Source: an uncultured Verrucomicrobia subdivision 3 bacterium
GTDB taxonomy: Bacteria; Verrucomicrobiota; Verrucomicrobiia; Limisphaerales; UBA11358
Assembly: GCA_903850425.1 (NCBI GenBank)
Contig: CAINLR010000056.1
Location: forward strand, 1,918-65,917
Direction of reading: 5' to 3'
DNA length: 64,000 bases
Below, one piece after another: positions 1-64,000 of this stretch (position 1 is its first letter; each line of letters begins with the position of its first letter). Position numbers and translations under genes: made by a program. The notes under the pieces were generated by a model. The model was given only the letters and a program-made list of their open reading frames with translations. It did no database searches and was not told where the DNA came from.

Positions 1-869
1 TTGCCTTCGGGAATTTTACACCATGGGCCGCCGTCAATTTCCACCGCGCCGAAAAATTCCTTCGCGGTCTGGTAAGCCCAGTCGCGGAAGCCGCCTTCGG
101 TGAATTTCATGATGTTGCCCTTGTGGACGATCGTGACGCTCTTGCGATTATTTTTGATGGCATAGGCCATGGCGCTGTGCATGAGGCGAACGGTGCCGCT
201 ATAACTGACGGCCTTGATGCCGACGCCGACTTTCACGTCGCTCGGAAAATTCGCCGTGCCAACCGCTTTCCAAAATTCTTCGGCGGCGGGCTGGGTGCCG
301 AAACGGATTTTCTTAAAGTCCTTTGGAAATTCCTTGGCGATGAAGTCCAAAACTTTTTGCGCCTCGGGCGAGCCGCCGGCGTATTCGATGCCCGCGTAAA
401 TGTCCTCGGTGTTCTCGCGGAAGATGGTCATGTCCACTTTCTCGGGATGCTTCACGGGCGAGGGGACGCCGGTGAACCATTGCACGGGCCGCAGGCAGAC
501 GTAAAGATCGAGCATCTGGCGCAGCGCGACGTTGAGCGAGCGGATGCCGCCGCCAACGGGCGTGGTGAGCGGGCCTTTGATGCCGACGAGAAATTCTTTG
601 AACGCGTCCACGGTGTCATCGGGCAGCCAGTTGTTAAACTTCTTGAAGCTTTCTTCGCCGGCGAACACTTCCATCCAGGATATTTTTCGCTGGCCGCCGT
701 AGGCCTTGGCCACCGCCGCGTCGAACACGCGCACGCTCGATGCCCAGATGTCCGGGCCGGTGCCGTCGCCGCGAATGAACGGCACGATGGGATTTTCCGG
801 GACGGTGAGTTTGCCGTTGGCAATCGAGATTTTGCCGCCAGCGGGAACAGTGCAGGTTGTATAGGCCAT
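1..869 (-). CDS. icd: NADP-dependent isocitrate dehydrogenase (N-terminal ~289 aa; C-terminus runs off the left edge)
   Basis: Own translation of the minus strand from ATG 869-867 gives [23 protein letters not shown]..., [48 protein letters not shown] and [19 protein letters not shown]. These are colinear with E. coli Icd motifs. It is absent from the ORF track because no stop codon lies in the window. Confidence 0.9.
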
Positions 870-1168
870 GTTGGTATTTTGGTAATATATTTCCGCGCCC
901 AAGGAAAATGCGGAACGCACCGGAAATCAAGGAAAGAATTGTCCGGGTTTTTGGTTGACATCCCGGGGGCGGACTAATTTTTTCAATTCCTTGAAGCCGT
1001 CTCGCTCCGCCGGTCACTCGTTTGAGTTGGTCAATGTGCCCGAGGCGCACGTCAGGGTGAAATGGCGTGTGCCCGCAACGTCGCGCAGCTCGAACGCCTG
1101 TCGCAGCCCCTGGTTCGGTGCCGTCGCGGCCCGGACAGACGCCGAGCCCAGCATCGAAGGGACTGCTT

Positions 1169-2137
1169 TCAATTCGTCAGCTCCGAATGTTCCTTGGAGT
1201 ATTTTCTCCAAAGCTCATCGAGGCGCGACGCGAGTTCCTGCTGGTTGCCGACAATGAGCCAGTAACGGTAGCGATAGGTAGATTTCGGACCCAGGTTCAC
1301 CCAGTCAATCGGCGCGACGTGCATGCATGGACTGGCGGTGGGACTGTCGCTGGCGAGGGTGGTATGCGGACCGAAGTTCCAGGCCTGCGTGGCGGCGGGA
1401 CTGAACAGCGCGACGCCCTGGCCGGCGGCATTGAAGAGGGCCATGGCCTTGCGCGGCGGCTGGGTATGGCCCCAGGGCGGACCGGCGGGCTGGGTTTCCG
1501 CCCGCCACTGACCGTCGCCGAGATAGCTTCTAACCGTGTCGAAATTGCGCGTGAAGTAACACGCCGGAATTTCCTGGGGCGATCGTTTCGCCGGTCCCCA
1601 GCGGTCGTTCTCCTGGCGTTGAGCGATGAGTTCGCAGCGCACAACGATGACGTTCGGCATGTTCGTCTCAAAGGCGGTCCATTGGTGCATGAGCGCGGCA
1701 GCTTCCTCACTGGGCATGTCCCAGAGCTTCGGCACTGTCTCGGCATAGAGCGTTTGATCATCCAGCCGCTTGAATTCGTTCACGCGCGCCCACGAGGAAA
1801 CGCCGCCGCCTTGAATGGGATTCCACGACCAGGGACTCCATGCCTTGCTCTGGCCATCCGCCTGGCGATCAAGGCTACTCCCGGCGTAGTAGGACTGCTG
1901 GATCAGTCGTCCGGGGTCGGCGGAGTTGACCATGTTCTGCGGATAGCCAGTCCAGGAGAGCCAGGTGATGGCGGCTCCCTTGGCGCGATGAATGCCGACT
2001 TGGACGGTGCCATTGTCGAGCAGCATCAACTCTTCGGTGGTGGTCGGAACTTGCGCCTGCGTGCCCGCGGACATGGCGGCGCAAAGCGTCAAGGCGAGCA
2101 GGAGAATTGACTGTGGCAATGCTCTGAAATATTTCAT
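1169..2137 (-). CDS. secreted protein of unknown function
   Basis: 322-aa ORF with a signal-like N-terminus MKYFRALPQSILLLALTLCAAMSAGTQAQ. It is Trp-rich and no family is recognised. The overlapping + strand ORF 1067..2110 reads as Arg/Gly/Ala-rich antisense noise. Confidence 0.6.
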   Translation of the reverse strand: MKYFRALPQSILLLALTLCAAMSAGTQAQVPTTTEELMLLDNGTVQVGIHRAKGAAITWLSWTGYPQNMVNSADPGRLIQQSYYAGSSLDRQADGQSKAWSPWSWNPIQGGGVSSWARVNEFKRLDDQTLYAETVPKLWDMPSEEAAALMHQWTAFETNMPNVIVVRCELIAQRQENDRWGPAKRSPQEIPACYFTRNFDTVRSYLGDGQWRAETQPAGPPWGHTQPPRKAMALFNAAGQGVALFSPAATQAWNFGPHTTLASDSPTASPCMHVAPIDWVNLGPKSTYRYRYWLIVGNQQELASRLDELWRKYSKEHSELTN

Positions 2138-2437
2138 CGGGTATCATTAGCCCCGGGTTTCTGGCTGGGGAGGCAAAGCAAAATCGAAATAGCGTCGGCA
2201 GCGGCTTTGGCTCATCGGGAAAGCCGATAAAAGGACTAGTGCGTCTGCCCCGCGTGCTACCGGGAGGAATCCTGATGCTAATGTGAAACCCGGATCAGGC
2301 CCGACTTGACCGCGAACTGGATTGCGCGGCGATGAGGCCATGACCACTAGGTTGCGCCGACGAGCCGGGAGAATTTGGCGAGCATTTCTTCCTGACGGCC
2401 TGATGATGTTCAGCCCCGGGTTAAGGGCGTGCCGCCA

Positions 2438-3280
2438 TCATTGAAACATGGTGGTCCGGGACGACAGCCATTGCAGATCGCCAGCGTTTGAGGAGGATCT
2501 AACCGCACCGGCAGGAACTTTAAGCACGTTCGAGTCCCTCCATTTCTTAATCTCCGCATGACCATCAGCAAACGAAAGGCTACCCGCGTTGTTATGATAG
2601 CTGGCCGGATAGTCAACCCACTGCAGGGCGGTTGTTGGCAACCCGACATTGACGACGAACCAGCCGTCGTTGATGCTGTCGGGGTTTTCCTCAATGGTCA
2701 CCCAAGTCATTACCGGCGGGATGGTGGTCATGTCGGTTGTCTTCCGTAAGACTTTACCGCTCGTTTCGGTCCACTTATTGATGGGGTTAAACCAGCAATT
2801 CATGGACATGCTGCGAACGGTTGAGGCACCCAAATATGTCTTCCGGTCGGCTGGGCATTTGAAAACGCTGGTGGATTTGATTTGCGGGTAAATCAGTCCT
2901 TTTTCCAAGAGCAGCTTGTTCGTGGATGCCACGCCGTTACCGCTGTCCATACTGCCAGGACACCATTGCGCCCACTGGCCGCCGGGCTGGATCAACGGAG
3001 AATTGGGGTCGGTCACAAGGACATCCATGCCCCCCGTTGCGGCGATCTTTTCCTGATTGTCACCGGCATAGAGCGACCAGCCCAGCATCAGTTGTTTAAG
3101 GTTGTTCAGGCACATGATGCCCTGGGCTTTGGATTTGGCCTTGCTCAACGCGGGCAGCAGCATGGCGGCTAAAATAGCGATGATGGCAATCACCACCAGC
3201 AACTCAATCAGCGTGAACCCGGTGCGCGGTGCGCGCGGACAAGGGGAACTATCAACATTGGTGGACATTGGCATTTTCAT
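2438..3280 (-). CDS. prepilin-type N-terminal cleavage/methylation protein, H-X9-DG family
   Basis: Carries the prepilin motif [25 protein letters not shown] and the C-terminal H-X9-DG signature ([14 protein letters not shown]). From memory, this family occurs as large paralogous sets in Verrucomicrobia, Planctomycetes and Lentisphaerae. Confidence 0.85.
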
Positions 3281-3965
3281 ATTTTTTTCGACAATTCGAT
3301 GGTTCGGGTGGTGGTTAGTTATGGGCGATGCTTACTCATACCACCAACTGGCCACCGGCGTCAACCACGACATTGTTACACGGAAGGACCTCCCCGGGTG
3401 AGCCGCGGGGCGCTCGGTTTTCAAGGCAGGCAGGAGGCGCATGATGATTCGTGAGATAATACAGACCGCCGCTCCAATGTCATGTCGCCGAAATATGCGA
3501 CAAGGCGCGCGACTCGGCAGACCCTGTGCCATGCGATCCACAGTGACAAACGCAGTCCGGCTGGAGACGACATTGAGGCGCCCATGGCAGCCCGCCGCCA
3601 CCCCACAAGACCTTGGGGTGATGGGCAATTAGAGATCGTCATAAGCAATGCATTTTAACCGTTGATCCAGACGAACGGCATCCCTTCGCGACCGCCCACC
3701 CCGACGGCCGCGTGAACCGACTCGGCGGACGGCTGGACCAGACTCTGGCGGCGGCTTCGGTGGTTGTCCCCCGCGCCCATCCCGCCTATAATCCAAGCAC
3801 CAAATCGTCCGAACCCAATTCCGCCAACGCAAAAAGAACCAAACCCGCCGCCAATTCAAAACCATGAGGACCTCGCTCATCAACTCGCGTTTGAGACTAT
3901 CAGCCCGCCGGATCGGAGCGAAGGCTGGAACCCGCTTCAACGGTCCATGCGGCATCACGCCAGAA

Positions 3966-5657
3966 ATGCCCGAGCCAGGATTAATTGGTGATTCGAGGCG
4001 GAGTAAACCCCGCGCCCCGGGCACGCCAATCATCGTTTACCCCGCTTTACGATGCTTGATTATCGGCCTGTTCGCGCTGGCCATGACCGCGGCGGCCGCC
4101 ACCGCGTCGCGACCCAATATCATTTTTATCATGAGCGATGACCACGCCGCACATGCGCTGTCATGCTACGGATCGAAGGTGAACCAGACGCCGCAAATGG
4201 ACCGGCTGGCGCAGGGCGGGATGCGGTTTCAAAATGCGTTCGTGCCGAACTCGATCTGCACGCCAAGCCGCGCTTCGATCCTCACTGGCCAGTATTCGCA
4301 TCTCAATGGCGTGCCCGTCTTCAACCGGTTCGATGGCACGCGACAAAACGTGGCCAAGCTGCTCCAGACGAATGGCTATACGACCGCCATGATTGGCAAA
4401 TGGCATCTCGGCGGCGAGCCGACCGGGTTCGATCAATGGGTGATTCTGCCCGGCCAGGGTATCTATCATGACCCCAGCTTTCTGACTCCAGGCGGACGCC
4501 TGACGATCACCGGCTATGTCAGCGATGTCATCACGGATTTGGGCATTGAGTTCCTCGAACAACGGCCCAAGGACAAACCGTTTTTCCTGATGCTGCATCA
4601 CAAAGCCCCGCACCGGAACTGGGATCCCGATCCCAAAAATCAGGCGTTGTTCAAGGACCGGGTCATTCCTGAACCACCCACGCTGTTCGACGATTACGCG
4701 ACCCGACCCGCAGCGTTGCCGGAGAACCAGCAAACGGTCGCGCGCGATCTGACTCGTCGCGATTTGAAACTGCCACCACCCGCCGAACTCACGCCTGCCG
4801 AGCGCCAGAACTGGCTGGGGGTAAAACCCATGTCGGTCGAAATCACCAAGCCGGACGGCACCCGCCAGACCCTCACTGGCAAACCGCTCGTGCAATGGAA
4901 ATACCAACGCTATATGCAGGATTACCTCGCTTGCGTGCAGGGCCTGGATGACAACATCGGACGATTGCTGGACTACCTGGACCGCACCGGCCTCGCCACG
5001 AACACCGTGGTCGTCTATACCAGCGACAACGGTTTCTATCTCGGCGACCTTGGTATGTTTGACAAGCGGTTCATGTATGAGCCGGGCCTGCGGGTGCCGT
5101 TGCTGGTGCGCTGGCCGGGCGTCATTCCCGCCGGGGCCACCTGCGACCGCTTTGCGCTCAACATAGATTTTGCACCGACGTTTCTTGAACTGGCCGGCGC
5201 GTCTGCGCCCGCTGATATGCAAGGCCGTTCGCTGGTCAGCCTGCTCAAGGGCGAGTCGCCCGCCGGCTGGCGTGAGGCGATGTATTATCGCTATTACCAC
5301 GATCCCGGCGATCACAACACGCGCTCGCAACTCGGCCTGCGCACCACCACGCACAAGCTGATTTATTTCTGGAAAAAAGACCTGTGGGAAATGTATGACC
5401 TCGTCGCCGATCCGCTGGAGCAAAAAAATCTGGCGGGCGATCCGGCGCACCAGCAGAAGTTTGAAGAACTGAAAGCGCAGCTCACCCAACTGAAAAAAGA
5501 ACTGAAGGACGACGATCAATTCGCCACGGAAACGCCCAAAGATGGCGTGGATGGAAACTTTCCCGATCACGGACAATTAGGCCGGCAAACCGCTGCGCAG
5601 GCGATCCGTCACGCGACGGCGAAACCCGTCGCCAGCTCTCCGCATTCCAATCCGTAA
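3966..5657 (+). CDS. sulfatase (formylglycine-dependent arylsulfatase family)
   Basis: Contains NIIFIMSDDH and the sulfatase signature SICTPSRASILTGQ, preceded by the hydrophobic signal-like LIIGLFALAMTAAAATA. The ORF opens at 3864. ATG 3966 or a later non-ATG start is more plausible, so the start is uncertain. Confidence 0.85.
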   Translation: MPEPGLIGDSRRSKPRAPGTPIIVYPALRCLIIGLFALAMTAAAATASRPNIIFIMSDDHAAHALSCYGSKVNQTPQMDRLAQGGMRFQNAFVPNSICTPSRASILTGQYSHLNGVPVFNRFDGTRQNVAKLLQTNGYTTAMIGKWHLGGEPTGFDQWVILPGQGIYHDPSFLTPGGRLTITGYVSDVITDLGIEFLEQRPKDKPFFLMLHHKAPHRNWDPDPKNQALFKDRVIPEPPTLFDDYATRPAALPENQQTVARDLTRRDLKLPPPAELTPAERQNWLGVKPMSVEITKPDGTRQTLTGKPLVQWKYQRYMQDYLACVQGLDDNIGRLLDYLDRTGLATNTVVVYTSDNGFYLGDLGMFDKRFMYEPGLRVPLLVRWPGVIPAGATCDRFALNIDFAPTFLELAGASAPADMQGRSLVSLLKGESPAGWREAMYYRYYHDPGDHNTRSQLGLRTTTHKLIYFWKKDLWEMYDLVADPLEQKNLAGDPAHQQKFEELKAQLTQLKKELKDDDQFATETPKDGVDGNFPDHGQLGRQTAAQAIRHATAKPVASSPHSNP

Positions 5658-5743
5658 GCCATGAAGGAGATACCATTCATGATTTAGCCAGTCACGCAAA
5701 CCGACTTCATGGGCAAGGAAGGAAGTCTATTCCCGCAAGCGGA

Positions 5744-6904
5744 CTACTGCACCTGCAAGAGGTAGAACTGGCGGGGATTTTTGGCGTCGAAGCCGTTGGT
5801 GGCCGTCAGCGCAAAGCTGCCGCTGGCGCCCAAAACCGTGGAGTAAAGCGTCTGCCACTGATTCCGTGGCAAAGCCAGATTAGTGCTCGTCAACACATAA
5901 TAAGTTCCGCCAACAAAACCGTTCGTTGCGTTCAACAGGACATTGGAACCCGCGTGGCTGACGCCGTTCAAACCGGGCGGTGGTCGCGTCAGGGGTCCAT
6001 TATACCAGCGCACTTTTTTCGCCGTCGCGGGCAATCCGCTCAAAACCGAAACGGCGCTGCCGCCGCCAAGGGGAATTTTCCACAACGTGCCCGCCCCGGC
6101 GTCCGACAGATAAATGAGGGAGTGGGCCAGATCCAAATCCAGCGCGGTGCAACGCTGGACGCTGCCGGCGGCGGCAGCAAAGCGGGTGAGCAAGCCAGCG
6201 CCGTTGTAATTCACGCGCTGAATCAAGTTGGAGTTTTGCACAGTGGAACCCAGTGTGAAATACACCTGCTGATTGGTCACGTCCAAGGCGAGGCCGGTGG
6301 GATAGGCGTTGGTCGCGGTCGCCAGGGCCGTCAACCCGGTGCCCGTGAGACTCAGGCTCCAGATTTTTTGCGCGCCCGCATCGGCAATGAATATTTTTGA
6401 GTTCAACGGATCCACGGCGAGGGCGGTGCAGCGCGCGACGCCGTTGCCGGGCGTGCCGGTGGCCGTCAACAGGATGACGTTGTTGCTGCCGGTGTAGTCC
6501 ATGCGCTGGACGGTATTGCTGCTCTGAAGGGTGGAGCTGGAAGTGTAATAAATTTTCTGGTTCAAAACGTCCAGCGCCAGATCGGTGGGAAAGCTGGTAA
6601 GATTCGTTTTGACCAGGGTCAGCCCCGTGCCGTTAAGATTGACGCTCCACAGCGCATTTGCCGGTCCATCCAGCAGAAACAACTTGCCGCTCAAGCCATC
6701 CACCGCCACGGCAGTGCAACGCGAGACGGCACCACTGGCGGTGAACAGCGCGGTATTACCTGTGCCGTTGGTCGCGACGCTGGACACGCTATTCAAGGAC
6801 TGAAGCGTGCTGCTCCCGTTATAATAGACCGGCTGCGCCTGCAGTTGCCCGCCGGCCAACCCACTCACCACCAGCAGCCCCAGCGTTAGAATCAGTTTGC
6901 TCAT
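5744..6904 (-). CDS. secreted beta-propeller repeat protein with C-terminal FYLL/FFRL-type domain
   Basis: Signal peptide MSKLILTLGLLVVSGLAGGQLQA. There are three ~95-aa internal repeats (VYYNGSSTLQS.., IYYTSSSTLQS.., VYFTLGSTVQN..), each with an RCTA-x-A-x-D motif and a LALDV motif, suggesting a 6-bladed YWTD/NHL-like propeller. The last ~70 aa form a separate domain ending RQFYLLQVQ. Confidence 0.75.
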   Translation of the reverse strand: MSKLILTLGLLVVSGLAGGQLQAQPVYYNGSSTLQSLNSVSSVATNGTGNTALFTASGAVSRCTAVAVDGLSGKLFLLDGPANALWSVNLNGTGLTLVKTNLTSFPTDLALDVLNQKIYYTSSSTLQSSNTVQRMDYTGSNNVILLTATGTPGNGVARCTALAVDPLNSKIFIADAGAQKIWSLSLTGTGLTALATATNAYPTGLALDVTNQQVYFTLGSTVQNSNLIQRVNYNGAGLLTRFAAAAGSVQRCTALDLDLAHSLIYLSDAGAGTLWKIPLGGGSAVSVLSGLPATAKKVRWYNGPLTRPPPGLNGVSHAGSNVLLNATNGFVGGTYYVLTSTNLALPRNQWQTLYSTVLGASGSFALTATNGFDAKNPRQFYLLQVQ

Positions 6905-6958
6905 CGAAATAATAAGTTGCCAAAATCCACGACCGCGCCGAACGCGCCAACCGCCCGG

Positions 6959-7483
6959 TCAATTCCGCGAGGGGAAGATGCCTTGCACCGCGATGATATA
7001 ATTCAAGGTCAAGTAAGGCTGAACGACGGAAACAGGCGAGTTCGCACCGGCCGGCGCAATCATGCCGGCAGCCATTTGACCACTGGCGGCGGCGGCGGAG
7101 TAATCCAGCGAAGTGCCCGTGGATTCAATCGCTGGCAAATTGCCGACCGGACTGCCGGCATTGCCGCCGCTGCCGACACAATTCACCAGATGCGTATGGC
7201 TGGGCAGTTGGCTCGAAAGCAACGTGACCGTTTCCGAACCCGCCTGTTGGCCAAGCTGATAGTTGGAGGTGCCAGGGCCTTGACCCGCATGAATCGGCAC
7301 GCGACCCCGCAAGTCCGGCAAGGCGAAGGTGGTCGTCCCATTGCCGCCATAGGTGGTGCCTAAGATGGAAAATAGCGCGGTGTTTTGGGCAATAGGCAGC
7401 AACTGGCCGTTGCAGAACAGCCAATTGCGCGGCGCAAAATTACCCGCGAACAACGTGATTTCACCGATGAATGGAGTGGCCAT
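6959..7483 (-). CDS. phage tail collar domain protein (MdpB / microcystin-dependent protein family)
   Basis: The 174-aa product begins MATPFIGEITLFAGNFAPRNWLFCNGQLLPIAQNTALFSILGTTYGGNGTTTFALPDLRGR, which is the tail-collar domain signature. Confidence 0.85.
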   Translation of the reverse strand: MATPFIGEITLFAGNFAPRNWLFCNGQLLPIAQNTALFSILGTTYGGNGTTTFALPDLRGRVPIHAGQGPGTSNYQLGQQAGSETVTLLSSQLPSHTHLVNCVGSGGNAGSPVGNLPAIESTGTSLDYSAAAASGQMAAGMIAPAGANSPVSVVQPYLTLNYIIAVQGIFPSRN

Positions 7484-7516
7484 AGAAGTTGGTATTTTGT
7501 GAATTGCCGGCTGTGA

Positions 7517-7990
7517 CTAGGTTGAGCTTGGGAAATTGGGGGCGGCGGTTGGCGGACGATTGAATCCCGCCTGATAGCGAACGCCATCCACCTCCGCGGT
7601 TCCAATCGGCCCGATATGCATCTCAAACCGCCCCAGTTGGGCGTGTTCAAATGGATGAATACCACACGCAAGCGGCACGTCTGTTCGCCCACGGAGGATG
7701 AGGGAAAATTTCTCATGGTCGGCATCCCCGGGCAAACGGCGGCCCGGCACGATGGGCGTGGTTGGAGCCAGCGGAGCTTTGAGCAACGTGAGTTCCACGA
7801 AGTTCCCGGGAGCAACGCAAACGCGGAATGCAGTGTTGATCTGGCTGGCGAAATCGGCGTAGCTGATTTGCGCGAGCGAACGAAGGGGGCGGCCGGGGGC
7901 GGCCGGCCGTGCGAATGCACTCACCGGCACCACCGCGAGGGCCGCCATGGCAACGGAACAATCAAGGATAAATTGGCGGCGCGATTTCAT
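7517..7990 (-). CDS. Tat-signal small secreted protein of unknown function
   Basis: A twin-arginine signal MKSRRQFILDCSVAMAALAVVPVSAFA starts at ATG 7990. The ORF-track start at 8152 would bury this signal. There is a 33-nt gap to the tail-collar gene on the same strand. The pattern EKFSLILRG...FEMHIGPIG...VRYQAGFN resembles a DUF I cannot name with certainty. Confidence 0.65.
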   Translation of the reverse strand: MKSRRQFILDCSVAMAALAVVPVSAFARPAAPGRPLRSLAQISYADFASQINTAFRVCVAPGNFVELTLLKAPLAPTTPIVPGRRLPGDADHEKFSLILRGRTDVPLACGIHPFEHAQLGRFEMHIGPIGTAEVDGVRYQAGFNRPPTAAPNFPSST

Positions 7991-8140
7991 TTGCCTCACC
8001 GGACTCAAACCGGAACAGTTAACGCCGTTTATGTTAACTATAATGTGCCCAGAGTCAAAACAATTTCCGGCCGATGTGCTCGGCCGGTGCGGTGCCGAAC
8101 CGTGATGGATGATTTCACCGGCGATTACGCTTGTCGGCAA

Positions 8141-9289
8141 ATGTCTTTTCACCTAGAAACACGGGCGCGGGTCGCCGGGCAATTCCGCCCGTTGCGAACG
8201 TCACCAATCACTTTGAACGCCATTACTGTCCGCGACGAACAACCCCAGGATGAAGCGTTTTTGTTCGAGCTGTTTAGCAGCACACGACAGGCAGAACTGG
8301 ATGCCTGGGGCTGGCCGCCCGAACTGCGGAGCAACTGGCTGCAACTGCAGTTTCGCGCCAGCCAGGGCCATCACACCACATTTCCCCACGCGGAATTTCA
8401 AATCGTCCTGCTCGACGGCGTGAAAGCCGGCCGGCTCATCCTCCAGCGCACCCCGGCGGAATTGCAACTCGTGGACCTGGCGCTGCTGCCTCAGCATCGC
8501 AACGCTGGCATCGGCGCGGCCTTGTTGCAGAGAATTTTCGGCGAGGCGGCGGCCACAAAAAAACCACTGCGGCTGCAGGTATTCAAGACCAACCGCGCCG
8601 TCCGGTTTTATCAACGACTCGGCTTTGTGCCAACCGGCGAGACCGAGCTCCACTTTGAAATGGAATGGCGCGCACCCGTCGCGCCCATCCTCGAGCCGGT
8701 CATGCCGGACGCGGTGAAGACGCCTTGGCAATTCGACGTCGCGCGGCTGCAGGCCGATTTGTCGCGCATGGTGGCAGATGAATTTTTGCCGCACTTCAAC
8801 ACGGCGAATTACCAGGGCGATTGGAGCGCGGTCCCGCTGCGCGCCATCGGTGGGCGCACCGACCATATTTACCCCGACCCCGCCGCGAAAAATAAATTCG
8901 CCGACACTCCCCTGCTCGCCCGCTGTGATTACATTCGCGAAGTGCTCGCGACCCTCCAGTGCCCGCTGCAAGCCGTTCGCTTCCTACGGCTCAAAGCGGG
9001 CTCCCTCATCAAGGAGCATCGCGATCATGAACTCGGTTTCGAGGACGGTGAAGTGCGCTTGCACATACCGGTCCGCACGAATCCCGAGGTGGAGTTTGTG
9101 CTGAACCAGATTCGCGTCATCATGAACGAAGGCGACTGCTGGTATCTGAACGTCAACCAGCCGCATCGGGTTGCCAATCGCGGTGCCACGGACCGCATTC
9201 ACCTCGTCATTGATTGCGTCGTGAATGAATGGCTGCGCAACGTGCTGCTGACGGCGGCGGTGGAAGCGAAAAAAACCGCCGGTGGCTAG
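8141..9289 (+). CDS. GNAT acetyltransferase fused to aspartyl/asparaginyl beta-hydroxylase-type cupin
   Basis: The N-terminal half has the GNAT acetyl-CoA motif (LLPQHRNAGIGAALLQ ... RFYQRLGF). The C-terminal half has the AspH/LpxO-type pattern (KEHRDHE ... VRLHIPV ... GDCWYLNVNQPHRVANRG ... RIHLVIDC). The track ORF starts at 7616, but that part overlaps the opposite-strand gene. ATG 8141 is taken as the start and is uncertain. Confidence 0.8.
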   Translation: MSFHLETRARVAGQFRPLRTSPITLNAITVRDEQPQDEAFLFELFSSTRQAELDAWGWPPELRSNWLQLQFRASQGHHTTFPHAEFQIVLLDGVKAGRLILQRTPAELQLVDLALLPQHRNAGIGAALLQRIFGEAAATKKPLRLQVFKTNRAVRFYQRLGFVPTGETELHFEMEWRAPVAPILEPVMPDAVKTPWQFDVARLQADLSRMVADEFLPHFNTANYQGDWSAVPLRAIGGRTDHIYPDPAAKNKFADTPLLARCDYIREVLATLQCPLQAVRFLRLKAGSLIKEHRDHELGFEDGEVRLHIPVRTNPEVEFVLNQIRVIMNEGDCWYLNVNQPHRVANRGATDRIHLVIDCVVNEWLRNVLLTAAVEAKKTAGG

Positions 9290-10266
9290 GCGAAACCGGT
9301 GGCGAGGCGTTGCGCTTCGAGCTTTTGATAGACGTCAGCCAGCCATTGTTGCGTCAGGGCGCGGATTTCTGGCGACACCGCTTCGCGCTTAGCCTGGCTG
9401 TCCGACTCAAAAGGCAGCACCGGATTTTTCGCATTCATCTGCGCGGCACCGTGCATCTGCGCGGTTTCGGCAACGGAAAAGTCCACGTTCCAATAGTCCA
9501 TCAACGCCGGCCAAATCGGGCCGGGCAGTTGCCGGTAGTTCACCAGTTTGCCACAGCCCGCTGACGCCTGCACCAGCGCCGCCTCGCAGAGTTTGGCGAG
9601 CACCCGCGCGGTGTATTCGTAGAGCGTCATCTGGGCGACGGTTTCCGGCTCCCAGCCGAGCATGGCCGGTTGCAACACCCCGGGAATCATCTGACCGCCC
9701 AACTGCTTTTGCGCGGACGCCATCACTTCCACCGGCTCACGATACAAAAAAATCCACGGCACCTCGGGAAACGCGCGCTGAATCAGTGGCAGGAACAGCA
9801 CATGCCAGCAGTCAAACTTGATGAACACATTTTTTTCCGCCGGCTGCCGCTGCCAGGCCAGCACGCCCACCAGCCAGCGCAGCCATTGCACGCGTTGCTC
9901 GTCGGTGATGTGCGGGTGGAGAAAGTTACCGCGCAGAATGTCGTCAATCGGCCCGGCTTCGGAGAGCACAATATTCGCCGGCGAGGCCGCGAGCATTTGC
10001 GACAGCAGCGTCGAGCCGCAGCGCGACATGTGGAAAATAAATCCCGTTGGCCGCACGCCTGGCTGCGTGCCGAGGAGGTCGCCCAAATCAGCCAGCGCAG
10101 TTTGATGGCGAAAAAGCAGGTCCGCCGGATGCCGCAGACACGGCGTGATCGTCTGCACGAAAAACGGATCGGTGAAACGGCGTCCACCCAGATACGCCCA
10201 ATCCACCATCGGTCGAGCCTCGCGCCAATAAATCCGCATCGGCGTCCAGCCGGTGAAATTGGTCAT
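9286..10266 (-). CDS. sulfotransferase family protein
   Basis: Contains a PAPS-binding loop FIFHMSRCGSTLLSQML and a second motif FLYREPVEVMAS. ATG 10266 overlaps the stop of the upstream small ORF (ATGA). The 3' end overlaps the convergent gene by 4 nt (CTAG). Confidence 0.8.
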   Translation of the reverse strand: MTNFTGWTPMRIYWREARPMVDWAYLGGRRFTDPFFVQTITPCLRHPADLLFRHQTALADLGDLLGTQPGVRPTGFIFHMSRCGSTLLSQMLAASPANIVLSEAGPIDDILRGNFLHPHITDEQRVQWLRWLVGVLAWQRQPAEKNVFIKFDCWHVLFLPLIQRAFPEVPWIFLYREPVEVMASAQKQLGGQMIPGVLQPAMLGWEPETVAQMTLYEYTARVLAKLCEAALVQASAGCGKLVNYRQLPGPIWPALMDYWNVDFSVAETAQMHGAAQMNAKNPVLPFESDSQAKREAVSPEIRALTQQWLADVYQKLEAQRLATGFA

Positions 10267-10484
10267 AGCCACCTTTCCAGCCAGGCCTGGCGTTGTTCGC
10301 TGATGGCCGCCTGCACCACCGGGGCGGAGAAAACGCAACCGCGCTCCGCACCCAGGCGAACCGCGAGCGCAACGAAGTCTGGCGGATTGGCCGTGGCCCG
10401 CAATCGGTCATGGAGTTCACGATCGGCCAGCACCAGTTCGCGGAAGCGCACCAGGTTCTGCCGCTCATCCTCGGAGGTTGACAT
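10263..10484 (-). CDS. Nif11-like small protein (73 aa)
   Basis: From ATG 10484: MSTSEDERQNLVRFRELVLADRELHDRLRATANPPDFVALAVRLGAERGCVFSAPVV... This fits the Nif11 N-terminal domain pattern (L..F...V..D..L...L ... lA...G..F). It is translationally coupled to the sulfotransferase. The call rests on the pattern only. Confidence 0.55.
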   Translation of the reverse strand: MSTSEDERQNLVRFRELVLADRELHDRLRATANPPDFVALAVRLGAERGCVFSAPVVQAAISEQRQAWLERWL

Positions 10485-10585
10485 GCGCGGCGGATTCTGA
10501 AGCGTCGCCGACCGCATTGCAAGCCCGCCCGAAGGCACGTTGCGACTTGGCAAACTCGGCTTTGACTGCTACTCAGAGTCGCGCC

Positions 10586-11086
10586 ATGAATTCAGCTTCC
10601 GACCATGAAGTGACCGGGAAAATCATTTCGTTTCTCCGCGCGATCGGCTTGGCGGTGCAAGCGGGCACCGTGGCCGGCAAAACCATTTTTCCCGGCATCA
10701 AAGTGGATCAGGGAGTCTTGTGCTACGATCCGGCACAGTTACAACATCCGGGCGACCTGCTCCACGAAGCCGGCCATCTGGCGGTCAAAACTGCGGCCGA
10801 CCGGAAGCTGGCCGGCGTGGACCTGGGCAGTGATCCGGCGGAAGAAATGATGGCCATCGGCTGGTCCTACGCAGCGGTCTTGGAGCTGCAGCTTCCACCC
10901 GAAGTGGTTTTTCATCCGGCCGGCTATCGTGGCGGATCGCAGTCGCTCCTCGATAATTTTGCGGAGGGGCGCTACCTCGCGGTGCCGATGTTGCAATGGC
11001 TCGGCCTGACCTACGACGAGAAGCAAGCTCGAGAAATCGGCGCAGCTCCATATCCCAAAATGCGGACGTGGCTGCGTCCGTCTTAA
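10586..11086 (+). CDS. HExxH-motif protein (putative zinc metallopeptidase), family unknown
   Basis: 166 aa from ATG 10586. It contains LLHEAGHLAV with acidic AEE about 24 aa downstream, a gluzincin-like spacing. There is no signal peptide. It is divergently transcribed from the Nif11-like gene. Confidence 0.6.
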   Translation: MNSASDHEVTGKIISFLRAIGLAVQAGTVAGKTIFPGIKVDQGVLCYDPAQLQHPGDLLHEAGHLAVKTAADRKLAGVDLGSDPAEEMMAIGWSYAAVLELQLPPEVVFHPAGYRGGSQSLLDNFAEGRYLAVPMLQWLGLTYDEKQAREIGAAPYPKMRTWLRPS

Positions 11087-11206
11087 ACAAAAAAATCCAA
11101 CGGCAGTCGTGTCGGTGGATTCGTCGGTTTGAGGAAGATTTTCCATGCGCGGCCAACCCGGATTGGTAGCGTCGTAATGGGACCACGCCGACCGCGAAGG
11201 AACGTT

Positions 11207-11815
11207 TTATTCCGGCAGTTTCATCATCTGGTCGCCCGTCATCGGGAGCGCACCGTTGCCCACTTCGGAACGGATCTTCTTGAGGTCCTCGGCGGTGATG
11301 GGTGCGGCTTTGTTGCCCCACGAAGTGCGGATGTAGCTCAAAACGGCGGCGAGATCTTCATCGGGCAAAGCGGCCCCCATTGCCGCCATGTTCATATTCC
11401 AATCTTGGCCCGCGACTTTGATCGGACCGCTGATACCCTGGAGCGGAATATGCGCGAGCCGATTCATGCCTTTGGTGATGACCCATTCGGAGCCGGCCAA
11501 CTTCGGAGCCTGACCGGGTTTGCCGAGTCCGTCCGGACCGTGGCAGATGCCGCAGACACTGTCGTAAACCACCTTGCCCCGCGCCCGCGCCGCCGCCTCG
11601 CCGGACTTGGGTTGGTAAGCTTCCACTTCCTCGGCGGAATTGAAGGGCGCGTAAATCTTCGGACTGAACCAGCCGCCGTGATGATCAAAATAAACGCCGC
11701 CGACAAACAACAAGATCAGCGTGACGACGATGATCCACATCGGCACGGTTGAGCGCGTCGCGGTGGGTTCGCCGGCAGAATTGGCGCAGCAATCTTTGTG
11801 GGATTCGTCACTCAT
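11207..11815 (-). CDS. membrane-anchored monoheme cytochrome c (occupies the CcoP position)
   Basis: N-terminal TM helix MWIIVVTLILLFVGGVYF and a single CGICHG heme site. ATGA overlap with the upstream CcoO-like gene. It is the last gene of the operon. Confidence 0.8.
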   Translation of the reverse strand: MSDESHKDCCANSAGEPTATRSTVPMWIIVVTLILLFVGGVYFDHHGGWFSPKIYAPFNSAEEVEAYQPKSGEAAARARGKVVYDSVCGICHGPDGLGKPGQAPKLAGSEWVITKGMNRLAHIPLQGISGPIKVAGQDWNMNMAAMGAALPDEDLAAVLSYIRTSWGNKAAPITAEDLKKIRSEVGNGALPMTGDQMMKLPE

Positions 11816-12699
11816 GGCTTGGCGGAAATAACCGGCGTGAACGGGGCTTCGTAAAGCGGCACGTTGGCGCGCAGGCTCAAAAGATAGGCGACCAGTTGTT
11901 TGGCTTCGGCCTTCGGAACAACTTCATAACCGGCGGCGGGAGCAAATTCCTTGGGCAGCGTCAGCGCTTCTGGCGAAGTAGCGCCGTCCACTTGTTTGCG
12001 GACTTCAAATAAATAGCGAAACGCCGGCATCACGGAATTTTTGGCAACGGCGCCGGGCGCATAAAGATGCTGCAATTGCACGTTCGCATCGGCCATGCGC
12101 ACTCCGATGTTGGCCAGATCGGGACCTGCGCGCAGGCTGCCAAGTTGCACCGGATTGTCGTAGAGAAAATCGGCGGCGACGCTGCGGCGATTGCCCCAAC
12201 CGCGCGAAAGATCGGAGCCGAAAGCATAAATGCGAGTTTCGGATTTGCAGCCGGCGGCTTTCAGCAGGTCGGCCATTTTATCGGCGGACTCTTTGTCGGT
12301 TTTGGCGAGGACAACCTGCGGCAAGATGCCAGTCCAATCTTTGAAGGCTGCGGACAATTCCTTGGTGTGATCTAGCCATTCCGGCAGCGTGAGCAACGAC
12401 TGCGCAAAGGGTTTAAAATCCTCAGGCTTATTTTTACCGAGCGACGTCAGCGAGACTTCGCAAGACACGCCCTCCTGTCGCACTTGTTCCGTGTGACAAG
12501 CCGCGCAGCCGTTGGCGCGATAAATCTGCAAACCCAGCGTGGCGTCGCCATTGCGCTGAACCGGATAGGTGTCGGTGGAGTTGAGCACGGTCGCAAGCTT
12601 GGCGCTGCCCAGCTGCAACGACGGTGCCAGCACCAGACCGCACCAAGAACTGCCGAGCGCGAAGGCAGCCGCGATAAAAACGCCGATTCCAGTTTTCAT
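11812..12699 (-). CDS. cbb3-type oxidase subunit II (CcoO/FixO)-like monoheme cytochrome c with ~80-aa insertion
   Basis: From ATG 12699 there is a TM anchor, then GLQIYRANGCAACHTEQVR, RRSVAADFLYDNPVQLGSLRAGPDLANIG and HLYAPGAVAKNSVMPAF, all colinear with CcoO. The CH-to-GPDL spacing is ~117 aa versus ~35 aa in canonical CcoO. Confidence 0.8.
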   Translation of the reverse strand: MKTGIGVFIAAAFALGSSWCGLVLAPSLQLGSAKLATVLNSTDTYPVQRNGDATLGLQIYRANGCAACHTEQVRQEGVSCEVSLTSLGKNKPEDFKPFAQSLLTLPEWLDHTKELSAAFKDWTGILPQVVLAKTDKESADKMADLLKAAGCKSETRIYAFGSDLSRGWGNRRSVAADFLYDNPVQLGSLRAGPDLANIGVRMADANVQLQHLYAPGAVAKNSVMPAFRYLFEVRKQVDGATSPEALTLPKEFAPAAGYEVVPKAEAKQLVAYLLSLRANVPLYEAPFTPVISAKP

Positions 12700-14132
12700 G
12701 CTTTCACCTCCGAGACGGGCAGCGGCGCTTTGATGGCCGCGAGCGCCGTTTTGAGCAGCGCAATTTTCCACTGGATCGTCATGACGAAAATATTCAATGC
12801 AAACAGCAGCGCGCCGAGCAGCAGAATGAGTTGTCCGGTGGTGCTGATGCGGAAGAACAACACGGCCGCGGCGTTCACATCCGCGAAGGCGAGGTTCGCG
12901 TCATGCAGTTTGATCCCTTGCTCCACGCCGGCAATGGCCAGCGGAATCACGAACAGAGCTACGCCAGCGAGTGCGAGAAAGAAATGGAGCTTGGCAAATT
13001 TCGGAAACGGCAGCGGTGCATTCATCACGCGCGGCAATAATTCATAAATCGCGCCGAACATGATCATCGCGAAGAAGCCGAGCAGTTGCAGTTGCACTTG
13101 CGCCGGACTGAACCAGGTGAATTCCAGCACCCGACTATATTTGGGACAAGCCAGGGAGACATACATCAGGCCGGAGATGATAAAGAAAATCATGCCGATC
13201 TTGGTGAAGCAGAACGGTCCGCCTGAGTATGCGACCTTCGCGCCGCGAACCGTTTGGATGACAATGATGGCGATGGCCACCAGCGGCACGAGCAGGAGTC
13301 CTCCGGCAAGCCCGCTTAACGTCGGCAGCCACGCGGGCACCGGCGCACCGGCCGGAATGCCGCACCAGGCACCGAAGAAAACCAACGTGAGAAAGGAAAA
13401 GAGAGCGTAGCCGGTCGTCGCCAGCGGACGAGTGGAAATTTTTGGCAGGAGATAGAAGGCCGTGCCAACGCCGACGAGCGCGAGCCAGACGAAAATGAGA
13501 TTATTCGTAAACCACCAGCCGATGATGGGCTGCACGACGCCGCGCACCGGCGAGTTCGTCGCGAGCAGCAGATTGGCCGTCGAATAAATCCAAGGAAACC
13601 ACAGCAGCGCCGCAAACAAAAACCAATGGGCCGGTTGCAGCTCGCGATCGCGCCGTGCACCGAACGTGGCCGCCGCCGTCACGGCGATCAAGAGAAAGGC
13701 AGCAAACAATAAGACGGAAGCGGCGCGCGAAAATTCCAACCAAGTGTGTCCGCTAGTTTCACCGATCAAAATTCCCGCGAGACCGAGGAACACGCCGAGA
13801 TGCCAAAGGTTAGCAGCCACGACGGGAACGATGGGCAAGGCCAGTGGCGTCTGGCCGAGGCGCGCAAAAATCCAGAGGATCACGCCGAGTCCGGCGGGCA
13901 TGCAAAAACCGTAGAGCAAGGCGTCGTTCGCCGCGGGAGCGACGCGGCCGTAGGTCAGCAGCGAGCAACTGGCGAACATGTCGGGCTTGTGAAAAGTCAA
14001 CGAAGCCACGATGCCCAGCGCCAGGCCCACGACCAACCACACCGCTGCGCCGCCCAGCAGCGCGAGCACTGAGACCCGCAACGAGGCATTGATCTCGGCT
14101 TCGGTCGAAAGTTTATTGTCGTTCAAGTTCAT
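12696..14132 (-). CDS. cbb3-type oxidase subunit I (CcoN)-like polytopic membrane protein lacking metal ligands
   Basis: 478 aa, about 12 TM helices, colinear with CcoN (GWWFTNNLIFVWL, LLPKISTRPL, WLPTLSG, LLGFFAMIMFGAIYELLPR). Every canonical His ligand position is substituted. ATGA overlaps at both ends. Confidence 0.8.
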   Translation of the reverse strand: MNLNDNKLSTEAEINASLRVSVLALLGGAAVWLVVGLALGIVASLTFHKPDMFASCSLLTYGRVAPAANDALLYGFCMPAGLGVILWIFARLGQTPLALPIVPVVAANLWHLGVFLGLAGILIGETSGHTWLEFSRAASVLLFAAFLLIAVTAAATFGARRDRELQPAHWFLFAALLWFPWIYSTANLLLATNSPVRGVVQPIIGWWFTNNLIFVWLALVGVGTAFYLLPKISTRPLATTGYALFSFLTLVFFGAWCGIPAGAPVPAWLPTLSGLAGGLLLVPLVAIAIIVIQTVRGAKVAYSGGPFCFTKIGMIFFIISGLMYVSLACPKYSRVLEFTWFSPAQVQLQLLGFFAMIMFGAIYELLPRVMNAPLPFPKFAKLHFFLALAGVALFVIPLAIAGVEQGIKLHDANLAFADVNAAAVLFFRISTTGQLILLLGALLFALNIFVMTIQWKIALLKTALAAIKAPLPVSEVKA

Positions 14133-14497
14133 TCAAATGCACTCGGTTTTTCAGGTGCTTTGGGAGCCGGCGCGGCGGCTTTTTCGGCGCGGGCATTCAA
14201 ATCCGCGCGAGCGGCAGCGGGATTCTGCCACGCTTGAGCCGTCAGTTGCTCGGCGGTTTCGATCGGTAGCCGGACCAGTCCCTTGGCTTGGTCCACCCAT
14301 CCCAGATGGTTCAAGGAAGCGCTTTCCACCGTGCGAATTTCCGCGAGGGCTTTGGCGCGGACCGCGTCGCGATCGGCATCCAAGGCGGGCACACGGACCT
14401 GCTCTTTGACGATCACAGCCAGCACGGCAAACAGCACACTGACGATGATCACGCCAATGGCGGCGGCGGTGGAGCGGTTGATGGTTTGCAGATTCAT
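14129..14497 (-). CDS. small single-pass membrane protein (between actF and the CcoN-like gene)
   Basis: 122 aa from ATG 14497: MNLQTINRSTAAAIGVIIVSVLFAVLAVIV plus a soluble Ala/Lys-rich tail. ATGA overlaps with both neighbours. The ORF-track start 14752 would overlap actF extensively. Confidence 0.6.
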   Translation of the reverse strand: MNLQTINRSTAAAIGVIIVSVLFAVLAVIVKEQVRVPALDADRDAVRAKALAEIRTVESASLNHLGWVDQAKGLVRLPIETAEQLTAQAWQNPAAARADLNARAEKAAAPAPKAPEKPSAFE

Positions 14498-15750
14498 CCG
14501 TTGGCCTCCGCCGGGTTGGAGCCAGCGAGATCGTTGGCGGTATTCATGTTCACGCCCATGGCTTCGAGCAGGCGCGGATCCTTCTGCGGATACGGCGCGT
14601 GTTTGGCAAAATTCTTCGAAAGCGCCCGGGCGAGGAATCCGCCCATGAACAGAAAGCAGCCGAGTTCCAGGCCGATCCAGCGCAGCGGATAACCATCTTG
14701 GTGGTGGCCAGGCAGAATGTTGAACGCGAGATCGAGCGCGTGCATCGCCCACGCCCAGAGGCAGACAGGGATGACGATTTTAGCCCGACTTTTCACCGAG
14801 ACCGGCAGCAGGATGAAGAACGGAATCATGAAATGACCGAAGATCAAAACCATGCTCACGCACCACCACGAACCGTTTTCGCGGATGAGATACCAGAAGG
14901 TCTCGGTCGGCATGTTAGCGTTCCAGACGACAAAGTATTGGGCGAATTCCGTGTAGGCCTGAAAGAGCGTGAACGCGAAGAACAGCACGCCGATAAAATA
15001 ATAACTGCTGTCCTGAAACACGCCAGAGAGCACGCCCTGACGTTTGAGTCGGACGGTGAGAATATAGACCGTGGCCAGCGCCACCCAGACGCTGCTCGCA
15101 AAGAAATAAACGCCATACATCGCGGAATACCATTCGTGCTGGAGCGATTTCATCCACAGGACGCCGGAGAAAGTCAGGCTCACCGCGAAAGCAACGATAC
15201 CCCAACCGGAGTGGAAGCGCATTTTGTGCGTGCATTCCGCCGCGCCGGTTTGGTCCTGCTGGAGCGACCAGCGTTTCAACTGCGACGTGAGCAGCCACCA
15301 GATGCCGAAGAGAACCGCCGATGCGATCCAGAAACCGGGTTTGGTGAACACGGGCAGCTTGGCCGCCACGGTGTTGTCGGTTGTCGGATCAATCGTCATC
15401 CAACCGTAAATCTTCGGCGCGAGCAGTGCGATTGGCAGGAATAAAATCGCGAGATGCGGAAACAACAGCGCAGCGATGTGTTCGTTGAAACGGCGAATGC
15501 CGACCGACCACCCGGCGTCGGTCAGGTGATGAATCAGAACCAGAAACAGGCAGCCGAGCGCGATGCTCAGGAAGAACATGAACGCGAGCAGCCAGGAAAT
15601 TCCAAAATCCACGCCGTGGTCCTGGCTGAAACTTTTCAGCCCGCCGATGGCACACAGAATCGCGCCGATCACCATCATCACGGTCGGCAAAGCACTGAAG
15701 CCGAGGCCGACTTTCGGCGGGTTCGCAGGGTTGTTAGGAAGCGGATTCAT
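14494..15750 (-). CDS. actF: alternative complex III subunit ActF (polytopic quinol-site-like membrane subunit)
   Basis: 418-aa polytopic membrane protein immediately after actE. Position and architecture match ActF. Confidence 0.8.
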   Translation of the reverse strand: MNPLPNNPANPPKVGLGFSALPTVMMVIGAILCAIGGLKSFSQDHGVDFGISWLLAFMFFLSIALGCLFLVLIHHLTDAGWSVGIRRFNEHIAALLFPHLAILFLPIALLAPKIYGWMTIDPTTDNTVAAKLPVFTKPGFWIASAVLFGIWWLLTSQLKRWSLQQDQTGAAECTHKMRFHSGWGIVAFAVSLTFSGVLWMKSLQHEWYSAMYGVYFFASSVWVALATVYILTVRLKRQGVLSGVFQDSSYYFIGVLFFAFTLFQAYTEFAQYFVVWNANMPTETFWYLIRENGSWWCVSMVLIFGHFMIPFFILLPVSVKSRAKIVIPVCLWAWAMHALDLAFNILPGHHQDGYPLRWIGLELGCFLFMGGFLARALSKNFAKHAPYPQKDPRLLEAMGVNMNTANDLAGSNPAEANG

Positions 15751-15751
15751 A

Positions 15752-16405
15752 TTATTTCAGCGCCGCTTTTTGTTCCGCCGGCAAATCGTTGGTCGAACCG
15801 AGCCAGCTCAACTGCAAGGCACGGAGATAGGCAATGGTCGCCCAGCGGTCCGCCGTCGGCATCAACGGACCGACCGCGCCCATCAAGCCTTTGCCGTGCG
15901 TCACGGTGCTGAAAATTTCGCCATCGGTCATCACCACGATCCGTTTGTCATGCAGATTGGCCACTGCCGGCATCACTCCGATTTTTTTGGTAATGCCATT
16001 GCCGTCACCCAGCTTTCCGTGACAGGGTGCGCAATAAATATCGAAGCGTTCATGTCCGCGCTGAATCATCTCAGCCGCGACCGGCAGCGGATTCAATTCG
16101 ACAAAATTCGTCGTGCCAGTGACGAGGCCGGTGTTGACCGGTGAATCTTCAAAGCCATAAACCGCGCCGGTCGTGGTCTGAATCGGTTCGCCGCGTGCCA
16201 CCGTGCCGGCGGGCGGCAACTGCGAACTGACGCCATTCGCGTAAAAATGATTCGGCTCCATCGGCCGCAACTTCGCCTGACGATCCATGTCCGGAAATAA
16301 TTCCAACGGCGGTTTGCGCGACAGCTTGCCTTGGAAACCCAGAATGCCAAACGCCGCAGCGCCGATCGCGGCACCGATCAAAAGGATGGAAATGATGAGT
16401 CGCAT
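15752..16405 (-). CDS. actE: alternative complex III monoheme cytochrome c subunit ActE
   Basis: N-terminal anchor, single heme site YCAPCHG, and C-terminal WATIAYLRALQ typical of ActE. Confidence 0.85.
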   Translation of the reverse strand: MRLIISILLIGAAIGAAAFGILGFQGKLSRKPPLELFPDMDRQAKLRPMEPNHFYANGVSSQLPPAGTVARGEPIQTTTGAVYGFEDSPVNTGLVTGTTNFVELNPLPVAAEMIQRGHERFDIYCAPCHGKLGDGNGITKKIGVMPAVANLHDKRIVVMTDGEIFSTVTHGKGLMGAVGPLMPTADRWATIAYLRALQLSWLGSTNDLPAEQKAALK

Positions 16406-16944
16406 CAGGCTTCCTCCTCCACGATTTCGATGTGCTTGCCGCCGATGGCTTCGAGCAACTGGCGGGTTTCCTGCTCGCAGAACTTGTCGTCCAGCGCGCC
16501 GATGAGCAGGAAAAACTTGTCGCGGGAGGCAAGGATAAAACGTGGTTTGTGCAGGAGCGGATGGTGCAGGCGCGGGAGTTGATTCAATCCCAGCATCCCG
16601 ACCAGCGCGCCCACCGCGCCACCCATGATCAGCATGATGTAAGACGGAACGAAGGTCATCGGCACGCTGAACATCGGCTTGCCACCGACGAGGAGCGGAT
16701 AATCAAAGGCGTTGCTAAACCAGAGCAGCCCGACAACGGAAGCAAACGCCCCGCCGCCCATCGCGAGCGAAACCCAGCCGACCATTGAGTTGCCAAGGTT
16801 CATGACCTTTTCCATGCCGTGAATCGGGAACGGCGTGAAGGTGTCCCAGCGCCGATAGCCGGCGTCGCGGACCTTCTCCGCCGCGTGGAGAATGGCCGCT
16901 GGAGAATCAAATTCGGCGATGATGCCATAGACTTTTTCGCTCAT
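16405..16944 (-). CDS. actD: alternative complex III subunit ActD (DUF3341-type)
   Basis: MSEKVYGIIAEFDSPAAILHAAEKVRDAGYRRWDTFTPFPIHG followed by two TM helices. Confidence 0.85.
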   Translation of the reverse strand: MSEKVYGIIAEFDSPAAILHAAEKVRDAGYRRWDTFTPFPIHGMEKVMNLGNSMVGWVSLAMGGGAFASVVGLLWFSNAFDYPLLVGGKPMFSVPMTFVPSYIMLIMGGAVGALVGMLGLNQLPRLHHPLLHKPRFILASRDKFFLLIGALDDKFCEQETRQLLEAIGGKHIEIVEEEA

Positions 16945-18374
16945 GGCTGGCCTCCCTTTTTGTTGGTGGCGCCGCCCAGCACATGGTGCGGATCGCCGTG
17001 CGGCACCGCGCCTTTGACTTCAGAAATCGCGATCATCGGCAGGAATTTCACGAACAGCAGATACAGCATGAAGAACGTGCCGAGCGTGCCGACGTAAAGT
17101 CCGATGTCCCAGATGGTCGGCATATATTTACCCCAGTTAGCCGGGAGAAATTCCTGATACAGCGAGCCGACAACGATGACGAAACGTTCCGTCCACATGC
17201 CGATGTTGATCAAAATGCCGATGACGAATAGCACCGCCAAATTCGCCCGGATTTTTTTGAACCAGAGCAGTTGCGTGACGCAGACGTTGATGCCAATCAG
17301 CATCCAGCCCAAAATCCAATAGGTGTGGCCGAAGAGGCGATGACCGAACACCCATTTTTCGTAAGGATCGCCGCTATACCAGGCAATGAAAAATTCCATC
17401 GCGTAAATGTAGGCGATGATCAGACCGCTCACCAACGTCAGCTTGGCGACTTTATCAATGTGCGACAGCGTGATCACTTCTTCCATGTGGCACCATTTGC
17501 GCAAAGGAATCAAAATCACCAGCATCATGCCGAAGCCGCAGAACACGGCACCAATAACGAAGTAGAGCGGGAAAATCGTGGCGTGCCAACCCGCAAGCTG
17601 TGAGGTGCAGAAATCCAAACCGACAATGGAACTCACGGTGAACACGAGCAGCGTGCAGAGACCGGAGAGAACGACATAGGCTTTTTCGTAATTGTGCCAG
17701 TGCCGCGCCGAACCAGTCCAACCCATCGCGAGAATGCTGAAAATAATTTTCCGCACGCGCGTCGTGGCGCGGTCGCGCAGCACGGCGAAGTCGGGGATCA
17801 TGCCCATGAACCAGAACAGCATCGAAACGGTCATGTAGGTGTTCACGGCGAACACGTCCCACATCAGCGGCGACTTGAACTGCGGCCAGAGGCCGTTCGA
17901 GTTCGGCACCGGAAACATATACCAGTCGAACCACGCGCGACCGACGTGGATGGCCGGATACGCCCCCGCCATCATCACGGAGAAAACCGTCATCGCTTCC
18001 GCCATGCGACCAATCGTGGTGCGCCAGTGTTGCCGCGTCAAAAAGAGCAGCGCGGAAATCAATGTGCCCGCGTGCGCGACGCCGACCCACCAGATGAAAT
18101 TCACGATGTCCAAGCCCCACATCACCGGATGATTGTTGCCCCAGACGCCGACGCCGGTGAACACTTGATAGAACAGGCAGAACGGGAGAACGACCGTGGC
18201 GCAGAAGGCCGCCGGCAGAAACAGAATCCACCACCACATCGGCGTTTTGCCTTCGGCGAATTCGGACAATTTGTCCGTCAGCACGCCGAGGCCGCCACTG
18301 CATTCCACCACGGGCGCTCGGCGTAATTCAGCCGGCGCGGCGTAGTTTTTCAAATTGGTCACGGGTTCAGACAT
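16941..18374 (-). CDS. actC: alternative complex III subunit ActC (NrfD/PsrC-like)
   Basis: 477-aa polytopic NrfD-family-like protein directly after actB. 1-nt and 4-nt start/stop overlaps with its neighbours. Confidence 0.9.
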   Translation of the reverse strand: MSEPVTNLKNYAAPAELRRAPVVECSGGLGVLTDKLSEFAEGKTPMWWWILFLPAAFCATVVLPFCLFYQVFTGVGVWGNNHPVMWGLDIVNFIWWVGVAHAGTLISALLFLTRQHWRTTIGRMAEAMTVFSVMMAGAYPAIHVGRAWFDWYMFPVPNSNGLWPQFKSPLMWDVFAVNTYMTVSMLFWFMGMIPDFAVLRDRATTRVRKIIFSILAMGWTGSARHWHNYEKAYVVLSGLCTLLVFTVSSIVGLDFCTSQLAGWHATIFPLYFVIGAVFCGFGMMLVILIPLRKWCHMEEVITLSHIDKVAKLTLVSGLIIAYIYAMEFFIAWYSGDPYEKWVFGHRLFGHTYWILGWMLIGINVCVTQLLWFKKIRANLAVLFVIGILINIGMWTERFVIVVGSLYQEFLPANWGKYMPTIWDIGLYVGTLGTFFMLYLLFVKFLPMIAISEVKGAVPHGDPHHVLGGATNKKGGQP

Positions 18375-21300
18375 TAACCATTGCCTTTCTTCTCGTGGTC
18401 AAACGGATTCCCGTTGAGCTGCTCGTATTCCTCAAAGCTGTGCGGCCATTCGCGGTAATCCGGCATGAGCGGATTGGGATTGCGGACGCGCGCGAGGTAA
18501 GTCGTGCGCGGCTTGGTGAGCAAATCGGCGAGCACGCCATAATTCTGTGGCTGCGCTTTCGCTTTGGAAACCGCGCTCTCTGGATCGCTGACATCACCGA
18601 AGACGATCGCACCGGCCGGACACGCCTGCTGGCAGGCGGTTTTTGGAATCGTTCCCGCCGCTTCCAATAGCCGGACATTATCCGAACCGCCGGCCTTGGC
18701 CTTCTGCCCGATTTTCGCATGTTCGATGCGCTGCGTGCAGTAAGTGCATTTTTCCATGACGCCGCGCATGCGGACGGTCACGTCAGGATTCTTCGACAGC
18801 TTGATGAGATCCCATTCGTCCTCCGAACGCATGCCGCTATTCGGATCCTTCCACCAGCGCAAAATATCGAGCTCGCCATCCGTCTTGTGACCGAGCATCG
18901 CACTCGAATAGATCGGTCCCTTGAGTTCACTCAACGGGCGCTTGTTGAAATCGAGATAATTAAAACGGCGAACTTTATACGGACAGTTGTTCGAGCAATA
19001 GCGCGTGCCGATGCAACGGTTATACGCCATCACGTTCAGGCCTTCCTGGTCGTGGACGGTCGCGTTGACCGGGCAGACGCTTTCGCACGGAGCCATTTCG
19101 CAATGCTGACAAAGCATCGGCTGGTTCACGGCCTGCACATCGTCAATCCATTCGGAGAACTGCTGGTCTTCGTCCGTCTTGAATTTGTCCGCCGGATTTT
19201 CCTTCTTGGGATCAGCAGTGTAATAGCGGTCAATGCGCATCCAGTGCATTTCGCGGCCGCGTTTCACCTGATCCTTGCCGACAATCGGAATATTATTTTC
19301 GCTCTGACAGGCGACCACGCAGGTGCCGCAGCCGACGCACGACGTGAGATCAATCGCCATGCCCCATTGATGCAATGCCGTCTTCTTGGCCTCGTCGAAC
19401 GGATTCGGATAAAGTGATTTGACGATCGGCGGTTCCTTGCCGTGCATCTCTTCGGCAAAGTTCGGCAGCTTGGTGAACTCCGCCAGATTCGCCTCGCGCA
19501 CCGCCGGCCGGCCTTCCATGGACCAATGATCCTGCGTGCAAGCGATGACATGCGTCTCGCCCGTTTTGTGGATCGTTGCGCCGGTCTCGATATATTTACC
19601 GCTGAAAATTTTATACGCGTTGAAGCCCACGCCGGTGCCAACGCGCCCTGCCCGCTCGCGACCGTAACCGAGCGCGAGGCCGAGCGAATAATCCGCCATG
19701 CCCGGCTGCGTCCAGATCGGTCCGATCACTTTCTGACCGTTCAAGGAAATTTCGACGAGATCGCCGTTGGCCACGCCAAGATCACGCGCCGTTTTGCGGC
19801 TGACGAGCACGGCGTTGTCCCACGTCATCTTCGTGATCGGATCGGGCAACTCCTGCATCCAGCCGTTGTTGGCGTAGCGACCGTCATCCACTTTGGCGTC
19901 ACGGAAGAAAACCACTTCGAGATTGCTCGCGGAAAGCACAGGCTTACCTGCTTCCACCAAGAGCTGGTTCAAAGCGCTGGTAGATTTAACCATTTTGACG
20001 TTTTCAAGCGACTTGGACGAACCCGCAACAAAGCCGTTGAATAAAAATTTCTTCCATTGTTCCCCATCCACAAAACTGCCATGAGTGCTGCGGACCGCCA
20101 GAATTGAACCCAACGATTGGCCGAGGATGCGCCACAGAAAATCCAATTCCGACAAACCGCCGAACAACGGCTGAATCAACGGCTGAACCGGAACCAAGGT
20201 GCCGTCGCTGGTCGTCGCATCGCCCCAGGATTCGAGATAATGCGCCGCCGGAAAATTCCAGTTGGCGAGTTCGGCCGTTTCGTCTTCGTAATATCCGAGC
20301 CGGACGACCGTCTTGGCTTTCTTCTGCAAAGCCGCCCAGTTCATCTGGCCGGGACTATTCTGGACCGGATTGCCGCCGAGAATCACCAGCGTGTCCACCG
20401 CGTGTCCGTCCAAATATTTGGCGAGCTGGCCAGATGCTCCACCGCGATTGTCCGTGCCCGGAATGAGGGCCACCGTATTGCCGATGCAATCCAGCGCAGT
20501 GTTGATGGCGTGCGCGAGCAGATGCACCACCAGCGGCTGGCGCTGACCAGCGATGACCAGGACGTTGCCGCGGTTTTTTGCCAGGTCATTGGCACATTCA
20601 GAAATCCACTTGAGATCCAAGTCTGCCGGCACCGTTGTCACGCCGGGCGTCTGGCCGGAAATGACCGCGCCGAGAATGGCGGCAGCGATTTGAGCGACGG
20701 AACTCGCTGCCACGCGCAGCCGGTGATCCGCGTTCGCGCCGGTGAGCGTGAACAGCGATTCAATCGCGTAAAGCCGGCTCATCCCCTGCCCGGCCTTGCG
20801 GCCAGCGGCAAATTTGCGGATGTGCTCATGCGCGCCGTCCTCGCCGCCGAGAAAATCGCAGTCGAGCGACAGAATGACCTTCGCCTTATCGAAATGGAAA
20901 ACCGGATGCACCGGCTGGCCAAACGCCTGCGTGGCCGCGCGCTGGTGGATGCCGGAATCAATCGCGTCGTAGGTGAACCACTGCGACTTAGGAAATTTGG
21001 AGGCGATGTTTTGTTGAACGCGCCACCGCGACGGCGACGTGCTGCTTTCAGAAAGAAACGCCAGCCCTTCGCCAGAGTTCGCGGCGAATTTTTTGGAAAG
21101 TTCGTCGAGGAAATTCAACGCTTCTTCGCGCACAACCACTTTACCGTCGTGTTTGAAATGGCGGGCGCGGTCAGGATCGTAAAGATCCAAAATCGAAGCC
21201 TGCGCGTAGCGGTCGGTGCCGCCGTTGCTGCCGGGAAACAACGCGTTGCCTTCGATCTTGATCGGCCGACCTTCGTAGGATTTGACGACCAGCGGAATCG

Positions 21301-21628
21301 CACCGGTGCGCGTGGGCATGGCGGTGGCAAAATACTGTGCCTCGCCAAAGGTATAATTTTCCGGCTGCTGGCCGAACGGTTCCAGCTTCTCTTCGGGCCG
21401 ACGGCAACCGGAGCCGAGCGTCGCGATGCCGGCGAAGGCAAACGACGCCGACATGATTTTGAGAAAATTGCGGCGGCTCTGGCCGTCCTCCACCAACTCG
21501 CTCGCGCCCACGGGAAATTCGCGATGCAGCCAGTCCTTGAACTCCGGCGTGTCGGCCAGTTCGTCCAGGCTGCGCCAGTAACGGCGGCCGGTAACAGGCG
21601 AAGTCGAATTGTTCAAATTATTTTTCAT
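18374..21628 (-). CDS. actB: alternative complex III subunit ActB (molybdopterin-oxidoreductase-like + 4Fe-4S ferredoxin fusion)
   Basis: From ATG 21628 there is a Tat motif RRNFLKIMSASFAFAG and a large MopB-like N-half. The C-half has FeS cysteine clusters CVGCGTCVVAC, CQHCEMAPCESVCP, CIGTRYCSNNCP and CTYC...CQQACP. Confidence 0.9.
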   Translation of the reverse strand: MKNNLNNSTSPVTGRRYWRSLDELADTPEFKDWLHREFPVGASELVEDGQSRRNFLKIMSASFAFAGIATLGSGCRRPEEKLEPFGQQPENYTFGEAQYFATAMPTRTGAIPLVVKSYEGRPIKIEGNALFPGSNGGTDRYAQASILDLYDPDRARHFKHDGKVVVREEALNFLDELSKKFAANSGEGLAFLSESSTSPSRWRVQQNIASKFPKSQWFTYDAIDSGIHQRAATQAFGQPVHPVFHFDKAKVILSLDCDFLGGEDGAHEHIRKFAAGRKAGQGMSRLYAIESLFTLTGANADHRLRVAASSVAQIAAAILGAVISGQTPGVTTVPADLDLKWISECANDLAKNRGNVLVIAGQRQPLVVHLLAHAINTALDCIGNTVALIPGTDNRGGASGQLAKYLDGHAVDTLVILGGNPVQNSPGQMNWAALQKKAKTVVRLGYYEDETAELANWNFPAAHYLESWGDATTSDGTLVPVQPLIQPLFGGLSELDFLWRILGQSLGSILAVRSTHGSFVDGEQWKKFLFNGFVAGSSKSLENVKMVKSTSALNQLLVEAGKPVLSASNLEVVFFRDAKVDDGRYANNGWMQELPDPITKMTWDNAVLVSRKTARDLGVANGDLVEISLNGQKVIGPIWTQPGMADYSLGLALGYGRERAGRVGTGVGFNAYKIFSGKYIETGATIHKTGETHVIACTQDHWSMEGRPAVREANLAEFTKLPNFAEEMHGKEPPIVKSLYPNPFDEAKKTALHQWGMAIDLTSCVGCGTCVVACQSENNIPIVGKDQVKRGREMHWMRIDRYYTADPKKENPADKFKTDEDQQFSEWIDDVQAVNQPMLCQHCEMAPCESVCPVNATVHDQEGLNVMAYNRCIGTRYCSNNCPYKVRRFNYLDFNKRPLSELKGPIYSSAMLGHKTDGELDILRWWKDPNSGMRSEDEWDLIKLSKNPDVTVRMRGVMEKCTYCTQRIEHAKIGQKAKAGGSDNVRLLEAAGTIPKTACQQACPAGAIVFGDVSDPESAVSKAKAQPQNYGVLADLLTKPRTTYLARVRNPNPLMPDYREWPHSFEEYEQLNGNPFDHEKKGNG

Positions 21629-22287
21629 CGGTGACAGGCCGAGCAGCTTTGCAACGTTTCCACTTTCCAATCATGGACGAATTTCTTGCCATTTACTTCC
21701 TGCAATTTCGCGGCTTCCTCGTCGTTCGTGCTCCATTGCCAGCCGAGTTCGGTGACCTTGTCGGTGGGGCGAATCTTGGCGGCAGGGTCGCGATGGCAAT
21801 CCAAACAAAAACTCATGCTCAAGGATTTGGCGTGGCTGACTTCTTCCATCTGGTCAATGCGCCCGTGACATTCCACGCAGCTCATGCCGCGCCGAATGTG
21901 GACGGAATGGTTGAAATAGACGTAATCGGGAACCTTGTGAACCTGCACCCACGGAATGGGAGTATTATTGGTGGCGCTGTCGCGAACGATTTGCAGACGC
22001 GGATCGTCTTTCAACACCTGGTTGTGGCAGTTCATGCAGGTGGAGGCGCCGGGCAAATTGGCGAACCAGGATTTTTCCACGCCGTTGTGACAATAGCGGC
22101 AATCCAGCCCGAGCTGGCCGGCGTGAATCTTATGGGAGAACGGGACCGGCTGCACCGGTTGATAGCCGGCACGCGTGTATTTGGGCGTGAGATAAATCGT
22201 CACACCCGCAGCCACGGCGGCACCGGTCAATGCCGCAATGACGCCCAGCGCCAGCGGCAAGCTATTTGTCCATTTCGGGAAAATCAC
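21625..22287 (-). CDS. actA: alternative complex III pentaheme cytochrome c subunit ActA
   Basis: N-terminal anchor and five CxxCH sites (CRYCH, CMNCH, CVECH, CLDCH, CSACH). Confidence 0.9.
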   Translation of the reverse strand: MIFPKWTNSLPLALGVIAALTGAAVAAGVTIYLTPKYTRAGYQPVQPVPFSHKIHAGQLGLDCRYCHNGVEKSWFANLPGASTCMNCHNQVLKDDPRLQIVRDSATNNTPIPWVQVHKVPDYVYFNHSVHIRRGMSCVECHGRIDQMEEVSHAKSLSMSFCLDCHRDPAAKIRPTDKVTELGWQWSTNDEEAAKLQEVNGKKFVHDWKVETLQSCSACHR

Positions 22288-22418
22288 TGCTTAATAAAAT
22301 AAAGGCTCCAACAAACCGAATCTTGCCATTCCAACCGCAAAGTTGAGCGCTTTATTTAACAACAGGGCGTGCCGCCTGCAAGAATAGTTTCTGAAAAAAT
22401 CACAATGCCGGCCCAGAA

Positions 22419-23021
22419 TTACTTGCCCGGCATCATGGCCGTCAGCGCATTTCTGGCCTGGCTGATCATGTCCCGGAACTGCGCCACCTGGTCGGAAGCA
22501 AGCGGGATGCGGGGATTGTCGCCGAACTGGAGAAAAGTCTGAATGCCGCCCTGCCGCCGGCTGCTGTAGGCCACGATGCGCAACCCTGACTTGGTGGTGT
22601 AGGCGGCCTCAAAACTCGGCAGCGGCGTCACGTCGTAGGAGATTTTGCTGAGATAATCAATGCCGTTGAGCAGCGATTCCAGTTCGTCATAGTCCACGAC
22701 GAGCTTTTCGCGCGGCTGATTGCTTTCGGCAAATCCGATCGTCAGGCCGTAGAGTTTGCGGCCGGTGCCAATATCGGCCGTTTCCTTGACCCGCACGAAG
22801 ATGGTTCCGGTTTCCATGTTCAGCGTGGCCATCTGGCCAATGCCTTTGACGATGACCGTGCTGGTTTGCAGCTCGAACAGTTCGATCTCAGTCCTCGGGG
22901 CATTCGTGGTGAGGGTGGTTTCCTGTGCTTGGACCACCCCAGCCAGCGAGTTGGCCGTAATGAGAATGGCGCAAAGTTGCCGTGTAAAGTTTCTCCGGGG
23001 TGCCATAATCTGATTGGTCAT
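22419..23021 (-). CDS. secreted protein of unknown function
   Basis: 200-aa ORF with a signal-like LCAILITANSLAGVVQAQ. No family recognised. Confidence 0.55.
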   Translation of the reverse strand: MTNQIMAPRRNFTRQLCAILITANSLAGVVQAQETTLTTNAPRTEIELFELQTSTVIVKGIGQMATLNMETGTIFVRVKETADIGTGRKLYGLTIGFAESNQPREKLVVDYDELESLLNGIDYLSKISYDVTPLPSFEAAYTTKSGLRIVAYSSRRQGGIQTFLQFGDNPRIPLASDQVAQFRDMISQARNALTAMMPGK

Positions 23022-23144
23022 ACGCCAATTAAACTCTGGACAGCGGATAAAGTTGCACGCCGGCCCGCTCGGCCCAGTTCAACGATGGCAGATTTGATTT
23101 TCAAGTTGCGCCGCATCTGTTAAGCATGACGCGATTCAACCACC

Positions 23145-24218
23145 ATGAAACTTGGACTCGGACTCTATCGCCATCAGCTCAACGCGGAACATTATCGTTT
23201 CGCCCGGCAATGCGGCTGCACGCATCTGGTCATACATCTCGTGGATTATTTCCGTTCCTCGCGCAGCAATCAGCCCGGCGATCAGCCCGTCGGCGATGAC
23301 ACCGGCTGGGGATACGCGGGCGATCCGGCCCAGCTCTGGACGTATGAAGAAATTGCTGCCATCAAAAAGGAAATCAACGACGCTGGCCTCGCACTGGAAG
23401 CGATTGAAAATTTTGATCCCGCACACTGGCACGACGTGCTGCTCGACGGACCAAAAAAATTGCAGCACGTCGAGAACGTCAAGACGATCATCCGCAACGT
23501 CGGGCGCGCGGGCATCCCGGTTTTTGGCTACAACTTCTCCATCGCTGGCGTCGCCGGCCGCGTCAAAGGCCCGTTCGCGCGCGGCGAGGCCGAGGCCGTG
23601 GGCATGGACGGGCCGCTCGACACACCGCTGCCCAACGGCATGGCGTGGAACATGGTCGTGGAGAAAAACGCCGCACCCGGCACCATTCCGTCGGCGACGC
23701 ACGAACAACTTTGGTCGCGCCTGAAATTTTTTCTGGATGAACTGATCCCCGTGGCCGAGGCGGCAGGCGTCACACTCGCTGCGCATCCGGATGATCCGCC
23801 CCTGCCCTTTGTCCGCGCCCAACCGCGACTCGTTTATCAGCCGCAACTTTACCAGAAGCTCATTGACCTGAAACCAAGTCCGCGCAACGCACTGGAATTT
23901 TGCGTCGGCACGCTCGCCGAAATGACGGAAGGAAATATCTATGACGCCGTGGACACTTACAGCCGCCAGCAGAAACTCGGCTACGTTCATCTTCGCAACG
24001 TTCGTGGCAAAGTGCCGACCTATAAGGAAACCTTCATTGACGATGGTGACGTGGACATCCTCCGCGTGCTGCGCATTCTCAAGCAGAATAATTATCAAGG
24101 CGTGTTGATTCCCGACCACGCGCCACAGATGAGTTGTGCCGCGCCGTGGCACGCCGGCATGGCCTACGCGCTGGGATTCATGCGCGCCGCGCTGAAAATG
24201 ATAGACCAGGAGGGGTGA
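23145..24218 (+). CDS. uxuA: mannonate dehydratase
   Basis: TIM-barrel pattern with GYNF, LAAHPDDPP, YVHLRNV and IPDHAPQM, colinear with UxuA (MAVHPDDPP ... RPDHGHQM). Confidence 0.8.
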   Translation: MKLGLGLYRHQLNAEHYRFARQCGCTHLVIHLVDYFRSSRSNQPGDQPVGDDTGWGYAGDPAQLWTYEEIAAIKKEINDAGLALEAIENFDPAHWHDVLLDGPKKLQHVENVKTIIRNVGRAGIPVFGYNFSIAGVAGRVKGPFARGEAEAVGMDGPLDTPLPNGMAWNMVVEKNAAPGTIPSATHEQLWSRLKFFLDELIPVAEAAGVTLAAHPDDPPLPFVRAQPRLVYQPQLYQKLIDLKPSPRNALEFCVGTLAEMTEGNIYDAVDTYSRQQKLGYVHLRNVRGKVPTYKETFIDDGDVDILRVLRILKQNNYQGVLIPDHAPQMSCAAPWHAGMAYALGFMRAALKMIDQEG

Positions 24219-24263
24219 GTTTTTAGTTGCGGAGTGTCTCCAGCTGAAATGGGTGCGGAATTA

Positions 24264-24296
24264 GGTGGTCTTGGTTGCACTGCGACCAAGACCGCC
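24264..24296 (+). other. GC-rich stem-loop downstream of uxuA (no U-tract)
   Basis: GGTGGTCTTGGT-tgcactgcg-ACCAAGACCGCC, 11 of 12 bp paired, 46 nt after the uxuA stop. No T-run follows, so terminator function is unproven. Confidence 0.3.
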
Positions 24297-24371
24297 ACGG
24301 TCGCAATTCGCTTGGGCGCCGCCCTGCCCTAATGGCTTGATTCAATCCGTTGCCGCTGTTAATTAATTATC

Positions 24372-24689
24372 GTGAGCAATTTCAATGTTGGCGACAAAGT
24401 GGTCTGCGTGGACGATAAATTCCCGCCGGACATCGGCAAACTTTACGACGCCCTGCCGGTCAAGGACGTCACCTACGTCGTGCGCGACATCCGGCTCGGC
24501 ATCAACCTCACGCTGGAAGGCGACGTGTCGGTGCTGCTCATCGGCCTCGTCAATCCAAAGGCCGATTCCAAGGCCAATCTCGAACGCGGCTTTCGCGCCG
24601 ATCGCTTCCGGCCGCTCGAAGAAATGCAGAACGAAAGCCGCACCGCCGTCGAGGAAACCAAGGAAATTCTCCAGCCGGTTGAAGTCTGA
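24372..24689 (+). CDS. small hypothetical protein (105 aa, GTG start)
   Basis: ORF VSNFNVGDKVVCVDDKFPPDIGKLYDALPVKDVTYVVRDI... with coding-like composition. No family recognised. Confidence 0.5.
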   Translation: MSNFNVGDKVVCVDDKFPPDIGKLYDALPVKDVTYVVRDIRLGINLTLEGDVSVLLIGLVNPKADSKANLERGFRADRFRPLEEMQNESRTAVEETKEILQPVEV

Positions 24690-24692
24690 AAC

Positions 24693-25550
24693 TTACTGCG
24701 CCGCGTAGCCGGGCTTGGGTTTGCCGTCGGCATCAAGCTTGTCGCAGGCCCAGAGCAGGCCGCGCGTGACGAGGTCCAGATAACGAGCATCCGCCACGGT
24801 TTCGTTGTTGTGGCCGATGGTGGTCGAGAAAACGCGCGTCTTGACTTTGTAGGTGTTCACCCAGGCGACCACAAAATCATTCGTCCGCTGCGGTTCGCCG
24901 GCTTGGTTTTTGATCACTTGCGTTCCATGCGCCAAGGCTTGGGCGGTGGCGTGAACTTTGATGTTGTTGTAATGTTCTTCGTGAATGGTTGTCCAATCCG
25001 CGAGGTTTTTGGTGATGGGACTGGCTTTGTCAGTGAAGGTGATGGCAATCGGTTCTTGCGGGCCGTGGCCGCTGGATTGGAGGCCGAGGTATTCATACCA
25101 GTGTGAGTTGTCGGCATCGGCCGCCACCGGTTTGCCAAAATCTCCGAAGCGGTAGCAGTGCATAGCGCAGTGCAGGTTCACGCCGGGAATGCCGTCTTGA
25201 TGCGGCTTGAGCACGGCTTGAATGACCGCCGGGTCTTTGATGTCCGCCGCGCATTCGTCGTGGATGACCACGTCGTAGCCCTTGGCGTAATCGGGGTTCC
25301 CATAGATCGGCAGCGCCGGATGCGTGCTGTCGTCCGCGACATAGATGACGTCCACCGTCACATTGGCGCGCGCCTCAATGCCCTTTTTCAAGATGTCCTT
25401 CTGGTGCGCGTAATCGTGGCAGCAACCGCCGGTGATCAGCAGCGCCTTGAGTGGTTTGGTGGCGTCCTGGGCCAGCAGTGCCGGCACCATGGCCAGGGCG
25501 CAGCCAAGAATTAAAAGTCGAATCGGATTGAGCGGGGGAATATTTTGCAT
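24693..25550 (-). CDS. ThuA domain-containing protein (secreted)
   Basis: From ATG 25550 there is a signal peptide LLILGCALAMVPALLAQ, then KALLITGGCCHDY ... HDECAADIK ... typical of the ThuA-like glutamine-amidotransferase-like fold. Confidence 0.75.
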   Translation of the reverse strand: MQNIPPLNPIRLLILGCALAMVPALLAQDATKPLKALLITGGCCHDYAHQKDILKKGIEARANVTVDVIYVADDSTHPALPIYGNPDYAKGYDVVIHDECAADIKDPAVIQAVLKPHQDGIPGVNLHCAMHCYRFGDFGKPVAADADNSHWYEYLGLQSSGHGPQEPIAITFTDKASPITKNLADWTTIHEEHYNNIKVHATAQALAHGTQVIKNQAGEPQRTNDFVVAWVNTYKVKTRVFSTTIGHNNETVADARYLDLVTRGLLWACDKLDADGKPKPGYAAQ

Positions 25551-25717
25551 GGCTGTTACTAGCACAGGGAAATAAATTGGACAAGCGCGAAGGTCGTTGT
25601 GCTTGACACTGGCGCTAAATCCGATTGATTTAGGGGCGTCACCACCGAACAAAAAATTCGATTAACCAAAATGCTGGCCACTGCGTCCATTCATTGAATT
25701 CATTCACCAATAAAAAT

Positions 25718-26998
25718 ATGACCAACTCCCTCATCATGCCTCGTCGCAACTTCATCAAAAACGTCGCCGTGGCCGGTGCCGCGCTGTCGGCCCTGCCGCT
25801 GTTCAATGTCCGGGCGCAGAACGCCGGCCGCAAATTCAAGGTCGGCCTCGTGGGCTGCGGCGGACGCGGCAACGGCGCCCTGGAAAACATGATCGAAGGC
25901 GCCAAGACGCTGGGATATGAAATCGAAGTTTACACCGTGGCCGACCATTTCCCCGACCGCGCCAATGCCGCAGCCAAGAAATACAACATTCCGTCCGACC
26001 GCGTGTTCATTGGTCCGAAGGGCTACCAGCAACTGGTAACGCAGCCGATTGAAATCGTGCTGCTCGCCACGCCGCCCGCTTTCCGTCCGGTGCATCTCGA
26101 AGCCGGTTTGAATGCGGGCAAGCACATGTTCATTGAAAAACCGGTGGCCGTGGATCCCCCCGGCGCGCGCAAGGTGATGGAACTCGGCGATCTCGCCAAG
26201 CAGAAAGGTTTGTCCGTGGTCTCAGGCAACCAACGGCGGCACCAAGGCAGTTACCTGCGCAACCAATATGCCATTGCCAACGGCGCCATCGGCAAAATTG
26301 TCGGCGGCACGGTCAGTTGGTGCGGCGGAGCGCTTTGGTATAAGGAGCGTGAAAGCGGCCAGAGCGACGCCGACTATATGATCCGCAACTGGGTCAGCTT
26401 TTCCGAAATGTCCGGCGACCACATCGTCGAGCAGCACGTTCACAACCTCGACGTGGCGAATTGGTTCATCGGCCGGCCGCCGCAGTCGGCGCTGGGTTTT
26501 GGCGGACGCGCCCGCCGGAAAACCGGCAACCAGTTTGATTTCTTCAGCCTGGATTTGAATTACGGTGAGGATTGCCACATTCACAGCATGTGCCGCCAGG
26601 TCAACGGCACCGATGGCGGCGTCAGTGAATTTTTCCACGGCACCGAAGGCACGGCTTTCGGCGGGGGTAAAATCCAGTCGGACAAACTGGCCCAGCTCAA
26701 AATTCCCGAATTCAAGACGCACGACAACCCGTATGTGGAAGAACACATCGCCCTGCTGCAAAGCATCGTCAAGGGCGAGCCGCTCAACTCCGCCCGCTCG
26801 ATCGCGGAGTCCACGTTGACGGCCATCATGGGTCGCATTGCCTGTTACACCGGACATCTCGTGCGCTGGTCCGACCTGACAACCAACGAGAAATCGCCTT
26901 GGTATAATTTGAAGATGGCACCCTCGGCCGCTGATTTTGAAAGTGGCAATGTCGTGGCGCCGAAGGACGGCGTCTGCGCGATTCCTGGCGAAGCCTGA
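25718..26998 (+). CDS. Gfo/Idh/MocA family oxidoreductase with Tat signal
   Basis: Tat motif PRRNFIKNVAVAGAALSA, Rossmann motif KVGLVGCGGRGNGA, and GKHMFIEKP. It is divergent from the ThuA gene, a common pairing. The track start at 25694 is TTG; ATG 25718 is preferred. Confidence 0.85.
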   Translation: MTNSLIMPRRNFIKNVAVAGAALSALPLFNVRAQNAGRKFKVGLVGCGGRGNGALENMIEGAKTLGYEIEVYTVADHFPDRANAAAKKYNIPSDRVFIGPKGYQQLVTQPIEIVLLATPPAFRPVHLEAGLNAGKHMFIEKPVAVDPPGARKVMELGDLAKQKGLSVVSGNQRRHQGSYLRNQYAIANGAIGKIVGGTVSWCGGALWYKERESGQSDADYMIRNWVSFSEMSGDHIVEQHVHNLDVANWFIGRPPQSALGFGGRARRKTGNQFDFFSLDLNYGEDCHIHSMCRQVNGTDGGVSEFFHGTEGTAFGGGKIQSDKLAQLKIPEFKTHDNPYVEEHIALLQSIVKGEPLNSARSIAESTLTAIMGRIACYTGHLVRWSDLTTNEKSPWYNLKMAPSAADFESGNVVAPKDGVCAIPGEA

Positions 26999-27015
26999 GG
27001 AGTGGCTGAAAATTC

Positions 27016-27049
27016 AAGCCGCGCGATCTCACCGTCGCGCGGCTTTTTT
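27016..27049 (+). terminator. rho-independent terminator after the oxidoreductase gene
   Basis: AAGCCGCGCGA-tctcaccg-TCGCGCGGCTT forms a perfect 11-bp stem followed by TTTT (six T in total including the stem end), 18 nt after the stop. Confidence 0.7.
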
Positions 27050-27262
27050 CGGTGGTGAGCGGCGCGCGGCGTTGACGCCGTTTTAGCGCGCGGCTGGGTC
27101 GCGGAGACCAGCCGCAACCCTCGCCGAACTTGGGCTGCCCTGGCTCACTGCGAACCGGCCCGTTCCCGCTGGGAAATTCCACTGGACACACTCTTTCCAC
27201 CGTCACCCAGTCGAATCCGTGCAACGTGATAGAGTGCGCTCGCCAAAGGATAGGCTGCAAAG

Positions 27263-27463
27263 TTGCCGCCAATTTACGGGTATCGCGGGTTGACGTTCGC
27301 CACTTTTTTCGGATTGGTGGCAGTCACGGGTATGCGCCTCAGCGAGGCCATCTTGCTGGATGTTGGCGATGTGGATTTGGTTGCAGGCGTCAGCACCAGC
27401 CGTGACGGGCGGGCACGACAAGGCCGCAACCGCTTTGCGGTTGGGGATGTTGGTGGGACGTGA
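27263..27463 (+). pseudogene. tyrosine recombinase (phage integrase family) internal fragment
   Basis: LTFATFFGLVAVTGMRLSEAILLDVGDVDLVAGV.. matches the box-I region of tyrosine recombinases (..TGMR.SEA..L...DVDL..GV). Only ~65 aa are present. There is no N-terminal or catalytic C-terminal part in any frame nearby. Confidence 0.45.
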
Positions 27464-27508
27464 ACCCAGGGTAGCCTCGCCGACTCGGCAACCGCTGGGC
27501 TTTGGGCC

Positions 27509-27560
27509 GGAATCCCCTTGGGATTCCCCCGCGCCGCCTTGGCCGGGCCGCGCGCCAAGG
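27509..27560. repeat. two adjacent GC-rich hairpins (REP-like)
   Basis: GGAATCCC-ctt-GGGATTCC (27509-27527) and CCTTGGC-cgggccgcgc-GCCAAGG (27537-27560), in a 640-nt non-coding stretch. Confidence 0.5.
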
Positions 27561-27697
27561 CCATGCCCGCCATGAAAATGAGTTGGACAGGAACTAATCG
27601 CACCCCTAGAGTCAAACCATGAAATCAGATCGGCTGCGCGCCAGCGAGGATCGGCCAACGAAGCCTCTGCCGATTGTCTAATAGGCTGCTTACCACC

Positions 27698-28057
27698 ATG
27701 AAGCTATTCGAAATTACCAGACCGGCGGCAGGTGTTCTTGTGACAGTCGTTTGGTCGGTAGTTTTCTGGTATCTGTTTTTTGTGCTTTTGTCTTGGCATG
27801 TTCTCAAAATTCCGCTCGGGCTTGGCGGTGCCATTTATCCCGTTTTCTTTATCATTCCGGTTTTGATCGGGGCGGTTGTTTATCAGGCAGTCGTTGCATC
27901 TGTTTTCAAGCCACAAGAGCAGCCGCACTGGCATCTTCTTCTGTGGAGATTTTTCGCGCCATGCGCTATCACCTCTTTGCTGTTGGCGGTTTTTTGCCCG
28001 ATGGATGTTCAGGTTTCTTATTTGAGCTATTTATGGCAGTTGATTCTGAATCATTGA
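27698..28057 (+). CDS. small polytopic membrane protein, unknown function
   Basis: 119 aa from ATG 27698 with 3-4 hydrophobic helices. GC content is visibly lower than the surroundings. It lies next to the integrase fragment. Confidence 0.45.
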   Translation: MKLFEITRPAAGVLVTVVWSVVFWYLFFVLLSWHVLKIPLGLGGAIYPVFFIIPVLIGAVVYQAVVASVFKPQEQPHWHLLLWRFFAPCAITSLLLAVFCPMDVQVSYLSYLWQLILNH

Positions 28058-28180
28058 CGCAGCCTAATACGCGAATTGGCTGCGAGGGAGTTGAATGTTT
28101 TCAGAAATGAAACAGCGCGGACGGCTTTCGCCTTTCGCGCTTTTGAATTATTCTCCTGTGCATTGGCCGGAGCGGCTCGC

Positions 28181-29542
28181 TCAAAACTCCGCGCTGCCCG
28201 GCGTGCGGGCGAACGGAATCACGTCGCGGATGTTGCTCACGCCGCTCAAAAACATCAGCAGTCGCTCGAAGCCCAGCCCGAAGCCCGCGTGCGGCACGGT
28301 GCCGTATTTCCGCAGGTCGGCATACCAGGAATAATCCGCCGGCGTCAGTTGGTGAAAGGCCATCTGCGCGGCCAGGATGTCGGGCCGCTCTTCGCGTTGC
28401 GCGCCGCCAATGACTTCGCCGATGCCCGGCACCAGCACGTCCATCGCGGTCACGGTCTGGCCGTCGTCGTTCACGCGCATGTAGAACGGCTTGATGGCGC
28501 GCGGATAGTTGAACACGGTGGTGGGCGATTTGAAATGTTCCTCGGTGAGAAAGCGTTCGTGCTCGGATTGCAGGTTTTGTCCGGGCGCGACGGGGTATTC
28601 AAATTTCTTGCCGGATTTCAACAGGATGTCCACGGCGTCGGCGTAGGGCACGCGGACGAACGGGCGTTCGAGGACGAACTTGAGCCGCTCGTTCAGGCCC
28701 TTGTCCACGAACTTGCCGAAGAACGCCATGTCTTCGGGGCAATGCTCGAGCGCGTATTTGGCGAGCGACTTGATGAACAGCTCGGCGAGGTCCATGTCGC
28801 CCGCGAGATCGCAGAAGGCCATCTCGGGTTCGATCATCCAGAATTCGGCGGCGTGGCGGGCGGTGTTGGAATTTTCCGCGCGGAACGTGGGGCCGAAGGT
28901 GTAGATGTTCGAGAGCGCGCAGGCGAAGATTTCGCCTTCGAGCTGGCCGCTGACGGTGAGGTAGGTTTTCTTGCCGAAGAAATCGTGCTCGGGTTTGTCG
29001 TCGGGTTTGCCCTTGAGCGTGGTCACGCGGAACATTTCACCCGCGCCCTCGCAATCGCTCGCGGTGATGATGGGCGTGTGGACATAGACGAAGTCGCGGC
29101 TCTGGAAAAATTCGTGAACGGCGAACGCGAGCTTGCTGCGCAGGCGGAAGATCGCGCCGTAAAGATTCGAACGCGGCCGCAGATGGGCGATGCTGCGCAT
29201 GAATTCGGGTGTGTGGCCTTTTTTCTGGAGCGGATAGGTGGCGTCCGCAATGCCGATGAGTTCCAGCTTGGTGGCGTGGAGTTCCCATTTCTGGCCCTGC
29301 GCCGGCGAGGGCACGAGTTTGCCGGTGACGATGGCAGACGCGCCGGTGGTGAACTGCAAAATATGTTCATAGCCGGGCGTGGCGGCGTCCACGACGCACT
29401 GGAGATTGGCGAGGCAGGAGCCGTCATTAAGTTCGAGGAACGAAAAACCTTTCGAGTCGCGCCGGGTGCGGACCCAGGCTTTAACGACGACGGAATCATT
29501 TGGTTCGGTGGCTGCGAGGATGTGCTTGATCAGTGTGCGCAT
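28181..29542 (-). CDS. asnS: asparagine--tRNA ligase
   Basis: From ATG 29542: OB-fold N-terminus [25 protein letters not shown], and class II motifs [24 protein letters not shown] and GFGLGFERL. Confidence 0.9.
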
Positions 29543-29590
29543 AACGAATGGGGGAATCTTGCGCGGCGAGGGCTGATTGAACAAGAAATT

Positions 29591-29719
29591 TTAACCACGG
29601 ATGGACACGGATGGACACGGATGATGGGGAAAGGGCCTTGCTCCGAAGGGCCCGAATCTATGAGCCATTGCAGCAGTCCGTGTTCTGATCCGTGTTTATC
29701 TGTGGCCATCCGTGGTTAA
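29591..29719. repeat. ~130-bp imperfect palindrome built from CCACGGATGGACACGGATG units
   Basis: The left arm is TTAACCACGGATGGACACGGATGGACACGGATG. The reverse complement of the right arm is TTAACCACGGATGGCCACAGATAAACACGGATC. There is a central GGGCC..GGCCC hairpin. It lies between the divergent starts of asnS and gatA. Confidence 0.7.
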
Positions 29720-29775
29720 GTCCGTGGTAAAATTCTTTTCCTTTCCCACGCATCCGGCTAATTTTTGCGGACAAC

Positions 29776-31245
29776 ATGCTGAATCAACTGACCATTTCCG
29801 AACTCACGGCGCGGCTCGCCCGCCGCGAGGTTTCCTCGCGCGAGGCTGTGCAGTCGTGCCTCGACCAGATCGCCCGCGTGGACGGACAAATTCACGCCTT
29901 CATCAGCCACGACGCCGCGGATGCGCTCGCGCAGGCGGACGCGGCGGATCAACTGCTTGCTCAAGGCGGCGGCGGCGCAAGCCGTCCGTTGCTCGGCGTG
30001 CCGATCGCTGTGAAGGATGTGCTCGCGGTCAAAGGCCAACCGCTGAACTGCGCCTCAAAAATTCTCGGCAACTTCATTTCGCCCTACGACGCCACGGTGA
30101 TTGAAAAGCTCAAAGCGGCGGGCGCGGTTGTTTTTGGCCGCTTGAACATGGATGAATTTGCGATGGGCAGCTCGACGGAAAATTCCGCGTTCGGCCTCAC
30201 GCGCAATCCGTGGGACGTCACGCGCATTCCGGGCGGCTCGTCCGGCGGTTCGGCGGCGGCGGTCACGGCAGACGAGTGCATCGCGTCGCTCGGCACGGAT
30301 ACCGGCGGCTCGGTGCGCCAGCCGGCGGCTTTGTGTGGATGTGTGGGCTTGAAGCCGACTTACGGCCGCGTGTCGCGCTACGGTCTCGTGGCGTATGCGA
30401 GCTCGCTGGATCAAATCGGCCCGATGACCAAGGACGTGCGCGACGCGGCGACCCTGCTCGGCGTGATCAGCGGCGTGGATCAGCGCGATTCCACCAGCGT
30501 CCCGGAACCGGTGCCGAACTACGTCGCGGCGCTCGACGGCAAAATCAAAGGCCTGAAACTCGGCCTACCCAAGGAATACATGGTCGGCGGACTCGACGCG
30601 GAAGTAAAAGCGGCCGTAGATGCCGCCGTGAAACAATACGAAAAGCTTGGCGCGGAGATCGTGGAAATTTCCCTGCCGCACACGGACTACGCGATTGCGA
30701 CTTACTACATCATCGCCACCGCCGAGGCGTCGGCAAATCTGGCGCGCTTCGACGGCATCCGTTACGGCGCGCGGGTGGAAGGCAACGATCCGATTGAACT
30801 GTATTCCAAGACGCGCGGCGCAGGCTTTGGTGCGGAGGTGAAACGAAGAATTATTCTCGGCACCTATGTTCTGAGCAGCGGCTATTACGACGCGTATTAT
30901 TTGCGCGCCCAAAAAGTCCGCACCCTCATCCGCAACGATTTTCTCAAGGCATATGAAACTGTGGATGCGATCATCACACCGACCACGCCGACGGCCGCGT
31001 TCAAGGCGGGCGAAAAATCCGATGATCCGCTGCAAATGTATTTGTCCGACATCTTCACGATCTCCTGCAATCTCGCGGGCATCTGCGGCGTGAGCCTCCC
31101 ATGCGGCTTCACACAAAATCCGAAACTGCCCATCGGCCTGCAACTCCTCGGCAAGCCGTTTGGCGAAGAAACACTTTTGAAAATCGCCCACGCTTACGAG
31201 CAAAGCACGACTTGGCATCGGGAGAAACCCACCTTGGGGCATTGA
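29776..31245 (+). CDS. gatA: Asp-tRNA(Asn)/Glu-tRNA(Gln) amidotransferase subunit A
   Basis: Amidase signature [11 protein letters not shown] and [13 protein letters not shown]. Full-length 489 aa, colinear with GatA. Confidence 0.95.
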
Positions 31246-31338
31246 GGCAATCAATAGCAGTCTTCTTTTTTCAATTGCTGTGTGCGTGTAAGGTTTTATT
31301 ACATTGGCGACAGACAACCGCTCATCCACTAATATGGC

Positions 31339-32277
31339 ATGCTTATGAAACGATTTTTTCCGCCGTTGTTGGGGCTCGCCCTGGCTTGGACTTCGATCGG
31401 CTGTTCTTTCAATCGGCTGGTGGTCAACAAAGTTGGCGACGCCTTGTCTGGCGGCGGCACGACGTTCGCGGCCGACGACGATCCGGAATTGGTGAAGGCC
31501 GCCGTGCCTTTCAGCCTGAAGCTCATGGAGAGCCTGCTGGCCGAAAGCCCGAAGCATCAGGGACTGCTCCTCGCGCTGAGCAGCGGTTTCACGGAATACG
31601 GCTACGCCTTCGTGCAGCAGGAATCGGAGGAGATTGAATCCGGCGATCTCGCGAAGTCGCGCGAGCTACAGGCACGCGCCCTGCGGCTCTACCTCCGCGC
31701 CCGCGATTACGGCCTGCGCGGTTTGGAAGTGCGTCATGCCGGTTTCGGCGCGCAACTCAAAGCGAATCCCAAATATGCCGTGGCGAAGCTGACCAAAAAG
31801 GACGTGCCGCAACTCTACTGGACGGCAGCGTCATGGGCGGCGGCGGTGGCGCTCTCCAAAGACAACCCAGATTTCGTCGCCGACCTGCCGAAGATCGAGG
31901 CGATGATTGACCGGGCGCTCGCGCTGGATGAATCATGGAACGGCGGGGCAATCCATGGTTTCCTCGTCACGTTTGAAATGAGCCGGGCGACCGGTGAAGG
32001 CGATCCGGCGGCACGGGCCAAGAAACACTTTGATCGCGCGCTGGAACTGGGCAAAGGCAAAGCGGCCGGGCCATTCGTGAGCTACGCGGAGTCCGTCTGC
32101 ATTCAAGCCGAGGACCGCGCGCAGTTTGAGAAGCTGCTCAAGGAAGCGCTCGCCATCAATCCCGACAACGACCCGCCGTCGCGCCTCGAAAACCTCATCA
32201 TGCAGCGCCGCGCCCGCTGGCTGCTGTCGCGCGTGGATAAACTTTTCCTCCCGCCGCTCGATCCGAACCAAAAATAA
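31339..32277 (+). CDS. TRAP-transporter-associated TPR lipoprotein, TatT family
   Basis: Lipobox LALAWTSIGC, then NKVGDALSGGGTTFAADDDPELVKAAVPFSLKLMESLL and a helical-repeat body, as in Treponema TatT-type (TPAT) systems. It directly precedes the TRAP genes. Confidence 0.7.
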   Translation: MLMKRFFPPLLGLALAWTSIGCSFNRLVVNKVGDALSGGGTTFAADDDPELVKAAVPFSLKLMESLLAESPKHQGLLLALSSGFTEYGYAFVQQESEEIESGDLAKSRELQARALRLYLRARDYGLRGLEVRHAGFGAQLKANPKYAVAKLTKKDVPQLYWTAASWAAAVALSKDNPDFVADLPKIEAMIDRALALDESWNGGAIHGFLVTFEMSRATGEGDPAARAKKHFDRALELGKGKAAGPFVSYAESVCIQAEDRAQFEKLLKEALAINPDNDPPSRLENLIMQRRARWLLSRVDKLFLPPLDPNQK

Positions 32278-32284
32278 TTTACCT

Positions 32285-33301
32285 ATGAAAAAGTTATTGC
32301 TCCTCGCTTCCGCCCTCGCCTTCGCCGCGCCGCTGTTCGCGGCCGAACCCGCCGTCACGCTGCATGTCGCCACCATTGCGCCGCGCGGTTCGTCATTCCA
32401 CAAGCATTTCCAAGCAATGGGCGAGCAATGGAAAGCCGCGCCCGGCGGCGGCGTGGCGCTGGATATTTACCCTGGCACGCAGGGCGGCGAGCCGACCATT
32501 GTCCGCCGCATGAATCCACGCGTGGCGCAGCTCGACGGTGCCATGCTCACCGCGCTCGGCATCCAACAGATTGACCCGGAAGTCACCGCGCTACAGTTAA
32601 TGCCAATGATGTTCCGCTCGTGGGACGAGGTGGATTTCGTCCGCGAACGCCTGCGCCCGCGGTTGGAGAAAAAACTTTACGACAAGGGCTACGTCGTCTT
32701 GTTCTGGGCGGACGGCGGCTGGGTGCGCTGGTTTTCCAAGACCCCGATCATTCATCCCGCCGACTTGAAGCCGATGAAGGTCTTCGCCGCCTCCGGCGAT
32801 CCCAAAGCGGTCGAGATGATGAAAGACTATTACAATCCCATCGTGCTCGAATCGGACAAAATCATCACCAGTTTGCAGACGGACATGATCAACACCGTGC
32901 CGATCCCGCCGTTCCTCGCCAACTTCCTGCAAGTCTCGTCGCAGACCGGTCACATGCTGGACATGAACTACTGTCCGGTCGTGGGCGCGATGGTCCTCAC
33001 GCGCCGAGCCTGGGACAAACTGGCGCCCGAGACGCAGGCGTTTCTGCGCAAAACCTCCGAGGCCGCGGGCGCGGAAATCCGCCGCGCCAGCCGCGAGGAG
33101 GATCTCGCCGCGATCAAGACGATGAGCGAGAAACAGAATTTGCAGGTGCATCAACTGACCCCGGAAATCCAGCAGGAATGGGAGCGGGGGATTGAAAAAC
33201 TTTATCCCAAACTGCGCGGCGAGGTTGTGCCGGCCGATCTCTTTGACGAAGTGGTGGCGGCGCTGAAGGAATACCGCGCTTCGCATCCTCCTGCCAAGTG
33301 A
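32285..33301 (+). CDS. TRAP transporter substrate-binding protein (DctP family)
   Basis: From ATG 32285 there is a signal peptide MKKLLLLASALAFAAPLFA. Size (~338 aa) and position before the fused DctQM permease fit this family. Confidence 0.8.
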   Translation: MKKLLLLASALAFAAPLFAAEPAVTLHVATIAPRGSSFHKHFQAMGEQWKAAPGGGVALDIYPGTQGGEPTIVRRMNPRVAQLDGAMLTALGIQQIDPEVTALQLMPMMFRSWDEVDFVRERLRPRLEKKLYDKGYVVLFWADGGWVRWFSKTPIIHPADLKPMKVFAASGDPKAVEMMKDYYNPIVLESDKIITSLQTDMINTVPIPPFLANFLQVSSQTGHMLDMNYCPVVGAMVLTRRAWDKLAPETQAFLRKTSEAAGAEIRRASREEDLAAIKTMSEKQNLQVHQLTPEIQQEWERGIEKLYPKLRGEVVPADLFDEVVAALKEYRASHPPAK

Positions 33302-35136
33302 CCGCGCCATCCCCATCCACGGGTTTGCCCAAGCCGCGTTGGCTGGCGGCGCTGCACCAGGCCGAGAACTGGGTGCTCGTCATCGTGCTTGCCGCGATGG
33401 TGCTGCTGCCCGTGTCCGAAGTGTTGCGGCGCATGGGCGTGCCGACGCACATCAAGGGCGCGGATGAATTTCTACGGCACATGACGCTCATCGCCGGGAT
33501 GCTCGGTGGCATGATCGCCGCGCGCGAGAACCGGCTGCTCGCGCTCTCCAGCCTGCCGCAATTTCTCACCGGCTGGAAAAAGCGGATTGCCGCGCAAGTG
33601 GCGGGCATTTTTTCCGCGCTCGCCACACTCTGCCTCGCCTGGGCCGCGGAACAGTTTGTTCTCGGCGAACGCGACTCGGGCACCAAACTCGCCTACGACA
33701 TTCCGACTTGGTGGATTCAACTCTCGCTGCCAATCGGCTTTGGCGTCATCGTCCTGCGCCTGCTCTGGCATTCGGCAACCTCGTGGCGCGGACGTTCGCT
33801 GGCCGTCGCCCTGACCATGATTGCCGGATGGCTGGTCATGCATCCGCCGCTCGCAACGGAAAAGCTCGTCGTCCCCGCGCTGGTGCTGCTGGTCATTGCC
33901 ACCGTGTTGGGCGCGCCGATTTTTGTGACGCTCGGCGGCACAGCGGCGATTCTATTCTGGGGCCGCGGCCAGCCGCTCGCCTCGCTGGAAGTGGACCACT
34001 ACGATCAAGTCACCAACCCAATCCTTTCGATGGTTCCGCTGTTCACGCTGGCCGGATATTTCCTCGCCGAAAGCGGCGCATCAAAGCGACTCGTGCGCGT
34101 CTTCATGGCGTGGTTCGGCCACATTCGCGGCGGCCCGGCGATCGTCACCGCGCTGGTCTGCGCCTTCTTCACCACGTTCACCGGCGGCTCCGGCGTCACC
34201 ATTCTGGCGTTGGGCGCGATGCTGCTGCCGGTTCTGGCAGCGGCTAAATTTTCTGAAAAGCACGCGCTGGGTTTGGTCACGGGCGCGGGCTCGCTGGGAA
34301 TTCTTTTTCCACCGTGCCTGCCGCTAATTCTCTATGCGCTCATCGCGCAAGTGCCGGTGCGCGAGATGTTCCTCGGCGGCATCGTGCCCGGCCTCGTGAT
34401 GGTGGCGCTGGTGATCGCGTGGGGCGTGTGGATGGGCCGGCACGACAACACCGAGCGGCAGCCGTTTGATTTCCGCGAAGCGCGCCTGGCGGTCTGGGAC
34501 GCGAAATGGGAACTGCTCCTGCCCGTCGTCGCTTTCGTCACCTTCTTCAGCAAGTTCGCCCTGCCCACTGAGGCGGCGGCCGTCACGGCGCTCTACGCGC
34601 TGTTCACGCAGACCATCGTGCATCGCGATCTGAAAATTTTCCGCGACGTGCCGCGCGTCACCGCCGAATGCGGCCTGCTCGTCGGCGGCATCCTGCTCAT
34701 TCTCGGCACGGCGATGGGCTTCACCAATTTCCTCATCACCGAGCACGCGCCGGAAAAACTCGTGGACTGGGCCACGGCCACAATCCATTCGCCGTGGATT
34801 TTCCTGCTGGGGCTGAACCTCGTGCTCATCCTCGTCGGCGGGCTGATCGAGATTTACGCGGCCATCGTGGTGGTGGTGCCGCTGCTCGTGCCGGTGGGCG
34901 CGGCGTTCGGCATTGACCCGGTGCATCTCGGCATCATCTTCCTCGCGAACATGGAACTGGGCTACCTCGCGCCACCCGTCGGCCTCAACCTGCTGCTCGC
35001 GTCGTATCGCTTCAACAAGCCCATCCTCACCGTGATGCGCGCGGTGATCCCGATGCTGCTGGTGCAATTCATCGGCGTGCTGCTCATCACCTACATCCCG
35101 CCACTGACGACCTGGCTGCCGCGACTTTTCAAATAG
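33298..35136 (+). CDS. TRAP transporter fused small/large permease (DctQ-DctM)
   Basis: 612-aa polytopic protein. The GTG start overlaps the preceding stop (GTGA). The N-terminal ~170 aa are DctQ-like and the remainder DctM-like (GGSGVTILALGAMLLP, LAPPVGLNL). Confidence 0.85.
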   Translation: MTAPSPSTGLPKPRWLAALHQAENWVLVIVLAAMVLLPVSEVLRRMGVPTHIKGADEFLRHMTLIAGMLGGMIAARENRLLALSSLPQFLTGWKKRIAAQVAGIFSALATLCLAWAAEQFVLGERDSGTKLAYDIPTWWIQLSLPIGFGVIVLRLLWHSATSWRGRSLAVALTMIAGWLVMHPPLATEKLVVPALVLLVIATVLGAPIFVTLGGTAAILFWGRGQPLASLEVDHYDQVTNPILSMVPLFTLAGYFLAESGASKRLVRVFMAWFGHIRGGPAIVTALVCAFFTTFTGGSGVTILALGAMLLPVLAAAKFSEKHALGLVTGAGSLGILFPPCLPLILYALIAQVPVREMFLGGIVPGLVMVALVIAWGVWMGRHDNTERQPFDFREARLAVWDAKWELLLPVVAFVTFFSKFALPTEAAAVTALYALFTQTIVHRDLKIFRDVPRVTAECGLLVGGILLILGTAMGFTNFLITEHAPEKLVDWATATIHSPWIFLLGLNLVLILVGGLIEIYAAIVVVVPLLVPVGAAFGIDPVHLGIIFLANMELGYLAPPVGLNLLLASYRFNKPILTVMRAVIPMLLVQFIGVLLITYIPPLTTWLPRLFK

Positions 35137-35164
35137 TTGGTTGTTTCCTGCGCGGCTGAAAAAA

Positions 35165-35197
35165 TCCGTGTGCATCCGTGTCCATCCGTGGTTAAAC
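35165..35197. repeat. solo half-copy of the CCACGGATGG repeat
   Basis: ATCCGTGTGCATCCGTGTCCATCCGTGGTTAAA ends 10 nt before the gatB start codon. No partner arm is visible upstream. Confidence 0.6.
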
Positions 35198-35206
35198 TTT
35201 TCCTGC

Positions 35207-36700
35207 ATGGAATACGAAGCTGTCATCGGTCTGGAAACGCACGTCCAGCTCAACACAAAATCGAAGATGTGGTGCGGTTGCGCGAACCAATACGGTTCCG
35301 AGCCGAACACCAACGTCTGTCCCGTCTGCCTCGGCCTGCCCGGCGTGCTGCCTGTGCCGAACGACGAGGCGCTCCGCAAAACCGTGCTCACCGGCTATCT
35401 CCTGAACTGCGAGATCCCGCGTTTCGCGAAGTTTGATCGCAAGAGTTATTTCTACCCGGACATGCCCAAGAATTACCAGCTCACCCAATACGACAAACCC
35501 TCCACCGCGAATGGCTTCGTGGAGTTTGCATTCAACGGTGCCGGTTCGGTTGACGGCTTGGCCCGTGTCCGCATCACCCGTGCGCACTTGGAAGAGGACG
35601 TAGGCAAGAGCACGCACTTTGACCGTCACAGCGGTCTCGATTTCAATCGCGCCGGCGTGCCGCTCATGGAAATTGTTTCCGAACCGGATATCACGAGCGC
35701 CGAGATGGCTTATGCGTATCTGAACGCGCTCACCGAAATTTTGCATCAAGGTGGCGTGAGCGATTGCGACATGGAAAAAGGCATGGTGCGCTGCGATGTG
35801 AACATCAGCGTGCGGCCCGTCGGCACGAAAGAACTCGGCGCGAAGATCGAGATCAAAAACATGAACAGCTTCTCCGGCGTGCGTCGCGCGGCGGAGTATG
35901 AGATTGCGCGCCAGATCGAAGTGGTGAAGCGTGGCGACAAGCTCATCCAATCCACGCGCCGCTGGGACGACGTCGCGGGCATCACCGAACAGATGCGCAC
36001 GAAGGAAGACGCGCATGATTACCGCTATTTTCCCGATCCGGACCTGATGCCGCTCGCGCCGACCGATGCCTGGCTCGCGGAAGTGCAATCGCTGGTGGTC
36101 GAGCTGCCGCTGGCTCGCAAGCAGCGTTTCATCCGTGATTACCAATTGCCCGCCGGTGACGCGGAGGTTTTTAAAAGCAACGTCGCGCTGGGAAATTATT
36201 TCGAGGGCATCGCCAAGCAGTCGAAGAATCCAAAAGCCGTGGCGAATTGGATCATCAACAATCTCCTTTCCAAGCTGGCCGAGGCCAACGGACGCGAGAA
36301 AGCCGAGCAAGGCGCGTTGGGACTTGAGGCCGCTGACCTGAAGCTGACTTCGCTCGCGGATTTGAAATTCAAACCGGCAGCGCTGTTGGAATTGGTTAAT
36401 TTGGTGGAGGCCAAAACCATCAGCAATTCCGCCGCGCAACAGGTGTTTGCCGAAATGTTTGAAAGCGGCAAAGTGCCGGCCGTCATCGTGCAGGAAAAAG
36501 GTCTGGCCCAAGTCAGCGACACTGGCGCGATTGAAAAGTTCTGCGACGAAGCCATCGCCGCCAATCCCGCGCCCGTGGCGGATTACAAAGCCGGCAAAGT
36601 CGCCGCGCTCAATTCGCTCAAGGGCCAGGTGATGAAGCTCTCCAAAGGCAAGGCCAACCCCGCGCTCGTCGGTGAGATTCTCGAGCGGAAGTTGAAGTGA
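35207..36700 (+). CDS. gatB: Asp-tRNA(Asn)/Glu-tRNA(Gln) amidotransferase subunit B
   Basis: MEYEAVIGLETHVQLNTKSKMWCGC...CPVCLGLPGVLPV...RAHLEEDVGK, with the C-terminal YqeY-like tail. The track ORF starts at 35141 inside the repeat; ATG 35207 is preferred. Confidence 0.95.
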   Translation: MEYEAVIGLETHVQLNTKSKMWCGCANQYGSEPNTNVCPVCLGLPGVLPVPNDEALRKTVLTGYLLNCEIPRFAKFDRKSYFYPDMPKNYQLTQYDKPSTANGFVEFAFNGAGSVDGLARVRITRAHLEEDVGKSTHFDRHSGLDFNRAGVPLMEIVSEPDITSAEMAYAYLNALTEILHQGGVSDCDMEKGMVRCDVNISVRPVGTKELGAKIEIKNMNSFSGVRRAAEYEIARQIEVVKRGDKLIQSTRRWDDVAGITEQMRTKEDAHDYRYFPDPDLMPLAPTDAWLAEVQSLVVELPLARKQRFIRDYQLPAGDAEVFKSNVALGNYFEGIAKQSKNPKAVANWIINNLLSKLAEANGREKAEQGALGLEAADLKLTSLADLKFKPAALLELVNLVEAKTISNSAAQQVFAEMFESGKVPAVIVQEKGLAQVSDTGAIEKFCDEAIAANPAPVADYKAGKVAALNSLKGQVMKLSKGKANPALVGEILERKLK

Positions 36701-36703
36701 AGC

Positions 36704-37393
36704 TCACGGTTTCTTTTCCCGCCATTTTCGCGCTTTCTCCTCCAAGTCGCGTCGTTCTTCGAGAGTGATCTGCCCCAGATACTCCTCGCGGCCACCTTCT
36801 TTGCACCACCAGTTGAGCATTTTCAGCATGTCCGGCTGGTCGCGAAAATGGTTTGGTTCGGTTCGTTCGATGTCCTCAAAGGCGAGCATGATGTGAGCGC
36901 ATTGCCGCACGATGGACCGGCGCAATTCGGCGGTGTGCGCCAGCCAGTGAAATTCATGCTGTTCCCACAACTCGCCGAATTGCACGTCCGATTCGCCCGC
37001 CGCAATTCCCAATTCATCAAGTTGCCGCGTCAACAGCGGTTCGTCGCCGACATTCGATTTATGGTCATTCAGGTGCTGCCGCCGGCGCGCTACTTCCGTG
37101 AGGATCTTGACGCGTCGGGGCACGTCAATTCTCTCGGCCGCCGGCCGCTCGCCCGGCGGCAGGACGGGCGGTTCCCCTTCGATTTGCCGGGAGCGCCACC
37201 AACCTTCGTAGAACGGTGTGCCCGCATGTTGTTCCATGAGCAAATCCATTATTGACATGGCCCGGTTGCACTCGGTCAGCAAACCATCCACCGGCAAACC
37301 TTTCTGATCGGTTTCCTGAATTCGTTGGATCAGTTCACTCATTCGCGCATTTAACAGCGGAAACGTCCATTGGGAATAATCTTCAGGTTTCAT
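36704..37393 (-). CDS. hypothetical protein (229 aa)
   Basis: Intact ORF with coding-like composition, convergent with gatB (3-nt gap). No motif recognised. Confidence 0.5.
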   Translation of the reverse strand: MKPEDYSQWTFPLLNARMSELIQRIQETDQKGLPVDGLLTECNRAMSIMDLLMEQHAGTPFYEGWWRSRQIEGEPPVLPPGERPAAERIDVPRRVKILTEVARRRQHLNDHKSNVGDEPLLTRQLDELGIAAGESDVQFGELWEQHEFHWLAHTAELRRSIVRQCAHIMLAFEDIERTEPNHFRDQPDMLKMLNWWCKEGGREEYLGQITLEERRDLEEKARKWREKKP

Positions 37394-37451
37394 ACATAGG
37401 CCGTGTTGCTGGCTCAGCCTAGAAGACCGGCTGGCGTGGGCAACAAAGAAA

Positions 37452-38801
37452 TCATCGGACCTGGGCTTCCGCCTTTTTCAGTTCCACCGCGTAGGCTTGG
37501 TTCGCGCCGCTCATATTGCTGCGGAAGATGAGCCACTTCATGTCGGGCGAAAACATCCCGTTCGGTTCGAGCGCGTAGTCGTGCTTGGCCATGTTGACGA
37601 GACGTTCAGAACGGAAGACGCCCGTTTGAATCAAATTTTTAGTATCCACGTTGCCCGCCGATTTGTCTTCGATAAGTTCGGGGCGGAAGAGATAAAGCCA
37701 TTTCCCGTTGTCCGCGTGCGCAACCATTTTGTCATCCCCGCCGTCGCTGGAAAATAAGGTTCCGTCCGGCGAAACGTTGAAATGCACGCCCCATTCGTCG
37801 CGCGGGAGGTGATGCCAAGTGCGTTTGCCGCTCGCGATTCCGTAACCCGCGACCCAGAAATCTTCGCCGCGCGGCGTTTGCAAGTCATACCAAATCGTGT
37901 TGCCATCGCTGCTCCAGAATTCATGCCCGGCGATCTCCATGATCATCGTGCGTTGATGAATGAGCTTCAAATCCGAGCCGTCCGTGCGAATAGTCCAGAT
38001 GCGATCTACCTTGTGCCACGGGCCTTCGTGACAAAACAGCAGCAGCGTCGGGTCGGTCGGCGAAAATTGCAGATGGCCCAGCCAGTCAGTGCAGCGGTTG
38101 ACGCGCCGCGTCTCTTTCGTCGCGAGGTTGTAGAAAAAAAGTTCCATCGGATAATGCTTGGCCAGCCGCTGCTCCATCATCGTGCCCTTTTTGCCGCGTT
38201 GAATATCCTGCGTCTGGATGTCGTTGCGCCGGTTTGGGCCACCAGTGAAAAAATCATTTGTGCCCCAGTCGTTGCGCTCGGTGAACGTGCCGCCGAGCAG
38301 GGTTTCATCAGCATTGACCGTGGAAACTTCTTCGCCGCGATGCAGCTTGAGAATTTCCTCCACGACCTTGGTGTTCGGATCAATGCTGCCAACGAAGCGG
38401 TTGGTCACGCCGTTCTCTATTTTGGTTTCGCCGAAATAAATTTTCCCGGTCTTGCGCCCAACCATGATGATGTGCGTCCGGCCCTCGATGATTTTTTCCA
38501 CGGCCCGCGTGTCCAGGTTCACCATCGCAATGCCGTTCGACGACGTGATGACCATGCGTTTGCCGTCGGGCGTGAACGGATTCAGGTTGAAATAAAGGCT
38601 CTCGCTGCCTGGCTCGGTGGAAAGCTGCACCACGCGATAGCCGGTGTCGGCATCAATCCATTCGGTCGTTGGTGCGCCATGAGCCAGCCGGGTCAAGCCA
38701 GTGGCCAGCAGTCCCACGCACAGCGCAGCTCCAGCGAGTAACGGTTTGTGAGCTTTGGCGGATGATGGCAAAGGCATGACTGAATGACGGTTTGGAAACA
38801 T
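37452..38801 (-). CDS. oligogalacturonide lyase-like beta-propeller (PL22 family)
   Basis: WLGHLQFSPTDPTLLLFCHEGPWHKVDRIWTIRTDGSD, GHEFW and FSPDMKWLIFRSNMSGANQAYAVEL are colinear with Ogl (WLGHPIYRP..VAFCHEGPH..., THEFW, FTPDDKQILFTSD). A signal peptide follows ATG 38801; the start is uncertain. Confidence 0.7.
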   Translation of the reverse strand: MFPNRHSVMPLPSSAKAHKPLLAGAALCVGLLATGLTRLAHGAPTTEWIDADTGYRVVQLSTEPGSESLYFNLNPFTPDGKRMVITSSNGIAMVNLDTRAVEKIIEGRTHIIMVGRKTGKIYFGETKIENGVTNRFVGSIDPNTKVVEEILKLHRGEEVSTVNADETLLGGTFTERNDWGTNDFFTGGPNRRNDIQTQDIQRGKKGTMMEQRLAKHYPMELFFYNLATKETRRVNRCTDWLGHLQFSPTDPTLLLFCHEGPWHKVDRIWTIRTDGSDLKLIHQRTMIMEIAGHEFWSSDGNTIWYDLQTPRGEDFWVAGYGIASGKRTWHHLPRDEWGVHFNVSPDGTLFSSDGGDDKMVAHADNGKWLYLFRPELIEDKSAGNVDTKNLIQTGVFRSERLVNMAKHDYALEPNGMFSPDMKWLIFRSNMSGANQAYAVELKKAEAQVR

Positions 38802-38896
38802 GATTGGTTTCCTTCTTTTCGCACAATGCGGCCAGCGAGACAATCCACACAATTGACGATGCAGGGCTGGCAGTGGCGAAAAGTCTATCACTGGTA

Positions 38897-40366
<1,470 letters not shown>

Positions 40367-40406
40367 AATGTGATGCTTGACGAGTAATACGCGATCCGTG
40401 GCGTTC

Positions 40407-40562
40407 GGGGTGGAACCGGCTTCCAGCCGGTCGTTTCGGGCATCCTGCCCGAAACCCGGGCGCGCTGAACGTAGTCAATTCCAATGAGAACTTCCGCCCG
40501 CACCGCGCGCCGGGCAACCGGCAAGATGCCGGTTGCCACAGGCTGGAAACCTGTTCCACCCG
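40407..40562. repeat. inverted pair of ~57-nt GC-rich modules (GGTGGAAC..TTCCAGCC + hairpin)
   Basis: The left module is GGGTGGAACCGGCTTCCAGCCGGTCGTTTCGGGCATCCTGCCCGAAACCCGGGCGCG. The reverse complement of the right module is GGGTGGAACAGGTTTCCAGCCTGTGGCAACCGGCATCTTGCCGGTTGCCCGGCGCGCG. The pair lies between the DUF1501 start and the PSCyt stop. Confidence 0.6.
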
Positions 40563-40586
40563 CACAAATACAAGTATTCTTTGGGT

Positions 40587-43500
40587 TCATCGCTCCACGA
40601 AAAATTCGTCAAAGTTCATAATGGCGCTGACCATCAGCGTCGTGGCCGCGAAATCGGCCGCCGGCAGCGTCGCGTCCCATTTGGATTCGCCCGTGGCCAA
40701 CAGTTTCTTCGCGCCGGCTTGGTCTTTCGCGAACAGATTTTTCTGCTCCGCAAAAGCCTCACCAAGGATTTTTATCTCTGTTGCATCCGGCGCGCGGCCG
40801 ATCAATCTCTTGAACGCCAGTTGTGCGCGGGCGTTCACGTCATCGGGAAATTGCTTCAGCAACTTCTCCCCGAGCACCCGCGCAGCTTCGATGAATTGCA
40901 GGTCATTCAACAGCACGAGCGCCTGCAACGGCGTGGCGGTGGTTTCACGCTTGGCGGTGCAGACCTCGCGTGTGCCGGCGTCGAAGGTGAGCATTGACGG
41001 TGGCGGCGACGTGCGTTTCCAGAACGTGTAGAGGCTGCGGCGGTAAAGTTTATCACCGTGATCCTGCGTGTATTTCGCCCCGGTGCCGGACTGCTCCCAC
41101 AAGCCTTCGGGCTGATAGACCTTCACGCTCGGCCCGCCGATATTGGTCACGAGCAAACCGCTGGCCGCGAGCGCGCCGTCGCGGATTTCTTCCGCGAGCA
41201 AACGCGTTTTGGGCCCGCGTGCCAGGAGATGATTTTCCGGGTCGCGCTCCAGCAAATCTTTGGAAGCGTGCGAAGACTGCTGATAGGTGGCCGATGCAAC
41301 GATGAGCCGATGCAACGCTTTCACGTCCCAGCCATTGTTCACGAACCAGCCAGTGAGCCAGTCGAGTAATTCGGGATGCGACGGTAATTTCCCCTGACTG
41401 CCAAAGTCATCCGCTGTGGCCACGATGCCGCGACCAAAGTGCATTTTCCAAATGCGATTCACGACCACGCGCGCGGCGAGTGGATTTTGTTTTTCAACGA
41501 GCCAGTCCGCGAGACCGAGCCGGTTGCGCGGCGCGTTGGCGGGAAATTTCGGGAGCGCGGCGGGCGTGTCCGGCTGCACCACGTCGCCGGGCGCATCGTA
41601 AGCGCCACGCTTGAGCAGATGCGTTACGCGCCGCTGGGGCAATTCCTCCATCACCATGATTTCAGGCACATCGTTGACGAGCGCGTTTTCCTGCTCGCGC
41701 AAATTCTTCAACTCGGCGAGCGCGGTGCGAAACGGTTCGCTCTGGCGGGCAAGGAAGTAATCCAATGTTGCCGGAACGTCGAGCCCTGTCTTGGCCAGTT
41801 GATTATTGCTTTGAAAACTTGCCGAGCCGGTGCTCGGCGTTCCGGTCGCCAGCAACTTCACTTCCGGCTCCGTCAACGCTTGGTCGAAGACCTGCAAATC
41901 ATCAATCGCCCCATTTTTGAAACCGCTGTCGCGAAAACGGCCGGCCAGCGTGAGGTTGATCTTGCCGACTTCCGCATCGCCCCACTCGGCGCGATGCACA
42001 ATGTCCTTGTAAAGATGATCGCGCACGACTTCGGTTTCCAGTTTCGCGCCGTTGAAATAAATTTTAATTCCTGCGGCGCGACTGGAGCCGTCGTAAGTCA
42101 CGACCAGTTGCGACCACTCATTCGTCGGCAAAAAATTTTTTGCGCGCACGGCAATGGCATTGCCCGGCCAGAAATGGATCAGTCCGAAAAAAGGTTTTCC
42201 GTGATCCAGCACCAGTTCGTAACCGCGACTGCCGGAGTCCGACCAGGCGCGCGAATGATGCAGCACCACCGCGCGATCTTGCGCTTCGGCTGGCTTGAGC
42301 CACAGGCTGAAGGAAAACGAATCGGTGCGCTTAAAATCACCCACGCCTTTGCACACGACTTGGTTGTCGCCGCTGAATTGGAGGGCCTGACCCGCGTGGC
42401 CGGCAACCAGCCGTGGTTCGTCCTCCAAACGGGCCGGATTTGTTGAGACCTCATCCGGCGTCGTGTGGTTTTCCACCTTATCGAATGAGAAATGCGCCAC
42501 GGGCGTTGGCAGTTTCACTGTCGCCTCTTTTCGCCAAGCCGCAAAATCCTTGGCCGCCGACTGCGAAATTTCTCGCAACTCCGCCTCTTTGTCCGCGATC
42601 TGCTTATTCACCGCCGCGCGCTGCTTTTCATTTTCCGGCGAGGCGAGCAGCAGCGTTGGCGTCGGCGTGGCATGCGTGAAGTGGGAATACAGGCCCGATT
42701 CGTCAATGTTGTTGAAGAAGGCCGCGAGCGAATAGTAGTCGCGCTGCGTGAGCGGATCAAACTTGTGATCGTGGCAGCGGCAGCAGCCGACCGTGAGGCC
42801 GAGCATCGCGGTGCCGAACGTGTTCACGCGATCGGCGGCGTATTCGGCGCGGAACTCCTCTTCGATGCTGCCGCCTTCGTTGGTCTGGCGATGCAGGCGG
42901 TTGAAAGCCGTGGCAATTCTCTGATCGCGCGTCGCGTTGGGCAGGAGATCGCCCGCGAGCTGCCAGCGGAGAAATTCATCGTAGCGCAGATTCTCGTTGA
43001 AGGCGCGTATCACCCAGTCGCGCCAGGGCGACATGTCGCGATCCACGTCCGCCTGATAGCCGTAAGTGTCGGCGTAACGTGCCAGGTCGAGCCAGTCCAG
43101 CGCCATGCGTTCGCCATAGGCCGGCGAGTTCAAATATATTTCCACCGCGCGCGCGTAGGCATTGGGCGAATGGTCAGCCAGAAAAGCGTCCAGCGCCGCC
43201 GCGCTCGGCGGCAGGCCGGTGAGATCGAGCGCCAGCCGACGCAGCAACGTCGCGCGGTCGCCCGCCGGCGAGGGCGATAATTTCTCCGCCGCCAGTTTGG
43301 CGAGCACGAAGTCATCAATCGGATTTTTCACCCACGCTTTGTCCGGCACGACGGGCGGCTTCACTTTGCCCACCGGGATGAACGACCACAGCGGCTTGTA
43401 TTCGGCACCTTGTTCCACCCAGCGTTTGAGCAGGTCTTTTTCCGCGTCGGACAGGACGAGCTTGGATTTTTCGGGCGGCATCTGGTCGTCGTCCGTCGCA

Positions 43501-43781
43501 AAAATGCGGCGGATGAGTTCACTTTGGTTCGTGCGGCCCGGCTCCACGACCGACGAACCGTCCTCCAGCTTTTTGAAAAGACCCAGCTTGGTATCGAGCC
43601 GGAGATCCTTTTTGCGCGCCCGCGAATCCGGTCCATGACAGGTGTAACAACGGTCGGAGAGCAGTGGTCGGACTTGGAAATTGAAATCCACCTTCGCATC
43701 GCCGGCCAAGGCTGTGAACGTGGTCAGCCAGGCCGCCAGCAGCGTCGCGTGGCGGAAGAGTCGTTGGCTTGGGGAAATCAC
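40587..43781 (-). CDS. PSCyt1/DUF1549/DUF1553 protein with LamG-like insert (planctomycete cytochrome c domain family)
   Basis: N-terminal [21 protein letters not shown]1549-like [51 protein letters not shown], and a C-terminal DUF1553-like region. The central ~200 aa (SFSLWLKP...VVTYDG) is LamG/concanavalin-like. Confidence 0.85.
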
Positions 43782-44118
43782 GCCCGAAAAGTAACGCGCC
43801 GTGGCCGAAGTGCAAAGGGGGATTTCCTGTTCATTCGGGCGAAAGTGTTGTCACGCTGCGCTTGCCACCGCAGTCCAGGAAACGCTGGCGCGCGGGCCGA
43901 GGGCTCACGAATCGCGCGGAGCGTCTTGGACTGCGCCAGCCCTCTGGCGCTAATGGTGCGTGCCGGCGCGGCTGAGTTTTTCTTGGCTGCCAAGTGCCAC
44001 TCAATGTAGATCTGGCAACCCGCGACTGTCTTCTCAGCTAACTGGGGGTAAGCGACGCATCTCGCAGAAACCACGTTGCTGCGGCTGGTCTGCGACACAG
44101 CCGCGCTCCGTTGTTGCC

Positions 44119-45981
44119 TCACGGCTTTTTCAAGCGGAAGAATTGGTTTGTGTTTGCGCGGCCGTTGGTGATGGTGAAAGTCTTGGTCCCGCCTTGATCC
44201 ACTATGCCGGACGTGACCGCCTGCCACTGCACCGGTGGATTCAGCGACGCCGTTTGCTCCAGCGTGAAAAACGCCGCTGCCGCCGGCCAGTTCACCGTCG
44301 TTGTGCCGACCGAACCGCTACCGCCGCCGCTCGGATTAGTGGCGACTCCCAGCATCGGAGCGGCCTGACCGGTGGCACCAATGCCGATGCCGCTGGAAAA
44401 TTCCGACGTGTTGCCGCTCGCGTCCGTGGCGGTGGCGGTGATCAGCAGATTGGTGGCGGGTGCTGTGGCCAAGGCCGCGCTGAAATTGGCGATCCCGTTG
44501 GCGTCGGTGTTGACGCTGGCCGTGCCGAGAAATGTCCGGCCTTCGGGCACGTTGGTGTTATCCCAATTGGGCGTGGCAAAAAATTCCAACCGATAGGACG
44601 CGCCAGGCTGGCTGTTCAAGGTGCCTTGCACGGTCAACGCGCCAAACGCGATGAGGGCATTGGTCAGCACCGGGAAGTTTTGCAGGCCGTTCGCGCCGGT
44701 GTCCGCATCGAGCAGGTCGTTCGTGTTGATGCCCGTGGGCGAAAGATCAATGGCCAGCCCGCCGTTGTCGTAAATGCTGTTCGCGGAAATTTCGTTTTGC
44801 ACCGCCGTGGTGGAAGTGACTTCCACGCCCGCGCCACCGTTGAACAGAATCGTGTTCGCCTGATTCGCACTGAGTCCACCGATGCGATTGGTGCTGCCGG
44901 AGATGGTGACGCCGGCACCGGCGTTGCCGAGCGAACGGCTGGCGCTGCCGTCCGTGCCAATCCAGTTGTTCTCCACCACCGAGCCGGTCGAGCCTGCGAG
45001 ATTGAGGCCATTGGCGCGGTTGTTGGCAATCTGATTGCCGAGAATACGCGTGCCCGTGCTGCCGGTCACATATACGCCATCCGAGATGTTGCCCAAGTCA
45101 TATTGCCCGCTGACATCGGTGCCGATGCGATTGCCTTGTATGAGCGTGTTGGGGCAGGCTTGCACGCTCACGCCGGTGCCGCCCGCCGCCGTGGAAGCCG
45201 CGAGGACGTTGCCCGCGCCAACCGCTGGCCCGCCGATGATCGTGTTGGTGGGACCGGAAAAAAGATAAATGCCGCCAAACTTGTTGCCGCGCGGCAGCGT
45301 GCCGCTGGGATCGGTGCCGATGAAGTTGCCCTGCACCACCGCGCCAATCGTCGTGCCGCCGCTGACGTAGATGCCGTGCCAGTTGCCGGAGATCACATTC
45401 CGATCTGCCGGCGCGGTCCCGCCAATAATGACATTGGCCATCGGGTTGAAAAAAGAGCTCACGTAAATACCGTCGAACGTGGTGCCCCGCGCCACGCCAT
45501 CCACGTCCATGCCCACCCAGTTGCCCGCGATGGTGATGTTCGGGGCTTCGTTGATCTTGATGCCGTAGTAAAAACGAATCAGGCACAGGCCGCGCACGGA
45601 ACTGCCGCTGGCACCGGCGCCGGAAAAGTTCAGACCCGTGGGCGAAGTGTTGGAAAATTTGTAGCCATCCAAACGGATCAAAATCGCTGCATTGTCACCA
45701 TTGACCAGCGAATTGGCGCTGCTGCCGGGCTGCGAATAGCCGTTGATAACGACGGTATTGGTTATGTCCGGCAGCGCATTGGTCAGTCCGATCGTCTGCA
45801 TGCCGCTGCCGGGAAGATTAAAGTTGATCGTATCGGCACCGGGATTGGCGTTGGCGTCCAAGATGGCCTGCCGCAGGGAACCAGGCCCGTTATCACCGAG
45901 GTTGGTGACCGTTAAGACGGCGGCGGAAGCGGCGGAAGCAAGAGTCGAGAAAATCAAGCTCAGGATTGTTTTCATAGGCAA
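44119..45981 (-). CDS. secreted right-handed parallel beta-helix repeat protein with C-terminal FFRL-type domain
   Basis: Signal peptide, then VTNLGDNGPGSLRQAILDANANPGADTINF and many G-N-x-I-G/I-x-G-N beta-helix rungs. The C-terminus ends NQFFRLKKP. Confidence 0.75.
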   Translation of the reverse strand: MPMKTILSLIFSTLASAASAAVLTVTNLGDNGPGSLRQAILDANANPGADTINFNLPGSGMQTIGLTNALPDITNTVVINGYSQPGSSANSLVNGDNAAILIRLDGYKFSNTSPTGLNFSGAGASGSSVRGLCLIRFYYGIKINEAPNITIAGNWVGMDVDGVARGTTFDGIYVSSFFNPMANVIIGGTAPADRNVISGNWHGIYVSGGTTIGAVVQGNFIGTDPSGTLPRGNKFGGIYLFSGPTNTIIGGPAVGAGNVLAASTAAGGTGVSVQACPNTLIQGNRIGTDVSGQYDLGNISDGVYVTGSTGTRILGNQIANNRANGLNLAGSTGSVVENNWIGTDGSASRSLGNAGAGVTISGSTNRIGGLSANQANTILFNGGAGVEVTSTTAVQNEISANSIYDNGGLAIDLSPTGINTNDLLDADTGANGLQNFPVLTNALIAFGALTVQGTLNSQPGASYRLEFFATPNWDNTNVPEGRTFLGTASVNTDANGIANFSAALATAPATNLLITATATDASGNTSEFSSGIGIGATGQAAPMLGVATNPSGGGSGSVGTTTVNWPAAAAFFTLEQTASLNPPVQWQAVTSGIVDQGGTKTFTITNGRANTNQFFRLKKP

Positions 45982-46084
45982 GGATGATGTGACTTTGACC
46001 GTAGAATAAAAAGCGCGGTCGGTTATGCAAGCGCGTTTTCGCCAACGAACTGCTGCCGGGCCAACTCACTTGACCGCAATCTTT

Positions 46085-46234
46085 CATTAGCGCCGGGCTT
46101 CAGCCCGGTGGGCGCAGGCGCTCGGAATCCCCAGCCGTTTCAACGGCTTTGAGGCGGCTGGTATGGAAAACGGTTGAAACCGTTTTTGTATTCTCGGCGT
46201 GCTTTTTTCACCGGGCTGAAGCCCGGTGCTAATG
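46085..46234. repeat. MITE-like element with 26-bp terminal inverted repeats
   Basis: CATTAGCGCCGGGCTTCAGCCCGGTG (46085-46110) pairs with the reverse complement of 46209-46234 (CATTAGCACCGGGCTTCAGCCCGGTG), 25 of 26 identical. Each TIR is itself a hairpin. Two further internal palindromes are AGCCGTTtcAACGGCT and AAAACGGTTgaAACCGTTTT. Confidence 0.7.
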
Positions 46235-46343
46235 AGACACATGACTGCGCAAGGAACGGGCCTGAAAACTCGGCTGCCACATTAAAAAGCGGAACCGCCG
46301 CGTTCAGCGACGGTTCCGTGGTGAAGGAAGTGTTGCTTGGAAA

Positions 46344-48626
46344 TTAGATGCCCGGCGGGCGATCGGCCGGCGCGGAACCGAAATCCTTATTCGGCGTCGG
46401 CCCCATGGTCAACACGAGTTTGCCGCCGGCGGTGATTTCCGTGTGCGTGATCCAACTGCGCGTGATGGGCTTGCCATTGAGCGTGGCGGATTGGATGTAA
46501 GGATTTGCCGTGGAATTATTCTTCGCCACCACCGTGAAGCTTTGGCCCTTGGTATATTTGGAATCCAGCTTGAGCGTCACTTGATCCACGAGCGGGCTGC
46601 CGAGAATATAAACGCCGCTGGTCGGGTCCACCGGATAAAAGCCCAGCGCGCTGAACACATACCACGCGGAGGTCTGGCCGCAATCATCATTGCCGCAGAT
46701 GCCGCCGGGCGTGTTGGTGTAGAACATCGTGGCGAGCTGCCGGACGCGAACCTGCGTTTTCCATGGCTGGCCCGCGTAGTTGTAAAGATAGGAGACGTGA
46801 TGGTCCGGCTCGTTGCCGTGCGAATACATGCCGATGACGCCAGTGACATCGGGAATCATTTTCAAGTTCGGAATCTCCCGCTTCGTGTCAAACATCTCGT
46901 CGAGCCGGCTGACGAATTTTTCGTCGCCGCCGAGTTTCTCGATCAGGCCGGGCACGTTGTGCAGCACGAAGAAGTTGTATTGCCACGCGTTGGCCTCGGT
47001 GTATTCGTTGAAGTTGATGCTGTCCGTGGCCTTGTCATCGAACGGCGTGAGCCAACTGCCGTCGGCATTTTTGCCGCGCATGAAGCCGGTGGAGGGATCG
47101 AACACGTTCTGCCAGTTCTGCGAACGCTGGGCGTATTTGTCGGCCACGTCATTTTTTCCCAGCGCGCGGGCTAGGCGCGCAATGCAGGAATCGTCGTAGG
47201 CATATTCCAGCACCTTGGAAACGGTCTGCGCGTCTTTGCGGGTGGCGATGAAACCCTTGTCGCGATATTCATCCAACTGCTCACGGTTCTTGTCCGTCGC
47301 AGCGATCATGTCGGTGAGCGCTTCCTCGGCGTTCCATTTGCGGAACCCCTTCGCGTAAGCCTCGGAGATGACGGGAATGGCGTGGTTGCCGATCATGCAC
47401 CAGTTCTCCTTGCCGCTCTCGGTCCAGACTGGCAGGGTATTCTGACCAAAAATTTTGTAGTGTTCCAGCATCGTGGTGATGTGGTCATTCACGCGCTGCG
47501 GTTGCACCAAGGTCAGCAGCGGATTCTCCGCGCGGAACGTGTCCCAGAGCGAAAACTCCGAGTAATAATCATAGCCCTGGGCCTGATGCACCTTTCCATC
47601 CGGGCCGCGAAACTGGCCGTCCACGTCGTTCAAAATCGTGGGCGCGAGCAGCGTGTGATAAAACGAGCTGTAGAAAGTTTCCTTGAGATTGTCGTCCTTG
47701 GTTTCGATGACAAACTTGCTCAGGGCCTTGTCCCACTCCTGACGCGCGGCCTTGGCGATGCCGTCAAAGTTCCAATTGGAAACCTCAGCGTGCAGATTTT
47801 TGCGCGCACCTTCCACGCTGACCGTGGAAATGCCCACCCGAACGAGAATCTGTTCCCCTGCCTTGGTTTTGAAATCAAAGTGACCTTTGGTTTCCTTGCC
47901 TTGGGTCCGCGTGCCGGCGACGTCTTTGTCGGCCTGCGCCACGCCGGACGAGGTGGACGGCTTGGAAAATTCCATCACGAAGTAATAAATCTTGTCGCCA
48001 CCCCAGCCTTCGCTGCGCCGGTAGCCGCTGGCCGTGCGGCTGTCCTCAATCACGAGTTGCGAATCGGTGACGCCGTTGCCGACGCCGTGCTGCAAATCAA
48101 TGATCACATGCGCGGCATCGGTGGCGGGAAACGTGTAGCGATGAAAACCGACTCGCGTTGTCGCCGTGAGTTCCACTTTCACCTGATAATCCGGCAGCAG
48201 CACCGAATAGTAGCCGGGGCTGGCCGTTTCGTCCGAATGCGAAAAGCGGGCGCGATAGCCTTCGCCCGGATTGGCCCCGGGCGTCAGTTTCAGCGCGCCG
48301 GTGGTCGGCATTAACAACACATTTCCCAGATCGGCGCAACCGGTGCCGGTGAGATGATTATGGGTAAATCCCAGGATGCTGCCGTCGGAATAATGATAGC
48401 CCGAGCTGCCGTCCCAAGTGTTGTCGCGCGTGTCTGGCGACAATTGCACGAGGCCGAACGGCACCGTCGCACCGGGATAGACGTGGCCGTGTTCCGCCGT
48501 GCCGATCATAGGATTCGCAAAATCCACGGCGGACTTGGCGAATCCGGGTGCGGCCAGCAAACACGGAGCGGCGAGGGCGATCCAGCGGAAGTTTTTCCAA
48601 CCAATATTAAGATAGTTTTTTTTCAT
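46344..48626 (-). CDS. GH92 family alpha-mannosidase
   Basis: Signal peptide, then ANPMIGTAEHGHVYPGATVPFGLVQLSPDT ... GFTHNHLTGTGCADLG, the GH92 N-terminal signature. 760 aa. Confidence 0.9.
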   Translation of the reverse strand: MKKNYLNIGWKNFRWIALAAPCLLAAPGFAKSAVDFANPMIGTAEHGHVYPGATVPFGLVQLSPDTRDNTWDGSSGYHYSDGSILGFTHNHLTGTGCADLGNVLLMPTTGALKLTPGANPGEGYRARFSHSDETASPGYYSVLLPDYQVKVELTATTRVGFHRYTFPATDAAHVIIDLQHGVGNGVTDSQLVIEDSRTASGYRRSEGWGGDKIYYFVMEFSKPSTSSGVAQADKDVAGTRTQGKETKGHFDFKTKAGEQILVRVGISTVSVEGARKNLHAEVSNWNFDGIAKAARQEWDKALSKFVIETKDDNLKETFYSSFYHTLLAPTILNDVDGQFRGPDGKVHQAQGYDYYSEFSLWDTFRAENPLLTLVQPQRVNDHITTMLEHYKIFGQNTLPVWTESGKENWCMIGNHAIPVISEAYAKGFRKWNAEEALTDMIAATDKNREQLDEYRDKGFIATRKDAQTVSKVLEYAYDDSCIARLARALGKNDVADKYAQRSQNWQNVFDPSTGFMRGKNADGSWLTPFDDKATDSINFNEYTEANAWQYNFFVLHNVPGLIEKLGGDEKFVSRLDEMFDTKREIPNLKMIPDVTGVIGMYSHGNEPDHHVSYLYNYAGQPWKTQVRVRQLATMFYTNTPGGICGNDDCGQTSAWYVFSALGFYPVDPTSGVYILGSPLVDQVTLKLDSKYTKGQSFTVVAKNNSTANPYIQSATLNGKPITRSWITHTEITAGGKLVLTMGPTPNKDFGSAPADRPPGI

Positions 48627-48759
48627 AGGTGACGGATGGCGCTTAGACTAATTGAAGACAGGGGAAGAAGTCAGCGGAATTCGTGGAAGAAAAACCGGTG
48701 GGGGTTCCGAGGGCGAAGCGACTTTGTGGATTCGGCAGCGCGGCCCCAGCGTTCCCTGC

Positions 48760-49476
48760 CTACGGAACATTGATCCAGTTGGTCATGACGTTGTAGGCGA
48801 AGGTCATCTCGCCCGCCTGATAGCCTTTATACCATTTGGAATGGCCGTCGGCGAACATGATGTTCTGACCTTTGCTGTGCTTCTGCCAGTATTCGGTTAT
48901 CGAAGCATCGGCCGCACCACCGACGCAGTTTTGGGTGTAATCATCTTTGTCCGCATCCAGCGGATCAAAATTTAAGACCGCATTGGTCGTCTTGATTCCT
49001 GCCGTGTCACCGCCCAGCACAAACGCCGAGGGGAACCGGATGGCCGAAGCCTTGATCGCCCCAAAAGTCCGGTTGGCGACATAAGCAGCGTTGCAGCCGT
49101 TGAAATAATTGAACGGCCCGCGCAGTTCCGCCGGCAGTTGAATGTTGCCCGGGCACCGATATACATTCGTGGTGCCGACGTAGGAAACAATCTGCTCCAT
49201 CCAACTGTAATTCTGCGTGCCGGGATCTTTGACGCCCCAATAGACATTGCCGCCGGACACGGGATAGGAATCGCTGTTGTCATCAGCGAACATCCGCATG
49301 CCCAGGCCAATCTGATGGAGGTTGGAATTACAGGCCGTCGTCCATGCTTTCTGTTTGGCCGCGGAAAGCGCCGGCAACAGCATCGCCGCGAGGATTGCAA
49401 TGATGGCGATGACCACGAGCAATTCGATCAGCGTGAACGCCCGCGCACAAATTCTATTTTTGAATGAGACTTCCAT
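48760..49476 (-). CDS. prepilin-type N-terminal cleavage/methylation protein, H-X9-DG family (second paralogue)
   Basis: [25 protein letters not shown] and [14 protein letters not shown] (H-X9-DG). ATG 49476 is preferred over the track start 49506. Confidence 0.8.
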
Positions 49477-49559
49477 GCCCAATTTCAGACGGAAGTTCCC
49501 CGGCAAGGTTTCAGATTAATTTCGGAACGCCGGGTGCCGCCCCGGTCCCGGGCGTTCCG

Positions 49560-50417
49560 TCACGGCGGAAAACCGATGGCCAGTTTCACCGCCGAATATT
49601 CGGGATGAATTTTCCCGTCGCGCGCCCGGATGATCAACTCCGGCTCGGTCCACGTCTGGCCGCGAAACCATTCAGGCAAATCCTCGGCGCGCATCATCCC
49701 GAACAAGGCGACGAGCGCCGGATCGCCTTCGCGGAAAACCACCGGCCGCTTGCGGACAATGACCAAGCCCGCCTCGCGGGCACCGGTCACCACGCGGGCG
49801 AGTTGCGCCGGTTCGTGCGGAAAGACGCAGGCAAAAAAGCCGCCGGGCGCGAGGTGCTTCGCGGCGGTCGTGCAATAATCCGCAATGGTTCCGCGCAGTT
49901 CAAAGCGGCAGGCGAGCTTCTGCGGATGCTCGCTCTCGACCCCGTCGCCGAGCGGAAAATACGGCGGACTGCCGGTGATGAGATCGAATGTTTCTTCGGC
50001 CAGGAGAACTTTTGGATCACGAAAATCGCCGGCGCGGATCTCGTAGCGATCCGTCAGCCCGTTGTAGCGTGCGGATTTTTTGGCGAGCGCCACGCTGTCG
50101 CTTTGCGCCTCGACGGTGACAAACTTCGCGCCGGGCAGACGCCACGCGCAAATCATGCCCACGCTGCCAATGCCGCTGCCGAGATCCAGCGCGGTGCGCG
50201 CGGTCGGACACCAGGTCGTGCCATACCATGCCGTCAAAATGTCGTCGGTGGAAAAGCGGTGGCCGTCGCGCAATTGAAACAAACGGAAATGCCCGCTGAT
50301 GGCGTCGAGGGTTTCGGGCGGCTCGACTTGGAGCGGAGCGTCGGCATCCCGCGCTCCCATCCCCGGCGGCACTGGCCCGGGCTTGGCCCAGCCTTTGAAA
50401 TGAGTTTCCGTTTTCAC
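49560..50417 (-). CDS. SAM-dependent methyltransferase, tRNA(adenine-N6)/YfiC-like
   Basis: RDGHRFSTDDILTAWYG, SAM motif ALDLGSGIGSVG, and catalytic ITGSPPYFP (NPPY-type). The GTG start overlaps the upstream stop (GTGA). Confidence 0.7.
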   Translation of the reverse strand: MKTETHFKGWAKPGPVPPGMGARDADAPLQVEPPETLDAISGHFRLFQLRDGHRFSTDDILTAWYGTTWCPTARTALDLGSGIGSVGMICAWRLPGAKFVTVEAQSDSVALAKKSARYNGLTDRYEIRAGDFRDPKVLLAEETFDLITGSPPYFPLGDGVESEHPQKLACRFELRGTIADYCTTAAKHLAPGGFFACVFPHEPAQLARVVTGAREAGLVIVRKRPVVFREGDPALVALFGMMRAEDLPEWFRGQTWTEPELIIRARDGKIHPEYSAVKLAIGFPP

Positions 50418-51346
50418 GACCCTGATTTGGCGGCCGGCTTGAGTGGTTCAATGTGGATCAGCACATCGCGGACGGAGGGGATTTGCGCCCGCACTTTATC
50501 TTTCACCTCGTGACCGATGTGATGCGAACGCTCCACCGTCATCAGCGGGTTCACCTCCACGTGCATGTCCACAAAGAACTGATACCCCATCTTGCGCACG
50601 AAGCACTTTTCCACACCGTCCACGCCAGGAATCGTCCGGGCGGCCGCGCGAATTTTCTCAATGAGTTCGCGGTCGGGCGAGCGATCCATCAGTTCATTCA
50701 CCGCCGGCAGCAGCAAGCGCCAACCGTTGAACCCGATGACGGCGGCGGCGGCGACAGCGGCCCAGTTGTCCGCCGCTTCATAACCTTTGCCGCCGATGAG
50801 CGAAATGCTGATGCCCAGAAACGCGGCCGACGACGTGATGGCGTCGCTGCGGTGATGCCACGCGTCGGTTTCGACGGCGGAACTTTCCACCGTTTCGGAT
50901 TCTTTTAACACGAAGCGGAACAGAATTTCCTTCACCGCGATGATCACAATCAAGATGACCAGCGTGTAAGCCGAAGGCGCGACGCGCGGCTCGTTCAATT
51001 GGTGCAGCGCCGTGAACGCGATCCAGCCGGCCGCCAGCAGCAGCATTACCGAGACGCTTGCGGCCGCGATGGGTTCGGCTTTGCCGTGGCCATAGGGGTG
51101 ATCGTCATCCGGCGGCGTCTCGGCGACGACGAGACCGCGCCAGACGATGATGGAACTGAAAATATCCGCGAGCGATTCGACCGCATCGGCAATGAGCGCC
51201 TGGGAATGGCCGAGAATGCCCGCGAGAAATTTCGCCACGACCAGCGTCACGTTCGCGGCGAGGCCGAGGAACGTGGCGCGGAGACTGCGTTGCAGACGGG
51301 CGGATGACACCGGGAAATTATTAACCACCGAACATAAGAAACACAC
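50414..51346 (-). CDS. cation diffusion facilitator (CDF) family metal efflux transporter
   Basis: HSQALIADAVESLADIFSS ... DDDHPYGHGKAEP ... DAWHHRSDAITS, plus the C-terminal cytoplasmic domain. The start (GTG 51346) is uncertain. Confidence 0.8.
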   Translation of the reverse strand: MCFLCSVVNNFPVSSARLQRSLRATFLGLAANVTLVVAKFLAGILGHSQALIADAVESLADIFSSIIVWRGLVVAETPPDDDHPYGHGKAEPIAAASVSVMLLLAAGWIAFTALHQLNEPRVAPSAYTLVILIVIIAVKEILFRFVLKESETVESSAVETDAWHHRSDAITSSAAFLGISISLIGGKGYEAADNWAAVAAAAVIGFNGWRLLLPAVNELMDRSPDRELIEKIRAAARTIPGVDGVEKCFVRKMGYQFFVDMHVEVNPLMTVERSHHIGHEVKDKVRAQIPSVRDVLIHIEPLKPAAKSGS

Positions 51347-51424
51347 GAAAGAAAACGCGGCCGCGGCTACGAACGAACCTCACGTGTCCGCCTTTCAAAT
51401 GCCCGGGCCGGCCCGCGCCGAGAT

Positions 51425-53713
51425 TCAATAAAGCAAGTTGGCTCCGAAATCTGGAGTTTTGCCGGCCAGAACTTCCTGAATCCATCCGTCCAATTTTTCC
51501 GGGTGAAATTTCCAGAACTTGCGGCAGCGCATGAAATGTTCGAGCACGACATCGCGTTCACCCTTTTTGAGGAGGTCGAGCGCTAAACTCATGTTCGGTC
51601 CAAAGCTGTCGAGCGTGGCGGAGCCATGACTCTGGCTGGAAGCGGTCAGATATTTTTTTGCTTCGGCAATCCGTCCTTCGCGCACAGCGATGCGGCCCAG
51701 CACGAGGTTGGCGTCTTGAACAGCGTTGCCGTCATTCCAGTTGTTCGTATATTTCGGGATCAACCCCATCAATTCCACGGCATAAGCCCGCGCTAGCTCA
51801 ATTTTACCGGCGGCGAAGTTTTCCTTGGCGGCATCACCCAGCGCGTAAAACCGCTTTTCTGCAGTGTCGGCGTGATCTATTTGTGTCGTCGCGCGCTGAA
51901 GGTGATGCAATGAGCCTGAAAGCGCATTGCTGAACTGCGATTTGAACAGCGGCAGATTGATGGCGATCATCAAGACCATTAAAACGCCGATCAGCCAGCG
52001 GACTTTGGCGGTGCCGCCGACGCTTGGCGGCGCGACAAACACAGCGCTGTCCGCTTCTTGACCTAGGCTGCGTTCGGCGTCGGCAAAACTTTTTTCGCGA
52101 AAATGTTTCCAGGCCACCGCCACCGACATGGCAACTTCCGCTTCCAGTTCAGTCCGGGGAATCAAGGCGGAACCCCGAAGTGTTTGCAGCGCCCGAATAT
52201 CTTTTTCGCCAAGCTGCGCCGACACACTGCCGTTGGCGTTCAAAATAATTTGCGAACGGCCTTGCCAGAGAAAATTGATGGTCAGATCCACCCAGCTCGT
52301 CCACTGGCCGAAGTCCGGCGATGGCAGTCGCAGCCGCAGTCCGCCCGCCGTCCAGCCAAAATGATTGGCCAGCCAGCGTGTGCCGAGGAAGCGGGCGAAA
52401 GCGAGCATTTCATCGCGACTGCACTGGGTGTCGGCCAACTGCGCCGCCGGATTCGAAAGTAGCTTTTCCAGTGCGCGCAGAAACAAATTGTAATCCATCC
52501 GCACCGGTCGTTGTCCGTAAAACGGCATCGCCAGCAAACTTTGTCCAAAGATGCAAACCATCACCCACTGCGGCAACCACAGGTTCAACGCCACTGCCAG
52601 ACAAGCGCCTGCCGTCATTATTTGTCCGCCGACTTGCGCGATGAAATACGGGTTGCGGACGAGGGTCAGTTGCCGCACCGAAAATGGAATCCACAGGGAG
52701 CAAAATAGAACCATCACCCACCAAAACGAAAAGCGGCTATTCAAATCCGGAAACATGTTTTTGGCGATCAACTGTTCAAAGATCAGCACTATAACGACGC
52801 CAGCAGCAACCGCCACGATGATGAAGGCGACCCGGCTGCGAAGATGCGAGCGGAACAACTGCGCGCGAAACCCTTTTTGGTCGCGAAAATTTTTCAACTC
52901 CAGTTGCGCGAACAGCCAGCTCGCCAGCAGTCCCGGCAGGATGAACGCAAAGGAGATCAGCGAGCCGAGCGGCAACAGCCATTTCGCCAGCCCGATTTTT
53001 GCCAAAGCAGCGGTGAGCGTCGCGCCGATGCCGCCCGCCGTCGCGGCCTTAGCGGAGGAAGTTGCCAGCACGCCGGCCATGACGGCGGGGACGATTGATT
53101 TTGCCGGGCGCAACTGCGTGAGCGAGCCTTCGAGTTTTTCCTCCAGCCGTTCGCGCATGGCGGCGCGGGCGCGGTGCAGGCGCACACGCAAGGCGGCTTC
53201 AGAAATGCCCAGCGCCGCTGCGGCTTCCGCGCCGCTCTTGCCTTCGAGATAAAACAGCACCAGACATTCACGATGCGCGGCGGGCAGTTCCGCCAAGGTT
53301 TGCCGCAACGTTTCCGGCGTGTGCAGCGGGTCAGCTTCCGGCGCAGCATTGTCTGCGGAGGAGTCGTCAAAAGTTTCCAGCGCCCAGCGTTCGCGCTTGT
53401 TGAGTTCGCGACGGTGGCGCAGGCCAAAATTGATGGCGACGCGGCGGGCGATGGTGTTGACCCAGCCGGAAAATTTCGCGCCGTCGCCGAGCAGCCACAG
53501 CCGCCGATACGCGCGGATGAACGCCTCCTGTGTGACTTCCTCTGCCAGCGCCGCGTCGCCGAGCCGGCTCCACGCGACCGCATAAACCCGGCGCTCATGC
53601 CGCTCCACGAGTTCGCGGTAGCGCTCGGCATCGCCGCCGCGCACGGCGGCCACGGCGGATTCATCCTGCTGCGCGTTGGGATTGGAACGCTCGGTCATTT
53701 CGATGGGCATCAT
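51425..53713 (-). CDS. ECF sigma factor fused to a polytopic membrane / C-terminal helical-repeat domain
   Basis: Residues 1-~195 are sigma-70 regions 2 and 4 (YRELVERHERRVYAVAW..., EVTQEAFIRAYR, SGAEAAAALGISEAALRVRLHRAR). About 7-8 TM helices follow, then a ~140-aa loop, one more TM helix and a ~170-aa TPR-like tail. It is a single uninterrupted 762-aa ORF. Confidence 0.8.
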   Translation of the reverse strand: MMPIEMTERSNPNAQQDESAVAAVRGGDAERYRELVERHERRVYAVAWSRLGDAALAEEVTQEAFIRAYRRLWLLGDGAKFSGWVNTIARRVAINFGLRHRRELNKRERWALETFDDSSADNAAPEADPLHTPETLRQTLAELPAAHRECLVLFYLEGKSGAEAAAALGISEAALRVRLHRARAAMRERLEEKLEGSLTQLRPAKSIVPAVMAGVLATSSAKAATAGGIGATLTAALAKIGLAKWLLPLGSLISFAFILPGLLASWLFAQLELKNFRDQKGFRAQLFRSHLRSRVAFIIVAVAAGVVIVLIFEQLIAKNMFPDLNSRFSFWWVMVLFCSLWIPFSVRQLTLVRNPYFIAQVGGQIMTAGACLAVALNLWLPQWVMVCIFGQSLLAMPFYGQRPVRMDYNLFLRALEKLLSNPAAQLADTQCSRDEMLAFARFLGTRWLANHFGWTAGGLRLRLPSPDFGQWTSWVDLTINFLWQGRSQIILNANGSVSAQLGEKDIRALQTLRGSALIPRTELEAEVAMSVAVAWKHFREKSFADAERSLGQEADSAVFVAPPSVGGTAKVRWLIGVLMVLMIAINLPLFKSQFSNALSGSLHHLQRATTQIDHADTAEKRFYALGDAAKENFAAGKIELARAYAVELMGLIPKYTNNWNDGNAVQDANLVLGRIAVREGRIAEAKKYLTASSQSHGSATLDSFGPNMSLALDLLKKGERDVVLEHFMRCRKFWKFHPEKLDGWIQEVLAGKTPDFGANLLY

Positions 53714-53749
53714 TTAACCGCAAGACAGCCGCGAAGGGAAATTGTTACA
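53714..53749 (-). promoter_or_regulatory. candidate promoter: TGTAACAA motif 28 nt upstream of the sigma-fusion start
   Basis: The minus strand reads gccc-TGTAACAA-tttcccttcgcggctgtcttgcggttaa-ATG. The same 8-mer sits in the same orientation before the kinase and ECF43 genes. Confidence 0.3.
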
Positions 53750-53942
53750 GGGCGGCATGAACCAGAGCCACCGGAGGAAACGGGCGAGCAGCGCATGGAA
53801 CGCTCAACTCCGTTGGCGCCGTTTCCTCCTATTAACAATCGCAGATCATTTCGACCGGACGCCGCTTTGCGCCAAGGGCAACTCCAGCCAAACTGATTAA
53901 AACCGTTGTGAACCGATACTGAACTGATAACCTCGCCGCCTT

Positions 53943-55466
53943 ATGAAGGAACGATCTGTTCGTCCCGCACGAACGTTTTTGAGGTTTTTGTTCAGTGGCT
54001 TTCTGCTGTGGATGCTGCTGCCCGCGCAGGTTCGGGCCTTTTCGCTGATCGGGCCTTACGCAAGCTGGATGGATGTGTCCAAGGGCTACCGCCAGCCGGG
54101 CGACATTGGCGGGCCGATGAATATTGGCGAGGGATACCGCTGGAACCTGCCGGTGGTCACCTACGGGTTTGACCGTTCTTTTCGGGATTACTTTGGTTCC
54201 AACGGCGTCGCGGCGGTGGAAAGTGCTTTCCAAGTGCTGAATCAAATTCCATCGGCGTCATCCATCAACCTCACGAACTATCCGGCCAATGTCTGGGGAA
54301 TAAATTATTCAGCCCAAGCCGGCAATGTCATAGACTTGAAGACCATGGCGTTGAGCCTGGTGCTGGAACACATGGGATTGGCGTCGCCTATCCGTTACGT
54401 TTTTTGCATTCGCGATTATCAATTAGTCTCCGGAGCCAATTACCTTTTCTATGTGACCGAACGGAACTTTGATCCGGCGACCGCGCAGCCTTCGCCTTAT
54501 ATCAACGACACCCTGTTCACTTACGAATTATTGCAGTTCACACCAACACCGACGCTGACAAACGTATTCTGCGACGCGGTCGCGTATCCGCCCGACCCAT
54601 TTGCGGGTTCGGTTTCGACGGTGACAGAATTCGTTCCCGATGTTGGCTTCTATGCCGCCAACCTCTCGCAAGATGATGTCGGTGGTCTTCGGTATTTGCT
54701 GAATGGCAATCAGGTGAACTTTGAAAGCCTGCTGTCCGATGTGTTGCCCTCAGACACCAACACGGTGCTGGTGCGCTCCGCTTATCGCCCGGGCATCGAA
54801 CACATCACCTTCGTGCTCCACCCGGCCAGCGCGTTAAGTGGCGCATTTCGTCCGTTCACCAACCAGTGGACGGATGTTTTCTACGATGAGGAGGATCTTC
54901 CGAACTATCAGTCAGTGAAGCGCGTCACCACCACCCCGGACATTCTGTTCACGGCGCATGATCTTGGCCCCACGATGCTATATCAAAGGACCGGCACCAC
55001 CAATTGGGAGAATAACGCTGATGCGAACGGCAACTTCGGCGGCGCGGGACCAGGAGTGATCCGGCCACTCGTCGTCATTGCGCTCAACAACACCATTCCG
55101 GCCTATTACAACGAAGGTTGGTCATTCCCAAGTAATATTATTCAAGGCGAATATACGGCCATGCAATTGCAGGCCTGGGCAAGCTTCGATGGTTCAACCA
55201 ATGCGCCTTTTGTATATCCGGCTGGACAAGTCTTGTTCCAGCCGACCCATGTTCGATTCAAATTGACTGTGGCCGGCAGCACCAATGCGTTTGCCTGGAC
55301 CCTGCCGGGAGTGGCGAATGGCCGCTTCCTGTTCCAGACAACCACGAACTGGAACGCGTGGACCACGCTGGCCTCCTTGACCAATTCCGGAGTCGCTTTT
55401 GATTTTATGTTTAAGGCCAGCACCAACGAGCCAAGCCGTTTCTTCCGCCTGTCACCGGCACCCTGA
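53943..55466 (+). CDS. secreted protein of unknown function with C-terminal FFRL-type domain
   Basis: Signal peptide LLWMLLPAQVRA, then FSLIGPYASWMDVSKGYRQPGDIGGPMNIGEGYRWNLPVVTYGFDRSF. The C-terminus ends SRFFRLSPAP. It is divergent from the sigma-fusion gene. Confidence 0.7.
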   Translation: MKERSVRPARTFLRFLFSGFLLWMLLPAQVRAFSLIGPYASWMDVSKGYRQPGDIGGPMNIGEGYRWNLPVVTYGFDRSFRDYFGSNGVAAVESAFQVLNQIPSASSINLTNYPANVWGINYSAQAGNVIDLKTMALSLVLEHMGLASPIRYVFCIRDYQLVSGANYLFYVTERNFDPATAQPSPYINDTLFTYELLQFTPTPTLTNVFCDAVAYPPDPFAGSVSTVTEFVPDVGFYAANLSQDDVGGLRYLLNGNQVNFESLLSDVLPSDTNTVLVRSAYRPGIEHITFVLHPASALSGAFRPFTNQWTDVFYDEEDLPNYQSVKRVTTTPDILFTAHDLGPTMLYQRTGTTNWENNADANGNFGGAGPGVIRPLVVIALNNTIPAYYNEGWSFPSNIIQGEYTAMQLQAWASFDGSTNAPFVYPAGQVLFQPTHVRFKLTVAGSTNAFAWTLPGVANGRFLFQTTTNWNAWTTLASLTNSGVAFDFMFKASTNEPSRFFRLSPAP

Positions 55467-55699
55467 GTTGCAGTTCCCAGCCAAACCACGGCAAAAGCCT
55501 CCGTGTTCGCCCTGAAACCGCCATCCTCTGCCCCGGCGCTTTGAAAATGGCACCGCTTCGCCGCGCGCGGTAAGAGCGATAATGCGACGGCGAGCCACAT
55601 CCGCAGCAAAGCGGTCAATAAAAGGACACGGACAGCGCGAGGCGCTGTCCGTGCGATGAGGAAAAGGACGCCGCCGAGGGACGTCCCTGCACGCGGACT

Positions 55700-56068
55700 T
55701 CACGGCCCGAGCGGTGCTTTTTTCGAGGGCTTGTTGGTTTTGCCGGTTTTACGTTCGCTTTTGCGCACGTAGCCAAAGGCGGCATACAACTCGCCGTCTT
55801 CGCCTTCTGCCGGGTCGCCCTTGACGGAGTTGACCACCAGGAGGACTTCCGCCAGGGAGACCACGTCGTTGTTGTCGCGTTCCACGGTGGCGGCGGTCAT
55901 TTGGTCATCGAGCTGGCCGATGAGCGTGCGGGCGTCGAGGCTCGGCTGCACCTTGGCCGTGAACTGCGCGAGCGTCATGCCCGCGAAGCTCTTGGTCGGA
56001 CGCAGATCCTTCCACGCCTTGATGATTGCGGTGATCTTGTTGCCATTGTCTTTAGGATTGCCTGCCAT
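55700..56068 (-). CDS. hypothetical protein (122 aa, Lys-rich tail)
   Basis: Intact ORF MAGNPKDNGNKITAIIKAWKDL... ending KSERKTGKTNKPSKKAPLGP. No family recognised. It lies downstream of the XRE gene and the 21-bp array. Confidence 0.5.
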   Translation of the reverse strand: MAGNPKDNGNKITAIIKAWKDLRPTKSFAGMTLAQFTAKVQPSLDARTLIGQLDDQMTAATVERDNNDVVSLAEVLLVVNSVKGDPAEGEDGELYAAFGYVRKSERKTGKTNKPSKKAPLGP

Positions 56069-56180
56069 ATCTGTTCACCTCCTTAAGTCCGGTTCCATAC
56101 CGGTTTTCAAATCGGGAAAAGGGTCGCGCTCTGGCGCGGACGCGGCTGCCGCTTTTGCAACAGAGCGGCGCTCTGGAGTG

Positions 56181-56290
56181 GAAGAAGCGTCCTCTTGCGC
56201 GGAGGAAGGGCGCTCCTGCGCACAAGAACGGTCTTCCTGCCCACAGGAGCAGCATTCATATACGGAGGAAGACTCCTCTTGGGCACAGGA
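56181..56290. repeat. five tandem 21-bp units, each with a short dyad
   Basis: The units are gaagaagcgtcctcttgcgcg, gaggaagggcgctcctgcgca, caagaacggtcttcctgccca, caggagcagcattcatatacg and gaggaagactcctcttgggca, plus a partial caggaatagg. The dyad is clearest in unit 5 (GAGGA-N4-TCCTC), weaker in units 1-3 and absent in unit 4. Confidence 0.7.
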
Positions 56291-56378
56291 ATAGGCTTCA
56301 TTTGGAAAAGAGCGCACCAGTTGGAGAGCTCGCCTGAAGAAACCTGCCTTTTTCCCTGCAAATCGCGGGATTATTGGT

Positions 56379-56759
56379 TCAACATGTAGGACGGTCGCAA
56401 CCATGCTGCTGATTTAACCACGGCAGTTCGCCCCGCGCCATGCAAGCATACTGGCAGGTCCGGCAACACGCGGGCTGGCGGGCCAGCCAGCCATCCACGG
56501 CCAGATTCAATTCGCCGTAGCTCAGGCCCAGGGCGCGGGCAATGCGGGCGATGATGTCCACCGTGGGGATGTTGATGTCGCTTTCGATGTTGCCGAGCAT
56601 CTGGCGGGAAACGCCGGACAAGGCGGCGAGCCGGTTGAGAGAAAGCGTGAGGTATTGCCGCCGGCGGCGGATGACCCCAGCCAAAGCGCGAGCCTCCGGC
56701 ATCACCAGATTCCGCGATACCAGCACCAGAGAGACCAGGTCTTTGTTCCGCTCATTCAT
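56379..56759 (-). CDS. XRE-family helix-turn-helix regulator with Cys-rich C-terminal tail
   Basis: HTH_3 pattern LTLSLNRLAALSGVSRQMLGNIESDINIPTVDIIARIARALG. The tail is ACCRTCQYACMARGELPWLNQQHGCDRPTC (seven Cys and one His). The start is ATG 56759, with 56795 as an alternative. Confidence 0.7.
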   Translation of the reverse strand: MNERNKDLVSLVLVSRNLVMPEARALAGVIRRRRQYLTLSLNRLAALSGVSRQMLGNIESDINIPTVDIIARIARALGLSYGELNLAVDGWLARQPACCRTCQYACMARGELPWLNQQHGCDRPTC

Positions 56760-56911
56760 GGACCTGCCCGAAAGACAAGGAATTTCCGCGAGCATGGCAG
56801 GCGGGACGATTGACGTCCACCGGAATTTTCAGCCACGGAATTTCACGAAGGAAACCCGGATGGAAATGTCGGTGGGGCGGGCCTCCGCGTCTGGGACTGG
56901 GTTCCGAGAAT

Positions 56912-57137
56912 AGCCCAGCCTTTCAAGGCTGGGCTGGCGTTGGCCGCGAACAGAAAGTCCCGGCCGGGACGAAAGAACCCTTCTGCCGCCCCGGCCGGGA
57001 CGCGAGCAGGGTGCCGCAGCCAATCTACGGCTGAAGCCGTGGGCAATTATCAAGAATCGCCCGCCGGGGTGACGCGCGACCATTGGTGGCTGGCATTGCC
57101 AGTGACGGGGAAAAGCAGCCGCCAGTCCTCTGGCGCT
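56912..57137. repeat. cluster of GC-rich hairpins / short direct repeats (REP-like)
   Basis: AGCCCAGCC-tttcaa-GGCTGGGCT (56912-56935). The palindromic CCCGGCCGGGACG occurs twice (56959 and 56990). ACGGCTgaAGCCGT (57027-57040). CCTCTGGCGCT (57127) also occurs at 43940. Confidence 0.5.
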
Positions 57138-57159
57138 TTCCGAGGCGCGCGGGTGGAGG

Positions 57160-60100
57160 TCAGGGTGAGGTGGGGACACTGGCTGGCTGCACCAGCTTGT
57201 AACGAACCTTCACGCCGCGCGGGTTGTCGGTGAAGCCGGTGATTTGCAGGAGACCGCTTTGCCCGTCTTCGGTTTGAAAGGCGTAAAGGTAATCGTCGGT
57301 GCCCTGCCATTTCGCGTCGTGCCACGCCATGCTCGCGAACTGCGGCAGCGTCGGCCCGCCGCTGGGATTGTTTTTCTGCGGGAACGGCTGGTTGCGCAAG
57401 GGGCCGTCAAGCTGCGACGGCGTGACGGTCTCAAAGGTGACGCCCGGTGCCACGGGCACGATGACCGCCTTCATCTCAAAAGCAAACAAACCCCGCTCGG
57501 CGGCCGTGGGTGGCCCGTAGCCATGCACCAACGAAATGATGACGGGAATAGGATCACTTGGATGCCAATGCGGATTGAATGCGGAGAACCCGGTGACGTG
57601 CGCACCGTGCGCGTGTGCCCATTCCCAGATGGCGGAGAAGTTCTTTTCCCAAGTGAGGCTGGCGGGCGGCCGGAAGGTTTCGCCGGTCTTGAAATTGAGC
57701 AGCCAGTCCTTGCCGGATTCGTAATCATAGACCGTCCGCTCGAGCTCCGGGCCGAAGGAAAGCTTGGGCGTCGGGGGAAAAGTCCGACTCACCGTTGCAT
57801 GGCTGACGTCAAAGGCTTTGCTGACAGTGGCAACGGTATAATCAACGGTGCTGCCAGCAGTGACGGTGTAGTCAACCCCGACGGACGGGGCAGAAATAGG
57901 TATTGAAATCGAGGTCACCTTTGGTTCCGATTGCAAGGCTGGGTCGTTGGACGCACTTTTCACCAGCTTGTAGCGGAGCTGCACGCCGCGCGGGTTCTCG
58001 GTGAAGCCGGTGATTTGGAGAATGCCGATGCCGCCTTCACTGGTCTTGAACAAATGCGTCGCTGGCAGCCCGTTTGTCAGCGTGGTTGCCATCGTCCAAC
58101 GGGTCGTTTCCAGCTTCACCGGCACCAAGACCGCGACGACTGCCTCCGGCGATATGCTGTCCCACGCGCTTCGGTCCGCCGGAATCAAGATCGTGTTCAA
58201 TCCGATGAGTCCGCTGAAATCATTTCTGGTATTGGCCGGAACGGTTTCGGGATCGTGAACGATTTGCGCCACAACGTCCGCTCCCGATTTTTGACGCCAG
58301 TCGTAGAATTGATCCACGTTAAAAGGATCTACCGGGGGATCCAAATGCGCGAGGGAAAGCAACCGGCCCATATCCAAATCCAGGTAGCTGTCTTCGTCGT
58401 AGGGAGGTCGGGAGGATGCGACAACGGTTCGCTCCATCACCGGGCCGAAAGAAACCTTGGGCGTAACGGCAGAAGCAGCCAGTTGCGATGCCGCGGTGTT
58501 AGGTTCCAATTCAAACAGCATCGCGATGACCTGTTTGGTGCCGCCTTCAAATGACTTTTCATTCAAATCATCAAAAACGCCCAGCTTGGCCCGGTTCAGA
58601 ACTAAAGGATTGCTGCCAATATCCTCCCGTTTTTCACGTTCCGATTGGACATAAAAGCGCACTTCCGTGCCCGCGAGCGTTGGGGTCACAAAGAGCCGGT
58701 TTGTTTCGCTGCCAGATTCAGTTTTCACCAGAAACTGCATCATGCCTTCGCTGCCGCTGGCCACGACCGTTTGAGCCAAGCTGGTGCCCGAAACAGAATG
58801 TCCCGCCGCGAGCAAGGAGGCCGGCCCGGTAATTGTCGCTATGTCCATGTCGGCGGGAACCCGAAGATTCCACAACGTGACCCGCAGCAACTGTTTTTCT
58901 AAAGCCCCGCCGGCTGGCACAATGGAGGTCTCGTTTTGGACCTGCTTGCCCGAGTCGAACTCAACCATCGCATCATCCGTAAGCTTCCGCTCGATCACCG
59001 GGCCGAAGGCATCGTGCTGGCGGGTGTCCGCGTGGCCTGGTTTGAAAATTGCCAGCGGCAACGCGATCAGTGCAATGAGAATGGCTCCCACGATAGTCAG
59101 CAATGCGAAGGCACCGCGCGGATTTCCCAGATTCACCGTCCACCCAAACGCGGGAATTTGTTTCGGCACCCAGGCCCGCGAATCCGGTTTGCTGAAATAT
59201 ACCGAGAGCCATTTCGGGCCGGTCCAGTTGCGCGGATCGTTCCATTCCGCAGTGTTGATGGCGGCTTGCTCGGAGGTTGAACCGGGCGCGATGCCCGGTT
59301 CGGGAGCAGGAACGTTCGTGCTGCCCACGTTCACCGCGCGCCAGACGCGGCGGATGATGAGCCAGTCCAAGAGCAGAAGAATTCCGAGCAGCACCGCAAC
59401 AAACAGCAGGTATGACAATGGAACCGTCGGCGGGGAGGTGCGTTTCCACCCCAGGCCTGCACCCCAGAGACCAAGACCCACGGCTGCGACAATCAAACCA
59501 TCCAGCGCCAGCAGCGGGAACAGCAAGCCGTCAAACACTGCCAGCCACAGGCCGTGCAGTTTTCCCGCCGAGCGGCGGATTTGCGCGACGGCCACCCAGC
59601 CGAGAAGCGTCGTGCCAGTCGGAGCAGTCATTCCCAGCAACCAGATCAAAATCATGAGAAGCCGCGCTGGCGCAGGACTAACCGAGTCGAATGAAAGTCC
59701 ATCAGCGTTGCGCCCTGTGAGGATATTTGGAAAATGTGGAAGCAGAATGACGGTAAATATCACCCAGCACGCGCCCACGATGGCCGTGCGCGAGAAACGC
59801 GCTCCTTCATTGGTAGGAGCCGACGTGAGGAGACTTTGACTTTTGTCTTCCTTGGCGTTGGGCTTTTCAATTTGAGACTCGTCACCTCGTCTCCTACTGG
59901 CATCGGGCGTGGCCACGATGGTTTCCACCATCGTTTTCACTTCGCTGACCTGCTGGTAGCGGAGGGCGGGATTCTTTTCCAGGGCGCGCAGCACCACTTC
60001 ATCGAGGCGCACGTCAATCTGCACTTTCTTCGACGGCGCTTCGAGTTTTTTGCCGGGCAGTTCGCCGGTGAGTATTTCGTAGAACACCACGCCGAGCGAA

Positions 60101-60918
60101 TAAATGTCGGCCCGGCGGTCCACGCGCTGCGGGGCGGTCTGTTGTTCGGGCGCGCTGTAGCCGCGCGTGCCGATGGTTTGTTCGCCGGTGAGGGCGGTGG
60201 GGAGCGCCGGCCTCCGGCCCGGCTCGTTGGGGTCGCCAGTCTGAAACGTGCCGGGTCGGAGACCGGCGCTCCGCTCCGCATCCGCATCCAGCATCTTGGC
60301 AATGCCGAAGTCGGCAACTTTCACGCGGCCGGTTTTGTCCAGCAGGAGATTCTCCGGCTTGATGTCGCGGTGGATAATGCCGCGGTCGTGGGCGAATTGC
60401 AGCGCTTCACAGAGCGGCGGGACAATCGCCAGCGCCTGCTCGGGGGTGAATTTTTGCGTCCGCAAAAGCTGGCGCAGGTTTGCGCCATCCACAAATTCCA
60501 TCAGCAAAAAATAAAATCCGCCGGCCTGTCCGAAGTCATGGATGATGACAATGTTCGGATGGTTCAAGGCCGCCAGCGCCTGGGCTTCCCGCGCGAAGCG
60601 TTCAGCAAACTGGGCGTCCTGCACGCGTTCCGGCGCGAGCAGCTTGAGTGCGACGAAACGGTTCAAGGATTTTTGCCGTGCCTTATAGACCACGCCCATG
60701 CCGCCGCGCCCGAGGCATTCGAGAATTTCCAATTGCGGAAAGTGCGGAGCGATCTGCTCCGGCGGCAACGGCGGCTGCGCGGCGGTGGCGTCACCGGAAA
60801 AGGCGGTTTCCGTCTTCAGGTTCATCGCCATGACGCAGCGCGGGCAAAGCCCGTCCGGCGCGTCGGGCGGCAAGGCGGCCCCGCACTGCGGACATTTCGG
60901 CATTGGTTCGGTGTTCAT
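57160..60918 (-). CDS. Ser/Thr protein kinase with N-terminal zinc ribbon, multi-TM region and large repeat ectodomain
   Basis: CPQCGAALPPDAPDGLCPRC. Hanks kinase motifs GRGGMGVVYKA, VALK, HRDIKPEN, DFG and APE. About 6 TM helices span residues 375-625. The extracellular ~620 aa have three FGP(V/E)xER-initiated modules, two of them ending LQITGFT(E/D)NPRGV.(L/V)RYKLV. Confidence 0.9.
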   Translation of the reverse strand: MNTEPMPKCPQCGAALPPDAPDGLCPRCVMAMNLKTETAFSGDATAAQPPLPPEQIAPHFPQLEILECLGRGGMGVVYKARQKSLNRFVALKLLAPERVQDAQFAERFAREAQALAALNHPNIVIIHDFGQAGGFYFLLMEFVDGANLRQLLRTQKFTPEQALAIVPPLCEALQFAHDRGIIHRDIKPENLLLDKTGRVKVADFGIAKMLDADAERSAGLRPGTFQTGDPNEPGRRPALPTALTGEQTIGTRGYSAPEQQTAPQRVDRRADIYSLGVVFYEILTGELPGKKLEAPSKKVQIDVRLDEVVLRALEKNPALRYQQVSEVKTMVETIVATPDASRRRGDESQIEKPNAKEDKSQSLLTSAPTNEGARFSRTAIVGACWVIFTVILLPHFPNILTGRNADGLSFDSVSPAPARLLMILIWLLGMTAPTGTTLLGWVAVAQIRRSAGKLHGLWLAVFDGLLFPLLALDGLIVAAVGLGLWGAGLGWKRTSPPTVPLSYLLFVAVLLGILLLLDWLIIRRVWRAVNVGSTNVPAPEPGIAPGSTSEQAAINTAEWNDPRNWTGPKWLSVYFSKPDSRAWVPKQIPAFGWTVNLGNPRGAFALLTIVGAILIALIALPLAIFKPGHADTRQHDAFGPVIERKLTDDAMVEFDSGKQVQNETSIVPAGGALEKQLLRVTLWNLRVPADMDIATITGPASLLAAGHSVSGTSLAQTVVASGSEGMMQFLVKTESGSETNRLFVTPTLAGTEVRFYVQSEREKREDIGSNPLVLNRAKLGVFDDLNEKSFEGGTKQVIAMLFELEPNTAASQLAASAVTPKVSFGPVMERTVVASSRPPYDEDSYLDLDMGRLLSLAHLDPPVDPFNVDQFYDWRQKSGADVVAQIVHDPETVPANTRNDFSGLIGLNTILIPADRSAWDSISPEAVVAVLVPVKLETTRWTMATTLTNGLPATHLFKTSEGGIGILQITGFTENPRGVQLRYKLVKSASNDPALQSEPKVTSISIPISAPSVGVDYTVTAGSTVDYTVATVSKAFDVSHATVSRTFPPTPKLSFGPELERTVYDYESGKDWLLNFKTGETFRPPASLTWEKNFSAIWEWAHAHGAHVTGFSAFNPHWHPSDPIPVIISLVHGYGPPTAAERGLFAFEMKAVIVPVAPGVTFETVTPSQLDGPLRNQPFPQKNNPSGGPTLPQFASMAWHDAKWQGTDDYLYAFQTEDGQSGLLQITGFTDNPRGVKVRYKLVQPASVPTSP

Positions 60919-60953
60919 GCCCGTTACTTAAGAATCAGCGCAGGATTGTTACA
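60919..60953 (-). promoter_or_regulatory. candidate promoter: TGTAACAA motif 27 nt upstream of the kinase start
   Basis: The minus strand reads gcct-TGTAACAA-tcctgcgctgattcTTAAGTaacgggc-ATG. Confidence 0.3.
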
Positions 60954-60980
60954 AGGCATTTTCATTAACTAAAAACGTTT

Positions 60981-61168
60981 CAACCACAGATGGACACTGA
61001 TGGACACTGATGGGCACTGATGGGCACTGATGGAAATGTCGAAGCAAAGCACCTCACCCCAGCCCTCTCCCCATTTTGCTCCGCCGACTCCGCAAAACGC
61101 GGAGAGGGTGAAACGCTCGCGGTGTCTCTGCAAAATCTGTGTCCATCCGTGTCCATCCGTGGTTAAAA
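60981..61168. repeat. second full copy of the CCACGGATGG-type palindrome (arms ~50 and ~34 nt, ~100-nt centre)
   Basis: The left arm is CAACCACAGATGGACACTGATGGACACTGATGGGCACTGATGGGCACTGATGG (a 10-nt unit repeated four times). The reverse complement of the right arm is TTTTAACCACGGATGGACACGGATGGACACAGAT. It lies between the ECF43 stop and the kinase start. Confidence 0.65.
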
Positions 61169-61175
61169 CATTTTG

Positions 61176-61913
61176 CTATTGTCGCGCGAGTGCCGCAGCA
61201 AGGTGGCGCAATTCGGTGTCCAAATCGGCTCCCTCGGCGAGCGTCTGGGAAATTTCCTCGCGATAAATTTCCCGGAAGCGTTTCCGCAATCGGTGAACCG
61301 CCACGCGCGCCGCGCCTTCGTTCACACTAAGCTGCTTTGCGACCGCCGCATAGTCAATCGCACCCCGGTCGGCGAGCAGACAGTTTTTCAGCGCGTCGTA
61401 ATCGCCAGGCTTGCCCGCCGCCGCAAACTCGGCACGCAGCCGGGCCGTGGTGAGACTGATGAGCGTCAGCGCCCATTGCCGGTCAAATGTTTCGTCCGGG
61501 GCGAGCGACTGGGTGTCCGTGGCGAAGCGGCTCTCGGCAAAGGCGGTGTCGAATTGCGCGTGCGCCTGACCGCCGCCGCGCCGTTGCGCCGAGACGCGAT
61601 CCCATTCGTTGCTCATGAATTTTTTCAACGCGACGATGAGGAACGAACGCAATTTCCCCTTTGCGCGGTCGGCGGAATCCAGCCAGCGTTTTTCGAGCAG
61701 ACGACAGAAAAATTCCTGCGTCAAATCCTGCGCGTCGTGCGGCGATTTGCCGCAGCGCCGCACGTAGGCGTAGAGCGGATACCAGTAAGCCTGGCAGATG
61801 GTTTCCAGCGCCGCCGCCGATTCGGGGGTGGGCTGGCGCGTGGCGAGCACGACCGACCAGCGCGTGTTGGGAAACACGCGGGGCGCTTCGCTGGCTGGCG
61901 GTTCACTGCTCAT
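61176..61913 (-). CDS. ECF sigma factor, ECF43-like (kinase-associated type)
   Basis: N-terminal FPNTRWSVVLA motif, region 2 DAQDLTQEFFCRLL, and region 4 AVAKQLSVNEGAARVAVHRLRKRF. A Ser/Thr kinase gene follows directly, as recalled for ECF43/ECF-STK groups. Confidence 0.8.
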   Translation of the reverse strand: MSSEPPASEAPRVFPNTRWSVVLATRQPTPESAAALETICQAYWYPLYAYVRRCGKSPHDAQDLTQEFFCRLLEKRWLDSADRAKGKLRSFLIVALKKFMSNEWDRVSAQRRGGGQAHAQFDTAFAESRFATDTQSLAPDETFDRQWALTLISLTTARLRAEFAAAGKPGDYDALKNCLLADRGAIDYAAVAKQLSVNEGAARVAVHRLRKRFREIYREEISQTLAEGADLDTELRHLAAALARQ

Positions 61914-61961
61914 GCGGACATCATATCCAGAGCAATTAAGCGAAACGAGACGGTTGTTACA
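61914..61961 (-). promoter_or_regulatory. candidate promoter: TGTAACAA motif 40 nt upstream of the ECF43 start
   Basis: The minus strand reads gccgt-TGTAACAA-ccgtctcgtttcgcTTAATTgctctggatatgatgtccgc-ATG. Confidence 0.3.
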
Positions 61962-62055
61962 ACGGCAGAGCGATTTTCGAAAGACGAATTACGATTGACG
62001 AGTCGGCTTCGAAATTGAAGCGTCCTCGTAAATCGAACACCGAAAATCGTAAATC

Positions 62056-63270
62056 TCAGATCTGGTGGCAGAACATCGCGTCGCGGAGCTTCGGCTCGAA
62101 CCAGGTGCTCTTGGGGGGCATGATGCCGCCGGCGTCGGCGATCTGCATGAGGTCTTCGATGCTCGTCGGGAACATGCTGAACGCGCAGGCGTATTCGCCG
62201 CTGTTCACCAGCTTCTCCAGTTCCGCCGTGCCGCGGATGCCGCCGACGAAGTTGATGCGCTTGCTGGTGCGTGGATCGTCAATGCCAAACAACGGCGCGA
62301 GCACGTTTTTTTGCAGCAGCGTCACGTCGAGCTTCTCGATCGGATCATTGATCGCGGTGAGCTTGGCTTTGAAGGTGAGCGTGTGCCAGCGCTTGTTCAT
62401 GAACAAGCCGAGTTCGTGCTTGCGCGTGGGATGCGGCATGCCCATGCGGAGGACATAGAAAATTTCTTCCAACTTCTTCAGCAAATCCGGCGGGGTGAGC
62501 CCGTTCAGATCTTTCAACACGCGGTTGTAAGGCAGAATCTGCATCTGGTTGTGCGGGAAAATGACGGTGAGAAATTCGCCGCTGTGGCCCGCGCCATTAC
62601 GTGATTGGAAAACGCGCGCTGCTGCGGCGCTGCGATGATGGCCGTCGGCGATGTAGAGAAAGGGAATCGCGGCGAATTGCGCTTCGATGAAGGCAATGTC
62701 TTCCGCGCTGGCCACATTCCAGGACGTGTGGCGCACGCCGTCAGTGCCGGTGAAATCCACGGCCGGCGCTTCGGCAGTTTTCTTCGCGACGAATTCATCC
62801 ATCGCTGCGGTGGCGCGATAGGTCAGGAACACCGGACCAGTCTGCGAGTTCAACGCCTCGATGTGGCGCACGCGGTCGTCCTCCTTGTCGGGGCGGGTGA
62901 ACTCGTGTTTCTTGATGATGCCGCTCAGGTATTCGGCGCAACTCGCGGCGGCAACGAGGCCGACTTGCGCGTGGCTTCCCATGATCTGACGGTATAAATA
63001 AAACGCGGGTGCCGCATCCTGCTTGAGCGCGCCCTTGGCCACCAGGTTGGCAAAATTCTCTTTACCCTTGGCATAGACTGCCGATGAGTAGAGGTCGGTC
63101 CCGGACGGCAGATCAATTTCCGGTTTGCTGACGTGCAGAAAGCTCAACGGCTTGTCGGTCGCCATGGCGCGCGCCTCGTCTGAAGACATGACGTCGTAGG
63201 GCAGTTCACATATTTGTGCCGCCAAGGAGGTTTCCGGCCGCAGGGCGGCAAAAGGTTTTAGAGTAGCCAT
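62056..63270 (-). CDS. DUF1015 family protein
   Basis: MATLKPFAALRPETSLAAQICELPYDVMSSDEA and YIADGHHRSAAA match the DUF1015 pattern as I recall it. Confidence 0.75.
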   Translation of the reverse strand: MATLKPFAALRPETSLAAQICELPYDVMSSDEARAMATDKPLSFLHVSKPEIDLPSGTDLYSSAVYAKGKENFANLVAKGALKQDAAPAFYLYRQIMGSHAQVGLVAAASCAEYLSGIIKKHEFTRPDKEDDRVRHIEALNSQTGPVFLTYRATAAMDEFVAKKTAEAPAVDFTGTDGVRHTSWNVASAEDIAFIEAQFAAIPFLYIADGHHRSAAAARVFQSRNGAGHSGEFLTVIFPHNQMQILPYNRVLKDLNGLTPPDLLKKLEEIFYVLRMGMPHPTRKHELGLFMNKRWHTLTFKAKLTAINDPIEKLDVTLLQKNVLAPLFGIDDPRTSKRINFVGGIRGTAELEKLVNSGEYACAFSMFPTSIEDLMQIADAGGIMPPKSTWFEPKLRDAMFCHQI

Positions 63271-63415
63271 AAATGAGGCGGCAAATTTAAGCTAATGCCC
63301 GGACAACGCACGTCTAAATTTTTGCCCGCCATGAAAAGCCTTGTTTGACTGTCGTGGATGCTGGCATATTCACCCCCAGATAGAGATTTTTGATTGCTAA
63401 GATCATTTTTGATTC

Positions 63416-64000
63416 ATGGATAACATCCGCAAACTCTTGGACCAGGTGGAGGTGTTGCCGCTCTCGCCTTCGTTGCTCCCGAAATTGCTGCCGGCGTTGA
63501 GTGATGTGGATACGAACTTCGACGAAGTCGTTCGCGTCATCTCGATGGATCAATCCCTCACGGCCAAACTGCTCCAGATTTGCAACAGCGCTTTTTTCGG
63601 CCAGACCGAGCCGGTTTCCACGGTTTCTGAAGCGGTGAGCCGTGTGGGCTATCAATCGGTTTATCTGCTGGTGGCGACGATCAACGGGAGCAACTGTTTT
63701 CCCTGTCCGTCGCCCAAGGGGATTGACACGGGCAAATTGTGGCGGCACAGCATCACCACGGCGTTCAACGCCAAGTTCGTGGCCGAGTCCGCCGGTTTGG
63801 ATGGCAACCTCCTGTTTACCGCCGGGCTGTTGCATGACATTGGCAAAATGGTGTTGGCACAGGCGCAACCCCTGGCGATTGGCAATGCGTTTTACCAACC
63901 CACCAGCATCGCTTCGACCGAACGCGAGGTCGCGGTGTTTGGCTGCGGCCACGCCGAGGTCGGAGCCGCGCTGCTGGAAAAGTGGAAGCTGCCCGCGCAA
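63416..64000 (+). CDS. HDOD domain protein (N-terminal 195 aa; continues past the right edge)
   Basis: Own translation from ATG 63416 gives MDNIRKLLDQVEVLPLSPSLLPKLLPALSDVDTNFDEVVRVISMDQSLTAKLLQICNSAFFG...AGLLHDIGKMVL..GCGHAEVGAALLEKWKLP, the HDOD signature. It has no stop in the window and so is absent from the ORF track. Confidence 0.8.
   Translation, partial: MDNIRKLLDQVEVLPLSPSLLPKLLPALSDVDTNFDEVVRVISMDQSLTAKLLQICNSAFFGQTEPVSTVSEAVSRVGYQSVYLLVATINGSNCFPCPSPKGIDTGKLWRHSITTAFNAKFVAESAGLDGNLLFTAGLLHDIGKMVLAQAQPLAIGNAFYQPTSIASTEREVAVFGCGHAEVGAALLEKWKLPAQ

Follow-up and report, generated by a model that had tools for sequence, protein, structure and literature searches.

Why would a bacterium keep subunit I of a cbb3-type cytochrome oxidase in an operon with alternative complex III (ACIII) when every heme and copper ligand of the subunit is gone? 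The question arose from a 64-kb stretch of DNA (Limisphaerales, Verrucomicrobiota subdivision 3; hereafter the window, meaning the whole stretch that was analysed). A preliminary description had reported a 478-aa CcoN homologue at 12696-14132, colinear with canonical CcoN and substituted in four ligand-bearing motifs, and had read it as a scaffold or channel subunit. We found this open reading frame at 12696..14132 on the minus strand, which the description had left unstated, and located the four motifs at residues 60-76, 203-217, 252-268 and 338-353 of its product. This product, hereafter CcoN*, is homologous to subunit I of cbb3 oxidases, has 478 aa and 12 TM helices, and lacks the cross-linked Tyr and each of the six His ligands.

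Identity of CcoN* and its operon

The Pfam COX1 profile (PF00115) matched CcoN* with E=8e-34 and 117.7 bits (cut-off 34.8), and did so end to end, spanning residues 23-435 of the protein and 4-435 of the 436 profile positions. The score against the NCBIfam ccoN equivalog (TIGR00780) was 114.3 bits, below the cut-off of 583.15. In a phmmer search of the PDB, residues 29-455 aligned with residues 21-456 of P. stutzeri CcoN (3mk7_A, E=6e-21). An AF2 model of CcoN* (pLDDT 91, pTM 0.91) contained 12 TM helices, and its top Foldseek matches were CcoN chains, with TM-scores of 0.86-0.87, an rmsd of 2.2 A and 21-22% identity; the TM-score against 3mk7_A was 0.87. Judged by sequence and predicted fold, CcoN* is a true full-length CcoN homologue, and the colinearity claimed for it held up. 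With CcoN of the P. stutzeri cbb3 oxidase (3MK7/5DJQ) it has in common the 12-TM fold, the G-R of FGRxRP, the second W of WW, the P..W of xLPxW, E125 and H384. R57 of FGRxRP is A in CcoN* and, among 127 ligand-less representatives, survives in just 31.

The ACIII genes lie upstream of CcoN* in the order A-B-C-D-E-F, all on the minus strand. The first, actA (21625..22287), starts with GTG and encodes a 220-aa pentaheme cytochrome c with five CXXCH motifs, matching Cytochrome_C7 / Cytochrom_CIII in Pfam and a QrcA-like family in NCBIfam. The large peripheral subunit, encoded by actB (18374..21628; 1084 aa from an ATG at 21628), was assigned by tblastn to positional counterparts in related loci, to which it is 44-81% identical; Pfam matches to Fer4_7 / Fer4_11 were seen in the products of its orthologues. 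Next, actC (16941..18374) encodes a 477-aa NrfD-like membrane subunit (Pfam NrfD, E=6.6e-17) and overlaps actB by 1 nt and actD by 4 nt. The product of actD (16405..16944; 179 aa) matches Pfam PF11821 (ActD) over its full length with E=5e-52, and that of actE (15752..16405; 217 aa) is a monoheme cytochrome c with one CAPCH and matches to Pfam Cytochrome_CBB3 / Cytochrom_C. A second large membrane subunit is encoded by actF (14494..15750; 418 aa), which has no Pfam or NCBIfam match and was assigned by position, size and conservation, being conserved in 79 of 80 loci and in distant loci.

According to the preliminary description, ATGA overlaps join CcoN* both to a CcoO-like gene and to actABCDEF. 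The first of these joins is present and the link to the act genes is real, but CcoN* does not directly adjoin actF: a conserved ORF (14129..14497, minus strand) lies between them and encodes 122 aa with a single TM helix at the N terminus. This ORF occurs in all 80 Limisphaerales loci and in most distant loci, with a dN/dS of 0.13-0.25, and had no match in Pfam, NCBIfam or the PDB. The resulting ten-gene array, actABCDEF-122-aa ORF-CcoN*-CcoO*-cytochrome c, has successive overlaps of 4, 1, 4, 1, -1, 4, 4, 4 and 4 nt, with ATGA at actA/actB, actF/ORF, ORF/CcoN*, CcoN*/CcoO* and CcoO*/cytochrome c. Examining the synteny of the orthologues with the act genes, we found the order retained in every locus of sufficient length: as far as the contigs of the 80 genome loci extend, at 47% identity as well, and, at 30-37% identity, in 30 of 30 long loci from metagenomes. 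A scan for a promoter or terminator of the operon gave nothing above chance.

Loss of ligands and channel residues

We read the ligand columns (P. stutzeri numbering) from the phmmer alignment to 3mk7_A and from MAFFT alignments. The bis-His pair of the low-spin heme b (H60, H347) is replaced in CcoN* by A and Q, and the His of the high-spin heme b3 (H345) by Q. The three CuB His (H207, H257 and H258) give way to N, P and a gap or A, and the cross-linked Tyr (Y251) to G. Inspection of profile alignments at these columns placed a His at none of them. The preliminary description was right about the full loss, although the replacements it listed (A, N, G/I, Q, Q and F) need correcting to A, N, G, P, gap/A, Q and Q. 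It had also counted six His in the whole protein, which we found at residues 48, 111, 129, 169, 383 and 410; the His-free stretch runs from 170 to 382, not from about 168 to about 398, and spans all ligand positions of CuB, of heme b3 and of heme b on the TM12 side. With these ligands missing, CcoN* would be incapable of O2 reduction, and we infer that it carries no such cofactor in vivo.

Ligand-less CcoN is a large family rather than a singular oddity. A two-pattern scan found relatives in at least 286 GTDB species genomes, with the ligand state examined in the best 80, and the orthologues at all 80 Limisphaerales loci were without the ligands. H60 is A in 80 of 80 and H347 is Q in 78 of 80; the H345 column holds Q, V or E and the Y251 column G, A, S or T. 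A single orthologue has a CuB-column His, at one of the three columns (pattern ANGHDQQ). Recurrence of the loss at 80 of 80 orthologous loci is far beyond chance. Homologues of CcoN* numbered 941 at E <= 1e-5, the best 120 of the 941 being 62-100% identical to it, and those at E<=1e-30 formed 311 clusters at 50% identity. Among the best 150 representatives of the 50%-identity clusters, about 146 were without most or all of the ligands and only three had the HHYHHHH pattern.

Full loss of catalytic residues is a possible sign of gene decay, and CcoN* might on that ground be a pseudogene in decay; alternatively, a normal ccoN might have been misassembled or misannotated. However, the 478-aa ORF is intact and polytopic, as had been claimed, and its orthologues are mostly of similar length (463-565 aa in 77 of the 80 genome loci and 418-449 aa in the three shortest). 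The orthologues are neither frameshifted nor relaxed: dN/dS of CcoN* was 0.05-0.22 across 11 pairs, a range equal to that of actB, actD and actF. CcoN* is under purifying selection, as strong as that on the act genes. Assembly error is ruled out by the occurrence of the same feature in hundreds of independent assemblies, and the AF2 model is a confident one. The homologue counts, dN/dS and orthologue lengths refute decay or artefact as the explanation, and we assign it a negligible probability.

For the C-family proton channel, the polar residues were compared as well. The channel residues T215, Y223, S240, Y317 and N289 reportedly go back to Hemp et al. 2007 and Buschmann et al. 2010. In CcoN*, T215 is replaced by A, Y223 by F, S240 by A, H243 by S, Y251 by G, N289 by I and Y317 by F. 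Across 127 representatives of the ligand-less family, S240 is A in 106, T215 is G or A, Y223 and Y317 are often F, and N289 is retained in 97; liganded PVC CcoN retain T, Y, S, Y and N at T215, Y223, S240, Y317 and N289. Most of the channel's polar residues are lost in CcoN*, so the channel is, as far as sequence can tell, degraded. CcoN* thus differs from cbb3 CcoN in lacking the six His and Tyr251 and in having most of the K-type channel polar residues replaced. Because these polar residues are mostly gone too, a scaffold is favoured over a channel, which strengthens the first of the two roles offered in the preliminary description and weakens the second.

Could the ligand-less subunit have gained a new function instead? 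It might bind another cofactor (a non-His heme, a quinone or a metal), or conduct or couple ions or protons, and ACIII would thereby gain a catalytic or energy-conserving activity. The strength of purifying selection, equal to that on the act genes, is in keeping with such a gain, as are the retention of N289 in most representatives and the conservation of E133 and R160 in the ligand-less family. Replacements are also conserved within clades, with A67, Q345 and Q347 in Limisphaerales and, in the P0169-type clade, R/R/W together with an H in column 207, and this hints at a constraint beyond mere scaffolding. The small residues (A, G) at the old ligand sites do not obviously fill the heme pockets and could leave a cavity, which a lipid, a quinone or an unconventionally ligated cofactor could occupy. 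On the other side, not one conserved H, M, C, Y or K is peculiar to the ligand-less proteins; each is conserved in liganded PVC CcoN as well, where it is not a ligand. There is no conserved set of replacement ligands, the ligand columns differing from clade to clade, and R160 and Y61 were the sole family-specific conserved changes found. The channel's polar residues, moreover, have mostly turned apolar. We regard a new function of this kind as unlikely.

Conserved polar residues of the family (E133, R197, Q201, P264/P266/W268 and G62/R63) are predicted to lie in periplasm-facing loops, where CcoO docks in cbb3. This placement follows from the predicted topology of CcoN* and the N-in topology known for CcoN.

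Partner cytochromes and origin of the module

CcoO* (11812..12699, minus strand) is a monoheme, FixO/CcoO-like cytochrome c of 295 aa, anchored by one TM segment and enlarged by an insertion of ~85 aa. It matches Pfam FixO (E=8e-19) and CcoO chains in the PDB (E=2e-12 to 3e-10), and contains an SVMP Met-ligand motif. The CxxCH ascribed to it earlier is a single CAACH at residue 65, and CXXCH is present in 77 of 77 CcoO* loci. The last cytochrome (11207..11815, minus strand) is a 202-aa, TM-anchored, c552-like class I cytochrome c that occupies the CcoP position. It matches Pfam Cytochrom_C / Cytochrome_CBB3, and in the PDB it came closest to Thermus c552 and to the cytochrome c domain of NirK (2yqb, E=3e-17), with CcoP matching weakly (E=1.6e-5). 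Its one CGICH, at residue 88, is retained in 60 of 62 loci. Given their retained heme c motifs, both partners are, by sequence, redox-competent. The arrangement resembles that of cbb3 in that a monoheme subunit of the CcoO/FixO type comes after subunit I, and another c-type cytochrome after that. It differs in the third subunit, which is monoheme and c552-like here whereas cbb3 has the diheme CcoP, and in the ~85-aa insertion that CcoO carries in the Limisphaerales lineage. A tie between this insertion and ligand loss was considered and rejected, the ligand-less P0169-type clade having canonical spacing.

These cytochromes bear on a further alternative, in which CcoN* is an assembly or stability factor only, which ACIII biogenesis or a stable CcoO* would require, transiently or structurally, with the c hemes off the main electron path. 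The tight translational coupling of the genes suggests stoichiometric co-assembly, and CcoO and CcoP of the Rhodobacter capsulatus cbb3 oxidase are unstable without CcoN. However, almost all loci retain heme c motifs and the Met ligand in CcoO* and in the last cytochrome, which would be unexpected if these proteins carried no electrons, and we consider a purely assembly-related role distinctly improbable.

Where did the ligand-less subunit come from? In Opitutaceae strain TAV1, CcoN (P0485) has the full HHYHHHH pattern and lies in a locus of the layout actABCDEF - small ORFs - CcoN - FixO - cytochrome c; all ligands are present in 117 of 120 Opitutales relatives. The TAV1 locus shares its gene order with the window and differs in its CcoN, CcoN* having none of these residues. 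Since a liganded CcoN occupies the same position in the same layout, CcoN* is by position the orthologue of a functional cbb3 oxidase linked to ACIII, with the redox centre lost. Another relative, P0170, lacks the CuB ligands and keeps those of the hemes, so that a liganded (Opitutaceae), a CuB-less (P0170) and a fully ligand-less state form an evolutionary series in one operon context. An NJ tree weakly suggests two independent ligand losses. ACIII adjoining a C-type oxidase in Opitutaceae and in verrucomicrobial methanotrophs is described in PMC8498564 and PMC6688271, both citing Refojo et al. 2010.

The ancestor of CcoN* may accordingly be pictured as the oxidase half of an ACIII-cbb3 "superoperon". 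In Limisphaerales and other lineages, the cross-linked Tyr would have disappeared from this subunit together with all heme and copper ligands and most polar channel residues. The 12-helix fold, together with residues common to working PVC-type CcoN, would have been retained through the loss.

Proposed role and its precedents

We think it reasonably probable that CcoN* descends from CcoN, has lost catalysis and now serves in the membrane as a scaffold for a relay of c-type cytochromes attached to ACIII. As a platform, it would hold the CcoO-like heme c subunit and the tethered c552-like cytochrome beside ACIII. Electrons from menaquinol would enter ACIII, with its FeS clusters, ActA hemes and ActE, and would then pass to a two-heme c relay formed by CcoO* and the last cytochrome. 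In place of reducing O2 itself, the module would deliver them to terminal enzymes encoded elsewhere, which would be the final acceptor; no other oxidase was found within the 64-kb window. What the genes give is genetic linkage, from which we infer that CcoN*, CcoO* and the last cytochrome are physically associated with ACIII. Ligand-less CcoN also points to a physical ACIII-cbb3 supercomplex in PVC bacteria.

Two features of ACIII offer precedents for such an arrangement. Its ActB1 domain is an enzyme module lacking its cofactor and kept as a structural part, a loss that is ancestral to all ACIII. CcoN* would parallel ActB1, within the same complex, as an enzyme module turned structural after cofactor loss, and differs from it in belonging to another protein family and in that the ActB1 loss is shared by every ACIII. 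The homology of ActB1 to molybdopterin enzymes is described in PMC5928083. The second precedent is the ACIII-aa3/caa3 supercomplexes of Flavobacterium johnsoniae and of Rhodothermus marinus (PMC5928083), in which the complexes are physically coupled and electrons pass directly from heme c to heme c. There too, ACIII is encoded beside a heme-copper oxidase (HCO), which makes these supercomplexes a structural precedent for a CcoN*-ACIII assembly. Their partners are active A-family oxidases, in contrast to the C-family derivative without a redox centre described here.

A heme-copper centre ligated by His is the defining feature of the heme-copper superfamily, and a large family under purifying selection without any His ligand widens the uses to which the scaffold is put. 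According to Murali et al. 2024 (PMC11214002), gNOR are the first HCO family in which even one active-site His is replaced, and outside gNOR the active-site His are fully conserved in the superfamily. Like gNOR and other divergent HCO families, CcoN* has an altered active site and would not reduce O2; those families keep their hemes and most of their metal ligands, whereas in CcoN* every ligand is gone. We found no earlier description of a ligand-less CcoN in the literature; Ducluzeau et al. 2008 or Refojo et al. 2010 may mention one. We lean, if only slightly, towards the view that a whole, widespread branch of the HCO superfamily is without any redox cofactor, possibly having lost it more than once, and is retained in an ACIII supercomplex as a subunit that is indispensable but non-catalytic. 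It would be the first HCO "pseudoenzyme", and may have a new coupling or docking role. CcoN* is in addition a natural "catalysis-off" version with which the structural contribution of the oxidase subunit can be probed.

If this branch is indeed cofactor-less, genome- and metagenome-based calls of a "cbb3 high-affinity oxidase" in many Verrucomicrobiota would be false. Papers on Verrucomicrobiota count cbb3 among the terminal oxidases, and a genome survey that takes a ligand-less CcoN for a "high-affinity oxidase" is probably mistaken. The ligand columns need checking before microaerobic, high-affinity respiration is inferred for abundant soil and freshwater Verrucomicrobiota. In both JGI and NCBI, the ligand-less proteins carry the label "cbb3-type cytochrome c oxidase subunit I".

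Homology and ligand loss of the CcoN-like protein

The ORF at 12696–14132 of the window, on the minus strand, encodes a 478-aa protein that the preliminary description had called a homologue of CcoN, and all four motifs quoted there are present in the product. The homology is upheld by profile, sequence and structural comparisons. Pfam COX1 matches over its whole length, from profile position 4 to 435 of 436 (E=8e-34, 117.7 bits), and a phmmer search of all PDB chains returned cbb3 CcoN subunits only, with Pseudomonas stutzeri 3mk7_A at the top (E=6e-21, residues 29–455 aligned). An AlphaFold2 model built from 88 homologues was confident (pLDDT 91.1, pTM 0.91). Its closest structures are CcoN chains (TM 0.86–0.87, rmsd 2.2 Å, 21–22% identity), followed by cNOR NorB (TM 0.78) and then subunit I of the A and B families (TM 0.72–0.77). 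The match to the NCBIfam ccoN equivalog is colinear and, at 114 bits, far under the 583-bit cut-off.

Alignment to 3mk7_A and several MAFFT alignments agree on the ligand columns: the heme b ligands H60 and H347 are replaced by A and Q, the heme b3 ligand H345 by Q, the CuB ligands H207, H257 and H258 by N, P and a gap or A, and the cross-linked Y251 by G. This comparison with P. stutzeri 3MK7, proposed in the preliminary description, leaves no histidine at a ligand column. The protein does have the six histidines counted originally (48, 111, 129, 169, 383 and 410); since two of these are at 169 and 383, the histidine-free stretch is 170–382, slightly narrower than the ~168–398 first given. 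A 2024 survey of the superfamily described the active-site histidines as completely conserved outside gNOR (PMC11214002), whereas here all six histidine ligands are replaced.

The ACIII operon

The gene belongs to a head-to-tail array of ten minus-strand genes: actABCDEF, encoding alternative complex III (ACIII), a 122-aa ORF, the CcoN-like gene, a CcoO-like gene and a cytochrome c gene. Among the act genes, actA (five CXXCH motifs) is followed by actB in second place, actC (NrfD), actD (PF11821), actE (one CXXCH) and, sixth, actF. The FixO/CcoO-like protein (295 aa) carries CAACH and SVMP, and the last gene encodes a membrane-anchored, c552-like cytochrome (202 aa, CGICH). Successive genes overlap by 4, 1, 4, 1, -1, 4, 4, 4 and 4 nt, with ATGA at six junctions. 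The linkage to actABCDEF through overlaps therefore stands, but the join is not direct, as the 122-aa ORF (14129–14497, minus strand, single TM) lies between actF and the CcoN-like gene. No second oxidase was found among the larger ORFs of the 64-kb window.

This order is strongly conserved. All 80 genome loci have the small ORF upstream of the ligand-less CcoN, and 79 have actF there; the CcoO-like and cytochrome c genes are downstream wherever the contig extends. At 47% identity the called genes are still in identical order. Scanning metagenomes with a distant clade as seed (30–37% identical to the window protein) gave 30 loci that are 11 kb or longer, and in every one a single strand carries actABCDEF – (small ORF) – CcoN – CcoO – cytochrome c. 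CXXCH is retained in the CcoO-like protein at 77/77 loci and in the last cytochrome at 60/62. The 122-aa ORF (dN/dS 0.13–0.25) matched nothing in Pfam, NCBIfam or the PDB, and may encode an uncharacterised ACIII-cbb3 assembly subunit.

Extent, selection and origin of the family

By word-indexed search, 941 homologues came up; the best 120 are all ~478 aa and 62–92% identical, and those sources that name them use "cbb3-type cytochrome c oxidase subunit I". Exhaustive phmmer against 1.84 billion cluster representatives gave 1432 matches (311 with E<=1e-30). Only 3 of the best 150 representatives have the full ligand set (HHYHHHH at the seven columns); the others lack most or all ligands, with replacements that vary by clade. 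A GTDB species-genome scan with two peptide patterns only found relatives in 286 genomes, the best 80 of them Limisphaerales or subdivision 3 MAGs. Ligands are absent from all 80 of these loci (H60 to A in 80/80, H347 to Q in 78/80). The ligand-less CcoN is a family and no accident.

Pairwise dN/dS of the ligand-less CcoN (NG86, eleven locus pairs) was 0.05–0.22, matching the range that these pairs give for actB, actD and actF. A decaying pseudogene or an assembly error is excluded for practical purposes.

Some bins call for comment. One MAG, MJ-time_bin-6593, carries an act–CcoN module on each of two different contigs (L008 and L026, where CcoN identity to the window protein is 68% and 64%), reflecting either two genomic copies or a mixed bin. 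Limisphaerales-type operons with 56–69% identical CcoN also occur in MAGs whose record titles name Bifidobacteriaceae, Rhodospirillales, Methylomirabilota, Acidoferrum or Sulfotelmatobacter (L015, L019, L021–L023, L025, L042, L050, L064, L070, L078 and L079). Mislabelling or contamination of these bins is the most likely cause, and the cases do not show that the family extends beyond Verrucomicrobiota.

PVC bacteria supply the closest relatives with a complete ligand set, among them the planctomycete Telmatocola sphagniphila (P0229), and 117/120 relatives of one Opitutales protein show HHYHHHH. ACIII adjoins a C-type oxidase in Opitutaceae and verrucomicrobial methanotrophs (PMC8498564, PMC6688271, both citing Refojo et al. 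2010). Opitutaceae bacterium TAV1 has actABCDEF – two small ORFs (111 and 81 aa) – CcoN – FixO – cytochrome c, the layout of the window, but with a liganded CcoN. Metagenome loci in this context include 18 liganded and about 55 ligand-less versions. Because the layout is shared and both versions occur in it, the gene at 12696–14132 is, by position, orthologous to the oxidase subunit gene of an ACIII-cbb3 superoperon.

An Opitutales MAG encodes, in the same type of operon and behind a 98-aa small ORF, a protein that keeps H60, H207, H345 and H347, with A, Q and Y in place of Y251, H257 and H258 (P0170; L164, GCA_040903965.1, 5791–7251). This CuB-less CcoN may still be able to bind heme and is possibly an intermediate in ligand loss. 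In a rough NJ tree the liganded Opitutales clade is nested among ligand-less lineages, with two changes by parsimony, a faint hint that ligands were lost more than once. A second ligand-less clade (P0169-type, metagenome loci L083–L143) shows the conserved pattern A-(H/N/Q)-(T/S)-(S/A)-R-R-W at the seven columns; its bulky Arg, Arg and Trp at H258, H345 and H347 might fill the heme pockets.

The window CcoO-like protein has an insertion of ~85 aa that lies after CXXCH and before the conserved RxGPDL (12190–12474, minus strand, residues ~76–170), with a weak Pfam match to the Ribosomal_L12 C-terminal domain that is also recorded for the neighbour of P0297. CXXCH-to-RxGPDL spacing is 127 residues here, 96–133 across 75 Limisphaerales loci, and 43 in liganded operons. 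We rejected a tie between insertion and ligand loss, as the spacing is also 43 in the ligand-less P0169-type clade, where CcoO length is canonical; the insertion is lineage-specific.

Retained features and possible role

We compared 127 ligand-less representatives with 27 liganded PVC CcoN proteins. In the ligand-less set the ligand columns are variable and the C-family proton channel has largely lost its polar residues to replacement (S240 to A in 106/127, T215 to G or A, Y223 and Y317 often F), whereas liganded PVC CcoN retains them. Columns at least 85% conserved in the ligand-less set agree in residue with liganded PVC CcoN, except for two that stay small (G versus A) and R160, present in only 13/27 liganded proteins. 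Going by the model's helix pattern and known CcoN topology, the conserved polar E133, R197, Q201, PxPxW 264–268 and G62/R63 would lie in periplasm-facing loops, the CcoO site in cbb3.

The most economical reading, and to us a reasonably probable one, is that of an inactive oxidase that persists as a scaffold, broadly as the preliminary description proposed; its finding is real and the interpretation supported. The protein appears from its sequence to be a heme-copper oxidase superfamily member without cofactors and a fixed part of the ACIII module. Its 12-helix body would hold the CcoO-like protein and the tethered c552-like cytochrome next to ACIII, and their pair of c hemes would lengthen the ActA/ActE wire toward terminal enzymes encoded elsewhere. 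A new cofactor or coupling function is unlikely: R160 and Y61 alone are family-specific, and none of the conserved H, M, C, Y and K positions is confined to the ligand-less set. A purely assembly or stability role strikes us as improbable. Established ACIII-oxidase supercomplexes have A-family partners (PMC5928083), whereas the scaffold proposed here derives from the C family. We found no mention, in openly accessible literature, of redox-centre loss in the ACIII-linked "cbb3" of many Verrucomicrobiota, and a 2026 description of Limisphaera counts cbb3 among the terminal oxidases; the reading of "cbb3" genes in PVC genomes is directly affected.

Elsewhere in the window, a PSCyt1/PSCyt2/PSD1 protein (1064 aa, Laminin_G_3 domain) adjoins a DUF1501 protein (38897–43781, minus strand), a gene pair typical of PVC genomes and consistent with the window coming from a member of Verrucomicrobiota. 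The ORF at 7616–9289 (plus strand, 557 aa as listed) matches GNAT acetyltransferases at residues ~239–343 and an Asp/Arg beta-hydroxylase/cupin at 376–534; translation probably begins further downstream than the listed start.
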